DNA of 64,000 nucleotides from an uncultured Planctomycetia bacterium (lineage in GTDB: Bacteria > Omnitrophota > Gorgyraeia > 2-02-FULL-51-18 > JAGOUK01), in contig CAYSFB010000001.1 in NCBI GenBank assembly GCA_964430735.1, positions 232,674 to 296,673 of the forward strand, given 5' to 3'. The translations under genes and the position numbers were made by a program. Shown here piece after piece: positions 1 through 64,000 of this stretch (positions are counted from its first letter, which is position 1; every line of letters starts with the position of its first letter). Below the pieces are notes generated by a model. The model was not told where the DNA came from. It did not search any database and saw nothing but the letters and a program-made list of their open reading frames with translations.

Positions 1-778
1 GGCCGCCGGGCCAGGAATGGGCGAAGTTCTTGATCGTGTAAAAAATGACTTCCGCTCCGCCGCGGCCGTTCGAGAACTGCTCGCGGACAAAGTCGGCGTT
101 CTCGGTGCGGGCCGGGTCGTTGACGCAGCCGTTCGCCCGCACCCAAATATCGATCCCGTCGCGCACCGGCCGGTCGGCGCGCTTAAACAGAGACTTCTCG
201 CCCGTCCCGCCGTCATACGGCGCGTGGCGGTCGGTCAGACCATGGAACGTGATCACCGACACCGGCCCGGCCGGCGTCACGCCGTCGATATTAAACCCGC
301 CCGCCACCGGCGCGATCGCCGCGATCCGGTCCGCGTGCTCGGCCGCAACGCGATGCGTCATCATCGCGCCGTTCGACAGGCCCGTGACGAACACGCGCTT
401 CGGGTCCACGGCGAACCGCTCGATGAAGAAGTCGATCATCGCGATCAGGAACCCCGAGTCGTCCGCGTTAGTCTCCAGCGCATACGCACAGCAGCGGCCG
501 GCGTTCCAGGTGAACACGCGGTCCCCCGGCCTGCCCGTGCCGTCGGGATAAAGCAGAATGAAGTCGTCGCGGTCGGCGAGCGCTTCCATGTCCGCCATGC
601 GCATCGCGTTCTCGCCGTTGGCGCCGCCGCCGTGCAGCACAAGCACCAAAGGCCGCGCGCGGTCCGGCGCAGATTCATATGACTCAGGGAGATAGTGAAG
701 GTAGGAGCGGTCGACGCCGCTGTACCGGAACAGCGACTTGTCGGAAAAACGGATCAGACGATCGATGTCGCCGGCCAT
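1..778 (-). CDS. alpha/beta-hydrolase esterase, PHB-depolymerase/LpqC-like (3' end lies beyond window start)
   Basis: Open minus-strand frame running off coordinate 1, hence absent from the ORF track. Translation from ATG at 778 reads MAGDIDRLIRFSDKSLFRYSGVDRSYLHYLPESYESAPDRARPLVLVLHGGGANGE...VFVTGLSNGAMMTHR, with an HGGG oxyanion motif and a G-L-S-N-G nucleophile elbow. Confidence 0.6.
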   Translation of the reverse strand, partial: MAGDIDRLIRFSDKSLFRYSGVDRSYLHYLPESYESAPDRARPLVLVLHGGGANGENAMRMADMEALADRDDFILLYPDGTGRPGDRVFTWNAGRCCAYALETNADDSGFLIAMIDFFIERFAVDPKRVFVTGLSNGAMMTHRVAAEHADRIAAIAPVAGGFNIDGVTPAGPVSVITFHGLTDRHAPYDGGTGEKSLFKRADRPVRDGIDIWVRANGCVNDPARTENADFVREQFSNGRGGAEVIFYTIKNFAHSWPGG

Positions 779-814
779 TGAGACAACGAAGCGGGTGGGA
801 CTTTGTTCGGTCGG

Positions 815-1051
815 CTATTCCAGGAAGGCCATGGCTTCGTTGATGATCGGAAGCACGCCCTGCACTTCGGCCTTGGTCATGCGTCCGAGTTTGGCAAAAC
901 GGGTTTCGCCTTCGGCGCTGAGGCCCTCGCGCGAAAGCTGAAGCTTTTTCACGCCCTTGTTGTAGGAATAAACGCTCACGACCACGCGGTCGTTCTCGCC
1001 TTCGTAGAACTTGGAAAAAAGCTTTTCATCGAGCTTCGCGTCATACGGCAT
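815..1051 (-). CDS. small PC4/YdbC-like protein (putative ssDNA-binding), hypothetical
   Basis: 78-aa ORF with good codon usage; GGAGG upstream of the ATG and a CATAAT -10-like box in the 58-nt gap after pirin. Pattern VVVSVYSYNKGVKKLQLSREG...KLGRMTKAEV resembles bacterial PC4-like proteins; assignment is tentative. Confidence 0.35.
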   Translation of the reverse strand: MPYDAKLDEKLFSKFYEGENDRVVVSVYSYNKGVKKLQLSREGLSAEGETRFAKLGRMTKAEVQGVLPIINEAMAFLE

Positions 1052-1109
1052 GGGACCTCCTGGGTGTAAGCATCATTATGCCATATCCGGCACGGCAGTC
1101 GTGAGCGGG

Positions 1110-1805
1110 TCAGGCGAGGTCAAAAAGCAGGAATTCAGCCGTTTCCGGCGCACGCAGGACGATTTCCCCGCCCATCTCGCCGTACAGACCGTCGCCGGCG
1201 GAACCGGTGACTCCGCCCGCTTCGACGGATCCGGAGATGACCTGGATCCAGACGGCGCGGCCGGGCTTCAGCGTATGGCGGACCGACTGTCCGGCGTCCA
1301 GGCGTGAGTCGTACAGGCGCACGTCCTGATGGATCTTGACCGCTTCCCCGCCCTCGGGTGACGCGACCAGCCGGAGCGTGTTGCGCTTGCCGGCCAACGG
1401 GAACATCTTCTGCTCGTAGCCGGGCGTAATCGACCGCCGTTCGGGCATGATCCAGATCTGCAGCAGATGCACCGGCTCCAGACTCATGTGGTTGTATTCG
1501 CTGTGGGTGACGCCCGTTCCGGCGCTCATCCGCTGGACTTCGCCGGGCTTGATCTCCGAAGCGTTGCCCATCGAATCCTTGTGGGCCAGCACGCCCTTGA
1601 GAACATACGTGATGATTTCCATATCGCGATGGCTGTGGGGCGGAAACCCCTCTCCCGGCGCGACCCAGTCTTCGTTGATCACGCGGAGGGTCCGGAAGCC
1701 CATCCACTTGGGGTCACGGTAATCCCCGAACGAAAACGAATGGTAGGTCTTGAGCCAGCCGTGATCAAAGAACCCGCGCTCGCCGGACGGACGTACAGAA
1801 ATCAT
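1110..1805 (-). CDS. pirin family protein
   Basis: HSHRDMEIITYVLKG cupin metal-binding motif. ORF track extends to 2096, but the start was trimmed to ATG at 1805 (MISVRPSGERGFF), which is preceded by AAGGAG. Confidence 0.85.
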   Translation of the reverse strand: MISVRPSGERGFFDHGWLKTYHSFSFGDYRDPKWMGFRTLRVINEDWVAPGEGFPPHSHRDMEIITYVLKGVLAHKDSMGNASEIKPGEVQRMSAGTGVTHSEYNHMSLEPVHLLQIWIMPERRSITPGYEQKMFPLAGKRNTLRLVASPEGGEAVKIHQDVRLYDSRLDAGQSVRHTLKPGRAVWIQVISGSVEAGGVTGSAGDGLYGEMGGEIVLRAPETAEFLLFDLA

Positions 1806-1831
1806 CGTCTCAAACTCCTTTATATCGCGGA

Positions 1832-2518
1832 TCAGCCGCGGGCCTTGACCCGCGGATACAGTTGAACCACGGGGTCCGATTGCCAGAACTGCTTCGTCTC
1901 GACGTCCATCAAGGTCAGCCGGCCGCTCCAGCCGGCCCCCGTATCGAGCATCCACAGATTTGCCAGATTCAAGGGCTGATCCGTTCCGAACTTGAGCGTC
2001 GGCGTATGACCCACATAAATTTCTTGGTAAGCACCAATCCGGCCCCCGCCGCCGAGAGCCAGGTTCTTGGCCGTTTCGACAAGCGAGCGGTCCCATGCCA
2101 GCTCTTTAAGACTGTGCTCGCCGAGCGGCCGTTCCGGATCAAACCCGCCGTGCACAAACAGCCGCCCCGCTTCCTCCAGGTAAGACCGGCCCGCCGACAA
2201 GAACTCGATATGCGCCGCCGGCATCGGCTTGCCGCCGTAGGCCTTGATCGTGTTGCGTCCGCCTTCGGCCAGCCACATCTCCGGCTTGAGACCCTCCCGG
2301 GCCCAGCCCAGAGCCCACAAATCGTGATTCCCCGTAATGAGCTCCAGCCGGGGAAGCCCGCGCAACTCATCGATGCAGGCCTTCACATCCGGATACCCGT
2401 CGCAGATATCCCCCAGCGCGATCAGCCGGTCGGCTTGGCGGTCAAAGCCCGACCGCTCCAAACACTGCAACAGCGCCTTGTGCGCTCCGTGTAAATCGCC
2501 AAGGACAAAGGTCTTCAT
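1832..2518 (-). CDS. metallophosphoesterase (Ser/Thr phosphatase / ApaH-like)
   Basis: MKTFVLGDLHGAHKA...GDICDGYPD...GNHD motifs. Trimmed from the track's 2746 to ATG 2518. Confidence 0.8.
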   Translation of the reverse strand: MKTFVLGDLHGAHKALLQCLERSGFDRQADRLIALGDICDGYPDVKACIDELRGLPRLELITGNHDLWALGWAREGLKPEMWLAEGGRNTIKAYGGKPMPAAHIEFLSAGRSYLEEAGRLFVHGGFDPERPLGEHSLKELAWDRSLVETAKNLALGGGGRIGAYQEIYVGHTPTLKFGTDQPLNLANLWMLDTGAGWSGRLTLMDVETKQFWQSDPVVQLYPRVKARG

Positions 2519-2522
2519 CGGA

Positions 2523-2903
2523 TTACGAGTTTTCTTTGGCGTGTAACTGAATGAGCTCGAGCAGATAAGGCCTGTCTTCTTCGGACAAGGATTCGAATTC
2601 GGCTCCGATTTCGTAGATTCTTTCGGACCCACCGATCCATGCGCACCAGCGGATGCGCACCGAAGCGGCGATATCGCGGCGGAGCGTGTGGAGACGGACC
2701 GGATAGACCTCACCCGGATCGAGCCGGACGGAAGTTCTGAAGCCAATGCCGCACTCCGAAAGATCCGTGATGTTGAGCACGAGAGGACCTTGAGGCAATC
2801 CCTTGGTATCGATCCGGATCAGGTTGACCGCGGCGACTCTCAGGTGCCGCCTCCGATGGTCCGTACCCGCTTCGATATCCAGGAACCAGTTTTTGATACT
2901 CAT
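2523..2903 (-). CDS. PilZ domain protein (c-di-GMP receptor candidate)
   Basis: RRRHLR (RxxxR) and DLSECGIGF (D/NxSxxG) PilZ motifs. Its ATG overlaps the TGA of the upstream priming GT (ATGA at 2900-2903). Confidence 0.75.
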   Translation of the reverse strand: MSIKNWFLDIEAGTDHRRRHLRVAAVNLIRIDTKGLPQGPLVLNITDLSECGIGFRTSVRLDPGEVYPVRLHTLRRDIAASVRIRWCAWIGGSERIYEIGAEFESLSEEDRPYLLELIQLHAKENS

Positions 2904-4042
2904 ATTTGACCGCCGATCTTATGTGAACCCGACGCGCTCATCTCGCCCGAATGGCGGGCGGAATGATACTCCAGGATGGCGATGATCATCAGCAGCATGC
3001 AGTAGATGGCCACAATGATCGCATTGCCCTTCAGCGATGCGATTTGCGTCGAAAGAACCCCGATGAGTCCGGTCGTGATTCCGACCATGTAAGAGAAAAA
3101 AACCGCGTCGTTTCCGTCCAGACCCATCCGGATCAGCCGGTGCGCGAAGTGGTTGCGGTCCCCGCGCCAGGGCGGCAGCCCGCGGTACAGCCGCACGCAA
3201 ACCACGCTCACAAAATCGTAAATCGGAACGCCGAATATGAAGAGAGGGACAAAGGGCGTGAGCGATACGGGCTGCAGAATCCGGTAGGTCGCCTGCAGCG
3301 AAGCGACCGCCATCATATACCCCAGGAACAGGCTTCCGTTGTCGCCCAGGAACGCCTTGGCCTTGTTAAAATTGTACGGCAAAAATCCGAGGATGGCGCC
3401 GCCGAGAATCACCATCATGATCCCCAGAATCGGCTGGTACATCGCCTGCGAGATCAAAAAAAACGCCCCGCATGCGATAAACACGATCCCGGCGCAATGC
3501 CCGTTGATCGAGTCGATAAAATTAAACGCGTTGAGCAGCAGGACGATCCAGAACACCGTGATGACACGGCCGAACGGACCCAGGTCCAGCATGAACTCCG
3601 CGATAAAGCCGGATTGAACGAGATACGCAGCCACCAGGATTTGGCCCGCGAACTTGACCGACGGCTTCAGGGCAAATCGGTCGTCGATCAACCCCAAAAC
3701 GAGAATCATCACTCCACCCGCAAACATCGGGAGCATCTGGTCTTTGAAGCGCGCGTATTCCGTCAGAGTGGCGGTGCTGAAAAATGACAGAAACGTCCCC
3801 GAATACCCTTCCGAGTTCAGTATCAGCAGACAGGCCCCAAAAACGGCCCAAAACGCCGTAAAGATGGCCAGGCCGCCCAGATAGGGCGTGGGACCGGGAT
3901 GCAGCTTGATCTTGCCGGGGTAATCCAAAAATCCCACCCGGTGGGCCAGCTGGATGCACAGGGCGCTGCACACAAACGACAGGGTCATGGCGAGGCAAAA
4001 AAGCGCGCTCAAGGTTCCCAGAGAGCCATAGGACGACGTCAT
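2900..4042 (-). CDS. WecA/MraY-family polyprenol-phosphate sugar-1-phosphate transferase (glycosyltransferase family 4 priming enzyme)
   Basis: Polytopic membrane protein with the LDYPGKIKLHPGPTPYLGGLAIF motif of WecA/WbpL-type enzymes. Confidence 0.85.
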   Translation of the reverse strand: MTSSYGSLGTLSALFCLAMTLSFVCSALCIQLAHRVGFLDYPGKIKLHPGPTPYLGGLAIFTAFWAVFGACLLILNSEGYSGTFLSFFSTATLTEYARFKDQMLPMFAGGVMILVLGLIDDRFALKPSVKFAGQILVAAYLVQSGFIAEFMLDLGPFGRVITVFWIVLLLNAFNFIDSINGHCAGIVFIACGAFFLISQAMYQPILGIMMVILGGAILGFLPYNFNKAKAFLGDNGSLFLGYMMAVASLQATYRILQPVSLTPFVPLFIFGVPIYDFVSVVCVRLYRGLPPWRGDRNHFAHRLIRMGLDGNDAVFFSYMVGITTGLIGVLSTQIASLKGNAIIVAIYCMLLMIIAILEYHSARHSGEMSASGSHKIGGQI

Positions 4043-6003
4043 GGCTGCCTCCCGTCTTCCGGATGTTCGTCCGAATACTTCTCCGCAACGGCGAGGTATT
4101 CCTTCCAGTATCTTCTCTGAGGCTCATTGCTCATCCGCACGTCCCGGATCTTGATTTTGGATGCGGTGGTAAGCCGCTTGATCGATTCGTACAATTCCCT
4201 GGCCCTCAGATTCCAGCGGTTGCGCCGAAGAAGCGAATCGGTGTTTTTGGCCTCAAAGACGTACATCAGCATGAGGTCGGCCTTGAATTTGATGTTCGGG
4301 CTCGACAGCTCAACAGCCCGTTCCATCAGTTCGAGAGCCTGCTCGATGTTCCGCTGCGCGTAAAGAATCTGGCCCTGCAGATAATAGTACGGACCGTATT
4401 CAGGCATGAGGTTCAACGCCCGGTCCGCGGCCTGCTCCGCCTGCCCCAGCATCTCCCGTCGGGTGACAAGGTCCTTGGAGCGCGTGGCGGTCCGCAACAA
4501 CTCTCCGGCATAGGCGCTCCAACGCTCCGGATTGTGCGCGTCGACCCGGGTCAGGATCTGCAGGGTCTCAAGCTTGCTCGTGTTCAGTATTTTAGCGCGG
4601 TAGATCTGCAGTTGAAATACGGTTTCTACCCCCAAGGTGGCGATCAGCGCCGCGAGGATGCAGGCGATCACCGGAGTTCTCAGCAGGGGTTTTTCGGTGG
4701 CGGCGGGGTACCGACCGGCGGACGGGCGCTCCTCCTGAATATAGGGGTCCCGCGACCGCGCGAGCAGTCCCAGCTGCAGAACAAAATGCATGGCGACAAT
4801 CGGCACCCGAAGCAGCGAATCCGACAGCAGCATGAACCCGAACGGAATCAAAGCCAGAGCCGCCTGCGTCCGGATCATCCTCCGCTGCGAACCCGGCTGA
4901 TCGCCATTCGGCTTGAGCAGAGGCGGCACAATCAAAAAGCCCAGCATGAGCACGATCAAAACGGCTCCGACCACCCCCGCCTCGGTCAGCAGATCCAGAT
5001 AGCTGCTGTGCGCATGCTCGTAATGCCCCCAGGAATTGATCACATCGCCGACCACTGTCTCATAGGCGGGCGAAACAAACCCGAACATTCCCATCCCCCA
5101 CCCGAACAAAGGCTGTTCAACAAAGATTCTAAAATTGGTTTGAGCCAGGGACAAGCGAAGCAGAATGGACTGCTGTATGGCTTCGGCATCAAAAGCACCG
5201 CGCCACTCAGGCCCCAGATACCGGCTGCCCGCGTAAACGGCGGCAATCCCGCCGCCCGCGACCACGAGCATGATGCCTTTGAACTTGCGGAATCCGCCGA
5301 CCAATAGGACCAGGATGTAAAAAACCGTCATGACAATCAGGGCAAAACGGGCTCCGGACCAGATAAGTCCCGCCGTCAGCACGAGAGCCGACAGACCCAG
5401 CAATAAGGAAACGCCGGAGAACTTCCGCCGGAACAGGAGAGCGAAGACGATCGGAAGCGTCAGGGCCGCATAGGCCCCGTAGGCGTTTTCGTAATAAAAC
5501 ACGCCGAAGGATCGGGAAGAGATGGATGCCAGTTCCGTCCCCGCCAGGTTCCAGGTTCCGGAATACCGGTGCGCCAAACCCGACGCGGTCCCGAACAATC
5601 CGATCATCAAGCCGCCGATCAGAAGCCGGAACATCCGCTTGGGCCGCGAAAGAATCGGCAACAACGTCACCCCGAAGGCGCAAAACCCGATCCAGGCCAC
5701 GAAGGCCCTATAAATCGGGGCGTGTCCCGACCGAATGGCCGTGGTCAAAACATAAAAGGCGAAGAGGCACCCGATCAATAATGCGATCAGAATATGGGAG
5801 GGATACTCGTCTTTGGCCTTGCGGGGCGAGAGGAAGCTGATTTGCAGAGCGAGAGCAAGTATCAGGAGGGGCGGCAATAAGGCGTTGGCCCATTGAGGAG
5901 ATCCGCTCGAGGCGTACAGGCCTGCGAACAGGGCCATCCATACCGCCGCTTCATGGAGATTTCGACGCGTGATCGCGTTGTCAAAAGCCGCTGCCGGAGA
6001 CAT
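4039..6003 (-). CDS. O-antigen-ligase-like (Wzy_C) polytopic membrane protein with C-terminal TPR domain
   Basis: About 10-12 TM segments; NSWGHYEHAHSSYLDLLTEAGVVG matches the Wzy_C/O-antigen-ligase motif. C-terminal roughly 200 aa are soluble TPR-like helices. Start overlaps upstream stop by 4 nt. Confidence 0.7.
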   Translation of the reverse strand: MSPAAAFDNAITRRNLHEAAVWMALFAGLYASSGSPQWANALLPPLLILALALQISFLSPRKAKDEYPSHILIALLIGCLFAFYVLTTAIRSGHAPIYRAFVAWIGFCAFGVTLLPILSRPKRMFRLLIGGLMIGLFGTASGLAHRYSGTWNLAGTELASISSRSFGVFYYENAYGAYAALTLPIVFALLFRRKFSGVSLLLGLSALVLTAGLIWSGARFALIVMTVFYILVLLVGGFRKFKGIMLVVAGGGIAAVYAGSRYLGPEWRGAFDAEAIQQSILLRLSLAQTNFRIFVEQPLFGWGMGMFGFVSPAYETVVGDVINSWGHYEHAHSSYLDLLTEAGVVGAVLIVLMLGFLIVPPLLKPNGDQPGSQRRMIRTQAALALIPFGFMLLSDSLLRVPIVAMHFVLQLGLLARSRDPYIQEERPSAGRYPAATEKPLLRTPVIACILAALIATLGVETVFQLQIYRAKILNTSKLETLQILTRVDAHNPERWSAYAGELLRTATRSKDLVTRREMLGQAEQAADRALNLMPEYGPYYYLQGQILYAQRNIEQALELMERAVELSSPNIKFKADLMLMYVFEAKNTDSLLRRNRWNLRARELYESIKRLTTASKIKIRDVRMSNEPQRRYWKEYLAVAEKYSDEHPEDGRQP

Positions 6004-7823
6004 TACCGGTCGGTTTTTGAATTCCGAGAGTAGTAGTGGTACCCCTGATAATAATCCCGGTTCAGAGTCGTCATACGGTTCAAGATCGTTCCGTAGAGAA
6101 TGGTGTTCATCAGCTTCAGTTTTTCAATCGCCCGCATCAGCACTTTGCGCTTCAGCATCCCGCAGCCGACGACAAAGAGGGTTCCGTGCATTTTCTGGGA
6201 AATGATCGCGGCTTCCGGAATGCTGAGGAAAGGAGGCGAATCAAAAATGATCCGCTCGTACTTCGATTCGACCGCTTTGATCAGCTCGTCAAACGTCTTT
6301 GAAGTGAACAATCCTTCGGGATTTTTGGAAGCGGTGCCTGCGGAGATGATGTCGACGTTGGGCTGGCCGATGATGGGGCGGATGATCTGCTGAAGGGTCG
6401 CCGCGCCGGTCAAATAATCGGCCAAGCCCGGGGCCGACGGATCCGCGAGATCCAAGCGTCCGGTGAGCCCGGGTCTGCGGATATCGGCCTCAACCAGAAG
6501 GATCCGCTGCTCCGGCAGCCGCTCCGCCGCTCCTTTGCCGGCACCCAGATTCGCCATCGTAAACGCCAGGAGGGCGCTGATGGATGACTTCCCTTCCCCG
6601 GGTATGCAGCTCGTGATCATGATGAGCTTGTTCCGATCCTTGGGCATCGAAAAAATAAACGCCGTATGCAGCATGGCCATCGAGTCCCGGACGGCCTGAA
6701 CGTTCAGAAGATCTTCAAATTTTTCGGACTTGCAGACCTTCGAGTCGATGACGGGCATATGCCCCAGATACGGGACATTCACCATTCTCGCGAGGTCCTC
6801 CTCGCTGTTCACCGTCACGACCAGCGCGCCCATGAACATGATGAACATAAAAGAAACTATGATCCCCGCGGCGCCGAAGACCAAAACGAGCTTGGTGCGG
6901 TTCGGAGCAAAGGGCTCGTCCGCGGGCTTGGCCCGTTCAAAGATGCTCATGTTGGTGGACTTGAACTCGCTGGCGAGGTTCCGCTTGAGGCCGGCGACCA
7001 CACCGGCGGTCTCGATCTTGGTCTGCTGTTCGTTGTGCTCAATCTGGCGGAGCATTTCGATCACGGCGGGATTTTCGTCCGTGTACCGGGTCTTGAGCTG
7101 CGCGAGTTCGCTGTTCAGCCGCAATTTTTCGCGTTTGAGCTCTTGGATCGTCGGATTGTCCTGTACGCTCGGAAGACTTTCGATAAAATACGGATCGGCC
7201 ATTTTTTCCATCAGAACCGTCGGATCCGATTCCGCGCCGCCGGGAAGCAGCTTCAGCAGCTCCTGATTGCTCCTGAGACTCTGACGAAGACTCTCCTCAA
7301 TAAAGTTCTCGGCGGTCGCATTCGCGAGCTTGGACGCCCACACGGCATCGCCGTCATCCACTTGAATGTAAAAAATATTGGTTTTTTTGTACTGGAAGGA
7401 GCGGGTGTTTGCCTGCAAAAGGCCGGCTGCCTGCTGGTCGGTTGCCACGGCATAGTGGGTCTTGGCGTCCGTATCCTTCGCCGCCTGGAGGAGCACGGGC
7501 ATGCTGGTCGCTATGGCGATCTGCGTGTCAATCAGCCCCCTCACCTCGCCCGACATATTGCCGCTGATCGCTTCTCGATAGGTCGTGGTCTGTGTTTTGG
7601 CGTTGTCGACAAGGATGCTGGCGGAGGACTGATATCGGTCTTTGAGCGCGGAGGCGTAAAAAATTCCGAGGAGAACGAAGGCAAAAACAATAGTGGCGAC
7701 ATACCAGCGGTACCGCATGAACGATTCCGCGAGTTGAATAATCCCGGTTATCTCGCCCGAATCACCTTCATGTGATCCGTGATGCGGGTGATGCTCGGCG
7801 CCCCCGCTGTTCACGTTCAACAC
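6003..7823 (-). CDS. wzc: polysaccharide co-polymerase / BY-kinase (Wzc-like tyrosine autokinase)
   Basis: N-terminal TM followed by a periplasmic coiled-coil, second TM, Walker A CIPGEGKSSISALLA, ILLVEADIRRPG, and a C-terminal Tyr cluster YYQGYHYYSRN. GTG start at 7823; His-rich N-terminus. Confidence 0.85.
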   Translation of the reverse strand: MLNVNSGGAEHHPHHGSHEGDSGEITGIIQLAESFMRYRWYVATIVFAFVLLGIFYASALKDRYQSSASILVDNAKTQTTTYREAISGNMSGEVRGLIDTQIAIATSMPVLLQAAKDTDAKTHYAVATDQQAAGLLQANTRSFQYKKTNIFYIQVDDGDAVWASKLANATAENFIEESLRQSLRSNQELLKLLPGGAESDPTVLMEKMADPYFIESLPSVQDNPTIQELKREKLRLNSELAQLKTRYTDENPAVIEMLRQIEHNEQQTKIETAGVVAGLKRNLASEFKSTNMSIFERAKPADEPFAPNRTKLVLVFGAAGIIVSFMFIMFMGALVVTVNSEEDLARMVNVPYLGHMPVIDSKVCKSEKFEDLLNVQAVRDSMAMLHTAFIFSMPKDRNKLIMITSCIPGEGKSSISALLAFTMANLGAGKGAAERLPEQRILLVEADIRRPGLTGRLDLADPSAPGLADYLTGAATLQQIIRPIIGQPNVDIISAGTASKNPEGLFTSKTFDELIKAVESKYERIIFDSPPFLSIPEAAIISQKMHGTLFVVGCGMLKRKVLMRAIEKLKLMNTILYGTILNRMTTLNRDYYQGYHYYSRNSKTDR

Positions 7824-8474
7824 TTAGAACAGGGACTCCGGAACGTAAATGGAATCACCCCGGGAAATGGCCGGATCTTCCGCGCGTCCTTCGAGCACAT
7901 CGAACAGATTGTACACCTTGGTCTGGCGGGTTCCGGTCGCATACGACACGACTTTAACGGCACGCGGATTGGCGGAAACGCCGAATCCACCAGCCTGCGC
8001 AATCGCCTGAAGGAGGGTTGAACCCTCGGGATTCAGGGCTTGAAGCCCCTGGCTCTTCACCTGGCCGAGCACGATCACCGTATTGGCGTCCGCCGCTTGC
8101 GAGCCGTTGCTATTGATCGCCTCTTCGACATGGTCGATCCGGACCAGCGGATCTTTGATGAACTTTTTAAGACCCTCGGTCAGCGCCACCCTGAAGCTTT
8201 CCATCGACAGTCCGGCCGCCTGGGCTTCTCCGATCATCGGAAAAATGATCTTCCCTGTTTCGTTGACGCGGTACTGGCCGGTCAGATTCTTTTCGTTAAA
8301 GACATCAATGGCCAGCAGATCCCCCGTCGAAATGACTCGGTGGGCGGCTTGCGCGGTGGCGGACACAGGAGCCGTTTCGCCCGCGTCGGCGGCGCAGAGG
8401 GAGGCCGAAAACACCACAAGTCCGGATAGGGCCAGACCGAAAAATCGGCTGAGGCCTTTAGAATTTTTTTTCAT
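7824..8474 (-). CDS. short outer-membrane polysaccharide export (OPX/Wza-family, Poly_export+SLBB) protein
   Basis: Signal peptide MKKNSKGLSRFFGLALSGLVVFSASLCAA, then a Poly_export-like region and an SLBB-like C-terminus. Only 216 aa, so it lacks the Wza C-terminal OM helix. Track start 8534 trimmed to ATG 8474. Confidence 0.75.
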   Translation of the reverse strand: MKKNSKGLSRFFGLALSGLVVFSASLCAADAGETAPVSATAQAAHRVISTGDLLAIDVFNEKNLTGQYRVNETGKIIFPMIGEAQAAGLSMESFRVALTEGLKKFIKDPLVRIDHVEEAINSNGSQAADANTVIVLGQVKSQGLQALNPEGSTLLQAIAQAGGFGVSANPRAVKVVSYATGTRQTKVYNLFDVLEGRAEDPAISRGDSIYVPESLF

Positions 8475-9897
8475 AACTGATCTCGCATATTTGGTTGGTG
8501 CGGTCACTCGTTTTAATGGTGGTATCGACATCAAGGAACATGTAATTCAATTGAAGGCTCGAAGTGGAGTCGATGGCGTAAACAAGAGAGACATTGGTGT
8601 CCCAGCGGACATCCTGCCGCGAAACATTGACCGTGCTGTTCGGATAATCCGGATCCTGAAATATGACGGGATCTGCGTCGTAATCGATCAAACGCACCGA
8701 CTGCCCCGCCCGAAGCGAGATGTGGCGCGTTGCTTGATAGTCGACCGACAGTCCGAACGTGTAGTTAAGAGGGTCGGTGGCTGTTTGCGTGACCTGCGGG
8801 ACATAGTCGGATTGCGAAGTCAGCGTAAAGCGGGTCTTGGCCGAATACAGATAAGTCAGAGCCGCCGCGTAAAGAAAAGCGTCCCGCGACTCAGTCCCGT
8901 CCAGATCCCCCTCGGTGATTTGGTAAATCAAGCGGGTGCGGTACAACAACTTGTCCGTAAACTTGCCGTTAAAGCCGGTGTAGATATTGTCGAAGTCCAC
9001 ATCGACCATGACGCCCTCCGGCGGCCGGCTGAGACGCTTGGTGTAACCGTTGACCCATTCGATTCTGTCCGAAAGATCGTATGCGAGGTTCAAGTCGAGG
9101 TCGTGGGCGCGGGAACTGATGTTGCTCTTGGTGTCGGACAAAAATGAGCGTGCGCTCAGTCCGTAGCTCGCCTTCAGTCGCATTTTGTCCGATACGGTGA
9201 ACAGCGACTCCACGGAATAGGAATGAGTCATGTACTGGGAAGGCTTCTGAGTATCGAGTTCGGTCCGAATGGCGGACATCCCAAAATTGCCGGTGAAGTT
9301 CCACGCGATCCTCCCCCCGCGCGAAAGCGACTGGGTCCAATCATGATCCGCCCGGTCGTTGTGGTCAAAGTTCTGGTGCAGCAGCCGTGTCAGCTCGTAA
9401 TCGCTGCGGTAAGTCCAGCCGTTCCAGCGGCCGGTCGCTTCGATGCCGGGGCTGTAGGAATAAATGATTTCGGGCTCGGCATCAATGCGCTTTTCGAAGA
9501 CGTTGCTCTCGGCCCGCGTCTTCATCCCGATGGTCGGATGCAGATCCAAGGGCACATTCGTCCGTTCCGCGCTCGCCTGCAAGCCAAAAAGCTCTTTGAG
9601 ATTATCCTTGGGAATAACCGGCTGTTGCGAATCGACCGTGGTCAGACCCTTGTCCTGCGGGCTTTTTTTTCCTGCGGTGCCGGCGGGGCTCTCGGTTCGG
9701 ATGCTTTCTTCGATCTGCCGGGAGGTCAGGGCGAGCTCTTCAAGCTGGGTGTCAATATCCTTCCGAAAGTCTTCCAGCACCTTCGAGGATTGTTTGCGGT
9801 TCAGGCTTTCGAGCTCGCTTTCGAACGACGCGTGAGCGGTCCACGAAAAGGCGAACGAACCTGCCAGCAGAAGGAATGCGGTTTTTTTATGCATCAA
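8458..9897 (-). CDS. outer-membrane beta-barrel protein, likely partner of the short OPX protein
   Basis: Signal peptide MMHKKTAFLLLAGSFAFSWTAHA; alternating amphipathic beta-strand pattern throughout; C-terminal ...YEKKF aromatic terminus typical of OM barrels. Encoded immediately upstream of the short OPX gene with a 17-nt overlap. Confidence 0.55.
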   Translation of the reverse strand: MMHKKTAFLLLAGSFAFSWTAHASFESELESLNRKQSSKVLEDFRKDIDTQLEELALTSRQIEESIRTESPAGTAGKKSPQDKGLTTVDSQQPVIPKDNLKELFGLQASAERTNVPLDLHPTIGMKTRAESNVFEKRIDAEPEIIYSYSPGIEATGRWNGWTYRSDYELTRLLHQNFDHNDRADHDWTQSLSRGGRIAWNFTGNFGMSAIRTELDTQKPSQYMTHSYSVESLFTVSDKMRLKASYGLSARSFLSDTKSNISSRAHDLDLNLAYDLSDRIEWVNGYTKRLSRPPEGVMVDVDFDNIYTGFNGKFTDKLLYRTRLIYQITEGDLDGTESRDAFLYAAALTYLYSAKTRFTLTSQSDYVPQVTQTATDPLNYTFGLSVDYQATRHISLRAGQSVRLIDYDADPVIFQDPDYPNSTVNVSRQDVRWDTNVSLVYAIDSTSSLQLNYMFLDVDTTIKTSDRTNQICEISYEKKF

Positions 9898-9924
9898 AAA
9901 TGACGGCTGTTTTCAGCCCCCTGA

Positions 9925-10353
9925 TTACGGAGTTACGATGGTGCCGGACGGCGTTTCGACCAGCAGCAGGTTTTGGTTCGCCTCGACAATCTCGTCTTCT
10001 TGCGCGGCCGTGAGGTTCTCGCCCAGCGCCGCGATCGATTGCTGCTCCAGAGTCGCTTCTTCGATCTGAGTTTGCGCCTCTTCAACTGCCGCATTGAGCG
10101 CCGCGCGCTCGGAGTCCGTAATGCTGGAATCCGCCAATTTCGTCATTACCGCCGCCAAAGCCTCTTCCGCAAGCACACGGCCGTAGGACTTCAATCCGGC
10201 TTGGGCGTCCGCCTGGGTGTAGGGGCGGTAGGTCCCTGAGCCCTCGTCAAAAAACACCTTGTACGGGTTCTCGAAGGTCGGCTTCAGCGAAGCGGCCATC
10301 CCGGGCGCCGCGATTCCCAAACACAGAGCGAGAATCAATGCTGATTTTTTCAT
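9925..10353 (-). CDS. secreted hypothetical protein
   Basis: Signal peptide MKKSALILALCLGIAAPGMAAS; Ala/Glu-rich helical C-terminal half; no recognisable family. Confidence 0.5.
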   Translation of the reverse strand: MKKSALILALCLGIAAPGMAASLKPTFENPYKVFFDEGSGTYRPYTQADAQAGLKSYGRVLAEEALAAVMTKLADSSITDSERAALNAAVEEAQTQIEEATLEQQSIAALGENLTAAQEDEIVEANQNLLLVETPSGTIVTP

Positions 10354-11225
10354 GATTTGCTCCCGGTAGTCTTTTCATCCATGCTCAAGCTGAACATCAG
10401 TTCACCAGAAAAATTATGCACCTTTGTGCTGCCGTCCGGCTCAAGTGTTCCCACGGACATGACAGAATCGGGTCCCTCCAAACGGAACGTGAGCGGCGCA
10501 AAATCCGGTTGCAGCACCAACGTTTCCCCCGGAATCAGGCTTCTAAATTCACGGCCGGAAGCCGTAGGAACCGCGATCTCGGCCTTCTGTGCATGCAACA
10601 CGCGAAGGGTTTCTTGTGACTTCCTGTCGGAGCGCAAATAGTCAATCGCGGGACCCAGCTTGGCGATGACTTTGGCCGCACCGCGGGGAATCAATGAATG
10701 CGTCTTGATCTTTTCGGATCCGGAAACCAGCGCCGTGCTGCCGGACTCGAGGCTGATTTCCGGCTCACCGCCGACGGGGCGGATTCGGGCAGGGCGGCTG
10801 GAGTTGGCCAGCGAAACGAACGTGCTGTTCGCGCGGCTGAAAAGATAAATGTCGCCGAATCCGTTATCGGTCACGACCTCGAACTTTTCGGTCGCCAACG
10901 CGAGTCTTGGAGCGTCGCGGACGATCAGCTCGCCGACACGGAGTGTAATCTTGGTCTCCTGGAGCAATAGGGAGGAATTCTGAAATATTTGAAGATATCC
11001 ACCGCTGGCTTTTTGAAGAAAAAGCACCCCGCCCACATCGACGGTAATGCGCTCATCATCCAGCTTGGTCTGGGGAAGTAGCGTGCTGACCGCCTTACCC
11101 TGAACATCCGTGGTATAAGCGCCCGAAGCATACAAAACCTCGTACTCGGCTGCCTGGGCTGGCGCCGTTAGTCCAAGACTTATTAAAAACAAACCGATCG
11201 AGAAGCGTAAGGCCTTCATACTCAT
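10350..11225 (-). CDS. secreted hypothetical protein (alternative leaderless start at 11219)
   Basis: Signal peptide MKALRFSIGLFLISLGLTAPAQAA. The first ATG (11225) lies 1 nt after a TATAAT box; the third codon (ATG 11219) is 7 nt after it. Confidence 0.5.
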   Translation of the reverse strand: MSMKALRFSIGLFLISLGLTAPAQAAEYEVLYASGAYTTDVQGKAVSTLLPQTKLDDERITVDVGGVLFLQKASGGYLQIFQNSSLLLQETKITLRVGELIVRDAPRLALATEKFEVVTDNGFGDIYLFSRANSTFVSLANSSRPARIRPVGGEPEISLESGSTALVSGSEKIKTHSLIPRGAAKVIAKLGPAIDYLRSDRKSQETLRVLHAQKAEIAVPTASGREFRSLIPGETLVLQPDFAPLTFRLEGPDSVMSVGTLEPDGSTKVHNFSGELMFSLSMDEKTTGSKS

Positions 11226-11226
11226 A

Positions 11227-11254
11227 ATTATACATTTTTGTATATTAGAGTCAA
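11227..11254 (-). promoter_or_regulatory. near-consensus sigma70 promoter TTGACT-16-TATAAT
   Basis: Minus-strand reading gives ccaTTGACTctaatatacaaaaatgTATAATtATGAGTATG. The -10 ends 7 nt before ATG 11219, suggesting a leaderless transcript. Confidence 0.45.
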
Positions 11255-11295
11255 TGGAAGATTACTATAATATTAAATGTAAAAGCGGGTGGGCT

Positions 11296-13155
11296 CTAAG
11301 CGAACTTTTGCTCTTGCCAGGCCTGGTAGAACTTCCCCCTTAGAGCGAGCAGGTCGTCCATCGCGCCGGATTCCAGAGCTTTACCGTCTTCCATGTAGAC
11401 GATATGGTCGGCGTTTCGGATGGTCGAGAGCCGATGGGCAACCACAACGGCTGTTTGACCATGCATTAGCTCGTTTAACGCTTCTTGGACCAAGTTCTCT
11501 GTTCCCGAATCCAAAGCGCTGGTGGCTTCATCTAAAAGAAGGATTTGGGACTTTTTTAACATCGCGCGAGCGATCGATACGCGCTGACGTTCTCCTCCAG
11601 ACAGCGTAACGCCCCGCTCGCCAATCACGGTATGGATCCCGTCAGGGAGCTTCTGGACCACATCCAAAAGCCGGGCGCGTCGGATCGCTTCTTCGAGTTC
11701 GCCCGCATCCACGTCGCGCTCGATACCGAAGAGGAGATTGTTTTTGAGGGTGTCCGCAAAAATCACCACATCCTGACTGACCCAGGCAACCCTCCTTCGC
11801 AGCGAGTCGATCGAATATTCCCGGATATCGATCCCGTCAATCAGAATCGCGTCCGGCGCGCAGTCATAGAAGCGCAGTAAAAGATGAATGATGGTTGATT
11901 TGCCGGCCCCACTGGGTCCGACCAGCGCCGTCATTTTTCCGCGCGGCAGCTTGAGATGAAGCCGCTTCAAAATCGGCTGACCGCCGCCGTAGCCGAATGT
12001 AAGATCTTTGACCTCGATCCCCTGCTTCAGAGACTCGAACTCCCGGACTCCGCCCTTCACATACGGTTTTCCCTCATCTTCCAAAACCTCGAGCACTTCG
12101 CGGATCGGGCTGGCAACCGATGCCAAATCGGCCTTGAACTGGTTGAAGACATGGACGGTGTAAATCATGCGTCTGAGAATATAAAAGAAGACGATGTAGG
12201 AAGCCGCCGATGCGGCCTGATGCCGGGCCATCAGCACCGACATGAAGCCGAGCATGATCAGCAAAAAAACCAGCGAAAGAATTTCCTGGGCCGGCGGAAC
12301 GATCAGCCGCTTTTGATCAATGCTGAATTCGGCGGTGAGGAGCCGCTCGCTCAGGCGACGGTATTCGGCCGTCTCGAGCTTTTCGGAACACTGGGATTGG
12401 ATCAGCGGAATCCCTTGAAGGATATTCACCGTTTTTTGGCTGAGAGCGGCGCGCGCCGAGCGGTCGGCTTCCGAGGATGTTTTAATCCGGTTGATGAGCG
12501 ATCGAAGTGAGAGCATGAGGAGCGGGATCATCAGCAACGCCACCAGCGTCAGCTGCCAGGAGATGATGCAGATCCCCGCCGCATAAATCAGAATCAGGAA
12601 CACGGCGCTCAACAGTCCGTTCAGACCAGAAAGCGCCTGCATGATGCGGACCGGATGGGTCATCAGCACTTGAGCCACTTCGCCGGTGCCGGCGCGGTCA
12701 AAATAAAGCTTTCCGAATTTGAGGTACCGATCGATCAGGAGTATCCGGAGATCGTGATTGAGCTTTCTGGCCTGATGCCAAAGAATAATTTGACTGAGGT
12801 AGGTCGCCAGACTCTTCAGAGTCATGGCCGCCACGAGCGCCAGAATCAGCAGTGCAAAAAGAGCGGTATTGGAAGACTGGGCCTCCGCCGGAAGCAGAGC
12901 GGTCACGTGCCGGATCATCGACGATTGATTCACGAATGAATAGTCGTGGGCCAAAAAACCCTGGATCAGCGGCGTCATCACAATCAGGGCCATCGCCTCG
13001 AAGGCGGAAGCGGCCAGCGCAAAGAACACCGGAACCATGATGTGTTCCGGACGCGCTTTGAGCGCCGACAAGAACTTGACTACTTTGATCGAGCCCTCGT
13101 AGAGCGCGTTCTTATTTTTCATGTTTGAAGACAAACTGGGGTAGTTTTTGAACAT
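11296..13155 (-). CDS. fused TMD-NBD ABC exporter (MsbA/PglK-like) within polysaccharide locus
   Basis: Six-TM N-terminal domain; Walker A GPSGAGKST; signature LSGGERQRVSIARAML; Walker B ILLLDEATSALD. An alternative ATG at 13122 (MKNKNALYEG) would reduce overlap with the upstream GT2 gene. Confidence 0.8.
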   Translation of the reverse strand: MFKNYPSLSSNMKNKNALYEGSIKVVKFLSALKARPEHIMVPVFFALAASAFEAMALIVMTPLIQGFLAHDYSFVNQSSMIRHVTALLPAEAQSSNTALFALLILALVAAMTLKSLATYLSQIILWHQARKLNHDLRILLIDRYLKFGKLYFDRAGTGEVAQVLMTHPVRIMQALSGLNGLLSAVFLILIYAAGICIISWQLTLVALLMIPLLMLSLRSLINRIKTSSEADRSARAALSQKTVNILQGIPLIQSQCSEKLETAEYRRLSERLLTAEFSIDQKRLIVPPAQEILSLVFLLIMLGFMSVLMARHQAASAASYIVFFYILRRMIYTVHVFNQFKADLASVASPIREVLEVLEDEGKPYVKGGVREFESLKQGIEVKDLTFGYGGGQPILKRLHLKLPRGKMTALVGPSGAGKSTIIHLLLRFYDCAPDAILIDGIDIREYSIDSLRRRVAWVSQDVVIFADTLKNNLLFGIERDVDAGELEEAIRRARLLDVVQKLPDGIHTVIGERGVTLSGGERQRVSIARAMLKKSQILLLDEATSALDSGTENLVQEALNELMHGQTAVVVAHRLSTIRNADHIVYMEDGKALESGAMDDLLALRGKFYQAWQEQKFA

Positions 13156-13870
13156 TTTTCAAAAAAACCGTCCACATAGGATGAGGAATGCCGGCTGCCC
13201 TGCAAATCCTGAGGTCCTCCAGGGACTTTTGCGCCATGGCGCCGATGTTACGGTTGCTGGCTCCGCCGAGTCTCATGCGCACGCAAAGCCGGTCCAGGTA
13301 ATGCGTCGAAATCCCCTCCCGGTACAAAAGCCGGAGCATCAGCTCGTAATCCGCGGCGATCCGGTACCGGACGTCGTATCCGCCGTAATCGCTGTACAGC
13401 TGGCGCTTCACAAAAAATGCCGGATGCGGAGGCATCCACCCGCGGAGCATCTGCCGCTTGCCGCCAATTCCTGATTTCCAGTACCGCACCGTGCGCTGGA
13501 GATCGGTCCGGCGCACATACGCCACATCACCGTACACACAATCGGCGCCCGTGACCTCAAATGCTTTGACGACGTCGGCAAGGACGGATGGATCGGCGTA
13601 AGCGTCGTCTCCATTCAAGACGGCGATCACGTCGCCGGTCGCGCACCCGATCCCCTTATTGATTCCTTCGTACATCCCGCCGTCTTTTTCCCGGACATAC
13701 CCGGCCAGCCGGCTCCCGTACTCTCGCACCACCTCCGGAGTGTTATCCGTCGAACAGGCGTCAATCACCCAATGCTCGATATCGGGGTGCGTCTGATCGC
13801 GAACGCTCTGAAGGCAGGACGCAAGCGCCGGGCCGCAGTTGAGAGACGCGGTGATGACCGATACCTTCAA
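13112..13870 (-). CDS. glycosyltransferase family 2
   Basis: MKVSVITASLNCGPAL...DACSTDNT...NGDD (DxD-type) GT-A fold motifs. TTG is the only in-frame start after the upstream stop. Confidence 0.8.
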   Translation of the reverse strand: MKVSVITASLNCGPALASCLQSVRDQTHPDIEHWVIDACSTDNTPEVVREYGSRLAGYVREKDGGMYEGINKGIGCATGDVIAVLNGDDAYADPSVLADVVKAFEVTGADCVYGDVAYVRRTDLQRTVRYWKSGIGGKRQMLRGWMPPHPAFFVKRQLYSDYGGYDVRYRIAADYELMLRLLYREGISTHYLDRLCVRMRLGGASNRNIGAMAQKSLEDLRICRAAGIPHPMWTVFLKNVQKLPQFVFKHEK

Positions 13871-13877
13871 CGGGAGA

Positions 13878-14429
13878 TCACGCGCTCATTTTTCTCGGTC
13901 GAACCGCTTGCGCCGGATTGCCCGCATAAATGGTCCAGGCCTCCAGATGGCCGGTAGCCACACTGCCGATGGCCAGCACGGCGCCCTCTCCGACGGTGAC
14001 GCCGGACGCGACGATGGAGCGGGCGCAGATCCAGCACCCCTTCTCCAAACGGATGGGAGATGCGGTCAGGCGGAAGGCCGGGTCGGTCCAATCATGATTG
14101 CCGTTTCCGATATACGCGCCTTGCGAAATGCAAACGTCCGAACCGATCTTCACGGACACGATATTATCAATCCATACGCGCTCGCCGATCCAGGAGTCGT
14201 CGCCGATCTCAAGCTTCCAGGGATATTTGACGTGCACGGACGGCTTGATCACGACTCCCCGCCCGATTTTGGCGCCAAAGCCGGTCAACACCGCCCGTTT
14301 GACTCCGCTCCAGACGCAGAGCGGGTTCCGCAGCGTCAACAGGCTTGTGATTTGCCAGCAGGCGTCGATCAGGATCGAGCGCCCCCGAACACCGGGTTCC
14401 GGTCTAAAATTTTTATTGTTGATCTGCAT
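13878..14429 (-). CDS. hexapeptide-repeat acetyltransferase (WcaF-like)
   Basis: Left-handed beta-helix repeats (IGDDSWIGERVWI, IGSDVCISQGAYIG). Trimmed to ATG 14429 (MQINNKN). Confidence 0.75.
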   Translation of the reverse strand: MQINNKNFRPEPGVRGRSILIDACWQITSLLTLRNPLCVWSGVKRAVLTGFGAKIGRGVVIKPSVHVKYPWKLEIGDDSWIGERVWIDNIVSVKIGSDVCISQGAYIGNGNHDWTDPAFRLTASPIRLEKGCWICARSIVASGVTVGEGAVLAIGSVATGHLEAWTIYAGNPAQAVRPRKMSA

Positions 14430-14514
14430 GTGCCGGCCTCCGCTCCGCATATTTGATCTTCATCCCTGCCGCATCCATCATATCCCACGAAGCTCTGTTT
14501 TGGGACGGGCGCCG

Positions 14515-15696
14515 TCAGGACGCCAACCGCTCCAGCGCTTCGGCGGCGGGATTGCTCCGCTCGTCCCAACTCAAATGTTCGAGAACATAGTCGTGCCCGG
14601 TTCGGCCCATCGCTTCGGCGCGAAGCGGATCGGCGAGTAAACGGTTCACCGCTTCCACAAGCGCCTCCGGGTCCGGCGACGCAATCAGCCCCATCGCGCC
14701 GTCCAGCTGCGGCCAGCCGCATCCGGGAGACGCAACGACCGGAATGCCGTAGCTGAGGGCCTCGGGGATCGTCAACGGCTTATCGTCCGCTGACGGCAAT
14801 ACGAACAAATCCGCCGAGCAGAACATTTCCTCTTTGGCTTTGCCGGCCACCGCGCCGGCAAAAGTCACGCTCCGGTCCAGTCCGAGCCGGGCGACCTCGT
14901 TCCGGATCTGCCGCATGTAATCCTTGTCTTCGACGGGTCCCGCGGCGATCAGCCTGGCATCAGGATTCTTCGCCAAAATCCCCGGCATGGCGCCAATCAG
15001 ATGAACGAGTCCTTTCTTCGGGTGAATCCGCCCCAGATAAAGAATGACGGATTCGCCGGCCTGGCGGCTGTGACGGGCGGCTTCGCGCTTTTCGCGGGCG
15101 GCCTTCACGGCGGCGCGATGTGTGCGCGGCAGATAGACACTCCGGTCGGGGTGCCGGATTCCGCTGCGATCCATGATGCCGAACTCGTCCTCGCGCATGA
15201 CAAAAACGGCACGTGCACGGTCGAGATTGTTTTTTTCGAACAGATTCCAATAAATTTTTTTCCGCAAAGGCTTCTGAGCCAGACTCCAGGGGGTCAGCAT
15301 GTTGTGTGTGAACACAACGTACGGAATACCCCTTCGGGCGCACTCGGCGGCGGCAAACGTGCACGGAAATCTCCACAAGCCGTGGATGCACACCATTTGA
15401 GAGCGCTCCGCCAGCACCCGGAACCGGCTCACAAAATCGGGCGAATACGCCAAAGGCAAGCCTGAAGCACCAGCCAGCCGGACCGGAATATCGACGGTCC
15501 GGCCGCCGGCCGGACGGATGCAAACACGCTCGGTTCCGCCCAAGCCCGGGGCTCCGATCGCCAGAATCGTCACCGCGTGACCGCGGGTTCGCAATGCCGC
15601 GGACAATTCGCCGATCAGCTCGACGGGCCCGCCGACCTGCGGCCCCCAATAGGAGACCACCTGAAGCACGTTCAGACGGCGCGCGTCCGGACTCAT
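14515..15696 (-). CDS. glycosyltransferase family 4 (GT-B)
   Basis: N-terminal domain LNVLQVVSYWGPQVGG and C-terminal EGLG-like motif. Start set at the ATGA overlap (15693-15696) with the upstream gene's stop. Confidence 0.8.
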   Translation of the reverse strand: MSPDARRLNVLQVVSYWGPQVGGPVELIGELSAALRTRGHAVTILAIGAPGLGGTERVCIRPAGGRTVDIPVRLAGASGLPLAYSPDFVSRFRVLAERSQMVCIHGLWRFPCTFAAAECARRGIPYVVFTHNMLTPWSLAQKPLRKKIYWNLFEKNNLDRARAVFVMREDEFGIMDRSGIRHPDRSVYLPRTHRAAVKAAREKREAARHSRQAGESVILYLGRIHPKKGLVHLIGAMPGILAKNPDARLIAAGPVEDKDYMRQIRNEVARLGLDRSVTFAGAVAGKAKEEMFCSADLFVLPSADDKPLTIPEALSYGIPVVASPGCGWPQLDGAMGLIASPDPEALVEAVNRLLADPLRAEAMGRTGHDYVLEHLSWDERSNPAAEALERLAS

Positions 15697-17015
15697 GTCC
15701 GCAAGCCTGCGGCCCATTTTCGGCCGCGCTTGGTCATTCCAAAATAATCACGGCGAACCCACAGCAGCAAAAAACACGGCCAAAACGCCATCCCCGTCCA
15801 CGCGATGACTCCGGGCAGATCGCCTCCGCGCAAGAGCGGTATCAGCACCGCGCAAAAAATGGCCTGCACCATAAGACCCGGGAACGGCCGGATCTCAAGG
15901 CTGTAATTCATAATCGCGGCAAAAAGCGCTCCATAAATCACGGACAGCAGCAAAATACCGATCCATCCGCCCTCCGCATAAAATGTTCCGATCAAAGTCG
16001 GAGAAATTCCCACCGTCCCCTGCCCGTCATCGATCGTCCAGCCCAATTTATTCATATACCCGCCGACGGGTTTGTTGTGCCACCAGGCGCGCGGAATCGG
16101 TCTCAGGAGCACTTCCAGATGCTCGCCTCCTTTGGAGTACGGAAGCATCTTGGGGTAAATTTGCCGCAACATGACGAACCCGTCCAGCATATTGGCGTCT
16201 TCCGCCTGGATGGCCCGCTGTATCGACAAGTCTTTGAGAGCTTGAGATTGGTCGTAAGTTTTAATGGTGCGCACGCTTCCAGAAGCCGAAAAAGCCGTCA
16301 ACGCCGCGACGCCGACCAAGGCATAAACGATGACCTTGATGCGGGGCTGAAGCCCCGCGGTCACGACCATTGCAGACGCGATGATCCATCCCAGTAATTG
16401 GAAACGTCCGTAAGGCTGGAACGTCTGAAAAATAAAGGCGATCACAACCATGAGCCCGAGAGACTGGGTCAGCGGAATCCTGAAATATCCGAACTTCCAC
16501 AGCAAAACGGTCAGCAGCATGATGCCGATCATGACCATGGGAAACAGGGACAGGTATCCGCTGATATCAAACGCCTGCGAAGCGCCTTGAATCACCTGCT
16601 CCATCACCTGGCGGCGCAGCATGATCACCATAGGCAGACATGCCGCCCCGAACAGCAGAACTTGGGGTCCAAGCCAGTTTAAAAAAGCCCGGTCCGGCAC
16701 CGTTCGCAAAATATGCACCGGCTTTCGGCGTGCAAAACAGTACGTGATCAGTAAAATCGTCTGCCCGAGGATGATATAGAGCAGCGCTTCGCGGGCCGCC
16801 TCGGAAGAGATTGGATCAAAACTCCATTCGTCTGACATGACCACCCAACGGCCGATGCCCGACGTCGCCGAAAAATAACGGTAAGCGCCCGAATACAAAA
16901 GGAAGCTGCTGATGATGAGCGGGACGACGTCGTTCATGCTAATCAACCAATACATCCCAAAAACCGTCAGAACGACCTGGATCCCTAGAAGAATGTCAAA
17001 ATCAAGTATGGGCAT
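15693..17015 (-). CDS. wzy: Wzy-like oligosaccharide repeat-unit polymerase (polytopic membrane protein)
   Basis: About 10-11 TM helices plus one large periplasmic loop with RPIPRAWWHNKP; no nucleotide-binding motifs. Trimmed to ATG 17015 (MPILDFDILLG), which overlaps the upstream stop. Confidence 0.6.
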   Translation of the reverse strand: MPILDFDILLGIQVVLTVFGMYWLISMNDVVPLIISSFLLYSGAYRYFSATSGIGRWVVMSDEWSFDPISSEAAREALLYIILGQTILLITYCFARRKPVHILRTVPDRAFLNWLGPQVLLFGAACLPMVIMLRRQVMEQVIQGASQAFDISGYLSLFPMVMIGIMLLTVLLWKFGYFRIPLTQSLGLMVVIAFIFQTFQPYGRFQLLGWIIASAMVVTAGLQPRIKVIVYALVGVAALTAFSASGSVRTIKTYDQSQALKDLSIQRAIQAEDANMLDGFVMLRQIYPKMLPYSKGGEHLEVLLRPIPRAWWHNKPVGGYMNKLGWTIDDGQGTVGISPTLIGTFYAEGGWIGILLLSVIYGALFAAIMNYSLEIRPFPGLMVQAIFCAVLIPLLRGGDLPGVIAWTGMAFWPCFLLLWVRRDYFGMTKRGRKWAAGLRT

Positions 17016-18225
17016 CGCATGCTCCGATAAGTTGACGCCCCAACCGGCTGATTCCGGACCCGGATGGCAAAACCGACCGGTCCGACTGTGCCTTGAGCCG
17101 GGAAGGATTAAGGAGATAGGACCGCAGCGCATCGGCGACGGCCTTCCCGCTGATCTCCCTGAGAACCGTGCCGTTTTCTCCGTCCCTCACAACAGCGCCG
17201 CAACGATCCGAAACGATCAGCGGCAGACGGTGCGCCTGCGCTTCAAGCTGCGTCAGGGCAAACCCGTCGGAGTGCGTCGGCAAAATAAAGACGTCCGCAG
17301 CCCGGTAATGGCCGGCCGCTTCCAACCGGCTCACCCGGCCCCGAAGACGCACGTTGGCGCATCCGGCAAAAAGCCCGTTCACGGCCGCATCCGCCGGACC
17401 CACGACGGAGAATTCAACCGGCTGCCCCTCAAGCATCCGGGCCGCCTCCGCCAACTCGGCCGCACCTTTCCGGAGACCCACCTGGCCCAAAAAAAGAACG
17501 CGCAAAGGGCGGTCGTGCGAAAAAGTCGGAGGATAGGAACGGGGGGCTAAGGATGCGGATCCGGCAGAATCATAAGCCAGCGGGATGGTGACGATTTTAC
17601 GCGCCGGCACTCCGGCCCGCCGCAATCCCTGGGCGGACCAATCGGAATTGACGATGATGATGTCGGCGAGGGCAGTTTCTTCGCGCCAATCGTCCCAATA
17701 GCCGGACGGGACGGGGTCAGGGGCCGGGACAATCCCAGCGTACTTGGCGTACAACTCGCGGACAATCTCTTCCTCATACGGACCTGGATCGATTTGACCC
17801 AGCACCGTCGTCCAGCCCGAGGCCTTGGCAAAACGGAACGGCTTCAGCGCCGTATAGCTGTAAGAAAATAGAATCTGGCGATTTTTTTTTGATTCCGAAA
17901 CGAGCCCGGACAATCGGGCAACACACCGGTCCTGGAACCAGCGGTTGCGGGCCAGAACCTGCGCCCAGCCCCGGACACCTTTGAGCCGCAACCCGCCTTC
18001 GAGCGCAAGCAGACGGCCGGTGAATGCGTGGACAGGGGCCGACGCCAGAGCGGAATCGAACCGTCCCTTTAAGGCGTTTGAATGGGCCCACACGGATTTG
18101 GGCCGAACCCAAGCGTCGGTAAGCAAAGCGCTGAGCCGGGACTCGAGATGCAGCGCGCGGGGAATCGCATAATGCTCCCGCGCGCCCAACTGGCAACAAA
18201 TCCAGGATCGGGACCGGTCAGACAT
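17002..18225 (-). CDS. glycosyltransferase family 4 (GT-B)
   Basis: GT-B C-terminal domain with ...FILPTHSDGFALTQLEAQAHRLPLIVSDRCG. Trimmed to ATG 18225 (MSDRSRSWICC). Confidence 0.75.
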   Translation of the reverse strand: MSDRSRSWICCQLGAREHYAIPRALHLESRLSALLTDAWVRPKSVWAHSNALKGRFDSALASAPVHAFTGRLLALEGGLRLKGVRGWAQVLARNRWFQDRCVARLSGLVSESKKNRQILFSYSYTALKPFRFAKASGWTTVLGQIDPGPYEEEIVRELYAKYAGIVPAPDPVPSGYWDDWREETALADIIIVNSDWSAQGLRRAGVPARKIVTIPLAYDSAGSASLAPRSYPPTFSHDRPLRVLFLGQVGLRKGAAELAEAARMLEGQPVEFSVVGPADAAVNGLFAGCANVRLRGRVSRLEAAGHYRAADVFILPTHSDGFALTQLEAQAHRLPLIVSDRCGAVVRDGENGTVLREISGKAVADALRSYLLNPSRLKAQSDRSVLPSGSGISRLGRQLIGACDAHT

Positions 18226-19342
18226 GGTCCGCGGCGGGTTGGTGCATGTTTCCAAAAATGTTCTGATCGATGGCCTCAAACCAGCCGACAGCCAATTCGC
18301 GCGTACCGGCTTCGTTGAAATGTACGAAGAGGGGGCCCTCCCGGTACCGGGCTTCCGCCAGACGGTCCGTGTCGGGCCCGCAGATGACCGTTCCGTCCAG
18401 GCATAGCTGCCGCTGCGCGGTCCGAACCGATTCAGAAGTCACGCGTCCGTTGTAGGTCGAAACCGCGACCATCCAGGGAATGTCGACGTCCGACCGGTCG
18501 CGGGCAGACTTGATGATTTGAACGAGGCGGTCCCGGTACTCTTCGGTGCTCATGTGCCCGTCCGACTCGCCCTGCGCCCACAACACGGCTCTCGCGCCGT
18601 TGGGACCCGCGGCCTTCATCGCCTTCACGAGGCGATTGAAGTTTGCGCTGCCCGGCTCCCATTTGCGGATACTGCTTCCACCCTCGGCGACATTGATCCA
18701 TCCCACCGGCACACCGAGTTTTTGAACCAACAGATCTCCCGTCAGCGGCCAATGCGATCCGCCTCCTCCGCGAATCTGCGGATCATCCCCCCGCATCCAC
18801 CGCAGACTCCCGTCCGCCTGAACCTGCCCCTTCCGCACGTCATCGCTCGTTGCCTGAAAAAGGGTCGAGCTGCTTCCGGAGGCATTCGATTGACCCGCCA
18901 CCAGAAACACCTCCCCCGCTCCCAACATAAGACTGTTGGCGGACCGAAATCCCTCGCCATGACTGCGGCCGAAGATACGGCTCCATCCGTCTTGAACCTG
19001 GACATTGCCGGCAAAACGCGACATCTTGGGTGCGGCATCCAAAGATACCCAATCCTCCGGCCGGACAGGGTCTTGAGCACGGGCTGGCGGCATGACGCAA
19101 ACTTCCACGGACTTGGCCCGGATTCCGCACCGGCCCAAAAGACTCACAACGGTTCTTTCGCCGTCGGAACGCTGGATCACCTGGCCGTCCTGAATATCCC
19201 AGGAATAAATCTTCGTACCCAGACAGAACCGATCGCGGAGAACTTCGTCGTACTTCAGGATTCCCAGAAAGGCCGCGAATGCGGTGACGGTCAACAACGC
19301 CGGGACAGCCAAACGCGCAGGGGTCCGGTGGGACGTTGGCAT
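18218..19342 (-). CDS. membrane-anchored carbohydrate esterase (DUF303/sialate-O-acetylesterase-like, SGNH-type)
   Basis: N-terminal TM anchor and the FLVAGQSNASG motif (GQSNMxG-like) of DUF303 esterases. Confidence 0.55.
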   Translation of the reverse strand: MPTSHRTPARLAVPALLTVTAFAAFLGILKYDEVLRDRFCLGTKIYSWDIQDGQVIQRSDGERTVVSLLGRCGIRAKSVEVCVMPPARAQDPVRPEDWVSLDAAPKMSRFAGNVQVQDGWSRIFGRSHGEGFRSANSLMLGAGEVFLVAGQSNASGSSSTLFQATSDDVRKGQVQADGSLRWMRGDDPQIRGGGGSHWPLTGDLLVQKLGVPVGWINVAEGGSSIRKWEPGSANFNRLVKAMKAAGPNGARAVLWAQGESDGHMSTEEYRDRLVQIIKSARDRSDVDIPWMVAVSTYNGRVTSESVRTAQRQLCLDGTVICGPDTDRLAEARYREGPLFVHFNEAGTRELAVGWFEAIDQNIFGNMHQPAADHV

Positions 19343-19872
19343 TACTGGAGGCGGTAGGTCAAATTCTTGTTGCGGGTGCCGATGGGGCGGGCGGGATTAC
19401 CGGCGACGATCGTATAGGGGTCCACGTTCTTTGTCACCACGGCGCCGGCGCCGATCACCGCGCCTTCGCCGATGGTCACGCCGGGGAGAATCACGGCGCG
19501 GTAACCGATCCATGCCCGGTCGCCGATGACGACGTCGCCTCCCCGGTCTTCGAATCCGGGTGACTGCGGATCGTGCCCCAATGTCAGTATGGAAGCTTCG
19601 GGCCCGATCGAAACGTCGGACCCGGTGATGATGCGATAAGTGCGTCCGTCAAGCATGCATCCGGAGTTCACGACATTGCGCTCTCCGAGAAACACCTTGC
19701 GTCCGTTCAGAAAATTGCAGCCCCTCAGAACGTCGGTGCCGGCGCCGAGTCGGCCCAGATACATCCCCAAATACACGCGGCGCAAGATACGGCTCGGAAA
19801 TTTGCCGATCCAGCCGGCGTACAGATAGCTGGCCAAAGACCCGAACATCAGTCTGAAGTTCATCGCCGCCAT
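19342..19872 (-). CDS. hexapeptide-repeat O-acetyltransferase (WbbJ/maltose-acetyltransferase-like)
   Basis: [38 protein letters not shown]. The first ATG overlaps a TATAAT box; the 4th codon (ATG 19863) lies 7 nt after it, making it a leaderless candidate. Confidence 0.75.
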
Positions 19873-19914
19873 TATAGCACCAACGGGACGACGGGCAGAC
19901 CGGCTGCCGGCGGT

Positions 19915-21126
19915 CTAGAATTTGTAAACGACCAGGCCGGACAGGAGCTTCGGGTAGAAGTAGGTCGACTTCTGCGGCAGTTTGATGCCGAGGTCGGAGA
20001 CGCGCATCATTTCGGACACGGGCATGTACGGAAGGATAAAGGCGAGATCCGCGCCTTCCTTGCGCACGGCGGTGTCCGCTTCCTTGGGATCGCGGCTGAA
20101 CCGGATCTTGTCGGATTTGGCGACTTCCTCGCCGAGGAGCTTGGAGATGAGGAGCTTCTGGAGGACGGTCACATCGAGGTCGCGCGTTTTGGTCTTGAGC
20201 GTGAGCTTGCGGTATTCGCCGCAGCAGATCATGCCGATCGTGAGCCCGCCCTTGGGCTTCTTCTCGATCGCGGCGACCAGTGCCGCCAGCGACGCGACTT
20301 TTTCGGACTTGAAGTGTTTGGCGACGACTTTGGTGACCGTGGCCTTCCAGTCCCCCTCGAGCCCTTTGAGGATGCGGTGCGTCGGATAGATCGTGAAGTC
20401 GTTGCGGAACGCGTCGCAGAGGTATGTCAGGACGACGCCTTTGCCGCCGACGCGGTCCTTGGCGTGGCGTTTGTAATACTCGGTGGCGACTTCGAAGCGG
20501 TGATGGCCGTCGGCGATGTACATGTTCTGCGGACCGACCGCCTGCGAGATCTTCGCGATCGCCTTCACATCGGCCACGGGGAAAAAGCGGTGCCGCACGC
20601 CGGACACGGTCACGTCGATCGCGGGTTCGGCCTTGGCGAGCTTCTTGAGCTCGGCGTGGGCCGTGCCTTTGGGGTCGCGGAACATGCCGAAGATCGGCGA
20701 GAGCTGCGCGCGCAGCGTCTCCATGAGCGCGGTGCGGTCGACCTTGGGTCCGGCCAGCGTATGCTCGTGCTTCTTGACCTTGCTCTGATCGATTTTCATC
20801 AAAGAGATGAATCCGACGCGCGACGCGGGTTTGCCGGCGAGGTTCTTGTAATCCTGGGCGTACACGTAAATCGTCGGAGTCGCGTCCTGCTTGAGGACTT
20901 CGTCGGTGATCCAGCGGTCGATCACGCCGGCGGTCGCGCGATAGGCGTCCTGGCCGGTGACTTTTTTGGAAAGGTCGACACGCACAAAATTGTAAGGGCT
21001 TTTGGCGTAGAGCGCTTCCTGCTCCTTCTGCGAGATGACGTCGTAAGGAGGGCTCAGAACGTCGTCGAACTTCTTGATCTTGGCGGAATTATAGCGGTAA
21101 CCATGGAACGGCAGGATCTGCGGCAC
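19915..21126 (-). CDS. DUF1015 family protein
   Basis: Conserved ...NMYIADGHHRFEVA... block typical of DUF1015; 403 aa. Confidence 0.7.
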   Translation of the reverse strand: MPQILPFHGYRYNSAKIKKFDDVLSPPYDVISQKEQEALYAKSPYNFVRVDLSKKVTGQDAYRATAGVIDRWITDEVLKQDATPTIYVYAQDYKNLAGKPASRVGFISLMKIDQSKVKKHEHTLAGPKVDRTALMETLRAQLSPIFGMFRDPKGTAHAELKKLAKAEPAIDVTVSGVRHRFFPVADVKAIAKISQAVGPQNMYIADGHHRFEVATEYYKRHAKDRVGGKGVVLTYLCDAFRNDFTIYPTHRILKGLEGDWKATVTKVVAKHFKSEKVASLAALVAAIEKKPKGGLTIGMICCGEYRKLTLKTKTRDLDVTVLQKLLISKLLGEEVAKSDKIRFSRDPKEADTAVRKEGADLAFILPYMPVSEMMRVSDLGIKLPQKSTYFYPKLLSGLVVYKF

Positions 21127-21192
21127 GTGGGCTCCTTGATAAAAGTGGTTGAAACGAAGGGGTTATTCTAGCGCAAAAAGACCGGCGCTGCG

Positions 21193-21441
21193 TTATTTGC
21201 AGGCGGGCTTGCCGCAACCGCCGCCGGGACCGCAGGCGCCGGAGGACCCGGAAGCGCCCGCGCGCTTGTAGTCGGTGACGTAGAAGCCCGTGCCTTGATA
21301 CGTGACTCCCGCGCCGGCGCCGAAAAGGCGTTGGACTTTTTTACGGCACTGGGGACACTTGGTGGCGGGCTTTTCGGTGATGCCCTGAAAAAGTTCGTAT
21401 TCGTGTCCACAGGACAGGCAGCGGTAATCGTAATTCGGCAT
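21193..21441 (-). CDS. FmdB-family zinc-ribbon protein
   Basis: MPNYDYRCLSCGHEYE...KCPQCRKK CxxC...CxxC motif; AAGGAG RBS. Trimmed from 21777. Confidence 0.7.
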   Translation of the reverse strand: MPNYDYRCLSCGHEYELFQGITEKPATKCPQCRKKVQRLFGAGAGVTYQGTGFYVTDYKRAGASGSSGACGPGGGCGKPACK

Positions 21442-21458
21442 GGCGTCTCCTTTGGTCC

Positions 21459-22577
21459 TCAGACCTTCAAGAGGTCTTTCATTTTTTTCATGAACGAATG
21501 CGAAATCGGATGGGCCTTCTCGCCCGAAATTTCTGCGAATTGCTGCAGAAGCTCCTTCTGCTTGGAGCTCAACGCGGTCGGCGTCTCGACGACGACGCGA
21601 ACATGCTCGTCGCCGCGCCCGTCGCCCTTGATCGAGTGAATCCCCTTGCCCTTGAGGCGGAACACCTTGCCGGTCTGCGTGCCCGCCGGGACCTTGAGCT
21701 CGGTCGGACCTTCGAGCGTCGGGACTTTGATCTCGGCACCCAATGCGGCCTGCGCGAAGCTGATCGGCACGTCGCACAGGATGTCCGACCCGCTGCGTTT
21801 AAAAATCTCGTGCTCGTCGACGTGGATGTCCACGTAAAGGTCGCCCCGGTGGCCGCCTTTATGCCCTGCCTCGCCCTCGCCGGACACGCGCAGCCGCATC
21901 CCCGAATCCACGCCAGCCGGAACCTTGACCGTGATGGTCCGCTCAGTCGACTCGCGTCCGGAACCGCGGCAGGAACCGCAGGGTTTTTCGATGATCGACC
22001 CCTGCCCCGCGCAGGACGGACAGGGCCGGCGGATCTGAAAAAATCCGCTCGACGCCAGGACTTCCCCGGCGCCGCGGCAGGTCGTACAAACTTTTTTCTG
22101 GGTTCCGGGAGCGGCGCCCTGGCCGGCGCAGGTGCGGCAGACTTCTTCACGGCGGACGGGAACTTTTTTATCGCAACCATGGACGGCTTCCAAAAATGTG
22201 AGCTCCAGCTCGACGCCCAGGTCCGCGCCGCGCGCGGCGCGCTGGGTGCGGTGCTGGCCGCCGCGGCCGCCGCCGAAAAAGTCTTCGAAGATGTCCGAAA
22301 AAACGTCCGAAAAACCTTCCGCCCCTCCCGCGCCGCCGAACCCGGCTCCGCCGTTCACGCCGTCCATTCCGTAGCGGTCGTACGCCGCGCGCTTTTCGGG
22401 ATCCGAGAGGATCTCGTAGGCGCGGGAGTACTCTTTGAACTTTTCCTCGGCGTGTTTGTCGCCGGGGTTGCGGTCCGGATGGTGTTTGAGCGCGTGCTTG
22501 CGGAACGCGCTCTTGATCTCTTCGGCCGAAGCCGTCTTGGCGACGCCGAACAGAACGTACAAATCCTGAGTGGACAT
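21459..22577 (-). CDS. dnaJ: chaperone DnaJ
   Basis: J-domain HPD, G/F region, four CxxCxGxG zinc-finger repeats, and a C-terminal domain. Confidence 0.95.
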   Translation of the reverse strand: MSTQDLYVLFGVAKTASAEEIKSAFRKHALKHHPDRNPGDKHAEEKFKEYSRAYEILSDPEKRAAYDRYGMDGVNGGAGFGGAGGAEGFSDVFSDIFEDFFGGGRGGQHRTQRAARGADLGVELELTFLEAVHGCDKKVPVRREEVCRTCAGQGAAPGTQKKVCTTCRGAGEVLASSGFFQIRRPCPSCAGQGSIIEKPCGSCRGSGRESTERTITVKVPAGVDSGMRLRVSGEGEAGHKGGHRGDLYVDIHVDEHEIFKRSGSDILCDVPISFAQAALGAEIKVPTLEGPTELKVPAGTQTGKVFRLKGKGIHSIKGDGRGDEHVRVVVETPTALSSKQKELLQQFAEISGEKAHPISHSFMKKMKDLLKV

Positions 22578-22634
22578 ATCTGCCTATCTTATTGAAAAAC
22601 TGTTAAACCTAAAGATTCTAAAAAAACTTAACCA

Positions 22635-22756
22635 CAGTTCGTTCAAAAAGCCGCATATGCGAGGCGCCGGCGATGCGACCGCGGAGGCGTAGCAGCGCTA
22701 CGCCGCACAAGGGAGCGAGCCGGCAACGAAGCAGATGCGGCTTTTTCAACGAACTG
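22635..22756. repeat. 122-bp nested palindromic element (22-bp terminal inverted repeats around a GC-rich core), copy A
   Basis: CAGTTCGTTCAAAAAGCCGCAT...(78 nt)...ATGCGGCTTTTTCAACGAACTG with 21/22 arm complementarity. Inner hairpin GGCGTAGCagcGCTACGCC. Abuts the dnaK stop codon. Confidence 0.6.
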
Positions 22757-24673
<1,917 letters not shown>

Positions 24674-24713
24674 GACTCCAATCCTCCGTTAATGTCAGCG
24701 GAAAAATTTCCGC

Positions 24714-25217
24714 TTATGATTTTTTGCTAATCTTCACTTTGCTCGGACGCACGAGGCGGCCGTGCAGCGTAAAACCTTTTTGAACTTCCTCGATCACCGT
24801 CTCCTCGTCGCGCGACGCGTCCGTGACTTCCGCGACCGCTTCGTGCAGATTCGCATCGAAGGGCTGGTTGACGCTCGCGATCACTTCGACGCCGTTCTGC
24901 TCGAGAATCTTGTGGAACGTGTTCTGCGCCAGGTGCAGCCCCTTGAGGACCGTCTTCGGGTCGTGGCCCTGGTCGAGGCTCGAGATCGCGCGGTCGAAGT
25001 CGTCCACGACGAGCAGGAAGTCCGTGACGACCTTTTCGATCGCGTACTTCACCGATTCGTCGGCGCGCTTCTGGAGGCGCTTTTTCATGTTTTCGAAATC
25101 GGCGGCGGCCAGGAGATACTTTTCCTCCGCCTCTTTGAGCTTCTGCTGCAGCGCGTCCCACTCCGCCTGGGGAACGGTGACGGTCGGCTGCTGCTCGGCC
25201 TGTGATTCGTGCGTCAT
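24714..25217 (-). CDS. grpE: nucleotide exchange factor GrpE
   Basis: GrpE coiled-coil plus C-terminal beta domain; position between hrcA and dnaK. Confidence 0.9.
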   Translation of the reverse strand: MTHESQAEQQPTVTVPQAEWDALQQKLKEAEEKYLLAAADFENMKKRLQKRADESVKYAIEKVVTDFLLVVDDFDRAISSLDQGHDPKTVLKGLHLAQNTFHKILEQNGVEVIASVNQPFDANLHEAVAEVTDASRDEETVIEEVQKGFTLHGRLVRPSKVKISKKS

Positions 25218-25236
25218 GGTATGACCAACCTTCGGT

Positions 25237-26046
25237 TTAAATTTCGTCGAGCGTTTCGCTGACTTCGTCCGCCAGCCGCGACACGATGCCCACGGTGCGG
25301 TCGTAACGCATCCGGATCGGGCCCATCACGGCAAGGCAGCCGATCGGGCGGCCGTGGAACGTGTAGCGCTTCACGATCATGCTCACTTCGCGCAAACCCT
25401 CGCAGGTGATCTCTTCGCCGATGTAGACGTGCGTCGCGTCGTCGTCGATGTCCTTTTCGAGGAATTGCATGAGCGCCCGCTTGATCTCCAGTGCCCGGAG
25501 CAGCGCCTGCGCCCGCTGAATGTCGCTGAACTCCGGCTGTCCGAACACGTGCCGCGCGCCGTCGACATAGAGCCGGTGGAAGTCCCCCGTCCGGCGGGCC
25601 GCCGCGGCATCCGCCGCTCCGCCGCGCGCGTCCAAGTCCTGAATATACGAAAAGCGCGAAAGGTTCCGGACAAAGGCGAGCCCCGCGTTCTGGGTCAGCT
25701 CGGCCAGGATCTGCGCGGCCGTTTCGGCCACGTCTTCGATATCGTTGGCCCGGGCCAGCGTTTCATGGGCTTCCGGAAGATCGGCGGGCTGCTTGGCCTC
25801 GCCGGCAATCATCCGGTCGACGTAATAACGGTAACCGCGCGCGGTCGGGATGCGGCCGGCGGAGGTATGTGGCTGCTGGATGAAGCCCATTTCTTCGAGA
25901 TCCGCCATCACGTTGCGGATGGATGCCGGCGAAAGGCCTGCCGGGTACATGCGCGAAACAGTCCTCGACCCGACCGGCTCAGCGGTCTGGATATAGGCCT
26001 CGACGATGCATTTAAAGATACCGTCTAAACGGTCGTCTTGGTACAT
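25237..26046 (-). CDS. hrcA: heat-inducible transcription repressor HrcA
   Basis: N-terminal wHTH (IVEAYIQTAEPVGSRTVS); CIRCE operators immediately upstream; first gene of the hrcA-grpE-dnaK-dnaJ operon. Confidence 0.85.
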   Translation of the reverse strand: MYQDDRLDGIFKCIVEAYIQTAEPVGSRTVSRMYPAGLSPASIRNVMADLEEMGFIQQPHTSAGRIPTARGYRYYVDRMIAGEAKQPADLPEAHETLARANDIEDVAETAAQILAELTQNAGLAFVRNLSRFSYIQDLDARGGAADAAAARRTGDFHRLYVDGARHVFGQPEFSDIQRAQALLRALEIKRALMQFLEKDIDDDATHVYIGEEITCEGLREVSMIVKRYTFHGRPIGCLAVMGPIRMRYDRTVGIVSRLADEVSETLDEI

Positions 26047-26079
26047 GGCTTGCGTCAGATCCTCTCGTGTAAATGGTTT

Positions 26080-26106
26080 TTAGCACTCTTGACTGTCGAG
26101 TGCCAG
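26080..26106. promoter_or_regulatory. CIRCE operator 1 (TTAGCACTC-N9-GAGTGCCAG)
   Basis: Left arm perfect, right arm 7/9 to the CIRCE consensus TTAGCACTC-N9-GAGTGCTAA. Lies just downstream of the predicted -10 of hrcA. Confidence 0.7.
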
Positions 26107-26110
26107 AGGT

Positions 26111-26138
26111 AGTTTATCACGAGGGAAAAAGTTGTCAA
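26111..26138 (-). promoter_or_regulatory. hrcA promoter TTGACA-16-TAAACT (TG-extended -10)
   Basis: Minus-strand reading gives caacTTGACAactttttccctcgTGaTAAACTacct; positioned between the two CIRCE elements. Confidence 0.45.
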
Positions 26139-26142
26139 GTTG

Positions 26143-26169
26143 CTGGCACTCCAAAAAGTGGAGTGCTAG
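26143..26169. promoter_or_regulatory. CIRCE operator 2 (CTGGCACTC-N9-GAGTGCTAG)
   Basis: 7/9 and 8/9 arm matches to CIRCE. Lies immediately upstream of the -35 and overlaps the hflX stop codon. Confidence 0.6.
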
Positions 26170-27470
26170 CTGCGTTTGGAGACCGGCTTCTTGGAGGACC
26201 GGACGGGCTTAGCGGACTTGGGCTGGAGGGCCTTCACTTGGGCACGGATGGAGTCGCCGATGGCAGGCGCCAAAGCGACCTTTAGGTTCACGAATTGACC
26301 GTCATCCGAACGAGTGATCACCCGGCCTTCCTGGTAGATCCGATGGATGAGCTTCGCCTCCCCGGCCGGGATCTTGAACCGGTATTCATGGATCCAGGGC
26401 TTGAGCCCTTGGGCGACATGCTTGGCCAAGGTATCAAATCCGGTGCGATTGACGGCCGACACCCAAACCCCGTCACCCCATTGCCTGGCGAGTTTTTTTT
26501 GGTCCGCTTCGGTCACTTGATCGGCCTTGTTCAGAACCGTGATGAGGGGCTTGGTCGAAGCGCCCATTTCGTCGAGAATGCCGCGCACCGAGCGCTCAAG
26601 GATCACAGCCTTAGAGTCTGCCACGTCCATGACATGCAGCAGGAGGTCCGCGTTCATCACCTCTTCGAGCGTCGCCTTGAACGCGTCAATCAAATGATGC
26701 GGCAGGAGATGCAAAAAACCGACCGTGTCCACGAGCATGACCTTTTGTCCGCCTGGGATCTCGAACACGCGCACCGTCGAGTCGAGCGTGCTGAACAGCT
26801 GGTTCTTCGCGATGACTTCCGAACCGGTCAGCGCGTTAAAAAGCGTCGACTTCCCCGCATTGGTGTAGCCGACCAGCGCAACCACCGGCAATTCGTGCTC
26901 GCGGCGGCGTTCGCGATAGCTCTCGCGGCGGTCCTGCATTTTTTGAAGTTCTTTTTTGAGGAAGACAATGCGGTCGCGAAGACGGCGGCGGTCGACTTCG
27001 AGTTTTTGTTCGCCCGGACCGCGCGTACCGATGCCGCCGCCCTGCCGGGTGAGCATGACGCCCTGGCCGGCAAGACGCGGCATGAGGTAGGAGAGCTGCG
27101 CGAGCTCGACCTGCACCTTGCCTTCGTTGGAACGGGCGCGCTTGGCGAAGATGTCGAGGATGAGCTGGGTCCGGTCGATGGTCTTGCGGCCCACCAGCTC
27201 TTCGAGATTGCGCTGCTGGGTCCCCGAGATGTCGCGGTTGAGGATGACGACGTCGGCTTCGACGGCTTCCGCGCGGCGGCGGATTTCGTCCGCCTGCCCC
27301 GGCCCCATGTACATGCGGGGCTGCGGCGCCTTCATGACGAAGGTGAGCTCCAGCACGGCGGAGACGCCGGCGGATTTGGCGAGCTCCGCCAGCTCGCGCG
27401 CAGAATCCTGCGCCGACCAGCCGTCAGCCCGGTCCGCGAACATCAAGGTGACTAGAACCGCCTTTTCCAT
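26166..27470 (-). CDS. hflX: GTPase HflX
   Basis: N-terminal HflX domain followed by G-domain GYTNAGKST...DTVGF...NKAD. Confidence 0.9.
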   Translation of the reverse strand: MEKAVLVTLMFADRADGWSAQDSARELAELAKSAGVSAVLELTFVMKAPQPRMYMGPGQADEIRRRAEAVEADVVILNRDISGTQQRNLEELVGRKTIDRTQLILDIFAKRARSNEGKVQVELAQLSYLMPRLAGQGVMLTRQGGGIGTRGPGEQKLEVDRRRLRDRIVFLKKELQKMQDRRESYRERRREHELPVVALVGYTNAGKSTLFNALTGSEVIAKNQLFSTLDSTVRVFEIPGGQKVMLVDTVGFLHLLPHHLIDAFKATLEEVMNADLLLHVMDVADSKAVILERSVRGILDEMGASTKPLITVLNKADQVTEADQKKLARQWGDGVWVSAVNRTGFDTLAKHVAQGLKPWIHEYRFKIPAGEAKLIHRIYQEGRVITRSDDGQFVNLKVALAPAIGDSIRAQVKALQPKSAKPVRSSKKPVSKRS

Positions 27471-27499
27471 AAGGCGGTTATTGTATCAGAGGCGGACGA

Positions 27500-28156
27500 T
27501 CACCCCTCGATCGGAATCTGCACCTTCCGCGCCGCCTCGCCTTTGGGAACGCGCAACGTCAACACGCCGTCCTTGAGACTGGCCTTGATCTTCTTGGGAT
27601 CGACTCCCGATCCCACACGGAACCGGCGCTCGGTCGTGCCGTAGGAGCGTTCGCGGTAGTGGTACTTTTGGCCGCCCTCGTCGCCTGACCGTTCGACGCC
27701 GGAATCGCGGACCGCGCGGACGAGCAGCACGCTGCCGTCCACGTCGATCTGAATCCGGTCTTTGGGCACGCCCGGCAGCTCACAGGTAATGATGAACTCC
27801 TTGTCGGTCTCGGCGACATCGGCGTGCATTTCGGTGTTGGAATAGCTGTAGACCGAGGTGTGCGTCGGGCGGCTCAATCCACCGCCGGACCAGCCCCAAC
27901 CGCCCATCGAACTCAGCATCGACTGGTGCATCCGGTTCATCTCTTCCCACATGCTCTGCAAATCGTCTTCGGCGTCATAGGCAGCGGCCGGAGGCGGGGC
28001 GGATTCCTGGGATGACGGGGCGGCAGGCGCTTCCCATCGGATGGACTCGTCGGCCTTGCCCTTGTCTTTGTCGGCCGCTCCGGCGCATCCGGCACCGGCA
28101 AAAGCCGCAACAAGAAGAACCGCGCTGACGGCGGTTAATTTGGCATGTGTTTTCAT
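27500..28156 (-). CDS. signal-peptide-bearing small heat-shock protein (Hsp20/alpha-crystallin domain)
   Basis: MKTHAKLTAVSAVLLVAAFAGAGCAGA signal/lipoprotein-like leader, then an alpha-crystallin domain (...EFIITCELPGVPKDRIQIDVDGSVLLVRAV...KDGVLTLRVPK). Confidence 0.65.
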   Translation of the reverse strand: MKTHAKLTAVSAVLLVAAFAGAGCAGAADKDKGKADESIRWEAPAAPSSQESAPPPAAAYDAEDDLQSMWEEMNRMHQSMLSSMGGWGWSGGGLSRPTHTSVYSYSNTEMHADVAETDKEFIITCELPGVPKDRIQIDVDGSVLLVRAVRDSGVERSGDEGGQKYHYRERSYGTTERRFRVGSGVDPKKIKASLKDGVLTLRVPKGEAARKVQIPIEG

Positions 28157-28233
28157 CTCGATTTCCTCCTTACTCATTAAAGATGGATGTCGGATAAAAA
28201 CCGGTCAGGACCGGTCGAAGCTATTTTGTATTT

Positions 28234-28623
28234 TTAGAACGAAACGCCGCCCGGCGTCGAAACGCCGGGAAGCTCGGGGGCCTGGTAGGTGACGGAATAT
28301 TTTTTCTCGGCAGTCTCGCCGTCCAAGTCGTCTCCGCGCACCCATCCGGTAATGCCCTCGTACGTGACCAAATACCAATTTTCTTTGAACTTGCCGAGCT
28401 GGATCACCCGCATGTCCTCGATCGCGATCTCGGTCGCGGGTGGGATCTTGGCCAGCGACTTGAAGCTGTCCGGCTCCGGCCTCAGCTGCGTCGGAAAGTC
28501 CGCGTTCGTTGTCCGGGTCCGGGACTCGGAAGCGGCGGAATCCGCGCTGGCCGGGGCTGAGCCCAAGCCGGCGGCGGACAAGAATACCGCCAGAACCATC
28601 ATGACGAGTCGGGATGAAGACAT
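28234..28623 (-). CDS. secreted SH3b-domain protein
   Basis: Signal peptide followed by NWYLVTYEGITGWVRGDDL, a bacterial SH3 signature. Confidence 0.55.
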   Translation of the reverse strand: MSSSRLVMMVLAVFLSAAGLGSAPASADSAASESRTRTTNADFPTQLRPEPDSFKSLAKIPPATEIAIEDMRVIQLGKFKENWYLVTYEGITGWVRGDDLDGETAEKKYSVTYQAPELPGVSTPGGVSF

Positions 28624-28647
28624 GGGCAGTATTCTAGTGCCGCTTCC

Positions 28648-31272
28648 TCATACGGTCAAATCCGCAGGTTTACGGCCGGCGGCCGCGCCGGCCTGAAGCT
28701 CGAATTCCCCGTCCTTGCCCACGGCGACCGTGACCGTCTGTCCGGCTTTGAGCGTGCCCTTCAGGATATCGAGCGCCAGCCGGTCCTGGATCTCCTGCTG
28801 GATGAGGCGGCGCAAGGGCCTGGCCCCGTAGATCGGGTCGTAGCCGTCCTGAGCGAGCTTGGCCTTGGCTTCCTTCGACAGGACGAGCTTCATCCCGCGC
28901 GCCTCGACCTTCTTGGCAAGCTCGGCGATCTGGATATCGACGATCTTCACCAGGTCCTCTTCCGACAACCGGTTGAACACGACGATGTCGTCGACACGGT
29001 TCAGGAGCTCGGGACGGAAGAACTTCTTCAGCTCCGCGCGCACCTGGTCCTTCACACCCTGACTCATTTTGGGCGCTTCCTGCAGGATTTGACTCCCGAC
29101 ATTGGATGTCATGATGACGACCGTGTTCTTAAAGTTCACGACGCGGCCCTGACCGTCCGTGAGGCGGCCGTCTTCCAGGATCTGGAGCAGCACGTTGAAC
29201 ACGTCCGGATGCGCTTTTTCGATCTCGTCGAAGAGGACGATGGAATACGGCCGGCGGCGGACTTTTTCGGTGAGCTGGCCGCCCTCTTCGAACCCGACAT
29301 AGCCGGGCGGTGCGCCGATGAGGCGCGAGACCGAATGCTTTTCCATATACTCCGACATGTCGATGCGCGTCACGGCGTTTTCGTCATTGAACAGGAACCA
29401 CGCGAGCGACTTGGCCAGATGCGTTTTGCCGACGCCGGTGGAACCGAGGAAGATAAAGGAACCGATCGGGCGGCGTTCGTCGCCGAGCCCCGAGCGCGAC
29501 CGGCGGATCGCGTTGGCGATTGATCGCACGGCTTCTTCCTGGCCGACGACGCGTTTGGCGACTTCGTCTTCCATGCGGACGAGCTTTTCCATCTCGCCTT
29601 CCATGAGCTTGGAGACGGGAATGCCGGTCCATTTGGAAACGACTTCGGCAATATCCTCCTCGTCGACTTCTTCCTTCAGCATCTTCCCCTGCTTCTGGAC
29701 CTCGGCGAGGCGCGCGTTCTCGGTCTCGACGGTTCGCTCGAGCTCCTTGAGCTTGCCGTAACGGATTTCCGCGACGCGGTCGAGCTTGCCCTCGCGCTCG
29801 TAACGCTCTTCCTCGGAACGCGCCTTGTCCATCTCGGCCTTCGCCTTGCGGATCCGGTCGATCACGTCTTTTTCCTTTTTCCAGCGGGCTTTGAGCGTAT
29901 CGGACTGAGACTTGAGCTCCGCGATCTCGCGGGTGACCTTGTCCAACTGCCCCTTGGCTCCGGCGTCTTTTTCTTTTTGGAGCGCCTGCTTTTCGATCTC
30001 CAGCTGCGTGGTGCGGCGTTCCAGCTCGTCGATCTCGGTGGGCATGCTGTCGATCTCGATGCGCAGCTTGGACGTCGCCTCGTCAATGAGGTCGATCGCC
30101 TTATCCGGGAGGAAGCGGTCCGAAATATACCGATGACTCAGGTTCACCGCGGCCAGGATCGCAGAATCCTTGATCCGCACGCCGTGATAGACCTCGTACT
30201 TGTCCTTGAGGCCGCGCAGAATGCCGACCGCGTCCTCCGGCGTGGGCTCGGTCACGAACACCGGCTGGAAGCGCCGTTCGAGCGCCTTGTCTTTTTCGAT
30301 GTATTGGCGGTACTCGTCGAGCGTCGTCGCGCCGATGCAGCGCAGCTCGCCGCGCGCAAGCGCGGGCTTGAGCATGTTGGACGCGTCCATCGCGCCGTCG
30401 GATTTACCCGCGCCGACCAGCGTGTGCAGCTCGTCAATGAAGAGAATGACTTCGCCGGCCCTGGACTGAACTTCCTTGAGGACGGCCTTGAGCCGCTCCT
30501 CGAATTCGCCGCGGTACTTGGCGCCGGCGATGAGCGCGCCCAGATCCAGCGAAATGAGGCGCTTGTTCTTGAGCGTCGTCGGCACGTCGCCGTCGGTGAT
30601 GCGTTTGGCCAGGCCTTCGACGATGGCGGTCTTGCCGGTGCCGGGCTCGCCGATGAGAACAGGATTGTTCTTCGTGCGGCGGGACAGCACCTGGATCGCG
30701 CGGCGGATTTCCTGGTCGCGGCCGATCACGGGATCGAGCTTGCCCGTGCGGGCCGCTTCGGTGAGGTCGCGGCCGTATTTTTCGAGCGCCTGGAATTTAG
30801 ATTCGGGGTCCTGGTCGGTGACGCGCTGGGAGCCGCGGATGTCCTTGAGCGCCGCCAAAACCGCGGGCTTGGTGATCTTGTGCCGGCGGATCAGATCGCC
30901 CGTGGCGTCCTTGGCTTCCTGAACCAGTCCGAGCAGAAGATGTTCGACGCTGACATAGTCGTCCTTCAGATCCCGGGCTTCGGCTTCCGCCCGTGCGAGC
31001 ACGGCCTTGGCCTGGGATGACAGGTAACGCTCGACGCCGTCGCCCTGCACGCGCGGCCGGACCTTGAGCGCCGACTCCAGATCCTGGGCGATACGCTCCG
31101 GATCGGCGCCGATTTTTCCGAGCACCGAACCGATGATGGTGTCCGGGACCGTGATCAGCGCCAGAAACAAATGGTCCGCGCCGACTTCCTGATGCCCGAA
31201 TTCCTCGGCCGACCGGACAGCGCCCTGTACGGCCTCCTGCGCCTTGATCGTAAATTTATCGAGTTGAGCCAT
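28648..31272 (-). CDS. clpB: chaperone ClpB (Hsp100 disaggregase)
   Basis: Two AAA+ modules ([12 protein letters not shown]; [12 protein letters not shown]) with the middle coiled-coil domain; 874 aa. Confidence 0.95.
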
Positions 31273-31302
31273 GGGCCACCTCTTCTTCCGGCCCGGGCCG
31301 GA

Positions 31303-31995
31303 TCATGCTTTTTTATTGATGCGAATCTGAACCAATAGGTCGCCGTTTTTGCCGCAGCATTTGCATTCGCGGCCTTGATTGGCCAACCGCAGCTTCTGAC
31401 CGTCCTTGATCCCCATCGGGACCTTCACGGTGAACTGCTGCCCTGAACGCGTCTTGAACTTCACCTCGCCGCCCTTCTGCGCCAAAGCCGGCGGCACCGT
31501 CACTTCGGTTTGAATATCCGTGTCCTCGCGGTCCCCTTCGACTCCGTCGAACCCGCCGTCCGAGCCGCCGGGAGCATTCGAATAATAAAACTGCTGACCT
31601 CCGCTCCGACCGCCCGTCCCCTTGAACAGATCGCCCAAAATATCCTCGAACGCCCCGAATCCGGCCCCGCCGCGCGCGCCGCCCGCTCCGCCCCGCGCCC
31701 CGCCGCCCGACCGGAAAAAATTCATGAACTCGCCGGGATCAAACCCCTGCGCACCCTGATACGACCCGCCGCCAAACCCGCCCTTGCGGACCATGTCGTA
31801 CTCGTCGCGGCGCTTCTTGTCGCTCAGGACGTAATACGCCTCCGAGATCTCTTTGAACTTTTCCTCAGCGGCCTTGTTCCCGGGGTTCTTGTCCGGATGA
31901 TGCTTGAGCGCCAGCTTCCGGTACGCCGATTTGATCTCGGCTTCCGCCGCTGTCTCTCCGACCCCGAGAATTTTGTAATAGTCTTTCTGACTCAC
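31303..31995 (-). CDS. J-domain co-chaperone (CbpA/DnaJ-like, no zinc finger)
   Basis: J-domain YYKILGV...HPDKN, G/F-rich linker, and C-terminal beta domain. Confidence 0.8.
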
Positions 31996-32037
31996 GTGCT
32001 GCCTTTCGTGTACCGGGCCGGACCGGGCCGCGCGGCC

Positions 32038-32059
32038 GGCGGATGATCGCTCATCCGCC
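32038..32059 (-). terminator. stable hairpin GGCGGATGA-tcgc-TCATCCGCC downstream of hsp20 (putative attenuator/partial terminator)
   Basis: 9-bp perfect stem with a 4-nt loop, located 10 nt after the hsp20 stop. No U-tract, so readthrough into the J-protein/clpB genes is likely. Confidence 0.3.
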
Positions 32060-32068
32060 GCCGAACCG

Positions 32069-32425
32069 TCACTTGATCTCGACTCTGCGGGCTGTGGACT
32101 TGACCTCTTCGCGCTTCGGAAGGGTCACTTCAAGGACCCCGTCTTTATACTGCGCCGAGACCTTCGCTTCGTCAACCTCCACCGGAAGCTCCAGAACCCG
32201 GGCGAAGCTGCCGTGCACGCGTTCCGTGCGCAGATAATCCCGGTCCTCGACCCTGGCTTCTTCCTTCTTCTCGCCGCGGATGACGAGCGTGGCACCCTCG
32301 ACCGAGACCTCGACGTCCTTCCGGTCGATACCGGGAAGGTCCGCCTTGACCACGATCTTGTCCGCAGCCTCCTGGACGTCCACTGCGGGCCCCCAGAAGC
32401 AATTCCGACGTGTGATGATATGCAT
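32069..32425 (-). CDS. small heat-shock protein Hsp20
   Basis: Alpha-crystallin domain. Start trimmed to ATG 32425 because the longer TTG-initiated form would encode the CIRCE element; AAGGGGG RBS. Confidence 0.8.
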
Positions 32426-32451
32426 GCTAACCCCCTTTGTTATTGGTAACT

Positions 32452-32478
32452 TTGGCACTCTCAAATACCGAGTGCTAA
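32452..32478. promoter_or_regulatory. CIRCE operator 3 (TTGGCACTC-N9-GAGTGCTAA)
   Basis: 8/9 and 9/9 arm matches; lies 27 nt upstream of the hsp20 ATG. Confidence 0.7.
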
Positions 32479-32495
32479 TTCATGGACAAAAAAAT

Positions 32496-32795
32496 TTACC
32501 GGGTTTTCCGGACCTTCAAAATCTGCTGCTCCATCTCGAGAACCACCTTGACCCCCTGCACTTTGAGCTTCTTGGTTTTCATGTAATGCCAGATCTTTCT
32601 CAGAACGACCATCTCGCGCTTGGAGTACAGCCGCGAACAACCCTCGCTCGGCCGCGGCGGACAGACCACGCATTCCCGATCCAGCTGCTTCAAGACCCAG
32701 ACCGGAATCCCGATGAGACGCGTCACCACCCCGGTCGTGAATACCGGCTCGTCCATGTCGAACTCAAAATCCTCTTCGGCCGGACGACGCTTCAT
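32496..32795 (-). CDS. MerR-family transcriptional regulator (HspR-like)
   Basis: N-terminal MerR HTH (FTTGVVTRLIGIPVWVLKQLDRE...RLYSKREMVVLRKI) plus a short coiled-coil. AGGAG RBS; sits upstream of the hsp20/J-protein/clpB genes. Confidence 0.7.
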   Translation of the reverse strand: MKRRPAEEDFEFDMDEPVFTTGVVTRLIGIPVWVLKQLDRECVVCPPRPSEGCSRLYSKREMVVLRKIWHYMKTKKLKVQGVKVVLEMEQQILKVRKTR

Positions 32796-32827
32796 CGGTG
32801 ACTCCTGTACCCCTTGAGCACACCCAC

Positions 32828-32856
32828 AGTATGCCCCCGCCCCGCCGGAATGTCAA
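32828..32856 (-). promoter_or_regulatory. promoter of MerR/HspR-like gene: TTGACA-17-CATACT
   Basis: Minus-strand reading gives agTTGACAttccggcggggcgggggCATACTgtggg; the -35 hexamer is perfect. Confidence 0.45.
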
Positions 32857-32858
32857 CT

Positions 32859-32884
32859 ATAATCGAAATATTTTTTTCGATTAT
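32859..32884. promoter_or_regulatory. 10-bp perfect inverted repeat ATAATCGAAA-N6-TTTCGATTAT (candidate operator)
   Basis: Lies 3 nt upstream of the -35 of the MerR-like gene and is followed by a third half-site copy (ATCGAAAATA). AT-rich within a GC-rich genome. Confidence 0.45.
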
Positions 32885-32895
32885 CGAAAATACCT

Positions 32896-33648
32896 TCAAG
32901 CCAGCTCCAGCCCCACCGGGCAATGGTCCGACCCCTTCACGTCCTTGAGGATCCAGGCCCGTTTGAGCTTCCCCTTGAGCCGGGGCGAAACCACAAAGTA
33001 GTCGATCCGCCACCCGATATTCCGCGCCCGGCAATTCGACAACCGGCTCCACCAGGTGTAATGTCCGCCGCCCTTCTCAAACTCCCGGAACGTGTCGATG
33101 AACCCCGCCTTCACGAGCGCGTCGAACCCCGCCCGTTCCTCGGGCGTGAACCCGTGGTTCTTCACGTTGGCCTTCGGGTTGGCCAGGTCGATTTCGCGGT
33201 GCGCGACGTTCAGATCCCCGCAAAAAATCACCGGCTTCTTCTTATCGAGCTTCTTCACATACGCCAAAAAATCCTTGTCCCACTCCTTCGTCCGGTACGG
33301 CAGCCGCTCCAGCCCCCGCTTGGAATTGGGTACGTAAACGCTGATCACATAAAACCCCGCAAACTCCGCCGTGAGCACCCGCCCCTCGCCGTCGTGCTTC
33401 GCCGCGCCGATCCCGCGCGTCACCTTGAGCGGCTCCTGCCGGCTGAACAGCGCCGTGCCCGCATACCCCGGCTTCACGGCGTCGTTCCAGAACTCGCGGT
33501 ACCCGGGCAAATCGAGCTTCATCCCGCCCGCCGGGGCCTTGGTCTCCTGAAGGCACAGCACGTCCGGCTTCTCGGCCGCGACGAATTCCCTGAGTCCGGC
33601 CTTCACGGCAGCCCGCACCCCGTTGACGTTCCAAGAAATCAGCTTCAC
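32896..33648 (-). CDS. xth: exodeoxyribonuclease III
   Basis: MKLISWNVNG...LCLQETK...SDHCPV endonuclease/exonuclease/phosphatase-fold motifs. Confidence 0.9.
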   Translation of the reverse strand: MKLISWNVNGVRAAVKAGLREFVAAEKPDVLCLQETKAPAGGMKLDLPGYREFWNDAVKPGYAGTALFSRQEPLKVTRGIGAAKHDGEGRVLTAEFAGFYVISVYVPNSKRGLERLPYRTKEWDKDFLAYVKKLDKKKPVIFCGDLNVAHREIDLANPKANVKNHGFTPEERAGFDALVKAGFIDTFREFEKGGGHYTWWSRLSNCRARNIGWRIDYFVVSPRLKGKLKRAWILKDVKGSDHCPVGLELA

Positions 33649-33692
33649 CCGACCCGTCCTCCCAAATCCCCGATTTTTAGTACAATGGGCCC

Positions 33693-34118
33693 ATGAACAA
33701 GGCCGTGCTCATCAAAGAATTCATGGTCACCAACCCCAAGTCCGTCCGCGACACGGACAGCCTCTACGAGGCCTATCAGCTGATGCGCCTCTATGGCATC
33801 CGCCACCTGCCGGTCGTCGACCGCGACGACAAAGTCATCGGCATCTTCACGCACACCGACCTCAACAAGTGCTATCCGCCCAAGGAAAATGAAGACAGCT
33901 GGTATTACGAAAAGGACGAATTGAGCGCGATGCGGGTCGGCATGCACATGACCAAGGAGCCGGCGGTTCTCATCCCGGAAGACACGCTCCGCGAGGCCGC
34001 CCTGACCATGGTCCGCGGCAAATACGCCTGCGTTCCCATCATCTCCCCCCAGACCCGCAAGCTGGTCGGGATCATCACCTACATCGACGTCCTCAAAAAA
34101 GTCGCCGACCTCGTCTAG
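33693..34118 (+). CDS. CBS-domain pair protein
   Basis: Two CBS motifs (IRHLPVVD; ACVPIISPQTRKLVGIIT). TACAAT box 6 nt upstream of the ATG. Confidence 0.75.
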   Translation: MNKAVLIKEFMVTNPKSVRDTDSLYEAYQLMRLYGIRHLPVVDRDDKVIGIFTHTDLNKCYPPKENEDSWYYEKDELSAMRVGMHMTKEPAVLIPEDTLREAALTMVRGKYACVPIISPQTRKLVGIITYIDVLKKVADLV

Positions 34119-34141
34119 CTTCTTCTGGAAAAAGCTTCCGC

Positions 34142-35569
34142 TTAGAACCCCGTCTGGACCTTGTACTTGAGCGTCGTGCTGGAATTCGCCGGCACCGTCA
34201 CTTCGAACCGCACGTTGAAGGCGTCCAGCTTCTTGTAAGGGATCGACGAACTCAAAATCTTCCAATTGGTCCCCAGCGGCTCGTCCACGAGCACCGTCAC
34301 CGGCACATCCTTCGCATTCTTCAGCGTGATCTCCCACTCGGATTCGTTCATCCGCGTCGTCAGCTGCTGGAAGCTCATCTGTTTGCGCTTGAAGTTGACG
34401 TCAAACGCGCGGCCGACATTGAGCTTGAGCTCATCGTCCTTGGGCGTATGCTGGATCCTGTCCTCGCCCACGAACTGCAGCCCGCCCTCCTTGTCTTCCT
34501 TGTACATCCGGATGATGCCCGCCGGCAGCGGAAGCCCGAGACCGTTGGTCTTGGCGTTGAGGAAGCGGATCGACACGTTCACCGGCTGCGGCTGGTCGTT
34601 GCCGGACCACTGCTGCATGAAAAAGTAATTCTCCGACCGGACCGTGTATTCCTTTTGGAGCTTGAGCGGCGTCGACGGCAGGAAGCTGATCTGCTTGGTC
34701 TGATTGTTCTTGAGCGTCGTCCGGCGCTTCAGGTCGTACGTGTGGTATTCGAACATCGCCTGCTCCGAGAACTGCGCCGCGCCCGCGTCCATCGCCATGA
34801 CGCCGCGCATCATCATCGCCTTGGGCGCGTATTCGGGCGCCGACACGCGGTTGACGTCCCCCGCGACGAGCTTGAGCTTGGCGTTTTTGTAAGTCGCGCC
34901 GGTGTTGTTGTCGATCGTGACCCAACCGGACAATTCGCCCGCCGCGTCGTCCTTGCCGACCGTGAGCACGTAGTCGGCCTTCCAGCCGAAGCCGTTCGTG
35001 AGATAGGTCGCCTCGACTTCGTGCGCGGCGGCCGACTGGTTCTTGTACTGCCAGGTGAGCGTGGGCTTGGTGATGAGGTCTTCGGGGATCTCGGGCAGGA
35101 CGTGATAGCCCGGATGCCCGATCCAGATGTTGTCGTTGATCTTGTAGACGCGCTGACCCGCCGTGGACAAGAGCGTCGCGGTCACCTGCTCCTTGCGGTC
35201 CTGGAACTCGTTCTCGGTGAGGATCTGGATGTCCTTGCCGATGTATTTTTCGAGGAGCTTTTCGGGATCGATGAGGTCGTATTCGTAGTTCTGCTCGATC
35301 AGGGCGAGTCCGGCGGGCTGGTTGAGCGACTTCACGCGCACCGTCTCGGGCTGCACAAGCTGCGCGACGTCCATGAACCGCAGCTCCCCTTCACCGACCG
35401 GGAGAAGGATCGTCCGGGTGTCCTTGATGAGCCCCAGCTGATTGTTGTAAACGGTGACTTGGAGGTTTTTTTGGTCGGCTAGCGTCGAACTCTGCGTTTC
35501 GCCGGCGATTGCCGTCGAAGCGGCCGTCAAAAAAGTCAGGAACGAAAAAAGCGGGGGGTTTTTCATCAA
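34142..35569 (-). CDS. DUF4139/DUF4140 family secreted protein (MuiA-like)
   Basis: Signal peptide MMKNPPLFSFLTFLTAASTAIAG; length and composition match the conserved DUF4139 family. TATAAT and GGAGG elements lie upstream. Confidence 0.6.
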   Translation of the reverse strand: MMKNPPLFSFLTFLTAASTAIAGETQSSTLADQKNLQVTVYNNQLGLIKDTRTILLPVGEGELRFMDVAQLVQPETVRVKSLNQPAGLALIEQNYEYDLIDPEKLLEKYIGKDIQILTENEFQDRKEQVTATLLSTAGQRVYKINDNIWIGHPGYHVLPEIPEDLITKPTLTWQYKNQSAAAHEVEATYLTNGFGWKADYVLTVGKDDAAGELSGWVTIDNNTGATYKNAKLKLVAGDVNRVSAPEYAPKAMMMRGVMAMDAGAAQFSEQAMFEYHTYDLKRRTTLKNNQTKQISFLPSTPLKLQKEYTVRSENYFFMQQWSGNDQPQPVNVSIRFLNAKTNGLGLPLPAGIIRMYKEDKEGGLQFVGEDRIQHTPKDDELKLNVGRAFDVNFKRKQMSFQQLTTRMNESEWEITLKNAKDVPVTVLVDEPLGTNWKILSSSIPYKKLDAFNVRFEVTVPANSSTTLKYKVQTGF

Positions 35570-35748
35570 AGGCCTCCGTGGTGAAGCGCTATTATAAACG
35601 ATTCTCCCCCATTAGACGCCCCCAACCCCTACAAGGTTTAGTCCCTAGACCGAGCGCCGCCCCAGCGGCGTAACTCCCCCACACGAGCGCCGCGTGCAAC
35701 GCGGCGTACGCAAAAAAACCGATTCCCAATATGCCCCAACTCAGGCCC

Positions 35749-35856
35749 ATTTTTTCCAAATAACAGGTTCAGATGCAAGGCGCGAGGGAGCGCCGCGCAC
35801 TCTACGGTGCGCAAGCTCCCGAGCAACGCAGCAGATGAGCCTGTTATTTGGAAAAA
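35749..35856. repeat. 108-bp nested palindromic element (18-bp perfect terminal inverted repeats), copy B
   Basis: TTTTTTCCAAATAACAGG...(72 nt)...CCTGTTATTTGGAAAAAA. The core has nested hairpins GGGAGC.../GCGCACcgtagaGTGCGC and the motif GCAACGCAGCAGATG shared with copy A. Ends 1 nt from the tRNA-Lys 3' end. Confidence 0.6.
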
Positions 35857-35857
35857 A

Positions 35858-35933
35858 TGGTGAGACCGCTGGGGATCGAACCCAGGACACCTTCCTTAAA
35901 AGGGAAGTGCTCTACCAACTGAGCTACGGTCTC
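35858..35933 (-). tRNA. tRNA-Lys (anticodon UUU), CCA encoded
   Basis: Minus-strand sequence GAGACCGTAGCTCAGTTGGTAGAGCACTTCCCTTTTAAGGAAGGTGTCCTGGGTTCGATCCCCAGCGGTCTCACCA folds as a canonical cloverleaf: 7-bp acceptor, GCTC/GAGC D-stem, CTTCC/GGAAG anticodon stem, loop CTTTTAA, TTCGATC T-loop. Confidence 0.9.
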
Positions 35934-35991
35934 GTGAAGATTGCGCGGGCCGTTCGAGGCCCGATCGGGCGGGGCGAAAAACAGGTCCGGA

Positions 35992-36549
35992 CTAGACGGT
36001 CATCAATTCCTTTTCCTTGGCCGTCGCAAGTTCGTCGACCGCCTTGGTCTGCGCGTCGGTGGCCTTCTGGATCATGTCCTCAGCCTTCTTGCGGTCGTCT
36101 TCGGTGATCTTCTTGTCCTTCTCGAGCTTCTTGATCTCTTCGTTGCCTTCGCGGCGGGCGTTGCGGATCGAGACACGGCCGTCTTCGGCGACTTTTTTGA
36201 CGACCTTCACGAGTTCTTCGCGGCGTTCCTTGGACAGCGCCGGCACGGGCACGCGGATCATTTTGCCTTCGATGATCGGGGTCAATCCCAGATCCCCCGA
36301 CTGGATGGCCTGACCGATGGCCGCGACGCTTCCCGCGTCGAACGGCTGGATGACCATCATCCGGGGTTCCGGCGCGCTGATCGTCGCCAGCTGCTTCAGG
36401 GGGGTCATGGCCCCGTAGTAATCGACGCGCAGCGTATCGAGCAGGGACGGGTTGGCGCGGCCGGTGCGCAGGCGCGCGAATTCGTGAACGGTCGCTTCGA
36501 CCGCCTTTTTCATTTTGGACTCAAAATTTTTGACCGTATCCTGCCACAT
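35992..36549 (-). CDS. frr: ribosome recycling factor
   Basis: MWQDTVKNFE... 185 aa, AAGGAG RBS. The track ORF extends artificially to 37029. Confidence 0.95.
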   Translation of the reverse strand: MWQDTVKNFESKMKKAVEATVHEFARLRTGRANPSLLDTLRVDYYGAMTPLKQLATISAPEPRMMVIQPFDAGSVAAIGQAIQSGDLGLTPIIEGKMIRVPVPALSKERREELVKVVKKVAEDGRVSIRNARREGNEEIKKLEKDKKITEDDRKKAEDMIQKATDAQTKAVDELATAKEKELMTV

Positions 36550-36586
36550 ATTCCGCTCCTTGCCGGCTGCGAAGCCGGCGGTACGT

Positions 36587-37303
36587 TTACTCTTTGACCA
36601 GCGTTCCGATTTTTTCGCCGAGAACGGCGCGCTTGATGTTGCCCGGTTTAGACAGGTCGAACACCAGGATCGGAAGCTTGTTGTCCATGCACAGACTGAT
36701 CGCGGTCGAATCCATGACCTTGAGGCCGCGCTTAAGCACTTCCATGTAACGGATCTCTTTAAAGCGCTTGGCCTTGGGATCCTTCTTCGGGTCCGCCGTA
36801 TAGATGCCGTCGACCTGCGTGGCCTTGAGAATGATGTCGGCGCCGATCTCGGTGGCGCGCAGCGCGGCGGTCGTGTCGGTCGTAAAGTAAGGGTTGCCCG
36901 TTCCGCAGACGAGGATGACGACGCGGCGCTTTTCCAGGTGGCGGATCGCGCGGCGGCGGATGTACGGCTCGGCGATCGTCGCCATCGGGATCGCGGTCTG
37001 GACCCGGGTGAACACGCCGACGCGCTCAAGCGCGTCCTGCATCGCCAACCCGTTGATCACGGTCGCCAGCATGCCCATGTAATCGGCGGTGGCGCGCTCA
37101 ATCCCCTTGGCGGACGCGTTGGTCCCGCGGAGGATGTTGCCGCCGCCGACGACGACGGCCGTCTGGACGCCGAGCTCGTGGATCTCTTTGATTTGTTTGG
37201 CGAGGCTGAGGGCGACTTCGGGACTGATCCCGTACCCGTCCTTGCCGCCGAGGTATTCTCCGCTGATTTTGAGGAGGATGCGGCGGTAGGCGGGTTTGGC
37301 CAT
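36587..37303 (-). CDS. pyrH: UMP kinase
   Basis: [16 protein letters not shown]...VVVGGGN... Trimmed from 37441. Confidence 0.95.
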
Positions 37304-37311
37304 GACGGAAC

Positions 37312-37899
37312 TTACTCGCCCAGGACGAAGCGGCTGAAACGCTTGATGACCATGTTCTCGCCGGTCTTGGCGATCACTTCGGTCAGGTACTCCTGGATGG
37401 TTTTTTTGTCGTCTTTGACGAAGGCTTGTTCGAGCAGGCAATTCTCTTTGTAGAACTTGTCGAGCTTGCCTTCGAGGATCTTATCGACCACGTTGGCCGG
37501 CTTGCCCTTGACGCTCTCGAGGAAGATCGCCTTCTCGCGCTCGACGGCGGCGGCCGGAACGTCTTCGCGGCGGATGCAGATGGGGTTCGTCGCCGCGATC
37601 TGCATGGCCACGTTGCGGCAGAATTCGGCGAACTGATCGGTGCGGCCGACAAAGTCGGTTTCGCAGTTGATCTCGACGAGCACGCCGATCTTGCCGCCCA
37701 TGTGGATGTAGCTCTCGACGCGGCCGTTGTTGGTCTCGCGGCCGGCCTTCTTGCCGGCGATCTGGGCGCCCTTCTTGCGAAGTTCGTCCACGGCCTTTTC
37801 GACGTTCCAGGAGGTTTCCACGAGCGCCTTGCGGCAGTCGAGGATCCCGGCGCCGGTCTTCTCGCGCAGTTCTTTGACCAGTTCCGCTTCGTTGGCCAT
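37312..37899 (-). CDS. tsf: elongation factor Ts
   Basis: [26 protein letters not shown] (UBA-like N-terminus) followed by the EF-Ts core; short 195-aa form. Confidence 0.9.
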
Positions 37900-37900
37900 T

Positions 37901-38665
37901 TTAGGCTTCCTTGGCGACGGCGACCGCGGGCCGGACGCGTTCGATGACCTTGGGGGCCTTCGAGTCGATGAGCGGGGTGGTGCGACCGCCGTGGCCTTCG
38001 ATGGCCGCATCGGCGATGGACTTGGAAATGAGACGGATCGAGCGCAGCGCGTCGTCGTTGCCCGGGATCACATAGTTGACGATTTCGGGATCGGAATCCG
38101 TGTCGGCAAGACCGATGACCGGGATGTCGAGGCGGATGGCTTCCTTGACCGCGATGATCTCATGCTTCACGTCGACGACAAAAACCGCCGCGGGAAGCTT
38201 GTCCATCTGGGCCACGCCCGCCAGGTTCTTCTCGAACTTGACGATTTCCTTGCGGATGCCGGCGGCTTCCTTCTTGGTGATCTTTTCGAACGTGCCGTCG
38301 GTCGTCATCGTCAGGAGTTCCTGATAACGCGCGACGCTCTTGCGGATGGTGTTGAAGTTGGTGAGGAATCCGCCGAGCCAGCGGTTCACGACGTAGGGCA
38401 TTCCGGAACGGATCGCCTCTTCCTTCATGATCTCGCGGGCCTGGGGCTTGGTTCCGACGAAGAGGATCTTGCCGCCCTGGGAGGCCGTCTTCCGTGCGAA
38501 CTCACGCGCAAGCTCAAGCTTGCTGACCGTCTTTTCGAGGTCGATGATGTGAACCCCGTTCTTGATGCCGTAGATGAAACGCTTCATCTTGGGGTTCCAC
38601 TTACGCGTCTGGTGGCCGAAATGCACGCCGGCTTCCAAGAGATTGTTCGCTAATTCAGTAGACAA
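37901..38665 (-). CDS. rpsB: 30S ribosomal protein S2
   Basis: GVHFGHQTRKWNPKM motif. Start placed at the TTG 8 nt after a GGAGG; the track's longer form (38680) starts inside the SD. Confidence 0.88.
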   Translation of the reverse strand: MSTELANNLLEAGVHFGHQTRKWNPKMKRFIYGIKNGVHIIDLEKTVSKLELAREFARKTASQGGKILFVGTKPQAREIMKEEAIRSGMPYVVNRWLGGFLTNFNTIRKSVARYQELLTMTTDGTFEKITKKEAAGIRKEIVKFEKNLAGVAQMDKLPAAVFVVDVKHEIIAVKEAIRLDIPVIGLADTDSDPEIVNYVIPGNDDALRSIRLISKSIADAAIEGHGGRTTPLIDSKAPKVIERVRPAVAVAKEA

Positions 38666-38800
38666 AAACACGTCCTCCAATTCGAATCCGGCACGCAGCG
38701 TTCGCTTGCGCGCCGGTACACGACAGTGATGATCTTACGACTATAAAAGATGACGAGAAGCGGTGAGACTTCCGCGGCCCCGAGTTTTCGAGGTCCGGGC

Positions 38801-38829
38801 ATTATACCGACCGGGACTCATCCCTGCAA
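38801..38829 (-). promoter_or_regulatory. rpsB-tsf-pyrH-frr promoter TTGCAG-17-TATAAT
   Basis: Minus-strand reading gives acTTGCAGggatgagtcccggtcggTATAATgcc; yields a roughly 128-nt leader. Confidence 0.5.
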
Positions 38830-38900
38830 GTCTATTTCACAGGGAAAAGGATTACAAGGCACGGGACGAAAAAGGTATTTGTTAGTAGAACAAAAACTAA

Positions 38901-40715
38901 TTAGGCGTTGAACTGCATCTCGTACAGGCGCGCGTAGAGCCCCGGCTGTTTCACGAGGTCGTCGTGACGGCCTTCCTGGACGATGGCGCCGTTCTGCAGC
39001 ACGAGGATGCGGTCGGCGTTCTTGACCGTGCTGAGGCGGTGGGCAATCACGAGGACGGTGCGGCCGACCATGAGTTTGTGGATGGCATCCTGAACCAGCC
39101 GCTCGGACTCGGTGTCGAGCGCGGAAGTCGCTTCGTCGAGGATGAGAATGGGCGGGTTCTTGAGGACGGCACGGGCGATCGCGAGGCGCTGCTTTTCACC
39201 GCCGGAAAGCTTGAATCCCCTGTCCCCGATCCGGGTGTTGTAGCCCTCGGGGAGCTTTTGGATGAAGTCATGCGCGTTGGCGACGCGGGCCGCTTCTTCG
39301 ATGAGGGCGGGATCGAAGTCGCTTTTGCCGTAGGCGATGTTGGCGCTCACGGTGTCGTTGAAGAGGATGGTCTCCTGCGTCACGATGCCGATCTGTCCGC
39401 GCAGCGACTGGATCGCGGCCTGGGTCAGCGGACGGCCGTCCATGCGCACCTCCCCCTCGGTCGGGTCATAAAAACGCGGCAACAGATTGAGCAGCGTCGT
39501 CTTGCCCGAGCCGCTCGGACCCACGAGCGCGACGATTTCACCCTTCTTCACCGTGAAGCTGACGCCGTCGACCACCTTGCGGGACGGCTCGTAGGAAAAG
39601 GAGATATTCCGGTATTCGATCGTGTCGGCGAGCTTGGGCAGATACACGGGGTTGGCCGGCTCGAGGATCTCCTCCTTTTCGTCCAGCACCTGGAACACGC
39701 GTTCGGCCGCGGCCATCGAAGTCTGGTTGATCGCGTGGAGGCGCGACAGGCGCTTCAGCGGCCGGAACAGCGAGAACAGCGCCGTCGCGAATGCGAGGAA
39801 GGCGCCGGCGGACATTTCGTGATTGATGACGCGCGTCGCGCCGATCCAGGCGACCGCGCATCCGCAAAAAATTCCGATGAGCTCCGTGACCGGCGCGATC
39901 AACTGGTTGCGCGCGACCAGGCTCATCGTGGAGCGGTAGAACTCGTCGTTGAATTTGCCGAAGCGGCTCTTTTCGTACCCTTCCATACCGAAGGCCTGCA
40001 CGACGCGGACGCCCGTGACCGTTTCGTACAGGGACGCGTTGATGTCGGCCATCGCCTGCTGCGAGCTGCGGCTCATTTTTTTGAGCATCTTGCCGATCTG
40101 GACGACCGGAACGATGACGAGCGGCGTCACGACGGTGATCAGGATGACGAGCGACCAGGGGATGCCGAAGATCCAGCGGATCGACAGGAGCATCGCGATG
40201 TTCACGACGAGTTCGATCGGCTGGAAGATGAGGTCCATGAGACCTTCGGAGATCGCGTCGCGGACGATGCCGGTGTCGTGCGTCACGCGCGACACCAGTT
40301 CCCCCGACCGGCGCTTCGCGAAGAAGCTCAAAGGGCTGTGGATGAGCTTCGCATACAGATCTTTGCGCATGTCGTGGATCACGCGGTGGCTCATGTCGTT
40401 CATGAGGTAGGTCTGCCAGTACATGAACAGGGATTTGAACAGCGTCATGAAGACGGCCGCGGCGATGATGATGTTGAGCATCGTCGTGCGGGGCATGGCG
40501 TTGATCTGATCGATCCAGCCGAGGACAAAATCGGGGATGCCTTGAGTCTGCGGGACGACGACGGGCCGGTCGGCGATGATGCGGTCGATGAGCGGAATGA
40601 GCATCGCGATGGGCGAGGCCTTGAACAGGGATGTGAGCAGCATCGCGACGACCGAAAGGACGAAGATGCGCGTGTGCTGGCGGATGTATTGGAGCAGGCG
40701 CAGATACGGGTTCAT
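38901..40715 (-). CDS. msbA: MsbA-like fused ABC exporter (lipid A/lipid flippase candidate)
   Basis: Six-TM domain plus NBD (GPSGSGKTT, LSGGEKQRLAIARAVL, ILILDEATSALD). Divergently adjacent to the Gfo/Idh/MocA-lpxB pair. Confidence 0.8.
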   Translation of the reverse strand: MNPYLRLLQYIRQHTRIFVLSVVAMLLTSLFKASPIAMLIPLIDRIIADRPVVVPQTQGIPDFVLGWIDQINAMPRTTMLNIIIAAAVFMTLFKSLFMYWQTYLMNDMSHRVIHDMRKDLYAKLIHSPLSFFAKRRSGELVSRVTHDTGIVRDAISEGLMDLIFQPIELVVNIAMLLSIRWIFGIPWSLVILITVVTPLVIVPVVQIGKMLKKMSRSSQQAMADINASLYETVTGVRVVQAFGMEGYEKSRFGKFNDEFYRSTMSLVARNQLIAPVTELIGIFCGCAVAWIGATRVINHEMSAGAFLAFATALFSLFRPLKRLSRLHAINQTSMAAAERVFQVLDEKEEILEPANPVYLPKLADTIEYRNISFSYEPSRKVVDGVSFTVKKGEIVALVGPSGSGKTTLLNLLPRFYDPTEGEVRMDGRPLTQAAIQSLRGQIGIVTQETILFNDTVSANIAYGKSDFDPALIEEAARVANAHDFIQKLPEGYNTRIGDRGFKLSGGEKQRLAIARAVLKNPPILILDEATSALDTESERLVQDAIHKLMVGRTVLVIAHRLSTVKNADRILVLQNGAIVQEGRHDDLVKQPGLYARLYEMQFNA

Positions 40716-40767
40716 AGGCCGGCTATTTTAGCATCGCCTCCAACACCCGTGTTATAATTCACCGATT

Positions 40768-41715
40768 ATGTCCCGACTTCGAGTGGGTGTGGTCGGATGC
40801 GGAGTCCTCGGCTCCCGCCACGCCGAAATTTATCGCCAGCTTCCGGACGTCGACGTCGTCGCCGTCGTGGATCCCCTTCCCGAAAAAGCCGAAGCGCTCG
40901 CCAAGGCCGTCGGCGCGCGGGCTTTTTCGCGCATCGAGGACTGCATCGGTCTGATCGACGCGGCCAGCGTCTGCACGCCGGCCGTCAGCCACCACCAGGT
41001 CACCCGCCCCCTGCTCCAGGCCGGCGTGCACGTGCTGGTCGAAAAGCCCATCACCACGCGCCTCGAGGACGCCGACGACCTCATCGCCCTCGCCGGGGCC
41101 AAAAAGGCGATCCTCCAGATCGGCCACATCGAACGCTTCAACGGCGCCGTCAGCACCGTCAAAAAACTCGCACAGGATCCCGTCTTCATCGAATGCGACC
41201 GCATCGGCCCTTACGACCCGCGCATCAGCGACGTCGGCGTCGTCCTGGACCTCATGATCCACGACATCGACATCGTCCTCGACCTGGTCCAGTCGCCGGT
41301 GACTTCGGTCGAAGCGGTCGGCATGAACCTTTTTTCGGAACGCGAAGACTTCGCCCACGGCCGCATCCTCTTCCGGAACGGCGCGGTCGCCAGTCTGACC
41401 GCCAGCCGCATGGCCCAGAAGCGCCTGCGCAAGATCCGCATCTTCGACAAACATCAGTACTTCTCGCTCGACTACTTCCAGCAGGAGCTCATGACCCTCA
41501 CCCGCCAGCGTGCGGCCGAAGGCCGGACCGCGTACGAGCCCGTCCCCGTCACCAAGTCCCAGCCGCTCGAAGAAGAAGTGAAGAACTTCGTTTCCTGCGT
41601 CCGCGGCGGTCAGGTGCGCGGCGTTTCGGGTGCCGACGGACGCGCGGCGCTGGCCGTCGCCCTCCAGATCCTCGACCAGATCCAGCGCAAAAAAGTTGAA
41701 AAAATCTCCGTCTGA
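40768..41715 (+). CDS. Gfo/Idh/MocA-family NAD(P)-dependent oxidoreductase
   Basis: Rossmann N-terminus VGVVGCGVLGSRHAEIY plus the EKP motif (VLVEKPIT). Confidence 0.8.
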   Translation: MSRLRVGVVGCGVLGSRHAEIYRQLPDVDVVAVVDPLPEKAEALAKAVGARAFSRIEDCIGLIDAASVCTPAVSHHQVTRPLLQAGVHVLVEKPITTRLEDADDLIALAGAKKAILQIGHIERFNGAVSTVKKLAQDPVFIECDRIGPYDPRISDVGVVLDLMIHDIDIVLDLVQSPVTSVEAVGMNLFSEREDFAHGRILFRNGAVASLTASRMAQKRLRKIRIFDKHQYFSLDYFQQELMTLTRQRAAEGRTAYEPVPVTKSQPLEEEVKNFVSCVRGGQVRGVSGADGRAALAVALQILDQIQRKKVEKISV

Positions 41716-42838
41716 CGGAAAAAAAATCCTGATCATCACCGGCGAAGCGTCCGGCGACCAGCTCGGCGCCGCGCTTGCCGTTTCGCTCCGGGAGATCGAT
41801 CCGGCCGTCCGGCTGCACGGCGTCGGCGGCTCCAAGATGGAAGCGCTCCGCCTGGACAGCTTCCGGTCGAGCGGAACCTCGCACGCCACGGGACTCACCG
41901 AAGTGCTCAAGCATCTGCCCGAATACTTCCGGCTGTTCCAACAGATCCTCGAAGACATCCGCACGATCCGTCCCGACCTCATCGTTCTGGTCGACAACCC
42001 CGGCTTCAACCTGCGCCTCGCCAAAAAATTGCTGCCGTCCGGAATTCCCGTCGTCGGCTACGTCTCCCCCCAGGTCTGGGCCTGGAAGGAAGGCCGGACC
42101 CGGACGATGGCCAAAGTTTTCAAAAAAGTCCTGACGCTGTTCGACTTCGAAGAGGATTTTTTGGAAAAGCGCGGCGTGAAGGCCAAGTGGGTGGGACATC
42201 CGATCGTCGAAGCCTGGCCGGCCGACCCGGGCCGCGCCCCCGAGCGGGATGCCGCTCCGGCGCAACGAATCCTGCTCCTGCCGGGCTCGCGTCCGCACGA
42301 AGTCCGGAAGCTCCTCCCGGTCATGCTGGAAGCCGCCGGGCGTATTTCCAAAAAATATCCGGACATCCGGTGGTCGCTCCTGGAAGCCGACACGCTGCCC
42401 GACGCTTTTTACGCGCCTCTTTTGGCCCCGGCTGCCGGCCCCCGCCTCGAACGCGTCCGCGGCGGCGACAAGCAAAAGCTTTTTCTAAAGTCCGACCTGG
42501 CCTGGGCCTGCTCCGGCACCGTCACGCTCGAATGCGCGCTCGCCCAGCTCCCCAGCATCATCGGCTACCGCACCTCCACAATCACCGTCGTCATCGCCCG
42601 CTTCCTGGTGAAGGTCAAATATCTCGGCATGCCCAACCTCCTGGCCGGCAAAGAAATCATGCCCGAACTCCTCCAAGAAAAATTCACCCCGGAAAATCTA
42701 GAGTCCCTGACGCTGAACTGGCTCCAAAACCCCTCCGCCCTCGCCCTCTCCCGCTCTTCTCTCTCGTCCATCCGCCCCCACCTAGGCGCCCCCGGCTCTG
42801 CGCAGCGCGCCGCCCACGAACTCCTCTCGCTCATCTGA
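41696..42838 (+). CDS. lpxB: lipid-A-disaccharide synthase
   Basis: KKILIITGEASGDQLGAALAVSLRE N-terminal motif and GT-B fold. Start tentatively the TTG at 41696, a 20-nt overlap with the oxidoreductase; the track maximum is 41630. Confidence 0.8.
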   Translation: MKKSPSDGKKILIITGEASGDQLGAALAVSLREIDPAVRLHGVGGSKMEALRLDSFRSSGTSHATGLTEVLKHLPEYFRLFQQILEDIRTIRPDLIVLVDNPGFNLRLAKKLLPSGIPVVGYVSPQVWAWKEGRTRTMAKVFKKVLTLFDFEEDFLEKRGVKAKWVGHPIVEAWPADPGRAPERDAAPAQRILLLPGSRPHEVRKLLPVMLEAAGRISKKYPDIRWSLLEADTLPDAFYAPLLAPAAGPRLERVRGGDKQKLFLKSDLAWACSGTVTLECALAQLPSIIGYRTSTITVVIARFLVKVKYLGMPNLLAGKEIMPELLQEKFTPENLESLTLNWLQNPSALALSRSSLSSIRPHLGAPGSAQRAAHELLSLI

Positions 42839-42842
42839 CCCA

Positions 42843-42993
42843 AGGACGCCCTGCGGCAGATGCAGGTCTTCTACGAACAGAGCCGCTCGCGCGCTGTCAA
42901 AGACTAGGCGCGCTTGCTCCTTGCTCCTCCTCGGCGGGGACGCCTCGTCGGAGCAAAAGTTCTACGAAGACCTACATCTGCCGCAGGGCGTCC
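42843..42993. repeat. 151-bp nested palindromic unit 1 (about 35-bp imperfect terminal inverted repeats)
   Basis: AGGACGCCCTGCGGCAGATGCAGGTCTTCTACGAAC ... GTTCTACGAAGACCTACATCTGCCGCAGGGCGTCCT. Interior holds GCGCGC...GCGCGC, TTGCTCC...GGAGCAA and the 23-mer CCTCGGCGGGGACGCCTCGTCGG. Begins 5 nt after the lpxB stop. Confidence 0.6.
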
Positions 42994-43025
42994 TAAATCT
43001 ATTCGCTTGAACGCAGTTGCTGGGT

Positions 43026-43176
43026 GCCCGCAGGGAGGAAGCGGTATGGCTTCGAAGGGCTTTTTGTCCGACGAGGCGTCCCCGCCGAGGAGGACAAATG
43101 GAGCGGGCGCGCCTCGTCTTAGACAGCGCGCCCGCGGCTATGCCCGGAAAAGCCATGCTGCTTCCTCCCTGCGGGC
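43026..43176. repeat. 151-bp nested palindromic unit 2 (17-bp perfect terminal inverted repeats), with interior similar to the reverse complement of unit 1
   Basis: GCCCGCAGGGAGGAAGC...GCTTCCTCCCTGCGGGC. Interior holds CCGACGAGGCGTCCCCGCCGAGG (exact reverse complement of the unit-1 23-mer) and GCGCGCctcgtcttagacaGCGCGC (about 85% to the reverse complement of the unit-1 counterpart). Ends 22 nt before the glnA stop. Confidence 0.6.
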
Positions 43177-43197
43177 AAACCGATCAACGAAGAGAAA

Positions 43198-44583
43198 TTA
43201 TAGTGTGGGAAGGTCTTTCTTGAGCTCGTACTGGGAGATGTGGTGGCGGTAGTTTTCCCACTCGATTTCTTTGTTTTCGATCAGCGAGTGGAAAATGTGG
43301 TCGCCCAGCGCCTCGCGGAGGAACTTGGACTTGCGTGCGACTTCGATCGCTTCGCCCAGGCTCGTCGGCATTTCTTCGACGCCGGCCTTCGCTTTTTCTT
43401 CGCGGGACCAGCTGACGACGTCGCCTTCGGCGGCTTTGGGAAGCTTGTACTTTTGCTCGATGCCCTTCAGACCCGCGGCCAGCATCGTGCTGAACGCGAG
43501 GTACGGGTTGCAGGCCGGGTCCGGCGAGCGGAATTCGGCGCGGGCCGTTTCGTCGCGGCCGGCCTTGTTGGCCGGGATGCGGACGAGGGCAGAGCGGTTT
43601 TTCTGCCCCCAGAGGATGTGCGTGGGCGCTTCGTAGCCGGTCACGAGCCGCTTGTAGGAATTGACCCACTGGTTGGTCACGATCGCCATTTCGCGCGAGT
43701 GGCGGAGGAGGCCGGCGACATAGGCCTTGGCCACCGGCGACATCTGGGCCTTGTCGCGCGCGTCGTAGAACGCGTTGCGCTCGGCGACGCCCTTGCGCGC
43801 CGCGTGGAACAGCGACTGGTGCACGTGCATGCCGCTGCCGTTCTGGCCTTCGATCGGCTTGGGCATGAAGGTCGCGTGAACGCCGTTGCGCAGCGCGATC
43901 TCTTTGGCGGTCAGGCGGTACGTCATCACGCTGTCGGCCATCGTGAGCGCGTCCATGTGCTTGAGGTCAATCTCGTGCTGGCCCGGGGCCACTTCGTGGT
44001 GGCTCGAATGGACGGGAATCCCCATCTCCTCGAGCGTCAGCACCGTCTGGCGGCGCATGTCGCTGCCGGTATCGAGCGGCGTCAGGTCAAAATAGCCGCC
44101 CTGGTCGGTGGGCTCGGGCTTGTCGGTCGACTTGAAATAAAAGAACTCGATTTCGGGTCCGACGTAAAACGTGAAGCCGAGCTGGGCCGCGCGCTTGAGC
44201 TGGCGCTTGAGGCAGTGCCGCGGGTCGCCCTCGAAGGGGCGGCCGTCCATGTGATGGATGTCAGCGAACATGCGGGCCACGGCGTTCTCGCGCGGGCGCC
44301 ACGGCAGGACCTGGAAGGTCTTCGGGTCGCAGACGGCGATCATGTCGTGCTCTTCGGCGCGGGCGAAGCTTTCGATCGACGAGCCGTCGACGCCGACGCC
44401 CTCCTCGAGGGCCTTGTCGAGCGCGTCGATGGTGATCGCGAAGCTTTTCAGGAAGCCGAGGATGTCGGTGAACCAGATGCGGATGAATTTGACGTCATGC
44501 TCACGGGCCTGCTGGGTCAAAAAGACGGCGGCGTCGCGGCGGGCTTTGGCTCCGGAACGGGAAGGGCTGGTTTGGGGGCTCAT
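43198..44583 (-). CDS. glnA: glutamine synthetase type I
   Basis: VKFIRIWFTDILG beta-grasp N-terminus, catalytic core ...NGSGMHVHQSLF..., and adenylylation-region-like C-terminus. Start set at ATG 44583 (AAGGAAAC RBS); an alternative ATG is at 44598. Confidence 0.9.
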   Translation of the reverse strand: MSPQTSPSRSGAKARRDAAVFLTQQAREHDVKFIRIWFTDILGFLKSFAITIDALDKALEEGVGVDGSSIESFARAEEHDMIAVCDPKTFQVLPWRPRENAVARMFADIHHMDGRPFEGDPRHCLKRQLKRAAQLGFTFYVGPEIEFFYFKSTDKPEPTDQGGYFDLTPLDTGSDMRRQTVLTLEEMGIPVHSSHHEVAPGQHEIDLKHMDALTMADSVMTYRLTAKEIALRNGVHATFMPKPIEGQNGSGMHVHQSLFHAARKGVAERNAFYDARDKAQMSPVAKAYVAGLLRHSREMAIVTNQWVNSYKRLVTGYEAPTHILWGQKNRSALVRIPANKAGRDETARAEFRSPDPACNPYLAFSTMLAAGLKGIEQKYKLPKAAEGDVVSWSREEKAKAGVEEMPTSLGEAIEVARKSKFLREALGDHIFHSLIENKEIEWENYRHHISQYELKKDLPTL

Positions 44584-44611
44584 AAGTTTCCTTTTCATGC
44601 TCCAGAAGGGG

Positions 44612-45301
44612 TCAGTCGGAGTCGGGTTGAATGAATTTGTAGCCGATGTTCCGGACCGTCTCGATAAAGGCGCGCTTCTTGATCTCGATCTTGGACCGCA
44701 GGCGGCGGACGTGAACGTCGACCGTCCGGGCTCCGCCGAAGTACTCATAACCCCAGACCTTGTTGAGCAGCGCGTCGCGGTCGAAGACCTGGCCCGGATG
44801 GCTGGCCAGGAACTTGAGCAATTGATATTCGGTGTAGGTCAGATCGACCTTGTCCCCGCCCACGCGGACTTCATAACGGCCGATGTCGATTTCGAGGTCG
44901 CCGGAGATGATGACGTTTTTGTCGGTGATCCGGTGGAATTTTTTGTAGGCAAGGACGAGGCGCGCGACGCATTCCTCGACCCGGAGCGGACGGGTGAACA
45001 CATCGTACACGCCGGCCGGGATCTGAAAGGACGGATGCGCCAGCTCCTTCACGTCGAGCACGGCGAACAGCGGAAGTTCGGCGAGCGCTTTTTCGGACTT
45101 GATGCGCTCGCAGACGGCGAGAAGGGCGGCGGAAGAAGCGGCGGAAGCCACGAGAAGCTCGGGCTTGGCTTTGGCGGCCAGATCGGCCGTGACGTCTTTG
45201 ACGGCCGCCTGACGGCTGACAAAATGCGGCGAGTCTTTGAGCGCCTGCTGAAGGGCTTTGAGGTCGTCGGAATCCGATATCAACAAAACTTTGGCGTTCA
45301 T
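44612..45301 (-). CDS. OmpR-family winged-helix regulator with atypical (Asp-less) receiver domain
   Basis: C-terminal trans_reg_C domain (LTYTEYQLLKFLASHPGQVFDRDALLNKVWG...RTVDVHVRRLR). In the receiver-like N-terminus the acidic pocket DSDD is present, but the phospho-acceptor position reads PELLVAS instead of DLVLLD. Confidence 0.7.
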   Translation of the reverse strand: MNAKVLLISDSDDLKALQQALKDSPHFVSRQAAVKDVTADLAAKAKPELLVASAASSAALLAVCERIKSEKALAELPLFAVLDVKELAHPSFQIPAGVYDVFTRPLRVEECVARLVLAYKKFHRITDKNVIISGDLEIDIGRYEVRVGGDKVDLTYTEYQLLKFLASHPGQVFDRDALLNKVWGYEYFGGARTVDVHVRRLRSKIEIKKRAFIETVRNIGYKFIQPDSD

Positions 45302-45311
45302 GCTGCTTTTC

Positions 45312-46154
45312 CTATGATCCGATGAGAACGATTCCGAGCCGGTCGGCCAGAGTGACCATTTTACCCGGATCCGCCAGAAGTGTCCTTCCTTTTTCGGCGC
45401 ACACGGCGGCGAACCCGGCGCGGGCGGCGCGCTCGATCGTCTCTTCGCCGAGCACGGGCATGTCGAATCGGAGGTCCTGTTGGGGTTTGGCCGTCTTGAC
45501 CAGCACCGCGCCATGGATCCCCAGCGCTCCGACCCGGTCGATCATCGCGTCCGTGCCCTCGATCCCTTCGACCGCGATCACAGTCCCGCCGCGGATCGCG
45601 ACGGCCTGACCGATGTCGAGGCGGCCCACGGCACGGGCTTTTTTGAGACCGACGGCGATGTCCGACTTCATCTGGTCGTCCGGAGCGAGGCGGCCGAGGA
45701 TACGGCCGGGCGCGATCCACTGAGGCAGAAGCTCGTGAATCCCGAACACGCGAATCCCCTGCACGCGCAGAAAAGCCGAGAGCGCCTTGAGGATCTGATG
45801 GTCGCCTTTTTCGCGGCCGGCGGTCCGGATCACGGTCCCGGACACTTCGTCGGGCTTGAATCCGGGGTCATAAATTTTGCGTTTGACGATTTTACCCACG
45901 AACGTCACCCGGCGGATCGCCCGCGACTTGACGGCTTCCAGCGCCTTGGCGCCCTCGCTCACGGATACTTCAAGGAGCTCATCCGCGAACGGACCAAACA
46001 CATCGCTCGAATCCCGCTCCACGCTGATGACAAGCACCTTAGCCCCGGCGCGGCGCAATTCCTCGGCGGCGCGCACGGCGAACCCGCCGCGGCCCGCGAC
46101 CAGCGCGACCCGCTCGCCTTTTTTGATCGGTTGGGCTCCCCGCCAGACCGGCAT
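45312..46154 (-). CDS. lpxI: UDP-2,3-diacylglucosamine pyrophosphatase LpxI (DUF1009)
   Basis: DUF1009 two-domain architecture (VALVAGRGGFAVRAAEE ... GTDAMIDRVG); located immediately downstream of lpxA. Confidence 0.7.
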   Translation of the reverse strand: MPVWRGAQPIKKGERVALVAGRGGFAVRAAEELRRAGAKVLVISVERDSSDVFGPFADELLEVSVSEGAKALEAVKSRAIRRVTFVGKIVKRKIYDPGFKPDEVSGTVIRTAGREKGDHQILKALSAFLRVQGIRVFGIHELLPQWIAPGRILGRLAPDDQMKSDIAVGLKKARAVGRLDIGQAVAIRGGTVIAVEGIEGTDAMIDRVGALGIHGAVLVKTAKPQQDLRFDMPVLGEETIERAARAGFAAVCAEKGRTLLADPGKMVTLADRLGIVLIGS

Positions 46155-46166
46155 GGCGCGCTTCCG

Positions 46167-46961
46167 CTATTCCTCGCCCGAGCCGACGGCCCTGGGCGCG
46201 ATGCCGCGTTTGGATGCGGCCACAAAATCCAGGATCCGCCGGACATCCGGCGACTGGGATGCGAGCGGCGCAACCGCCTGCAGCGCGTCGCCTCTCAAAA
46301 GCCCTGAAAAGTACAGGATCTGGATCGCTTGCTTGATGTAACGAACGCGGTCCGACGGGAACTTGGCCCGGCGCAGACCGATGGAATTGACGCCGCGGAC
46401 CCGGGCGGGGTTGCCGTCACACAGGGCGAAAGGGATGACATCCGTGACCAGCTTGGTGAGCCCGCCGACCATGGCGTACTCGCCGATCTTCACAAACTGA
46501 TGGACTCCCAAAAGACCGCTCAAAAAGACGTGATCACTGACCTCCACATGCCCGGACAACTGGGTCCCGTTGGCGATGACGATGTCGTTGCCCAGCCGGC
46601 AATCGTGCGCCACGTGAACGCCGGACATGATGTAATTGCGGTCGCCGACGACGGTCGCGGCTCCCTGGGTGCCGGAGGCATGGATTGTCGCGTACTCGCG
46701 GAACGTGTTGGCGGCGCCGATCCGGAGCGCGCCGACGGCGTGCGCGGCCTTGATCTGGGAGTCTCCTCCGACGATGCAGCCGGCGCCGATCATGTTCCCG
46801 GGCCCGATCTGCGTGTCTCCGGACAGGACCGCGTGCGGTCCGATGCGGGTTCCGGCACCGACCCGGACCCCGTCTCCAACGATCGCATAAGGACCGACTT
46901 CGACGTCCGGTTCCAGAACGGCTTTGGAAGAAACGATGGCGGTCGGGTGGATTGCAGTCAC
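46167..46961 (-). CDS. lpxA: acyl-ACP--UDP-GlcNAc O-acyltransferase
   Basis: IHPTAIV... hexapeptide left-handed helix plus the C-terminal helical domain. Confidence 0.9.
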   Translation of the reverse strand: MTAIHPTAIVSSKAVLEPDVEVGPYAIVGDGVRVGAGTRIGPHAVLSGDTQIGPGNMIGAGCIVGGDSQIKAAHAVGALRIGAANTFREYATIHASGTQGAATVVGDRNYIMSGVHVAHDCRLGNDIVIANGTQLSGHVEVSDHVFLSGLLGVHQFVKIGEYAMVGGLTKLVTDVIPFALCDGNPARVRGVNSIGLRRAKFPSDRVRYIKQAIQILYFSGLLRGDALQAVAPLASQSPDVRRILDFVAASKRGIAPRAVGSGEE

Positions 46962-46968
46962 GGGATTG

Positions 46969-47400
46969 TTATTCCGCCAGAAAAAGCATCAGCTCGGCTT
47001 CGCAGGCCAGCTTGCCGTTGACGGTCGCCGAGGCCTGGGCGATGTAGAACTTGGTTTTGTCTTTGACGTGGACCGCTTCGAGGCGAAGCTCGTCGCCGGG
47101 GCGGACCAGCTCGCGAAAACGGACGTTGTTGATCGAGGCGAAGTAGCCGAGCTTGCCCTTGTGCTCCGGCCGCATGAGCACCATGACACCCATCGTCTGC
47201 GCCAGCGCTTCCAGCATCAGGACGCCCGGCATGATCGGGTTGCCCGGAAAGTGTCCCGCGAGGTAATACTCGTCCGGAAGCACTTTTTTCCAGCCGACGA
47301 CATGTTTGTCGTCGAGCTCGGTGATCCGGTCGACGAGCAGAAACGGCTCGCGGTGCGGGATGATCGATTTGATCGCGTCACGGTCCATCGGAAGATTCAT
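46969..47400 (-). CDS. fabZ: 3-hydroxyacyl-ACP dehydratase FabZ
   Basis: IPHREPFLLVDRI...GHFPGNPIMPGVL hot-dog motifs. Confidence 0.95.
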   Translation of the reverse strand: MNLPMDRDAIKSIIPHREPFLLVDRITELDDKHVVGWKKVLPDEYYLAGHFPGNPIMPGVLMLEALAQTMGVMVLMRPEHKGKLGYFASINNVRFRELVRPGDELRLEAVHVKDKTKFYIAQASATVNGKLACEAELMLFLAE

Positions 47401-47427
47401 GAACGTCCCCTTCTTTATTTGAATCGT

Positions 47428-48279
47428 CTAAGAAGCGGCGGCCTGGGCGGCCAGCGCTTCGCGAAGCTTGTGATTGAGCGCGTGTCCGCTGCGCACCGCG
47501 ACGATGTGCGCGCGCAGATCGCTGCCCAAAAGACTCAAGTCCCCGATCAGATCCAGAATTTTGTGCCGGGCGCATTCGTCGCGGAAGCGCAGCCGGTTGT
47601 CCAAAGGCCCGTCCGCTGTCATGACGAGCGTGTTCGCCGTCGTCGCGCCCTTGCCGAACCCTTGCGCCCGCAGCCGCTCCGCCTCTTCGCGCGCGCAGAA
47701 CGTACGGGCCGGAGCGATCGCTTCCGCGAACCGTTCCGGCGTGAGGTCGATCGAAACGGTCTGCGCCTCGAGGCCCGGATACGGGTAGTCCAGCGTGTAC
47801 GTCACCCGGAACCCGTCGTGCGGAAGCGCGAGAATCGCGCTGCGCTCGCCGCTGACAAAAACCGGTTCCCGGACGATCAACGATCCGATCGGGGCGCGCT
47901 GATCCTCGAGCCCCGCGGCAGTGAAGGGCTCAATGAAGCCGGCCGCGCTGCCGTCCAGGATGGGAAGCTCGGGTCCGGTCAACTCCGCCTTCAGGTTCGC
48001 GATTCCCAAGGCCCACAACGCCGCCAAAAAGTGTTCGACCGTCTCCACCGATCCGCCGGCGCCCGACAGGAGTGTCCGCCGGCCGGCGCCCTGTTGAACC
48101 GCGTCAGCCGCCAACCCGCCGGTGAGATTCCAGCGCGGCTCCCCGGCCAAATCGGTCCGCGACAGGACGATACCTGTCCCCTCGGCGGCCGGACGGCATA
48201 CGAGCCGGGAGGGTTCCCCCGTATGGATGCCGATCCCTTCGATCACCGCCTCGCGGCGCAACGTCCTCTGGAAGCGCAC
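47428..48279 (-). CDS. lpxC: UDP-3-O-acyl-GlcNAc deacetylase
   Basis: QRTLRREAVIEGIGIHTGE...HKILDLIGD... ; GTG start overlapping the lpxD stop. Confidence 0.9.
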   Translation of the reverse strand: MRFQRTLRREAVIEGIGIHTGEPSRLVCRPAAEGTGIVLSRTDLAGEPRWNLTGGLAADAVQQGAGRRTLLSGAGGSVETVEHFLAALWALGIANLKAELTGPELPILDGSAAGFIEPFTAAGLEDQRAPIGSLIVREPVFVSGERSAILALPHDGFRVTYTLDYPYPGLEAQTVSIDLTPERFAEAIAPARTFCAREEAERLRAQGFGKGATTANTLVMTADGPLDNRLRFRDECARHKILDLIGDLSLLGSDLRAHIVAVRSGHALNHKLREALAAQAAAS

Positions 48280-49331
48280 TAGCGGTCCTGGAGCTTTTTC
48301 TGAATTTCTTTGAAGTCTTTGAAGAGCTTGGGCAGGCGCGAGATATAGATGATCCGCTCCTTTTCCTCGCGGAACGGAAGCGGCGGGCTGCCCAACAGGG
48401 TCGACTGCTCGGGAACGTCGGTGAAGACACCGCTCTGCGCGCCGATGATGGACCGCGCGCCGACGGTCACATGGCCCACGACGCCGACCTGGCCGGCGAG
48501 AATGACGTTGTCGCCCAGCTTGGCGGAGCCGGCGATGCCGACCTGCGCGATGATGAGGCAGTTCTCACCGATTTCGACGTTGTGGGCGATCTGAACGAGG
48601 TTGTCGACCTTGGTCCCCCGCTTGATGAGCGTCGTGCCGAACCGGGCGCGGTCCACGCAGGAATTCGCGCCGATCTCGACGTCGTCCTGGATCCAGACGT
48701 TGCCCCGCTGCGGCACTTTGATGTAGCGGCCGCCGATGTTCTCGTAGCCGAATCCGTCGGCGCCGATGACGGCGCCGGCATGCAGCACGACCCGGTCGTC
48801 GATCCGCGAACGGTCGCGCACCGAAACGTTTTCGTAAATGAGTGTGTCTTTGCCGATACGGCAATCGTCGCCGATGACGGCGCCGGACATGATGCTCGAG
48901 CCTTCGCCGACCTGGGTCCGCTCACCGACCACGGCTCCGGCGCCGACATAAACGCCTTTTGCCAGCACGGCGGTCGGGGCGACCGACGCGGAGGGATGAA
49001 CGCCCGTGCGGGCCAGATCCTCTTTGCCGGTGGTCCAGACGGAAAGCACCTGGAGAAACGCTTGCGCGGGATTGTCCGTGACGACCACGGGCCGTTCGCG
49101 GTAGGCGGAATCGCGGCCGACGATGACGGCGCCGGCGCGGCTCTTCTGGAGAGCCGGGAGATGCTTGGCGTCCCTTAAAAAAGTAATTTCCGCGGGACCG
49201 GCTTCCTGAATACCACAGGCGCCGGACACGCGGAAATGTGGGTCGCCGACGACCTCGCCCCCGACCAGCGCGGCGACTTGCGCCAGCGTCAGGTCGGAAA
49301 CGGGAGCGGCTTCTGAATTACTTTTTTGCAT
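48279..49331 (-). CDS. lpxD: UDP-3-O-acylglucosamine N-acyltransferase
   Basis: LTLAQVAALVGGEVVG N-terminus plus long hexapeptide-repeat helix. Confidence 0.9.
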   Translation of the reverse strand: MQKSNSEAAPVSDLTLAQVAALVGGEVVGDPHFRVSGACGIQEAGPAEITFLRDAKHLPALQKSRAGAVIVGRDSAYRERPVVVTDNPAQAFLQVLSVWTTGKEDLARTGVHPSASVAPTAVLAKGVYVGAGAVVGERTQVGEGSSIMSGAVIGDDCRIGKDTLIYENVSVRDRSRIDDRVVLHAGAVIGADGFGYENIGGRYIKVPQRGNVWIQDDVEIGANSCVDRARFGTTLIKRGTKVDNLVQIAHNVEIGENCLIIAQVGIAGSAKLGDNVILAGQVGVVGHVTVGARSIIGAQSGVFTDVPEQSTLLGSPPLPFREEKERIIYISRLPKLFKDFKEIQKKLQDR

Positions 49332-49818
49332 TCAGGCGGGCGGTGATTTCCTTGGACAGATCGCTCTGGTCCTTCTTGAAGACCAGCACGCGGTCGTTGT
49401 AGATGTAATCGTAGCCCTTTTCCTTGCCGTAAGCCTGGATGACCTCGTCGATCTCCTTGAGGATGTCGCGGATCATGTCGTCGCGCTTCTTGCGGAGCGT
49501 GAGACGGGCGTCGCGGTCGAAGGCCTGGAGCTCCTGAACTTTCTGGTCCATCTGGCGCTGCTTCTCTTCGCGCGCTTCGGGGGCCATAAGCTCGACTTCG
49601 TCGCGGAGCTTCTTGATCGCGTTGACCAGCGTATCGCGCTGGACGCGCTTGGATTCGGATTCCTTCTGGAGGTCGGCGTCGAACTGCTTGGTCTTCTCAT
49701 AGGAATCGAACACCTGCGAGATATTGATGAAGCCGATCTTGGCTTCGGCGAACGCGGAACCCGCGGTGAGAAAAACGGCCAGCACAAGTAAACTCAGGAC
49801 GCGCAACTGTGACTTCAT
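49318..49818 (-). CDS. skp: periplasmic chaperone Skp/OmpH
   Basis: Signal peptide then coiled-coil OmpH family; positioned between bamA and lpxD. Confidence 0.8.
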   Translation of the reverse strand: MKSQLRVLSLLVLAVFLTAGSAFAEAKIGFINISQVFDSYEKTKQFDADLQKESESKRVQRDTLVNAIKKLRDEVELMAPEAREEKQRQMDQKVQELQAFDRDARLTLRKKRDDMIRDILKEIDEVIQAYGKEKGYDYIYNDRVLVFKKDQSDLSKEITARLNAKK

Positions 49819-49857
49819 GGTCTCATATCTCCTTGTTAATTGATGGGATCAAAAATG

Positions 49858-52176
49858 TTAGAAGCCGCGGCTCATGTTGAAGTAGAACCGCACTTCCTTG
49901 CTCTCGCCTTCCACGTCATCGAGCGGGTAACCCGCGTCGACCTTGAGGGGGCCGATCGGAGTTTTGACCCGGATGCCGACGCCGACGCCGGAATAAAGTC
50001 CCTGGTCGCCGATGTCGTCGATCGTGGCGTCCACGGTACCCATGTCGTAGAAAGCAGCGCCCTTGATCACTCCGGGAAACACCGGGAAGGTGTACTCGAC
50101 GTTGCCGACCCAATAGGCGTTGCCGCCGATGGGGTCCTGGGTGCCGGTGTCACGGGGACCGATGCGGCGCTCGCGGTAACCGCGGATCGTGTTCGCACCG
50201 CCCGCATAGTAACGCTCGAAGATGGGCACCTTCTCGGAGTCGTCATAAGCGTCCGCGATACCGCCGCGCAGCTTGAGTTCCAGCACGTTGTCTTTGAAGA
50301 GTTCGCGGTACGCCGCGCCCAAGCCGGTGACTTTCCAGAAGTCGCGGTCGCCGCCGAACATGCCGCCGGCCAATTCGCCGCCGCCCTGCAGCAGGACGCC
50401 TTCGGTCGGAACAAAGCGGTTGTCGCGGGTATCGTGCGTCAGCATCGCACCGACGCGCGAAATATTGGTCTTGCCGAGTTCGGCCTTGAGGTCCGCGGAG
50501 GCCTCGTCGGGAATGTCGGAAATTTCGACCTGCTCATAGCCGTAGAAGGTGCTGAGCGTGTCGTAGTCGGTGAGCTCCTTGCCGACGCGGATGCGGCCGC
50601 CGGTCTGCTCCTGATCGAAGAAGAGACCCGAGCTGCGGGTCTTGTTGAACTCGCGGCGGTACACGTCGAAGCCCAGCGAGAAGGGGTTGCCCATGAACCA
50701 GGGGTCGGTCCAGGACAGCTCGCCCTGCGAACGGACGGAGCCGAGCTGAATGCGCGCGGTCAGGTCCTGTCCGGCGCCGGTGAACGAAGGCCAGTCAGCG
50801 ATGTTGAAATTGGACTGGCGCACCTGGACAAATCCGACCGCTTTGTCGATGGAGCTGAATCCGCCGCCGAAGCTGAATTCGCCGGTCTTGGTCTCCTTGA
50901 CCGTGACGACAAGATCCTTGGAGTCGGGGTTTTCGGTGTCCTGCGTGTCGAGCTGAACTTCTTCGAAGTAGCCGAGGTTGAAGAGGCGTTCCTTGGAGCG
51001 CTTGAGGGCCGCGCCGTTGAACGGTTCGCCGGGATAAACCCGCAGTTCGCGGCGGATGACGATGTCCTGGGTCTTGTTGTTGCCGCGGATGATGATGCGG
51101 TTCACGGAGGTCACATTGTTCTCGGTGATCCGGTACGAAACGTCGACCTTCTGGGTCTGCTCGTTGTAGACGGAATCGAACGCGACCTTGGCGTTCATAT
51201 AACCTTTTTCGAAATAAAGGTCCTGGATGTTCGTCACGCTCTGGCGGAGGCCCTTGCGCGAGAATGCCGAACCGCTCTTGAGCTCCATCGCCTTGAGAAT
51301 TTCTTCGTTGGTGAAGACCTTGTTGCCCTTGAACGTCACATCGCCGACCTGGTAGAGGCGGCCTTCTTCGACCACGAAGATGAGCCGGATGTCGCCCTTG
51401 TCGTTCAGGTTCTCGGTCTTGTACGTGGCTTTCGCGTCGCTGTAGCCGTATTCGTCGTACAGGGCCTGGATGCGCTGGAGATCGAGGTCGAGCGCGTCCT
51501 TCTTCAGCACGCCCGAGATCCAGAACCACTGGGCGGCCTTCGTCTCAATCTTGGAACGGATATCCCCTTCCTTGACGGACTTCACGCCCTCGAAGTCGAT
51601 CCGCTTGACGACGAGCTTGGCGCCTTCGTCGGCGATGATCGAAAGCTTGGCCTGGTTCGCGGTCGGGTCGAAGTCCATTTTGTAGCGGACGCCGGCGTCG
51701 TAATAACCTTTTTCTTCGTAGAGCTTCTTGACGGCGTCGACGTCGCGGCGGACCTGCTGTTCGTCGAAGAAGTCGCCGGCTTTGGATTTGACCTTGGCTT
51801 CAATGTCCTTGAGCTTGATCTTCACGTTGCCCACGATTTCGACTTCGCGCAGGACGGGCTTTTCTTTGACGATGAAGAGAACCTTGACCTTGCCGGTGGC
51901 GGGGTCCGTCTCCTGCTTGATCTGGACGTCCTTGAAGTAACCGAGGCTGTAGAGACGCTTCAAGTCTTCGCTCAGCACCTGCGGCGAGACGGGCTTGCCG
52001 GCGACGGTGCGCAGCTGGGTCAGGATGGTCTGAAGGGCGACGGTCTCGTTGCCCTGGACGACGACCTCGGAGACCGAGGAGCCGGAGTCATCGGCGAAGG
52101 CGCCGGCGGACAAAGCCCCGGAGCCCGTGAAAAGGATCGCGGCGGCCATCAACAAACGAAGGTATTTGAGCATCAT
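49858..52176 (-). CDS. bamA: outer membrane protein assembly factor BamA
   Basis: Signal peptide, five POTRA-like repeats, and C-terminal 16-strand barrel ending ...FYFNMSRGF. Trimmed to ATG 52176 (GAGGA RBS). Confidence 0.9.
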   Translation of the reverse strand: MMLKYLRLLMAAAILFTGSGALSAGAFADDSGSSVSEVVVQGNETVALQTILTQLRTVAGKPVSPQVLSEDLKRLYSLGYFKDVQIKQETDPATGKVKVLFIVKEKPVLREVEIVGNVKIKLKDIEAKVKSKAGDFFDEQQVRRDVDAVKKLYEEKGYYDAGVRYKMDFDPTANQAKLSIIADEGAKLVVKRIDFEGVKSVKEGDIRSKIETKAAQWFWISGVLKKDALDLDLQRIQALYDEYGYSDAKATYKTENLNDKGDIRLIFVVEEGRLYQVGDVTFKGNKVFTNEEILKAMELKSGSAFSRKGLRQSVTNIQDLYFEKGYMNAKVAFDSVYNEQTQKVDVSYRITENNVTSVNRIIIRGNNKTQDIVIRRELRVYPGEPFNGAALKRSKERLFNLGYFEEVQLDTQDTENPDSKDLVVTVKETKTGEFSFGGGFSSIDKAVGFVQVRQSNFNIADWPSFTGAGQDLTARIQLGSVRSQGELSWTDPWFMGNPFSLGFDVYRREFNKTRSSGLFFDQEQTGGRIRVGKELTDYDTLSTFYGYEQVEISDIPDEASADLKAELGKTNISRVGAMLTHDTRDNRFVPTEGVLLQGGGELAGGMFGGDRDFWKVTGLGAAYRELFKDNVLELKLRGGIADAYDDSEKVPIFERYYAGGANTIRGYRERRIGPRDTGTQDPIGGNAYWVGNVEYTFPVFPGVIKGAAFYDMGTVDATIDDIGDQGLYSGVGVGIRVKTPIGPLKVDAGYPLDDVEGESKEVRFYFNMSRGF

Positions 52177-52245
52177 GGTATGGGTTTGTCCTCGGTGATT
52201 AAGCGAATAATATAGCACAGGACCGGGCTGTCAAGAAGCCCGGAC

Positions 52246-53625
52246 TTACGCTCCCGATTCGTCCGGCGACCTGCGGACCAGGTCGAGGTTCTGGAAGCGC
52301 GTGAATTCCTTGACGAAGGCCAGTTTGATCGTCCCGACCGGGCCGTTACGCTGCTTGCCGATGATGACTTCGGCCATGCCGCGGTTCTCCTCGGTGGGCT
52401 TGTAATATTCTTCGCGCATCAGCATGATCACCATGTCGGCGTCCTGTTCGATCGCGCCCGATTCGCGCAGGTCGGACAGCTGCGGACGGTGGTCCGTGCG
52501 GCTCTCCACGGCGCGCGACAGCTGACTGACCGCGATCACGGGGCAGTGCAGCTCGCGGGCCAGCGCCTTGAGCGAACGGCTGATGGTCGAAATTTCCTGC
52601 TGACGGCTCTCGAAGCTGTCGTCCCCCCGCATGAGCTGCAGGTAGTCGATGATGACGAGCTGGATGTTGTGCTGGGCCTTGAGGCGGCGGGCCTTGGCGC
52701 GCAGCTCCAGGACCGAAATGCCGGGAGTGTCGTCGATAAAAATGGGGGCCTTGCTGAGCTTGGCGGCCGCGTCGGTCAGCTTGGGCCAGTCGGCCTGGGC
52801 CAAAAAGCCCGTGCGGACCTTGTGCGCGTTGACGCGCGCCTGGGAGCACAGCATGCGCTGCGTCAGCTGCTCCTTGGACATTTCGAGCGAGAAGATCGCG
52901 GTCGGTATTTTTTCGACGATGCCGACGTGTTCGGTGATGTTGGTGACGAACGCGCTCTTTCCCATCGACGGACGCGCCGCGATGATGATGAGGTCGGACG
53001 GCTGGAGACCGGCCGTCTGGATGTCGAATTCGTGGAAGCCGGTCGGGACGCCGGTGATGTTTTCTTTACGCTGGTAGAGCCGGTCGATGGTCTCGATGCA
53101 GTTCTTGACGATGTCCTTGATTGCGATCATCTCGCTGCCGAAGCGGTGGCCGGCGATTTCGAAGATCGCCTTCTCCGCCCGGTCGAGGAGGGCGTCGGCA
53201 GTATCGGACGCCTCGTAGCCGTCCTGAACGATCTGCGTCGCCGAATGAATGAGGCTGCGCAGGATGAACTTCTCATGGACGATCTTGATGTAGTAGCCGA
53301 TGTTCGCGCTGGTCGGGACCGCCGCAGAAAGTTCGGAAATGTACGAGGCGCCGCCGACCGCGTCGAGCGTCTGGTCCTGCGCGAGCGCTTCGGTCAGCGT
53401 GACGAGGTCGACCGCGCGGTTGCCTTCGAACAGCGTGACGAGCGCGCGGAAAATCTGCTTGTGCGGGGGGTGATAAAAACTTTCTGGGCGGAGCTTTTCG
53501 ATCGCCTGGGGGATGGCGAGGTCGTCGATCAGCATCGAGCCGATGACGGCCGCTTCGGCTTCGATGTTGTGCGGCAGCGTCTTGGACCGGGCGAGCTCGG
53601 CCGTTTGGGAAAATTGAAGTGCCAT
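52246..53625 (-). CDS. dnaB: replicative DNA helicase DnaB
   Basis: N-terminal NIEAEAAVIGSML; Walker A ARPSMGKSAF; ...IIDYLQLM.. Trimmed to ATG 53625. Confidence 0.92.
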   Translation of the reverse strand: MALQFSQTAELARSKTLPHNIEAEAAVIGSMLIDDLAIPQAIEKLRPESFYHPPHKQIFRALVTLFEGNRAVDLVTLTEALAQDQTLDAVGGASYISELSAAVPTSANIGYYIKIVHEKFILRSLIHSATQIVQDGYEASDTADALLDRAEKAIFEIAGHRFGSEMIAIKDIVKNCIETIDRLYQRKENITGVPTGFHEFDIQTAGLQPSDLIIIAARPSMGKSAFVTNITEHVGIVEKIPTAIFSLEMSKEQLTQRMLCSQARVNAHKVRTGFLAQADWPKLTDAAAKLSKAPIFIDDTPGISVLELRAKARRLKAQHNIQLVIIDYLQLMRGDDSFESRQQEISTISRSLKALARELHCPVIAVSQLSRAVESRTDHRPQLSDLRESGAIEQDADMVIMLMREEYYKPTEENRGMAEVIIGKQRNGPVGTIKLAFVKEFTRFQNLDLVRRSPDESGA

Positions 53626-53846
53626 AGTCGTCAAACCCCCGGGGGATCGGGTAAGGAGCCGGTTGCCGCGGGGGATGTCCCGCGGCAACTGCGGCGAATT
53701 CGTCGTGATCACTCAAAACCCGTGCTCGACCGGTCTGGCCGGCGCCTCCGTTACCGCGGAACATCCCCCGCGGCTTCGTGCGCAAGCCCCGAATCCGCAG
53801 TGCTGGTGTCAGTCAGACGCCAGGCACTCGGAAACAGCTGGATAAG

Positions 53847-54425
53847 TTACTTCTTCGAGGCCTTTTTTTCCTTGGCGGCTTTGGGGGCCTTGGCTTCGGG
53901 AGCTTCGGCGGCTTCCGCGACGACCTTGGGTTCCTTGGGCTGCTTCGGTTCTTTGGCTTCCTTCACCTCTTTGCCGGCGGACTTCTTCGTGGTGACCTGC
54001 ACCTTGAGGAGCGCGCGGACGTTCTGGTGGAGGCGGAGTTCGATGTCGTGGGAACCGGTCTTGCGGATCGCCTTCGGGACGCGGACCTGCTTTTTGTCCA
54101 CTTCGACGCCCAGCGCGGCGAGCGCTTCGGCGATTTCGGCGGACGTGACCGAGCCGAACAGCTTGCCGTCATCGCCGACCGCCGCTTCGATGGCGACGGT
54201 GAGCGTGCGGGCGCGCTTGGCGATTTCTTCGGCCTTGGAGCGGGTCTCTTTTTCCTTCTCGATGGCCTTGGCCTGCTTGATGGCGATCGCGCGGATGTTG
54301 CCGGCGGTCGCGGGGGCGGCCCAGCCCTGGGGGATCAGGTAGTTGCGCGCGAATCCGTCCGAGACCTTGACGACTTCGCCGACGGCGCCGACGTTCTCGA
54401 CGTTCTGGTTCAAAATGACTTTCAT
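53847..54425 (-). CDS. rplI: 50S ribosomal protein L9 with Lys/Ala/Pro-rich C-terminal extension
   Basis: MKVILNQNVENVGAVGEVVKVSDGFARNYLIP... plus a KEPKQPKEPK tail; AAGGAG RBS. Confidence 0.9.
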   Translation of the reverse strand: MKVILNQNVENVGAVGEVVKVSDGFARNYLIPQGWAAPATAGNIRAIAIKQAKAIEKEKETRSKAEEIAKRARTLTVAIEAAVGDDGKLFGSVTSAEIAEALAALGVEVDKKQVRVPKAIRKTGSHDIELRLHQNVRALLKVQVTTKKSAGKEVKEAKEPKQPKEPKVVAEAAEAPEAKAPKAAKEKKASKK

Positions 54426-54443
54426 GGGTTTCTCCTTAATCCC

Positions 54444-54710
54444 TTAGGCCGCGTACGGCAGGAGGGCGATTTCGCGCGCCAGTTTGATGGCGGCGGTCAG
54501 TTCCTGCTGGCAGCCCGTGCAGCTTCCGTTGATCTTGCGGGAAATGATCTTCCCCTTCTCGGTCAGGAAGCGCTGCAGGCGCGGGGTGTCCTTGTAGTCG
54601 ATGATGAAGATCTTGTCCGTGCAGAACTTGCAGACCTTCTTGCGGAAAACTTTTTTCTTCTTGTTCTTGTTCTTAGCCGCGGCTGCGCGGCCGCGTTTGA
54701 TGGGCGGCAT
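54444..54710 (-). CDS. rpsR: 30S ribosomal protein S18
   Basis: ...CKFCTDKIFIIDYKDTPRLQRFLTEKGKI...LPY. Confidence 0.9.
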   Translation of the reverse strand: MPPIKRGRAAAAKNKNKKKKVFRKKVCKFCTDKIFIIDYKDTPRLQRFLTEKGKIISRKINGSCTGCQQELTAAIKLAREIALLPYAA

Positions 54711-54734
54711 GTTTTTCTCCTATCGTTTCTGTAA

Positions 54735-55202
54735 TTAAAAAGGCGCGACGTCTCCGCCGATCCCCGCAGGGGGCTCGGACGGCATATCCAGCGAAATTTC
54801 TTCAAGAGGCCCCTGCCCGGCGGACGCGTGCTGGGGTTCTCCGTACTCTTCGGACGAGCGGCCCGAACCGGGACGTCCGCCGAGGAATTGAACGTTGAGC
54901 GCGTTGACTTCGGTGATCGAACGCTTCTGGCCGTCCGGGGCGTCCCAGCTGCGGCTCTGCAGACGTCCTTCGACGAAGCAGGAGCTGCCCTTCTTCAGGT
55001 ATTCGGCGCAGGTCTCGCCCATCTTGCCCCAGACGACGACGCGGATGAAGCTGACTTCCTCCTTCTTCTCGCCGGACGGCGTCTTGTAGACGCGGTTGAC
55101 GGCGAGCGTGAACGTCGTGACGGCCGTGCCGCTCGGAATGTAACGCAATTCCGGGTCGCGGGTCAGATTGCCGATCAGCATCACGCGGTTGAGACTGGCC
55201 AT
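54735..55202 (-). CDS. ssb: single-stranded DNA-binding protein
   Basis: OB-fold N-terminus NRVMLIGNLTRDPELRY plus Gly/Pro-rich tail ending DVAPF. Confidence 0.9.
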   Translation of the reverse strand: MASLNRVMLIGNLTRDPELRYIPSGTAVTTFTLAVNRVYKTPSGEKKEEVSFIRVVVWGKMGETCAEYLKKGSSCFVEGRLQSRSWDAPDGQKRSITEVNALNVQFLGGRPGSGRSSEEYGEPQHASAGQGPLEEISLDMPSEPPAGIGGDVAPF

Positions 55203-55229
55203 AAATGCTCCTTGAGTTTCCCGTGCGGG

Positions 55230-55583
55230 TTAGGCGTTGACCGGGCTCTCGTACCGGGACTCTTCGCGCGGCGCGTCGGTGACGACCTGGCGCGGGACAC
55301 GGCGGACGATGAGAAAACGCAGGATCTGCTCGTTGAGGATGAACAGGCTGCGCACGCGCGCGATCTTGTCGGGCGCGATGTCGAAGTTGACGAGGACGTA
55401 ATGTCCGTCGGCGTGCTTCTTGACGAGATACGCGAGCTTGCGGCGGCCCCACTCCTCGACGCCGGGATCGACGATCTTGCCGCCTTCGCGGGTCAGGATG
55501 TCCTGGATGTCGGTGACGGTCTTGCGGATCGCGGTCGCGTCCATCGTCGCATTGATGATGAACATGCCTTCGTATTGATTCAT
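55230..55583 (-). CDS. rpsF: 30S ribosomal protein S6
   Basis: MNQYEGMFII...; AAGGAG RBS. Confidence 0.9.
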   Translation of the reverse strand: MNQYEGMFIINATMDATAIRKTVTDIQDILTREGGKIVDPGVEEWGRRKLAYLVKKHADGHYVLVNFDIAPDKIARVRSLFILNEQILRFLIVRRVPRQVVTDAPREESRYESPVNA

Positions 55584-55603
55584 GGGCTCTCCTTCTTACC
55601 TGC

Positions 55604-56188
55604 TTAAGCTTCAGTTCCGTTAAACCGGTTCATGGCTTCGTCGATCCCGCGCTCGGCCCACAGCTGGGCCGCGTCAGCGGCGCGGACGATCGTCTCGTCC
55701 AAAACTTTGTGTTCCTGGGGCGCGAACGCGGCCAGCACGAAGCCGGCCAGATCGCCCCCGGGCCTCTCGGCCCCGACCCCGAACCTCAGCCGCGCGATCT
55801 CCTGCGTGCCGGCCGTGTTCAGGATGTCTTCGAGCCCTTTTTGTCCTCCCGACGAGCCGGCCGGTTTGAACCGGAGCTTGCCGAGCGGGAGGCTGACGTC
55901 GTCCAAGACGACCAGCACGTCCGAGGGCGCGAGACCAAAATCTTTGAGCGCGGCCGCAAAGGCCGAGCCCGACGCGTTCATGAACGTCTGGGGCTTCAAG
56001 GCCGCCATTCCGTTCCCCTGGAGCGCATAACGGTAGCGGACCGTCTGCCCTCCAAACGTGGAGCGTTTTTCGCGCTCCTCGCCCCATCCGCGCCGGCGGA
56101 TGAGTTCGTCGACCACCCGGAAGCCCGCGTTGTGACGCGTCTCCCGGTATTCCGGACCCGGGTTCCCCAAACCGATGATGAGTTTCAT
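55604..56188 (-). CDS. pth: peptidyl-tRNA hydrolase
   Basis: MKLIIGLGNPGPEYRETRHNAGF. Confidence 0.9.
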   Translation of the reverse strand: MKLIIGLGNPGPEYRETRHNAGFRVVDELIRRRGWGEEREKRSTFGGQTVRYRYALQGNGMAALKPQTFMNASGSAFAAALKDFGLAPSDVLVVLDDVSLPLGKLRFKPAGSSGGQKGLEDILNTAGTQEIARLRFGVGAERPGGDLAGFVLAAFAPQEHKVLDETIVRAADAAQLWAERGIDEAMNRFNGTEA

Positions 56189-56223
56189 GGTTGTGAGGCG
56201 GCTCGGGGCCGTTCAGCGGCCGT

Positions 56224-56934
56224 TTACTTTTTCTTTTCCTCAGCCTTCGGCGCAGCGGTCTTCGCGTCGCCGCCCTTCGCCTCGCCTTCCACTTCCTTCT
56301 TCGGCTTCTCGATACGCTCCGGTTCCGTCGCCGCAGCCGCGGTCTCGTCCACCGGCTTCTCGACGAACGGCGCCGCGACGTGCGCGACGACCGCATGCGG
56401 ATCGCTCATGAGTTCCATGCCCTGGCCGAGCTTGACGTCGGCGACGTGGATCGACTGGTTGAGCTTCAGGTTCGTGATGTCGACGTCGATGTGCTCCGGC
56501 AGCTGGGTGACCAGGCAGCGGATCGCGATTTCGCGGGTCGGGGCTTCGAGAACGCCGCCGTCCGTCTTCACGCCGACCGCGTCGCCCTTCAGGACGATCG
56601 GAACGACGAAGCGGGTCTTCTCGGTGAGCGAAATCTGCAGGAAGTCGACGTGGATCGGATGACCGGAAACGGGGTGGTTCTGGATCTCCTTGAGCACCAC
56701 GAGGCGCGGGTCCTTGCGGGCCGCTTCACCGGCGACGGTGAGATTGATCAGCGCGTTGTGGCCCGCGTCCGAGTGGAGGATCTGGCTCAACTCCTTGGAC
56801 GACAGCGACACGCTCTTGGAGGCCTCGCCGCGGTGATAGACCACGCCGGGGATCCGGCCGTCGCGGCGGATGACCTTGTTGGATGATTTGCCGGACGTCG
56901 CCCGCGCTTCGACCGAAAGGGATACCTGTTTCAT
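56224..56934 (-). CDS. rplY: 50S ribosomal protein L25 / general stress protein Ctc, with charged C-terminal tail
   Basis: L25/Ctc N-terminal and beta-domain plus a Lys/Glu/Ala-rich tail. Confidence 0.85.
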   Translation of the reverse strand: MKQVSLSVEARATSGKSSNKVIRRDGRIPGVVYHRGEASKSVSLSSKELSQILHSDAGHNALINLTVAGEAARKDPRLVVLKEIQNHPVSGHPIHVDFLQISLTEKTRFVVPIVLKGDAVGVKTDGGVLEAPTREIAIRCLVTQLPEHIDVDITNLKLNQSIHVADVKLGQGMELMSDPHAVVAHVAAPFVEKPVDETAAAATEPERIEKPKKEVEGEAKGGDAKTAAPKAEEKKK

Positions 56935-56960
56935 GACTTCGTTCCTCCTAAAAAGTTCGT

Positions 56961-57917
56961 TTAAATGACGATCGACCCGAACAGGCCGCTCACCGATTCT
57001 GAATGGTGGATGCGGCGGATCGCCTCACCCAACAGCGGCGCGACCGACAAGACCTTGATCTTGGGGTGCACCTTTTCCTTCGAAAGCGGAATGGAATTCG
57101 TGATGCACAGCTCGTCGATGCAGGACTTTTCGATCCGCTCGATCGCGGGACCCGACAAAATCCCGTGCGTCGCCGCAGCGGTGATGCTCTTCGCCCCTGC
57201 GCGGCGCAGCGCTTCGGCCGCTTCGCACAGCGAGCCGGCGGTCGCGACGATGTCGTCGACCATCAGCACGTTCTTATCCTTCACTTCACCGAGAATATTC
57301 ATCACTTCGACCTTCGTGTCGTCCGTGCGGCGTTTGTCGACTACGGCGAAGTCGCAGTTCATGCGCTTGGCGTAGGCGCGGACCATCTTGATGCCGCCGA
57401 CGTCGGGCGACACGACCACGAGGTCCTTGATGTTCTTGCGCTCCATGTGGTCGATGAACACGTTGACCGCGTACAAATGGTCGAGCGGAATGTCGAAAAA
57501 TCCCTGGAGCTGGCCCGCATGGAGATCCAGCGTCAGCACGCGGTTGGCGCCGGCGACCGTGATCAGATTCGCGACGAGCTTGGCCGTGATCGGAACGCGC
57601 GGGCGGTCCTTGCGGTCCTGGCGCGCGTAACCGTAATACGGCAGCACGGCGGTGATGCGGTCGGCCGACGAGCGGCGCAGCGCGTCGATGAGCGTCAAGA
57701 GCTCCATCAAATTCTTGTTCGGGTCCGGACAGGTCGGCTGGATCACAAAACAATCCGAGCCGCGCACGTCGTCGAGCACCTGGACGCGGATTTCGCCTTC
57801 GGAGAAGGAGTCGACCACAGCTCCGCAGAGCGGGATCGAAAGGTACTTCGCGACTTCCTCCGCGAGGGGCTTGTTCGCGTTTCCGCTGACCAACAGTAAT
57901 CTATCGCCTCTGGGCAT
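56961..57917 (-). CDS. prs: ribose-phosphate pyrophosphokinase
   Basis: PRPP-binding motif VLMVDDIVATAGSL and R5P-binding region. Confidence 0.95.
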   Translation of the reverse strand: MPRGDRLLLVSGNANKPLAEEVAKYLSIPLCGAVVDSFSEGEIRVQVLDDVRGSDCFVIQPTCPDPNKNLMELLTLIDALRRSSADRITAVLPYYGYARQDRKDRPRVPITAKLVANLITVAGANRVLTLDLHAGQLQGFFDIPLDHLYAVNVFIDHMERKNIKDLVVVSPDVGGIKMVRAYAKRMNCDFAVVDKRRTDDTKVEVMNILGEVKDKNVLMVDDIVATAGSLCEAAEALRRAGAKSITAAATHGILSGPAIERIEKSCIDELCITNSIPLSKEKVHPKIKVLSVAPLLGEAIRRIHHSESVSGLFGSIVI

Positions 57918-57918
57918 G

Positions 57919-59184
57919 CTATTTTTTCCTTTTAGCCGGTTTGGCCGGAATCCCGACCACCGTTTGACCGGACTTCACGCGGGTTCCGCGCGTCACCACG
58001 GCGCCTGCGCCCGTGACCGCGCCGTCTCCGACCGTCACCGGCGCCACAAAAATTGTTCCGCTGCCGACCTTGACCTTGCGTCCGATCACGGTGCGGTGCT
58101 TGTTCTTCCCGTCGAAGTTCGCTGTGATCGTTCCGGCGCCGACGTTCGTGTCCGAACCGACCGCCGAGTCGCCGATATACGTCAAATGCTTCACGAGCGT
58201 CCGGTCGCCCACGGTCGAGCGGACCACTTCGACAAAATTTCCGACCGTCACTTCGTTGCCGAGCGTCACGCCCGCGCGGATATGCGCGAACGGTCCGATC
58301 GAGCATTTGCGGCCGATCACCGCCGGTCCGTCGATCACCGTGTTCGGATGAATCACGGTGTCCTGCCCGATCTTGACGCCTTCGCCGATGAACGTCGTCG
58401 CAGGGTCTTCGATCGTGACCCCCTGGTCCATCAGCTGCTCGAGGATCTCGGTCTTCCGGATCTTCGTCACGAGTGCGAGGTCCTTTCGCGTGTTCACGCC
58501 GAGCGTTTCTTCGGGCCGGTCCGTCTCAATCGCTTCGACCCTGCCTTCGGCGGCCAGGATCGCGACCGCGTCGGTCAGATAAATCTCTTTTTTGATCGGG
58601 TCCGGCTTCACCTTCGCCAGCGCCTTGAACAGCGCCTGCGCGTCGAAGCAGTACACGCCCGAATTCACTTCGCGCACTTGCCTTTCGGCCGGAGTCGCGT
58701 TTAATTCTTCGACGATGCGGACGACTCGGCCCTTGGCATCACGGAGGATGCGGCCGTAGCCGGTCGGGCGTTCGGGACTAAAGGTTAAGATGACACAGGA
58801 GGCGGCTTTTGCCTGGCGGAACCGGATGAGGGACTCCAGCGACGAGCGCCTGATTAAAGGAGCGTCGCCGCAGAGCACGAGCACCGAACCGCAGTAAGAC
58901 CGCAATTGCTTGCGCGTCTGCAAAAGAGCATGGCCTGTTCCGCGAGGCGGCCACTGCGTAACCACCTCGGCCCTTTTTCCAATATATGAACGCACCTGGG
59001 CGCGTAAATGCCCGGCGACCACAAGGGTCTTCCGGACGCCCAGCGCTTCAACCGTGCTGAGAACATGTCCCAGCATCGGGACCCCGCAAACGGGGTGCAA
59101 AACTTTGGGAAGATCGCTTTTCATCCGTGTACCCGCCCCGGCGGCGAGAATAACGGCAGCTGCTTCCCGATTGAACTTCACCAA
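57919..59184 (-). CDS. glmU: bifunctional UDP-GlcNAc pyrophosphorylase / GlcN-1-P acetyltransferase
   Basis: AVILAAGAGTRMKSDLPKVLHPV plus C-terminal hexapeptide helix; TTG/GTG start. Confidence 0.9.
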   Translation of the reverse strand: MVKFNREAAAVILAAGAGTRMKSDLPKVLHPVCGVPMLGHVLSTVEALGVRKTLVVAGHLRAQVRSYIGKRAEVVTQWPPRGTGHALLQTRKQLRSYCGSVLVLCGDAPLIRRSSLESLIRFRQAKAASCVILTFSPERPTGYGRILRDAKGRVVRIVEELNATPAERQVREVNSGVYCFDAQALFKALAKVKPDPIKKEIYLTDAVAILAAEGRVEAIETDRPEETLGVNTRKDLALVTKIRKTEILEQLMDQGVTIEDPATTFIGEGVKIGQDTVIHPNTVIDGPAVIGRKCSIGPFAHIRAGVTLGNEVTVGNFVEVVRSTVGDRTLVKHLTYIGDSAVGSDTNVGAGTITANFDGKNKHRTVIGRKVKVGSGTIFVAPVTVGDGAVTGAGAVVTRGTRVKSGQTVVGIPAKPAKRKK

Positions 59185-59300
59185 TGCTTATCTCTTTTTA
59201 CGAGGAGGCGGTGAGACCCGACCTTAGGTCGAGGGCGCGTATATTAGCACAGGGACTTTGCGGGAGGGAAGGAAAAATTTGGGCGGCGGCAAAAAGCCGC

Positions 59301-59699
59301 TTATCGGGTCCAATCCACGATCTGCAGACCGGGAATACGGCTGAACTCGCGCGTATTATGGGTCACCAGGGTCCCATGATGGGCCAGCGCCGTCGCGGCG
59401 ATCACCAAATCTGCCGTGCCGATGATTTGACCTGATTTTGCAAGGATTGAACGGATTTCCGCGTACGCGCCAGCAGCCAGTCCGTCGAAAGGAACAGTTT
59501 CGTAGGGCGCCAAAAAAGTTTCGAGCTCCTGAGCCGATCGCAGGGGGTCGCGGGATGCCCGGACCCCCGTCATGAGTTCCGCTTGGACCATCGAAGGCAT
59601 CTTGACATCACGAGGTGGCAGCTTTGCGAGCTTTTCCTCACAGGAAAACCTTCCACGCAGGATAAAAACGCAAATATCCGTGTCTAAGAAGTAGGTCAC
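59301..59699 (-). CDS. vapC: PIN-domain toxin VapC
   Basis: MTYFLDTDICVF..., conserved acidic residues of the PIN fold. GTG start overlaps the vapB stop (GTGA). Confidence 0.8.
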   Translation of the reverse strand: MTYFLDTDICVFILRGRFSCEEKLAKLPPRDVKMPSMVQAELMTGVRASRDPLRSAQELETFLAPYETVPFDGLAAGAYAEIRSILAKSGQIIGTADLVIAATALAHHGTLVTHNTREFSRIPGLQIVDWTR

Positions 59700-59935
59700 A
59701 GCTTTGGAACCGGGCGGTCGTATTTGGGGTCGATGTCTTCCGGCAACTCAATATCCACGGGATTATTTTTTAATGACCGTAGCCATTCGAAGTACCCCGG
59801 CGGCCACCCCTTGTGAGTCAACGAAGCCTCCAGTTTGGACTTGACCCATTTAGACACAGAAGTCCCCTCCCTCTTCGCTTCCATGTGAATTTTTTTGAAT
59901 GTATTCTCATCTATATAGACGGTCAACTGCGCCAT
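59696..59935 (-). CDS. vapB: antitoxin VapB-like
   Basis: 79-aa ORF translationally coupled to vapC; GAGGTG RBS; palindromic operator in its promoter. Confidence 0.6.
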   Translation of the reverse strand: MAQLTVYIDENTFKKIHMEAKREGTSVSKWVKSKLEASLTHKGWPPGYFEWLRSLKNNPVDIELPEDIDPKYDRPVPKL

Positions 59936-59955
59936 ATTTATTCACCTCTGAAAAA

Positions 59956-59984
59956 ATTATATATCCCTGCATTAAATATATCAA
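59956..59984 (-). promoter_or_regulatory. vapBC promoter TTGATA-17-TATAAT
   Basis: Minus-strand reading gives acTTGATAtatttaatgcagggataTATAATtttttcagaggtgaatATG. Confidence 0.45.
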
Positions 59985-60005
59985 GTATATGTGCACATAT
60001 ACTTG
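59982..60005. promoter_or_regulatory. 24-bp perfect palindrome CAAGTATATGTG|CACATATACTTG (candidate VapB/VapBC operator)
   Basis: Exact dyad symmetry; its promoter-proximal arm overlaps the -35 hexamer. Confidence 0.5.
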
Positions 60006-60056
60006 CATATTCACAAAGTATGACTGGCAGAAAATTGGCGTTCTAAAGAATGGATA

Positions 60057-63000
60057 TTATGCGGCCGAATCGACCGACTGGCGAATGATGTCCAGGTATC
60101 GGACAAGCTCATTGAGCATACGCGCGAGGGTCGGCAGCTCAATCTTCTGAAGGGCTTTAAAATATTCCTCGGTCATTTCTATGTGAAACACCAATCGGAT
60201 CGCTTGAGGTCCGACTTCTCCCAACAAGGATCGGGAGCCCATCTCAAAATCACTGAATTGCTCATAGGCCTTATTCATATCGCCGTTTGTCCGCTTTTTG
60301 ATACCCGCAAATGCAAAACCGCGCAAATGACCAAAAGGCAGATCCGCCATCTCTCCCGGTTCGGCAACCGGCTTTACCGGGCTCACGACCGCATATTTGT
60401 TAATAAACTCGGCCGTCTGAACCGTTGCACCGTCAGCCGCAATGAATTCCGCCGGAAGTTTTTTGAACAACGCCTGGAGCGCATCGGAACTCATGGTGAA
60501 CACAATCATCTCCCCGCGTACCGTGACCGCCTCGTACATTGCTTGAAGAAGATCCGGAATGCCGGGGGTCAGATGATAAGAAACGTCGTATAAGTCCTGA
60601 TGATCTCCTTTCACATCCGTCGTCAAGATCGAGATAGGCGCGCCCAACCGGCTGTCCCAGGAATCTATTTGCTCCTGGACCCGGGCATGCCCTTCCGCTG
60701 AATCCCGACTTGAACCCACATCAGAGAGATCCGAAATCGTCAGGATAGGAACGGGGGGGAGGGACTGCTCAACCCGCTTGAATCTCCGCACCAGATTCGT
60801 GACGCTTCTGCGGATTTCGCCAAACAGACTCCGCGCATAAGAGAGAGACAATTCCGCCGCTCCCGTCGGATCGATGCCCGTCGAACGCATATTCCCCTTG
60901 CGCGGCAGAGGGAAGCGGGTCTTGCCTGACGCAGCGAACATATTGCCGTTTTGATCGATCTCGATTATGACGGTCAATTTTTGAGTCTCGCTCACAGCAA
61001 GCGGCAGCGCCTCCCCCGCCTTCACCGCATCATGTGCGACCGCTTCGGACACAGGCCCTGTTACTACCGCCTCAGCCAGTGCCACGTCTTGATCGGGAAG
61101 TTTTGCTCGATCATCCAAAAGCGCGTGGGGTCCGTCAGCCAGCCGTGCGCCATAACCGATCTGTCTGGCGGATGCCTCAGGCAAAGTCGCAGCTATTTTG
61201 GATAACTTATCCACAAACGTATTCAGCGCGCGGGTGGCGTTCGCTTTGTCAAACTCCGGGTTCGATGCTTCGTAAAAAATGCTTAGCTCATGCCGCTTTG
61301 CGCTTAACGTCACCAAGGCCTCGAATGCGCGGTCTAGTTTTAGATTTTGCAAAGCGGAGATAATGTTGAGCGCGGCGGTCTGATAGGACTCGACTTTGAA
61401 CCGAAGACTGGTGTTGGAATCCGAATCCTGTTCCAAATCGGAAATCGGCGCATGAGCCCTGTCAAACCTGATGCTCGCGGCTAATGCGGCGAGGTTGGAC
61501 AAAGTACCGTAAAGCTTCTGAACATCAGAATCATAGATGGTTCGCAAATCATCCTGGATCTGACTCAGATCCGTCAGTCGGCCCGAAAGGTCCGCCTTCG
61601 ACGGATGCATCCGGATAGTCGAGGGCTTACCAGTCTTCTTATCGATCCGCTGAACCCTCGCGGGCGGAGTCAGGCTGCGAATCGCTAGATCCAAATGAAA
61701 CGTAAGTTTGTGCAAATCCTCGACGGTCTCATCACCCCGCACGCTCTCGGGTCCGTCCTGCACCACCGCCATCCGGGCTCCGCCGGGCATGATTGGCAAT
61801 CCGGCGACAGCGGACTTTATCTGCTCGCCGTCCTTGCTGAGAGTTTGATAGGCGGCGGCTATTTTTTTATTCAGATCCCCGGCCATGGCCGGCTCTTTGT
61901 TGACCAGCCCCAGTTTTGGATCATTAATGTCTCGATAGAGCATGATCAAACGATCAAGCAAAGTGCCCACGTCTCTCCGCTCCTTGTACCCGAGTTCGAT
62001 CCCGCCCCGGGCATTCAAAAGTGTGAGATAACTCAGCAGTATTGTCCGGATCGTCCAAAGACCGTTAGGATTGGGAGCATATCCGGGGGACGTGAGATTG
62101 GGGGATCCGATTACAAACCATGCCAACCATGCCATGTCGGGCTCCGAAAGCATCAGATCCGGCACATTGTCAAATCCGGCCTCACCCCTAACAAAAGTCA
62201 ACCTGGCCGACCCGTCCGCATTCGGCTTAAGCACCGTACTCATATTCTCAACGATGCTTTTATAATCCTGTACCTTAACGATAACATGCATAACCCTGGC
62301 AATCGCAGACTCGACTTGACGGACGGCCTCCTCCACGTCTTTCACATTGTCGGTCACCGCCAGCCGAGAGCCGTCTGTTGTTTTGGGAAGATGCTTCAGC
62401 TGCTCGTCGGCCGCGTGATAGTACATGCTCGACGGGTCGTTGGCCCATTGCTCAAGCAGACCGACTATTTGCCGCCGCTCGTCGCTTTTGCCGGTCCCGA
62501 TGTTCATACGAGTCAGCGGGTCGCTGGCCAGCAGCTCCCGATACCGTCTCATCAAATAATCGGTAAATGCCTTTGCGACCATCGGCTTAAATATGGGGTA
62601 GACCTTGAGGCGACTGGCGGCCCGGACTTCCTCAACGGTGAGATCAGCAGGCATATCCTTCACCGCTCCGACCCGCAGAATTTGCAGAAACAGGTCATAA
62701 TTGACATCCCTCGGCCTTCCTCCGCGCTTCTCCTCAAGAATCCGGCGGGCGTTGGCAATTCCTTCTTTATGAAAAAAGTTGTCCGCCTTCAGGTATTCGG
62801 ACGAACCGGTGTGCGCGTAAAGCTGGACCAAAACTGCATTGAGCGCTTTTTCATCTTCATACCACCGAATCCTCGTGTCGAGAAGCCCGTCCACCGCGCT
62901 GCCCTCCCAGCGATCGTTGGCGACTTCGTATTGAAGCCCTTTGACAACCGCCTCGGACTTGCTCCGCCACTCCGTATTCGGGCTCTCCAAGCCCGCCAGG

Positions 63001-63953
63001 ATAGCGCCCCAATACTCCTCTTGAGACTTAAAGTGAGGATAGGCCCATGTCTCGTCGATCGCGGACACAACTTTATGAGCGTCATTGGTTCGAACGCCTT
63101 CATGCAGTTCATGCAGAACTTGGGACGTCCAGTCCTTTCCGAAGCGTGCTTTGAGGTAAAGCGAATTCGAGTGGAACCACAGCGTTATGGATATCGCCGT
63201 GACACCCAGGAGCATTTCCGCCATCGTAAACTGCAGCCGGGCCCACCTCTTAACCGCGTCAACAGCCCGCAAAGCCAGGCGGGAGCCTTTGGGGAGGAGC
63301 GACTCCAAATGATCGAGCCAGTTGTCGTGGCCCGGGTATCGTCCGTCCGTAACTCGAGTGATGTGGGTCAGAAACTGTGCGGCAGAAACCAGCATCCGCT
63401 CATCGTTGTCGCCATACTCTCCGGCAAGATCGACGTACTCTATGGAGTTGATAAACGTTTCCCATGACATGATGACCCGAAGATCGTCCGTTTGAGAGAG
63501 CACCCGCTCCTCGAATGTCTTCAGCCGCTCATTGATCATTTCCGATAGAAGTTTGCTTGCGCTAGGATTCAAGGAGCCGTCGTACAACGTTTGCATGCTC
63601 TCTATGCTGGCTTTCGTCGCAACAATCCACGTTCTCATGGCATCTGCCGCGTCGCCGTTGATCGGTGTGCCGTCGGGTCGCTTGCCAAAAACTTTTCTCG
63701 ATTCTCGGATCAGCGCCAACTTCATCCCTGGGGTCCAGTGCAGGATAAGTTTCTGAAGCTCTGTCTCTCTGATCAGATTCAATGACAACCCTGACAGCAA
63801 GTCGCTGTCTTGATCGTACATCCTGGAGACCTTCAGCGCGGCGACGATGAGCAGGACCAGCTTGGAGCCGATTTGGCGCTGTTCCTCCGCGGTGATTTCG
63901 TAACCGCCAACAGCCGCCGCTTCTCGCAGCGCCTTCCAAACACTGTGATGCAT
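60057..63953 (-). CDS. very large hypothetical protein (1298 aa or more; frame stays open to the window edge so the N-terminus may lie outside)
   Basis: Single uninterrupted ORF of about 50% GC inside a roughly 65% GC genome. No P-loop, HExxH, GxSxG or other recognisable catalytic motif, only one possible TM segment; mostly alpha-helical composition. Confidence 0.6.
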   Translation of the reverse strand: MHHSVWKALREAAAVGGYEITAEEQRQIGSKLVLLIVAALKVSRMYDQDSDLLSGLSLNLIRETELQKLILHWTPGMKLALIRESRKVFGKRPDGTPINGDAADAMRTWIVATKASIESMQTLYDGSLNPSASKLLSEMINERLKTFEERVLSQTDDLRVIMSWETFINSIEYVDLAGEYGDNDERMLVSAAQFLTHITRVTDGRYPGHDNWLDHLESLLPKGSRLALRAVDAVKRWARLQFTMAEMLLGVTAISITLWFHSNSLYLKARFGKDWTSQVLHELHEGVRTNDAHKVVSAIDETWAYPHFKSQEEYWGAILAGLESPNTEWRSKSEAVVKGLQYEVANDRWEGSAVDGLLDTRIRWYEDEKALNAVLVQLYAHTGSSEYLKADNFFHKEGIANARRILEEKRGGRPRDVNYDLFLQILRVGAVKDMPADLTVEEVRAASRLKVYPIFKPMVAKAFTDYLMRRYRELLASDPLTRMNIGTGKSDERRQIVGLLEQWANDPSSMYYHAADEQLKHLPKTTDGSRLAVTDNVKDVEEAVRQVESAIARVMHVIVKVQDYKSIVENMSTVLKPNADGSARLTFVRGEAGFDNVPDLMLSEPDMAWLAWFVIGSPNLTSPGYAPNPNGLWTIRTILLSYLTLLNARGGIELGYKERRDVGTLLDRLIMLYRDINDPKLGLVNKEPAMAGDLNKKIAAAYQTLSKDGEQIKSAVAGLPIMPGGARMAVVQDGPESVRGDETVEDLHKLTFHLDLAIRSLTPPARVQRIDKKTGKPSTIRMHPSKADLSGRLTDLSQIQDDLRTIYDSDVQKLYGTLSNLAALAASIRFDRAHAPISDLEQDSDSNTSLRFKVESYQTAALNIISALQNLKLDRAFEALVTLSAKRHELSIFYEASNPEFDKANATRALNTFVDKLSKIAATLPEASARQIGYGARLADGPHALLDDRAKLPDQDVALAEAVVTGPVSEAVAHDAVKAGEALPLAVSETQKLTVIIEIDQNGNMFAASGKTRFPLPRKGNMRSTGIDPTGAAELSLSYARSLFGEIRRSVTNLVRRFKRVEQSLPPVPILTISDLSDVGSSRDSAEGHARVQEQIDSWDSRLGAPISILTTDVKGDHQDLYDVSYHLTPGIPDLLQAMYEAVTVRGEMIVFTMSSDALQALFKKLPAEFIAADGATVQTAEFINKYAVVSPVKPVAEPGEMADLPFGHLRGFAFAGIKKRTNGDMNKAYEQFSDFEMGSRSLLGEVGPQAIRLVFHIEMTEEYFKALQKIELPTLARMLNELVRYLDIIRQSVDSAA

Positions 63954-64000
63954 TCCAAAGTAGTGGTTCGGCCTCGGAGCCCGGATGATCAGAGTATTGG

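Follow-up and report, generated by a model that had tools for sequence, protein, structure and literature searches.

The giant reading frame and the vapBC pair

The end of the window (the whole stretch of 64,000 nucleotides that was analysed) is occupied by a single clean reading frame on the minus strand (60057..63953; 1,298 aa counted from the first ATG), and no in-frame stop separates it from base 64000, where the frame is still open. As the initial annotation had anticipated, the gene continues further: contig L001, which matches the window with 100% identity across 14,001 bp, supplies the missing 1,188 codons and gives a complete gene of 2,486 aa (L001:2419-9879). The window ORF thus represents the final 1,298 codons of this gene, on an Omnitrophota-type chromosome. 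It lies directly upstream of a vapBC module, after which come glmU-prs-rplY-pth, so that both the toxin–antitoxin neighbour and the housekeeping operon described at first are indeed there.

60057..64000, minus strand: C-terminal 1,298 codons of the giant gene (residues 1189-2486; stop codon 60057-60059) and 15 further open codons
59956..60005, minus strand: vapBC promoter/operator, near-consensus TTGATA-17-TATAAT, with the -10 TATAAT ending at 59956
59696..59935, minus strand: vapB-like antitoxin (79 aa), weakly ribbon-helix-helix/Arc-like
59301..59699, minus strand: vapC, PIN-domain toxin, 132 aa (Pfam PIN, E 5.5e-15)
59283..59300, minus strand: terminator-like hairpin and T-run, immediately 3' of vapC

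The pair has the usual traits of type II VapBC systems, namely a small antitoxin gene overlapping a PIN-domain toxin gene (here the vapC GTG start overlaps the vapB stop, 4 nt) and a palindromic operator on a sigma-70-type promoter. The operator is a perfect 24-bp palindrome, CAAGTATATGTGCACATATACTTG (60005..59982), located upstream of vapB and overlapping the -35 TTGATA. NCBIfam VapC models gave the toxin 125 and 66 bits, neither score reaching its equivalog cut-off. The antitoxin resembled ribbon-helix-helix or Arc-like proteins weakly: in Pfam, DUF6364 (E 1.9e-4) and RHH_1 (E 0.09) stayed short of the threshold, and in PHROG an Arc-like repressor was matched at E 1.3e-3. The module is otherwise ordinary, and it is found at this locus in this genome only, being absent from all the relatives compared.

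The giant protein gave no significant match in Pfam, NCBIfam, PADLOC, PHROG or PDB-sequence searches, in agreement with the early remark that no nucleotide-binding, protease, lipase or glycosyltransferase motif is recognisable in the window ORF, and neither Rhs, VENN, LXG nor PT domains were detected in it. When the window part was compared with 1.84 billion representative proteins only the self-match was recovered, and no similarity to 83 family members (see below) was found. The single, weakly hydrophobic segment of the window part, FTMAEMLLGVTAISITLWF (mean hydropathy 1.57), corresponds to the one TM-like stretch already pointed out. The AF2 model of the window cassettes is of very low confidence (pLDDT 35.8) and not usable.

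The fall in GC content reported at the outset is real but smaller than stated: instead of 65% to 50%, the mean goes from 60.5% (about 0.605) before position 59500 to 53.6% (0.536) in the tail, with values of 44-49% confined to the vapB/intergenic stretch and 52-58% within the in-window part of the big gene. The decrease sits at third codon positions (GC3 of 0.62 in the tail vs 0.79 in reference genes). Nor does it begin in vapB, since a sharp step in GC3, from 0.80 to about 0.6, was located outside the window, at codon ~600 of the full gene, whose 5' part shows host-like codon usage.

A TIKI-fold head at a conserved locus

The part that assigns the gene to a family is its N-terminal ~555 aa, outside the window. 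The label "domain-less" therefore suits the window part but not the full protein, which starts with a signal peptide followed by an N-terminal domain of TIKI fold. All 38 protein matches, with up to 70% identity, are restricted to the first ~555 aa. The family, which is large, lineage-specific and apparently undescribed, comprises at least 449 tblastn-confirmed copies in Omnitrophota-type MAGs among GTDB species genomes, with up to at least nine per genome (one MAG supplies 9 among the 80 loci listed). Its members share a fixed order of signal peptide, head, cassette tail and short C-terminal helix, the Sec-type signal peptide (…AAWA|APG) being conserved across the family.

The AF2 model of the ~480-aa head, built with 35 sequences (pLDDT >90 over residues 40-530), displays the TIKI/TraB/ChaN/erythromycin-esterase fold, with a helical insertion of ~300 aa between the two halves of the core. 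RRSP and HopBA1, both TIKI-fold effectors, were among its best structural matches; a Foldseek search against the PDB gave no significant match. Pfam Cofac_haem_bdg ("Tiki superfamily, ChaN") was weakly matched by 17 out of 66 members, and all Pfam matches of the head to TIKI families fell below threshold. This superfamily also holds non-proteases, such as the Ere esterases and the haem-binding ChaN. Five residues, D85, H87, E115, R454 and H482, are invariant in 66/66 sequences and constitute candidate catalytic residues. Their putative equivalence to the TIKI set is based on motif order and spacing, not on residue-level superposition: the distances from His to Glu and from Arg to His are both 28 in the head, and 28 and 29 in RRSP (catalytic set E3900/H3902/E3930/R4001/H4030; PMC6254334). 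The family head departs from the known superfamily (Tiki, RRSP, HopBA1, EreA-C, ChaN, PrgY/TraB) in the inserted helical bundle, in an Asp replacing the first catalytic Glu of the 2His/2Glu set, in its position below every Pfam threshold and in being joined to a signal peptide and to giant tails of cassettes. No such architecture was found in the literature searched.

The order secA-lnt-member-glmU-prs is kept in the relatives L006, L085 and L086, and secA-lnt-member in L087 and L080. The tails at the secA–lnt/glmU locus measure between 880 and 2,486 aa and differ in every related genome. DNA homology with the closest syntenic relative, L006, stops within the giant gene, at codon ~552, and picks up again a short way upstream of glmU, at about window position 59172 (L001 10765 corresponds to window 59171); consequently, 6.7 kb of cargo plus vapBC are genome-specific. 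Because the relatives keep the member with a different tail and lack vapBC, the low-GC segment corresponds to swapped cargo plus a vapBC insertion. It is therefore this genome's own cargo set with an inserted module, and not a defence island.

These data bear directly on the view taken in the initial annotation, that the giant protein and vapBC form a horizontally acquired defence or toxin island beside a housekeeping operon. The GC and GC3 values below those of the flanks, the absence of the 6.7-kb segment from the closest syntenic relatives and the promoter and operator that vapBC possesses would fit such an origin. However, the giant protein matched nothing in PADLOC or PHROG, no integrase, transposase or tRNA was found at the segment borders among the called genes, the left "border" falls inside a gene whose host-like 5' third is conserved at the locus in relatives, and family members lie on the chromosome in multiple copies, dispersed among housekeeping genes. 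An island of this kind is accordingly considered improbable. What stands of this view is a compositionally atypical, variable, genome-specific segment, but not a self-contained island. The ORF is the 3' part of a resident gene, whose 5' part occupies the same position in four related genomes, and the PADLOC run gave no ground for a defence locus. The observation named beforehand as contrary to acquisition, a known housekeeping protein conserved at the locus with the codon usage of the organism, was made by half, because the 5' part is conserved there in related genomes; the protein is no known housekeeping one, and the codon usage of its tail is unlike that of the host. Of the roles initially suggested, "effector or toxin cargo" is the direction in which the evidence points.

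Cassettes, linker motif and C-terminal end

The hypervariable tails of the family consist of cassettes about the size of a domain. The pentapeptide [GA][AS]R[LM][AS] delimits each of them and occurs 263 times in 116,713 tail residues, compared with 5.2±2.2 in shuffles and with a single occurrence in 44,083 residues of conserved neighbour proteins. The codons for its Arg vary, and hence conservation acts at the protein level. Every Pfam domain found in the tails lies entirely between two motifs, and the start of a homologous cassette falls no more than 15 aa from a motif in 38% of cases vs 10% at random. The same cassette may also occupy different ordinal positions (residues 2420-2982 in L025 vs 641-1190 in L030), so sequence comparison indicates that cassettes move among paralogues and positions. 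Just five motifs are present in the 2,486-aa member, and the window part is the orphan "cargo" portion of this TIKI-headed cassette protein.

63273..63287, minus strand: GSRLA linker (residues 1411-1415), end of cassette 2 (648-1415), before cassette 3
62358..62372, minus strand: GSRLA linker (residues 1716-1720), between cassette 3 (305 aa) and cassette 4
61767..61781, minus strand: GARMA linker (residues 1913-1917), between cassette 4 (197 aa) and cassette 5
61137..61151, minus strand: GARLA linker (residues 2123-2127), between cassette 5 (210 aa) and cassette 6 (359 aa)
60060..60095, minus strand: C-terminal tail typical of the family, LDIIRQSVDSAA-COOH (helix with an [AS]A end)

The [AS]A end is shared by 18 of the 23 complete family members, as against 5 of 217 neighbouring ORFs (the C-terminal logo was drawn from 37 distinct tails); the terminus of the 2,486-aa member (…DSAA) fits the family rule loosely. 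Cysteine is nearly lacking along the whole chain of family members, amounting to 0.07% in family tails vs 0.8-1.3% in neighbours, and to 0/2,486 residues in this member.

It might be supposed that the tail is evolutionary debris, that is, orphan low-GC3 sequence drifting, perhaps disordered, and staying open by chance or weak selection behind a head that alone is functional. The roughly 1,840 residues behind the head without a detectable homologue, the very low AF2 confidence and a GC3 lower in tail than in head for 42/55 members, which fits relaxed codon selection, are compatible with this notion. However, a 5.5-kb stretch of 55% GC remains stop-free, the absence of tail cysteines requires selection, the motifs have been kept, as has the [AS]A terminus, and the tails of paralogues contain intact, recognisable enzyme domains, all of which makes decay a rather implausible account.

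Proposed export and processing, and parallels with known systems

These observations can be integrated, tentatively, by assuming a Sec-exported, self-processing multi-effector polyprotein with MARTX-like logic, which we infer to be the best reading, albeit one held with less than even confidence. MARTX toxins of Vibrio and relatives are likewise very large secreted chains with several unrelated effector modules in tandem, whose content is reshuffled between strains and which are freed by linker cleavage through a protease domain in the same chain (PMC6254334); one such effector, RRSP, shares the TIKI fold with the family head. There is no sequence homology between both groups, and MARTX proteins rely on type 1 secretion, glycine-rich N- and C-terminal repeats and an InsP6-activated cysteine protease, whereas proteins of the Omnitrophota family start with a Sec signal peptide, lack repeats, have a TIKI-fold hydrolase as their only conserved domain, at the N-terminus, and carry a defined pentapeptide in their linkers; this member lacks cysteine altogether. 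Polymorphic toxins (Rhs/YD, CdiA, MafB, LXG) offer a second parallel, with a conserved N-terminal part, a hypervariable C-terminal part swapped by recombination, a short boundary motif, variable ends of atypical composition and several paralogues in one genome. However, in these systems a single toxin tip is encoded just before its cognate immunity gene, while the family has from 2 to >10 cassettes in series, a motif at every junction and no conserved small gene downstream of its members.

Giant Omnitrophota ORFs (the 39,678-aa protein of Velamenicoccus and the >10 kaa proteins of 2023-2026 preprints) come from the same phylum and similarly combine a signal peptide or membrane anchor with few annotated domains, poor conservation and a proposed attack on host or prey cells. 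They are ten to fifty times longer and often have many TM helices, and the TIKI head, the linker pentapeptide, the avoidance of Cys and the [AS]A end are absent from the 2026 catalogue paper describing them. Such ORFs have been interpreted as coats or adhesins (PMC10066038; bioRxiv 10.64898/2026.06.07.730766), and by extension the present protein could remain uncut after export and act as a scaffold at the surface or in the periplasm (coat, adhesin or tether), the motif serving as a flexible hinge or partner-binding site and the TIKI head acting on the envelope or the target-cell surface. The signal peptide, the size and the avoidance of Cys would suit an extracellular structural protein, and cassettes of the GH5 and GH116 glycosidase types do occur. 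However, tandem repeats are absent, as are adhesin-type domains such as Ig, cadherin or discoidin, and the tail is predicted by AF2 to be mostly helical. Many cassettes are enzymes and regulators of cytoplasmic type (Pkinase, GNAT, LMWPc, NUDIX, DnaJ and FHA, together with SNF2/ResIII, AAA_5, methyltransferases and GDH), and the kinase, GNAT, SNF2, AAA, DnaJ and GDH ones need ATP, NAD or acetyl-CoA and would be idle on a surface. In addition, a strict motif with an invariant Arg, [LM] and small residues resembles a recognition site more than a generic hinge. A scaffold is therefore regarded as unlikely, though worth bearing in mind.

The cut itself could be made by a separate protease, such as a periplasmic C-terminal-processing/PDZ protease or a host enzyme, with the TIKI head being an effector like RRSP or HopBA1, or an export adaptor. 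PDZ proteases bind apolar C-termini, which the [AS]A-COOH and predicted …[LM][AS]-COOH ends would resemble by analogy, and the presence of these two TIKI-fold effectors (PMC6254334) among the best structural matches of the head points the same way. Against this, no protease gene is conserved beside the family loci, and the head, the sole universally conserved part, lies just upstream of the first motif in most members listed, the arrangement expected for a cis-acting processing domain. Cleavage in trans is thus given little credence.

Under the preferred multi-effector reading, the giant protein would leave the producer through Sec (no secretion genes flank the family loci, and no outer-membrane route was found), and cleavage would take place at the linker motifs, the simplest candidate for the enzyme being the protein's TIKI-type hydrolase head. 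The conserved signal peptide, the scarcity of Cys and the cytoplasm-type cargo domains speak for exported effectors. Points against this reading are the Asp in place of the first Glu, the non-proteases in the TIKI superfamily, the sub-threshold Pfam and non-significant Foldseek matches and, in this member, the low number of motifs and the loosely fitting C-terminus; the motif could instead be a docking site or structural linker. The vapBC pair would be an addiction module in its own right, which either inserted into the variable segment or was carried along with it. A predatory or parasitic lifestyle has been proposed for Omnitrophota (PMC10066038), and the freed cargo modules would exert their effects beyond the producer, probably at or within the cell of a host or prey. 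The family has the look of a carrier that delivers many effector proteins.

The giant gene and its setting

The minus-strand reading frame that reaches the end of the window is intact from 60057 to 63953 (1,298 amino acids counted from the first ATG), and the 47 bases remaining up to the window edge hold no in-frame stop, in agreement with the initial annotation, which had described one clean frame still open at position 64000. That the gene runs past the window was borne out by a look-up of the VapB protein, which led to metagenome contigs of a single study (three runs). One of these, L001, is 100% identical to the window over the window's final 14,001 bases, continues for another 5.9 kb and carries the full gene of 2,486 codons, upstream of which lie the C-terminal end of secA and then lnt. 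The encoded protein starts with MGAYFKHKLRVISILTLLSFAAHDAAWA/APG, a sequence of the Sec signal-peptide type, and none of its 2,486 residues is a cysteine. It consists of a conserved N-terminal head, encoded outside the window, and a hypervariable tail.

Features at the end of the window
59172 (approximate): right border of the genome-specific segment
59956-60005, minus strand: perfect 24-bp palindrome CAAGTATATGTGCACATATACTTG, overlapping the -35 of the vapB promoter
60057-63953, minus strand: window part of the giant gene, counted from the first ATG
61137-61151, minus strand: linker motif, residue 2123 of the giant protein
61767-61781, minus strand: linker motif, residue 1913
62358-62372, minus strand: linker motif, residue 1716
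63273-63287, minus strand: linker motif, residue 1411
61695-63467, plus strand: 590-aa ATG ORF overlapping the giant gene in antisense; most likely a shadow ORF arising from GC-rich coding sequence

Mean GC falls from 0.605 upstream of 59500 to 0.536 after it, so that the drop first reported is real, although smaller than stated; values of 0.44-0.49 are confined to the vapB/intergenic stretch, and the giant gene lies at 0.52-0.58. The drop is located at third codon positions, GC3 being about 0.62 in the giant-gene tail (including all of the window part) compared to 0.79 in fifteen reference genes of the window, with adjacent housekeeping genes at 0.76-0.88. Within the giant gene, GC3 drops abruptly from 0.80 to about 0.6 around codon ~600, close to where DNA homology with the relative L006 ends (see below). 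A tail lower in GC3 than its head is found in 42 of 55 family members (mean difference 0.04), and the gap of 0.175 in the giant gene is among the largest. Since the genomes of the family range from 39 to 64% GC, import of the cargo from a lower-GC relative is plausible; no donor was found. The remaining window is ordinary chromosome, with a polysaccharide-synthesis cluster, dnaJ/dnaK/hrcA, hflX, clpB, ABC exporters and glnA. The polysaccharide cluster (window 1-19400; GT4, Wzy-like, Wzz-like, GT1, ABC exporter, SASA esterase) forms a second compositionally softer region, several of its genes having GC3 values of 0.67-0.76, below those of the housekeeping genes.

Downstream of the giant gene lies a vapB-like gene of 79 aa, followed by a 132-aa PIN-domain vapC (E 5.5e-15) whose start overlaps the vapB stop by 4 nt. 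The initial proposal of a toxin-antitoxin pair with its own operator is upheld by the palindrome on the -35 of the vapB promoter (TTGATA-17-TATAAT, a near-consensus sigma-70 promoter matching at 11/12 positions). The fold of the antitoxin is weakly assigned, and the pair itself is ordinary. The palindrome was also scored as a hairpin by the terminator scan, and a further terminator-like hairpin stands 3' of vapC, followed by glmU, prs, rplY, pth, rpsF, ssb, rpsR, rplI, dnaB, bamA and ompH. The same vapC was called as 96 aa on L001 (10345-10635) and as 132 aa on other contigs (such as L002:6318-6716); the shorter call is probably wrong, because the GTG start of the 132-aa version overlaps the vapB stop and this version spans the full PIN profile.

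Synteny is generally absent across family members, but the closest relatives of the giant protein are syntenic: the order secA-lnt-[member]-glmU-prs-… is common to the loci L006, L085 and L086, and secA-lnt-[member] recurs in L087 and L080. The members found there measure 1,750, 939, 880, 1,081 and at least 166 aa, respectively (L080 stops at the contig end), their tails are unrelated, and vapBC is absent from all five loci. At the DNA level, L001 and L006 are homologous through secA-lnt and over codons ~57-552 of the giant gene; beyond codon ~552 the homology is lost, and it restarts 95 bp upstream of glmU. The gap therefore delimits a genome-specific segment of 6.7 kb, comprising all cassettes plus vapBC, which has no counterpart in L006, L085 or L086. 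The first description of a variable, compositionally odd segment is in this respect correct.

The same data bear on the proposal that the segment is an acquired island, to which we give a small weight, below that of an uncut chain discussed further on. Its composition and its absence from close relatives are those of an island. However, its left border lies not between genes but within a resident gene, one that relatives retain in this position, no integrase or transposase is present among the called genes, and the sole tRNA is 24 kb away. A PADLOC run returned no defence family for the giant protein, VapB or VapC. The initial annotation was thus wrong in regarding the segment as a discrete acquired or defence island, but its alternative suggestion of effector or toxin cargo pointed in a reasonable direction. 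No conserved partner gene was found around the family loci, where only nuo-operon genes recur, beside a single orthologue group of family members. Between 15 and 17 of the 79 listed loci (e.g., L013, L016, L052, L064) adjoin genes for putative NADH dehydrogenase (nuo) subunits A, H, I, J and K-N, as assigned by eye from the sequences.

The conserved head domain

The first ~555 residues match 38 proteins of 650-2,080 aa with identities of up to 70%, and the alignment stops at the head in every case; those that are named all derive from Candidatus Omnitrophota MAGs. In a scan that took a single genome for each GTDB species, 449 tblastn-confirmed family copies were found, with up to nine from single MAGs among the best 80 of the 449. 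Many members exceed 3,200 aa. No second member was found within the window; elsewhere, tandem or nearby pairs occur, such as L004:6620-12742 with L004:12889-20784, those starting at 3111 and 7980 on L009, and L030/L031, which lie on one contig. The second L004 gene encodes 2,631 aa with no cysteine, ends in …AVRMAA and contains a GH116 glycosidase cassette. Many of the genome titles read "uncultured Planctomycetia" and one "Candidatus Eisenbacteria", in contrast to the Omnitrophota origin of the named protein matches, and the submitters' labels probably differ from the true placement.

An AlphaFold model of the head, built on a 35-sequence alignment, reaches pLDDT > 90 over residues 40-530. 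The small alpha/beta core of the model is interrupted by some 300 residues of helical insertion and has the alpha+beta fold and the helix-flanked parallel beta-sheet that characterize the TIKI/TraB/ChaN/Ere group. Among the residues invariant in 66 heads are D85, H87, N89, E115, E152, E168, R187, R454, D455 and G479-G-Y-H482. In RRSP, a MARTX effector with the TIKI fold, E3900, H3902, E3930, R4001 and H4030 are experimentally essential (PMC6254334). The distance between the His and the following Glu is 28 in both the head and RRSP, and that between the Arg and the last His is 28 in the head and 29 in RRSP, with the head carrying an invariant Asp (D85) where RRSP has its first Glu. From this order and spacing, the head residues may be equivalent to the catalytic set of two His, two Glu and a basic residue. 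Curated models score the head below threshold: the best hits, PF04187 (E 0.0039) and PF18950 (E 7.7e-4), were obtained for 17 and 9 of the 66 members, respectively, and the single bit score reported, that of the query head, was 13.6 against a gathering cut-off of 27.7. A profile search of the head against PDB sequences was empty. Considering the modelled fold, the invariant residues and their RRSP-like order and spacing, the head is a divergent TIKI-fold domain with an apparent active site, which we infer to be functional.

The signal peptides of paralogues are unusually alike, following K/R-x-[IL]-[RK]-x-[IL]-[SA]…[ED]-x-[AS]-[WYF]-A-A-P, in which the acidic position of the c-region is conserved. 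Such a likeness could point to a dedicated recognition step in addition to the usual Sec and signal peptidase I.

Linker motifs and cassettes of the tail

A pentapeptide, [GA][AS]R[LM][AS] ("GARMA", "GSRLA"), recurs in the tails of the homologues. It was counted 263 times in 74 tails (116,713 residues) versus 5.2±2.2 times in shuffled tails, twice in all heads together, and a single time in the conserved neighbour proteins of these genomes (44,083 residues); the shuffles and these neighbours rule out a compositional by-product. Most of the neighbouring ORFs of at least 300 aa that carry the motif, including all multi-copy ones, resemble truncated family tails. Its Arg is encoded by CGG, CGC or AGG, and the motif is therefore conserved at the protein level. 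An internal translation start at "GARMA" (GGAG…ATG) was also discarded, because about two thirds of the sites have Leu (CTG), and the variable codons of the motif Arg and Gly further contradict it.

Successive motifs are a median of 286 residues apart, roughly one domain length, and all Pfam domains found in tails lie wholly between two motifs, as in the following examples.

Pfam domains and neighbouring motifs in family tails (residues)
GNAT, 630-740: between motifs at 588 and 759
Methyltransferase, 1623-1681: between motifs at 1438 and 1726
HATPase, 1196-1274: between motifs at 1108 and 1416
DnaJ: begins 9 residues past the start of the motif at 1361

In 38% of cases, a block shared between two tails begins no more than 15 residues from a motif, compared to 10% for random points. 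One block, for example, is located at residues 2420-2982 of one protein and at 641-1190 of another, with motifs on both sides each time. Since shared blocks tend to start near motifs and change their ordinal position, the tails are strings of shuffled cassettes. Cysteine makes up 0.07% of the tails versus 0.8-1.3% of neighbours, and a C-terminal helix ending in [AS]A-COOH is found in 18 of 23 complete members versus 5 of 217 neighbouring ORFs. The giant protein, which ends in …SVDSAA, has motifs at residues 643, 1411, 1716, 1913 and 2123; in most members the first motif comes earlier, ~20-80 residues past the head.

Recognizable cargo is sparse and varied. It includes protein kinases, GNAT acetyltransferases, methyltransferases, a low-molecular-weight phosphatase, a histidine-kinase-like ATPase, NUDIX, DnaJ, FHA, AAA_5, SNF2/ResIII, M48 peptidase, metallophosphatase, glutamate dehydrogenase, HEAT repeats, GH5 and GH116, the majority being domains normally at work in a cytoplasm. 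Matches to an intein-splicing domain (PF14890) fall within tail cassettes of two family proteins, P0022 (residues 1269-1326) and P0023; the sole score seen, for P0022, was 32.2 bits against a Pfam cut-off of 35.8. If real, they would point to protein splicing or Hint-type autoprocessing in some members.

The cassettes of the window itself are orphans. Neither the window ORF nor the full protein gave significant matches in Pfam, NCBIfam, PADLOC, PHROG or PDB sequences, residues above 600 resemble none of 83 family members, and no tandem repeats (TRF), Rfam families or PHROGs were found in or near the giant gene. When 1.84 billion representative proteins were searched exhaustively by phmmer, with the last 1,200 residues as query, the self match was the only one returned, and it is on this search that the absence of relatives is based. 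Word-index searches with residues 640-1420 and with the window ORF were likewise empty, but neither returned even the full-length protein itself, which is present in the representative library; taken alone they are uninformative, and such a result for a long orphan query is not evidence of absence. The single-sequence AlphaFold (AF2) model of the last 1,200 residues is mostly helical, with a pLDDT of 35.8, and is unusable for a fold search. By these comparisons, the four to five cassettes in the window are unique at present. Decay of the tail is a further reading of such a sequence, and we give it, too, a small weight.

Possible processing and relation to known effector systems

These observations could be integrated, tentatively, in a model that we prefer while holding it to be somewhat short of probable: the giant protein would be exported by Sec, its TIKI-type head would cut the chain at the linker motifs, and the cutting would free a set of Cys-free cargo proteins active outside the producer. 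A target in another cell is suggested by the cytoplasm-type cargo, together with the predatory or parasitic lifestyle proposed for Omnitrophota (PMC10066038). The motif-bounded cassettes could also belong to a chain that stays uncut and acts as a scaffold, which we consider unlikely, and cutting by a separate protease instead of the head is less likely still.

MARTX toxins deliver several effector modules that are freed by autoproteolysis (PMC6254334). The family resembles them in its logic, with tandem, variable modules in one chain, unrelated Pfam domains that lie between motifs, and cassettes that are shuffled between members. Unlike MARTX, which use type 1 secretion and have no N-terminal signal peptide, the giant protein carries such a peptide, lacks the glycine-rich N- and C-terminal repeats (TRF, Pfam), is devoid of Cys and shows no match to the internal cysteine protease (CPD); the parallel stops at secretion type, repeats and protease. 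With polymorphic toxins it shares a conserved N-terminal region (homology to about residue 555), a variable C-terminal part and a demarcating motif. In contrast to them, it has no cognate immunity gene (glmU is directly downstream in relatives, and the vapBC downstream is a toxin-antitoxin pair), and Rhs, VENN, LXG or similar trafficking domains are absent (Pfam). We would place the family with the modular or polymorphic secreted effector proteins, what is new being the combination of parts. No description of the architecture was found in the literature searched on Omnitrophota giant proteins, polymorphic toxins and the TIKI family, and a 2026 catalogue of long Omnitrophota proteins (bioRxiv 10.64898/2026.06.07.730766) mentions none of the family's features.

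A broader proposal, possible but on the whole doubtful, is that the family represents an unrecognized principle of effector delivery, so far seen only in Omnitrophota-type genomes. Tagged, interchangeable cassettes would stand behind a Sec signal and a self-processing TIKI-fold protease, the chain would be cut after export, and Cys-free effectors would enter host or prey cells. As parts of this same proposal, there would be dozens to hundreds of unrelated effector cassettes, each flanked by G-[AS]-R-[LM]-[AS], the helical insertion of the head might be membrane-active, and each freed effector would end in a small apolar C-terminus. If it were true, the 1,298 residues in the window would contain four to five effector folds, all of them new.

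For the so far unreadable big proteins of Omnitrophota, which are nanobacteria both widespread and uncultured, the family offers a concrete grammar: head, tag, cassette, tag, cassette, tail. This grammar allows giant "hypothetical" ORFs, hundreds of them, to be divided into defined modules for expression and testing one by one, and it points to one mutable catalytic centre and one candidate cleavage sequence. It also identifies a large reservoir of orphan modules, which may include new effector folds, and it shows that a low-GC "island" beside a toxin-antitoxin pair need not be a mobile element but may be the exchanged end of a resident gene.
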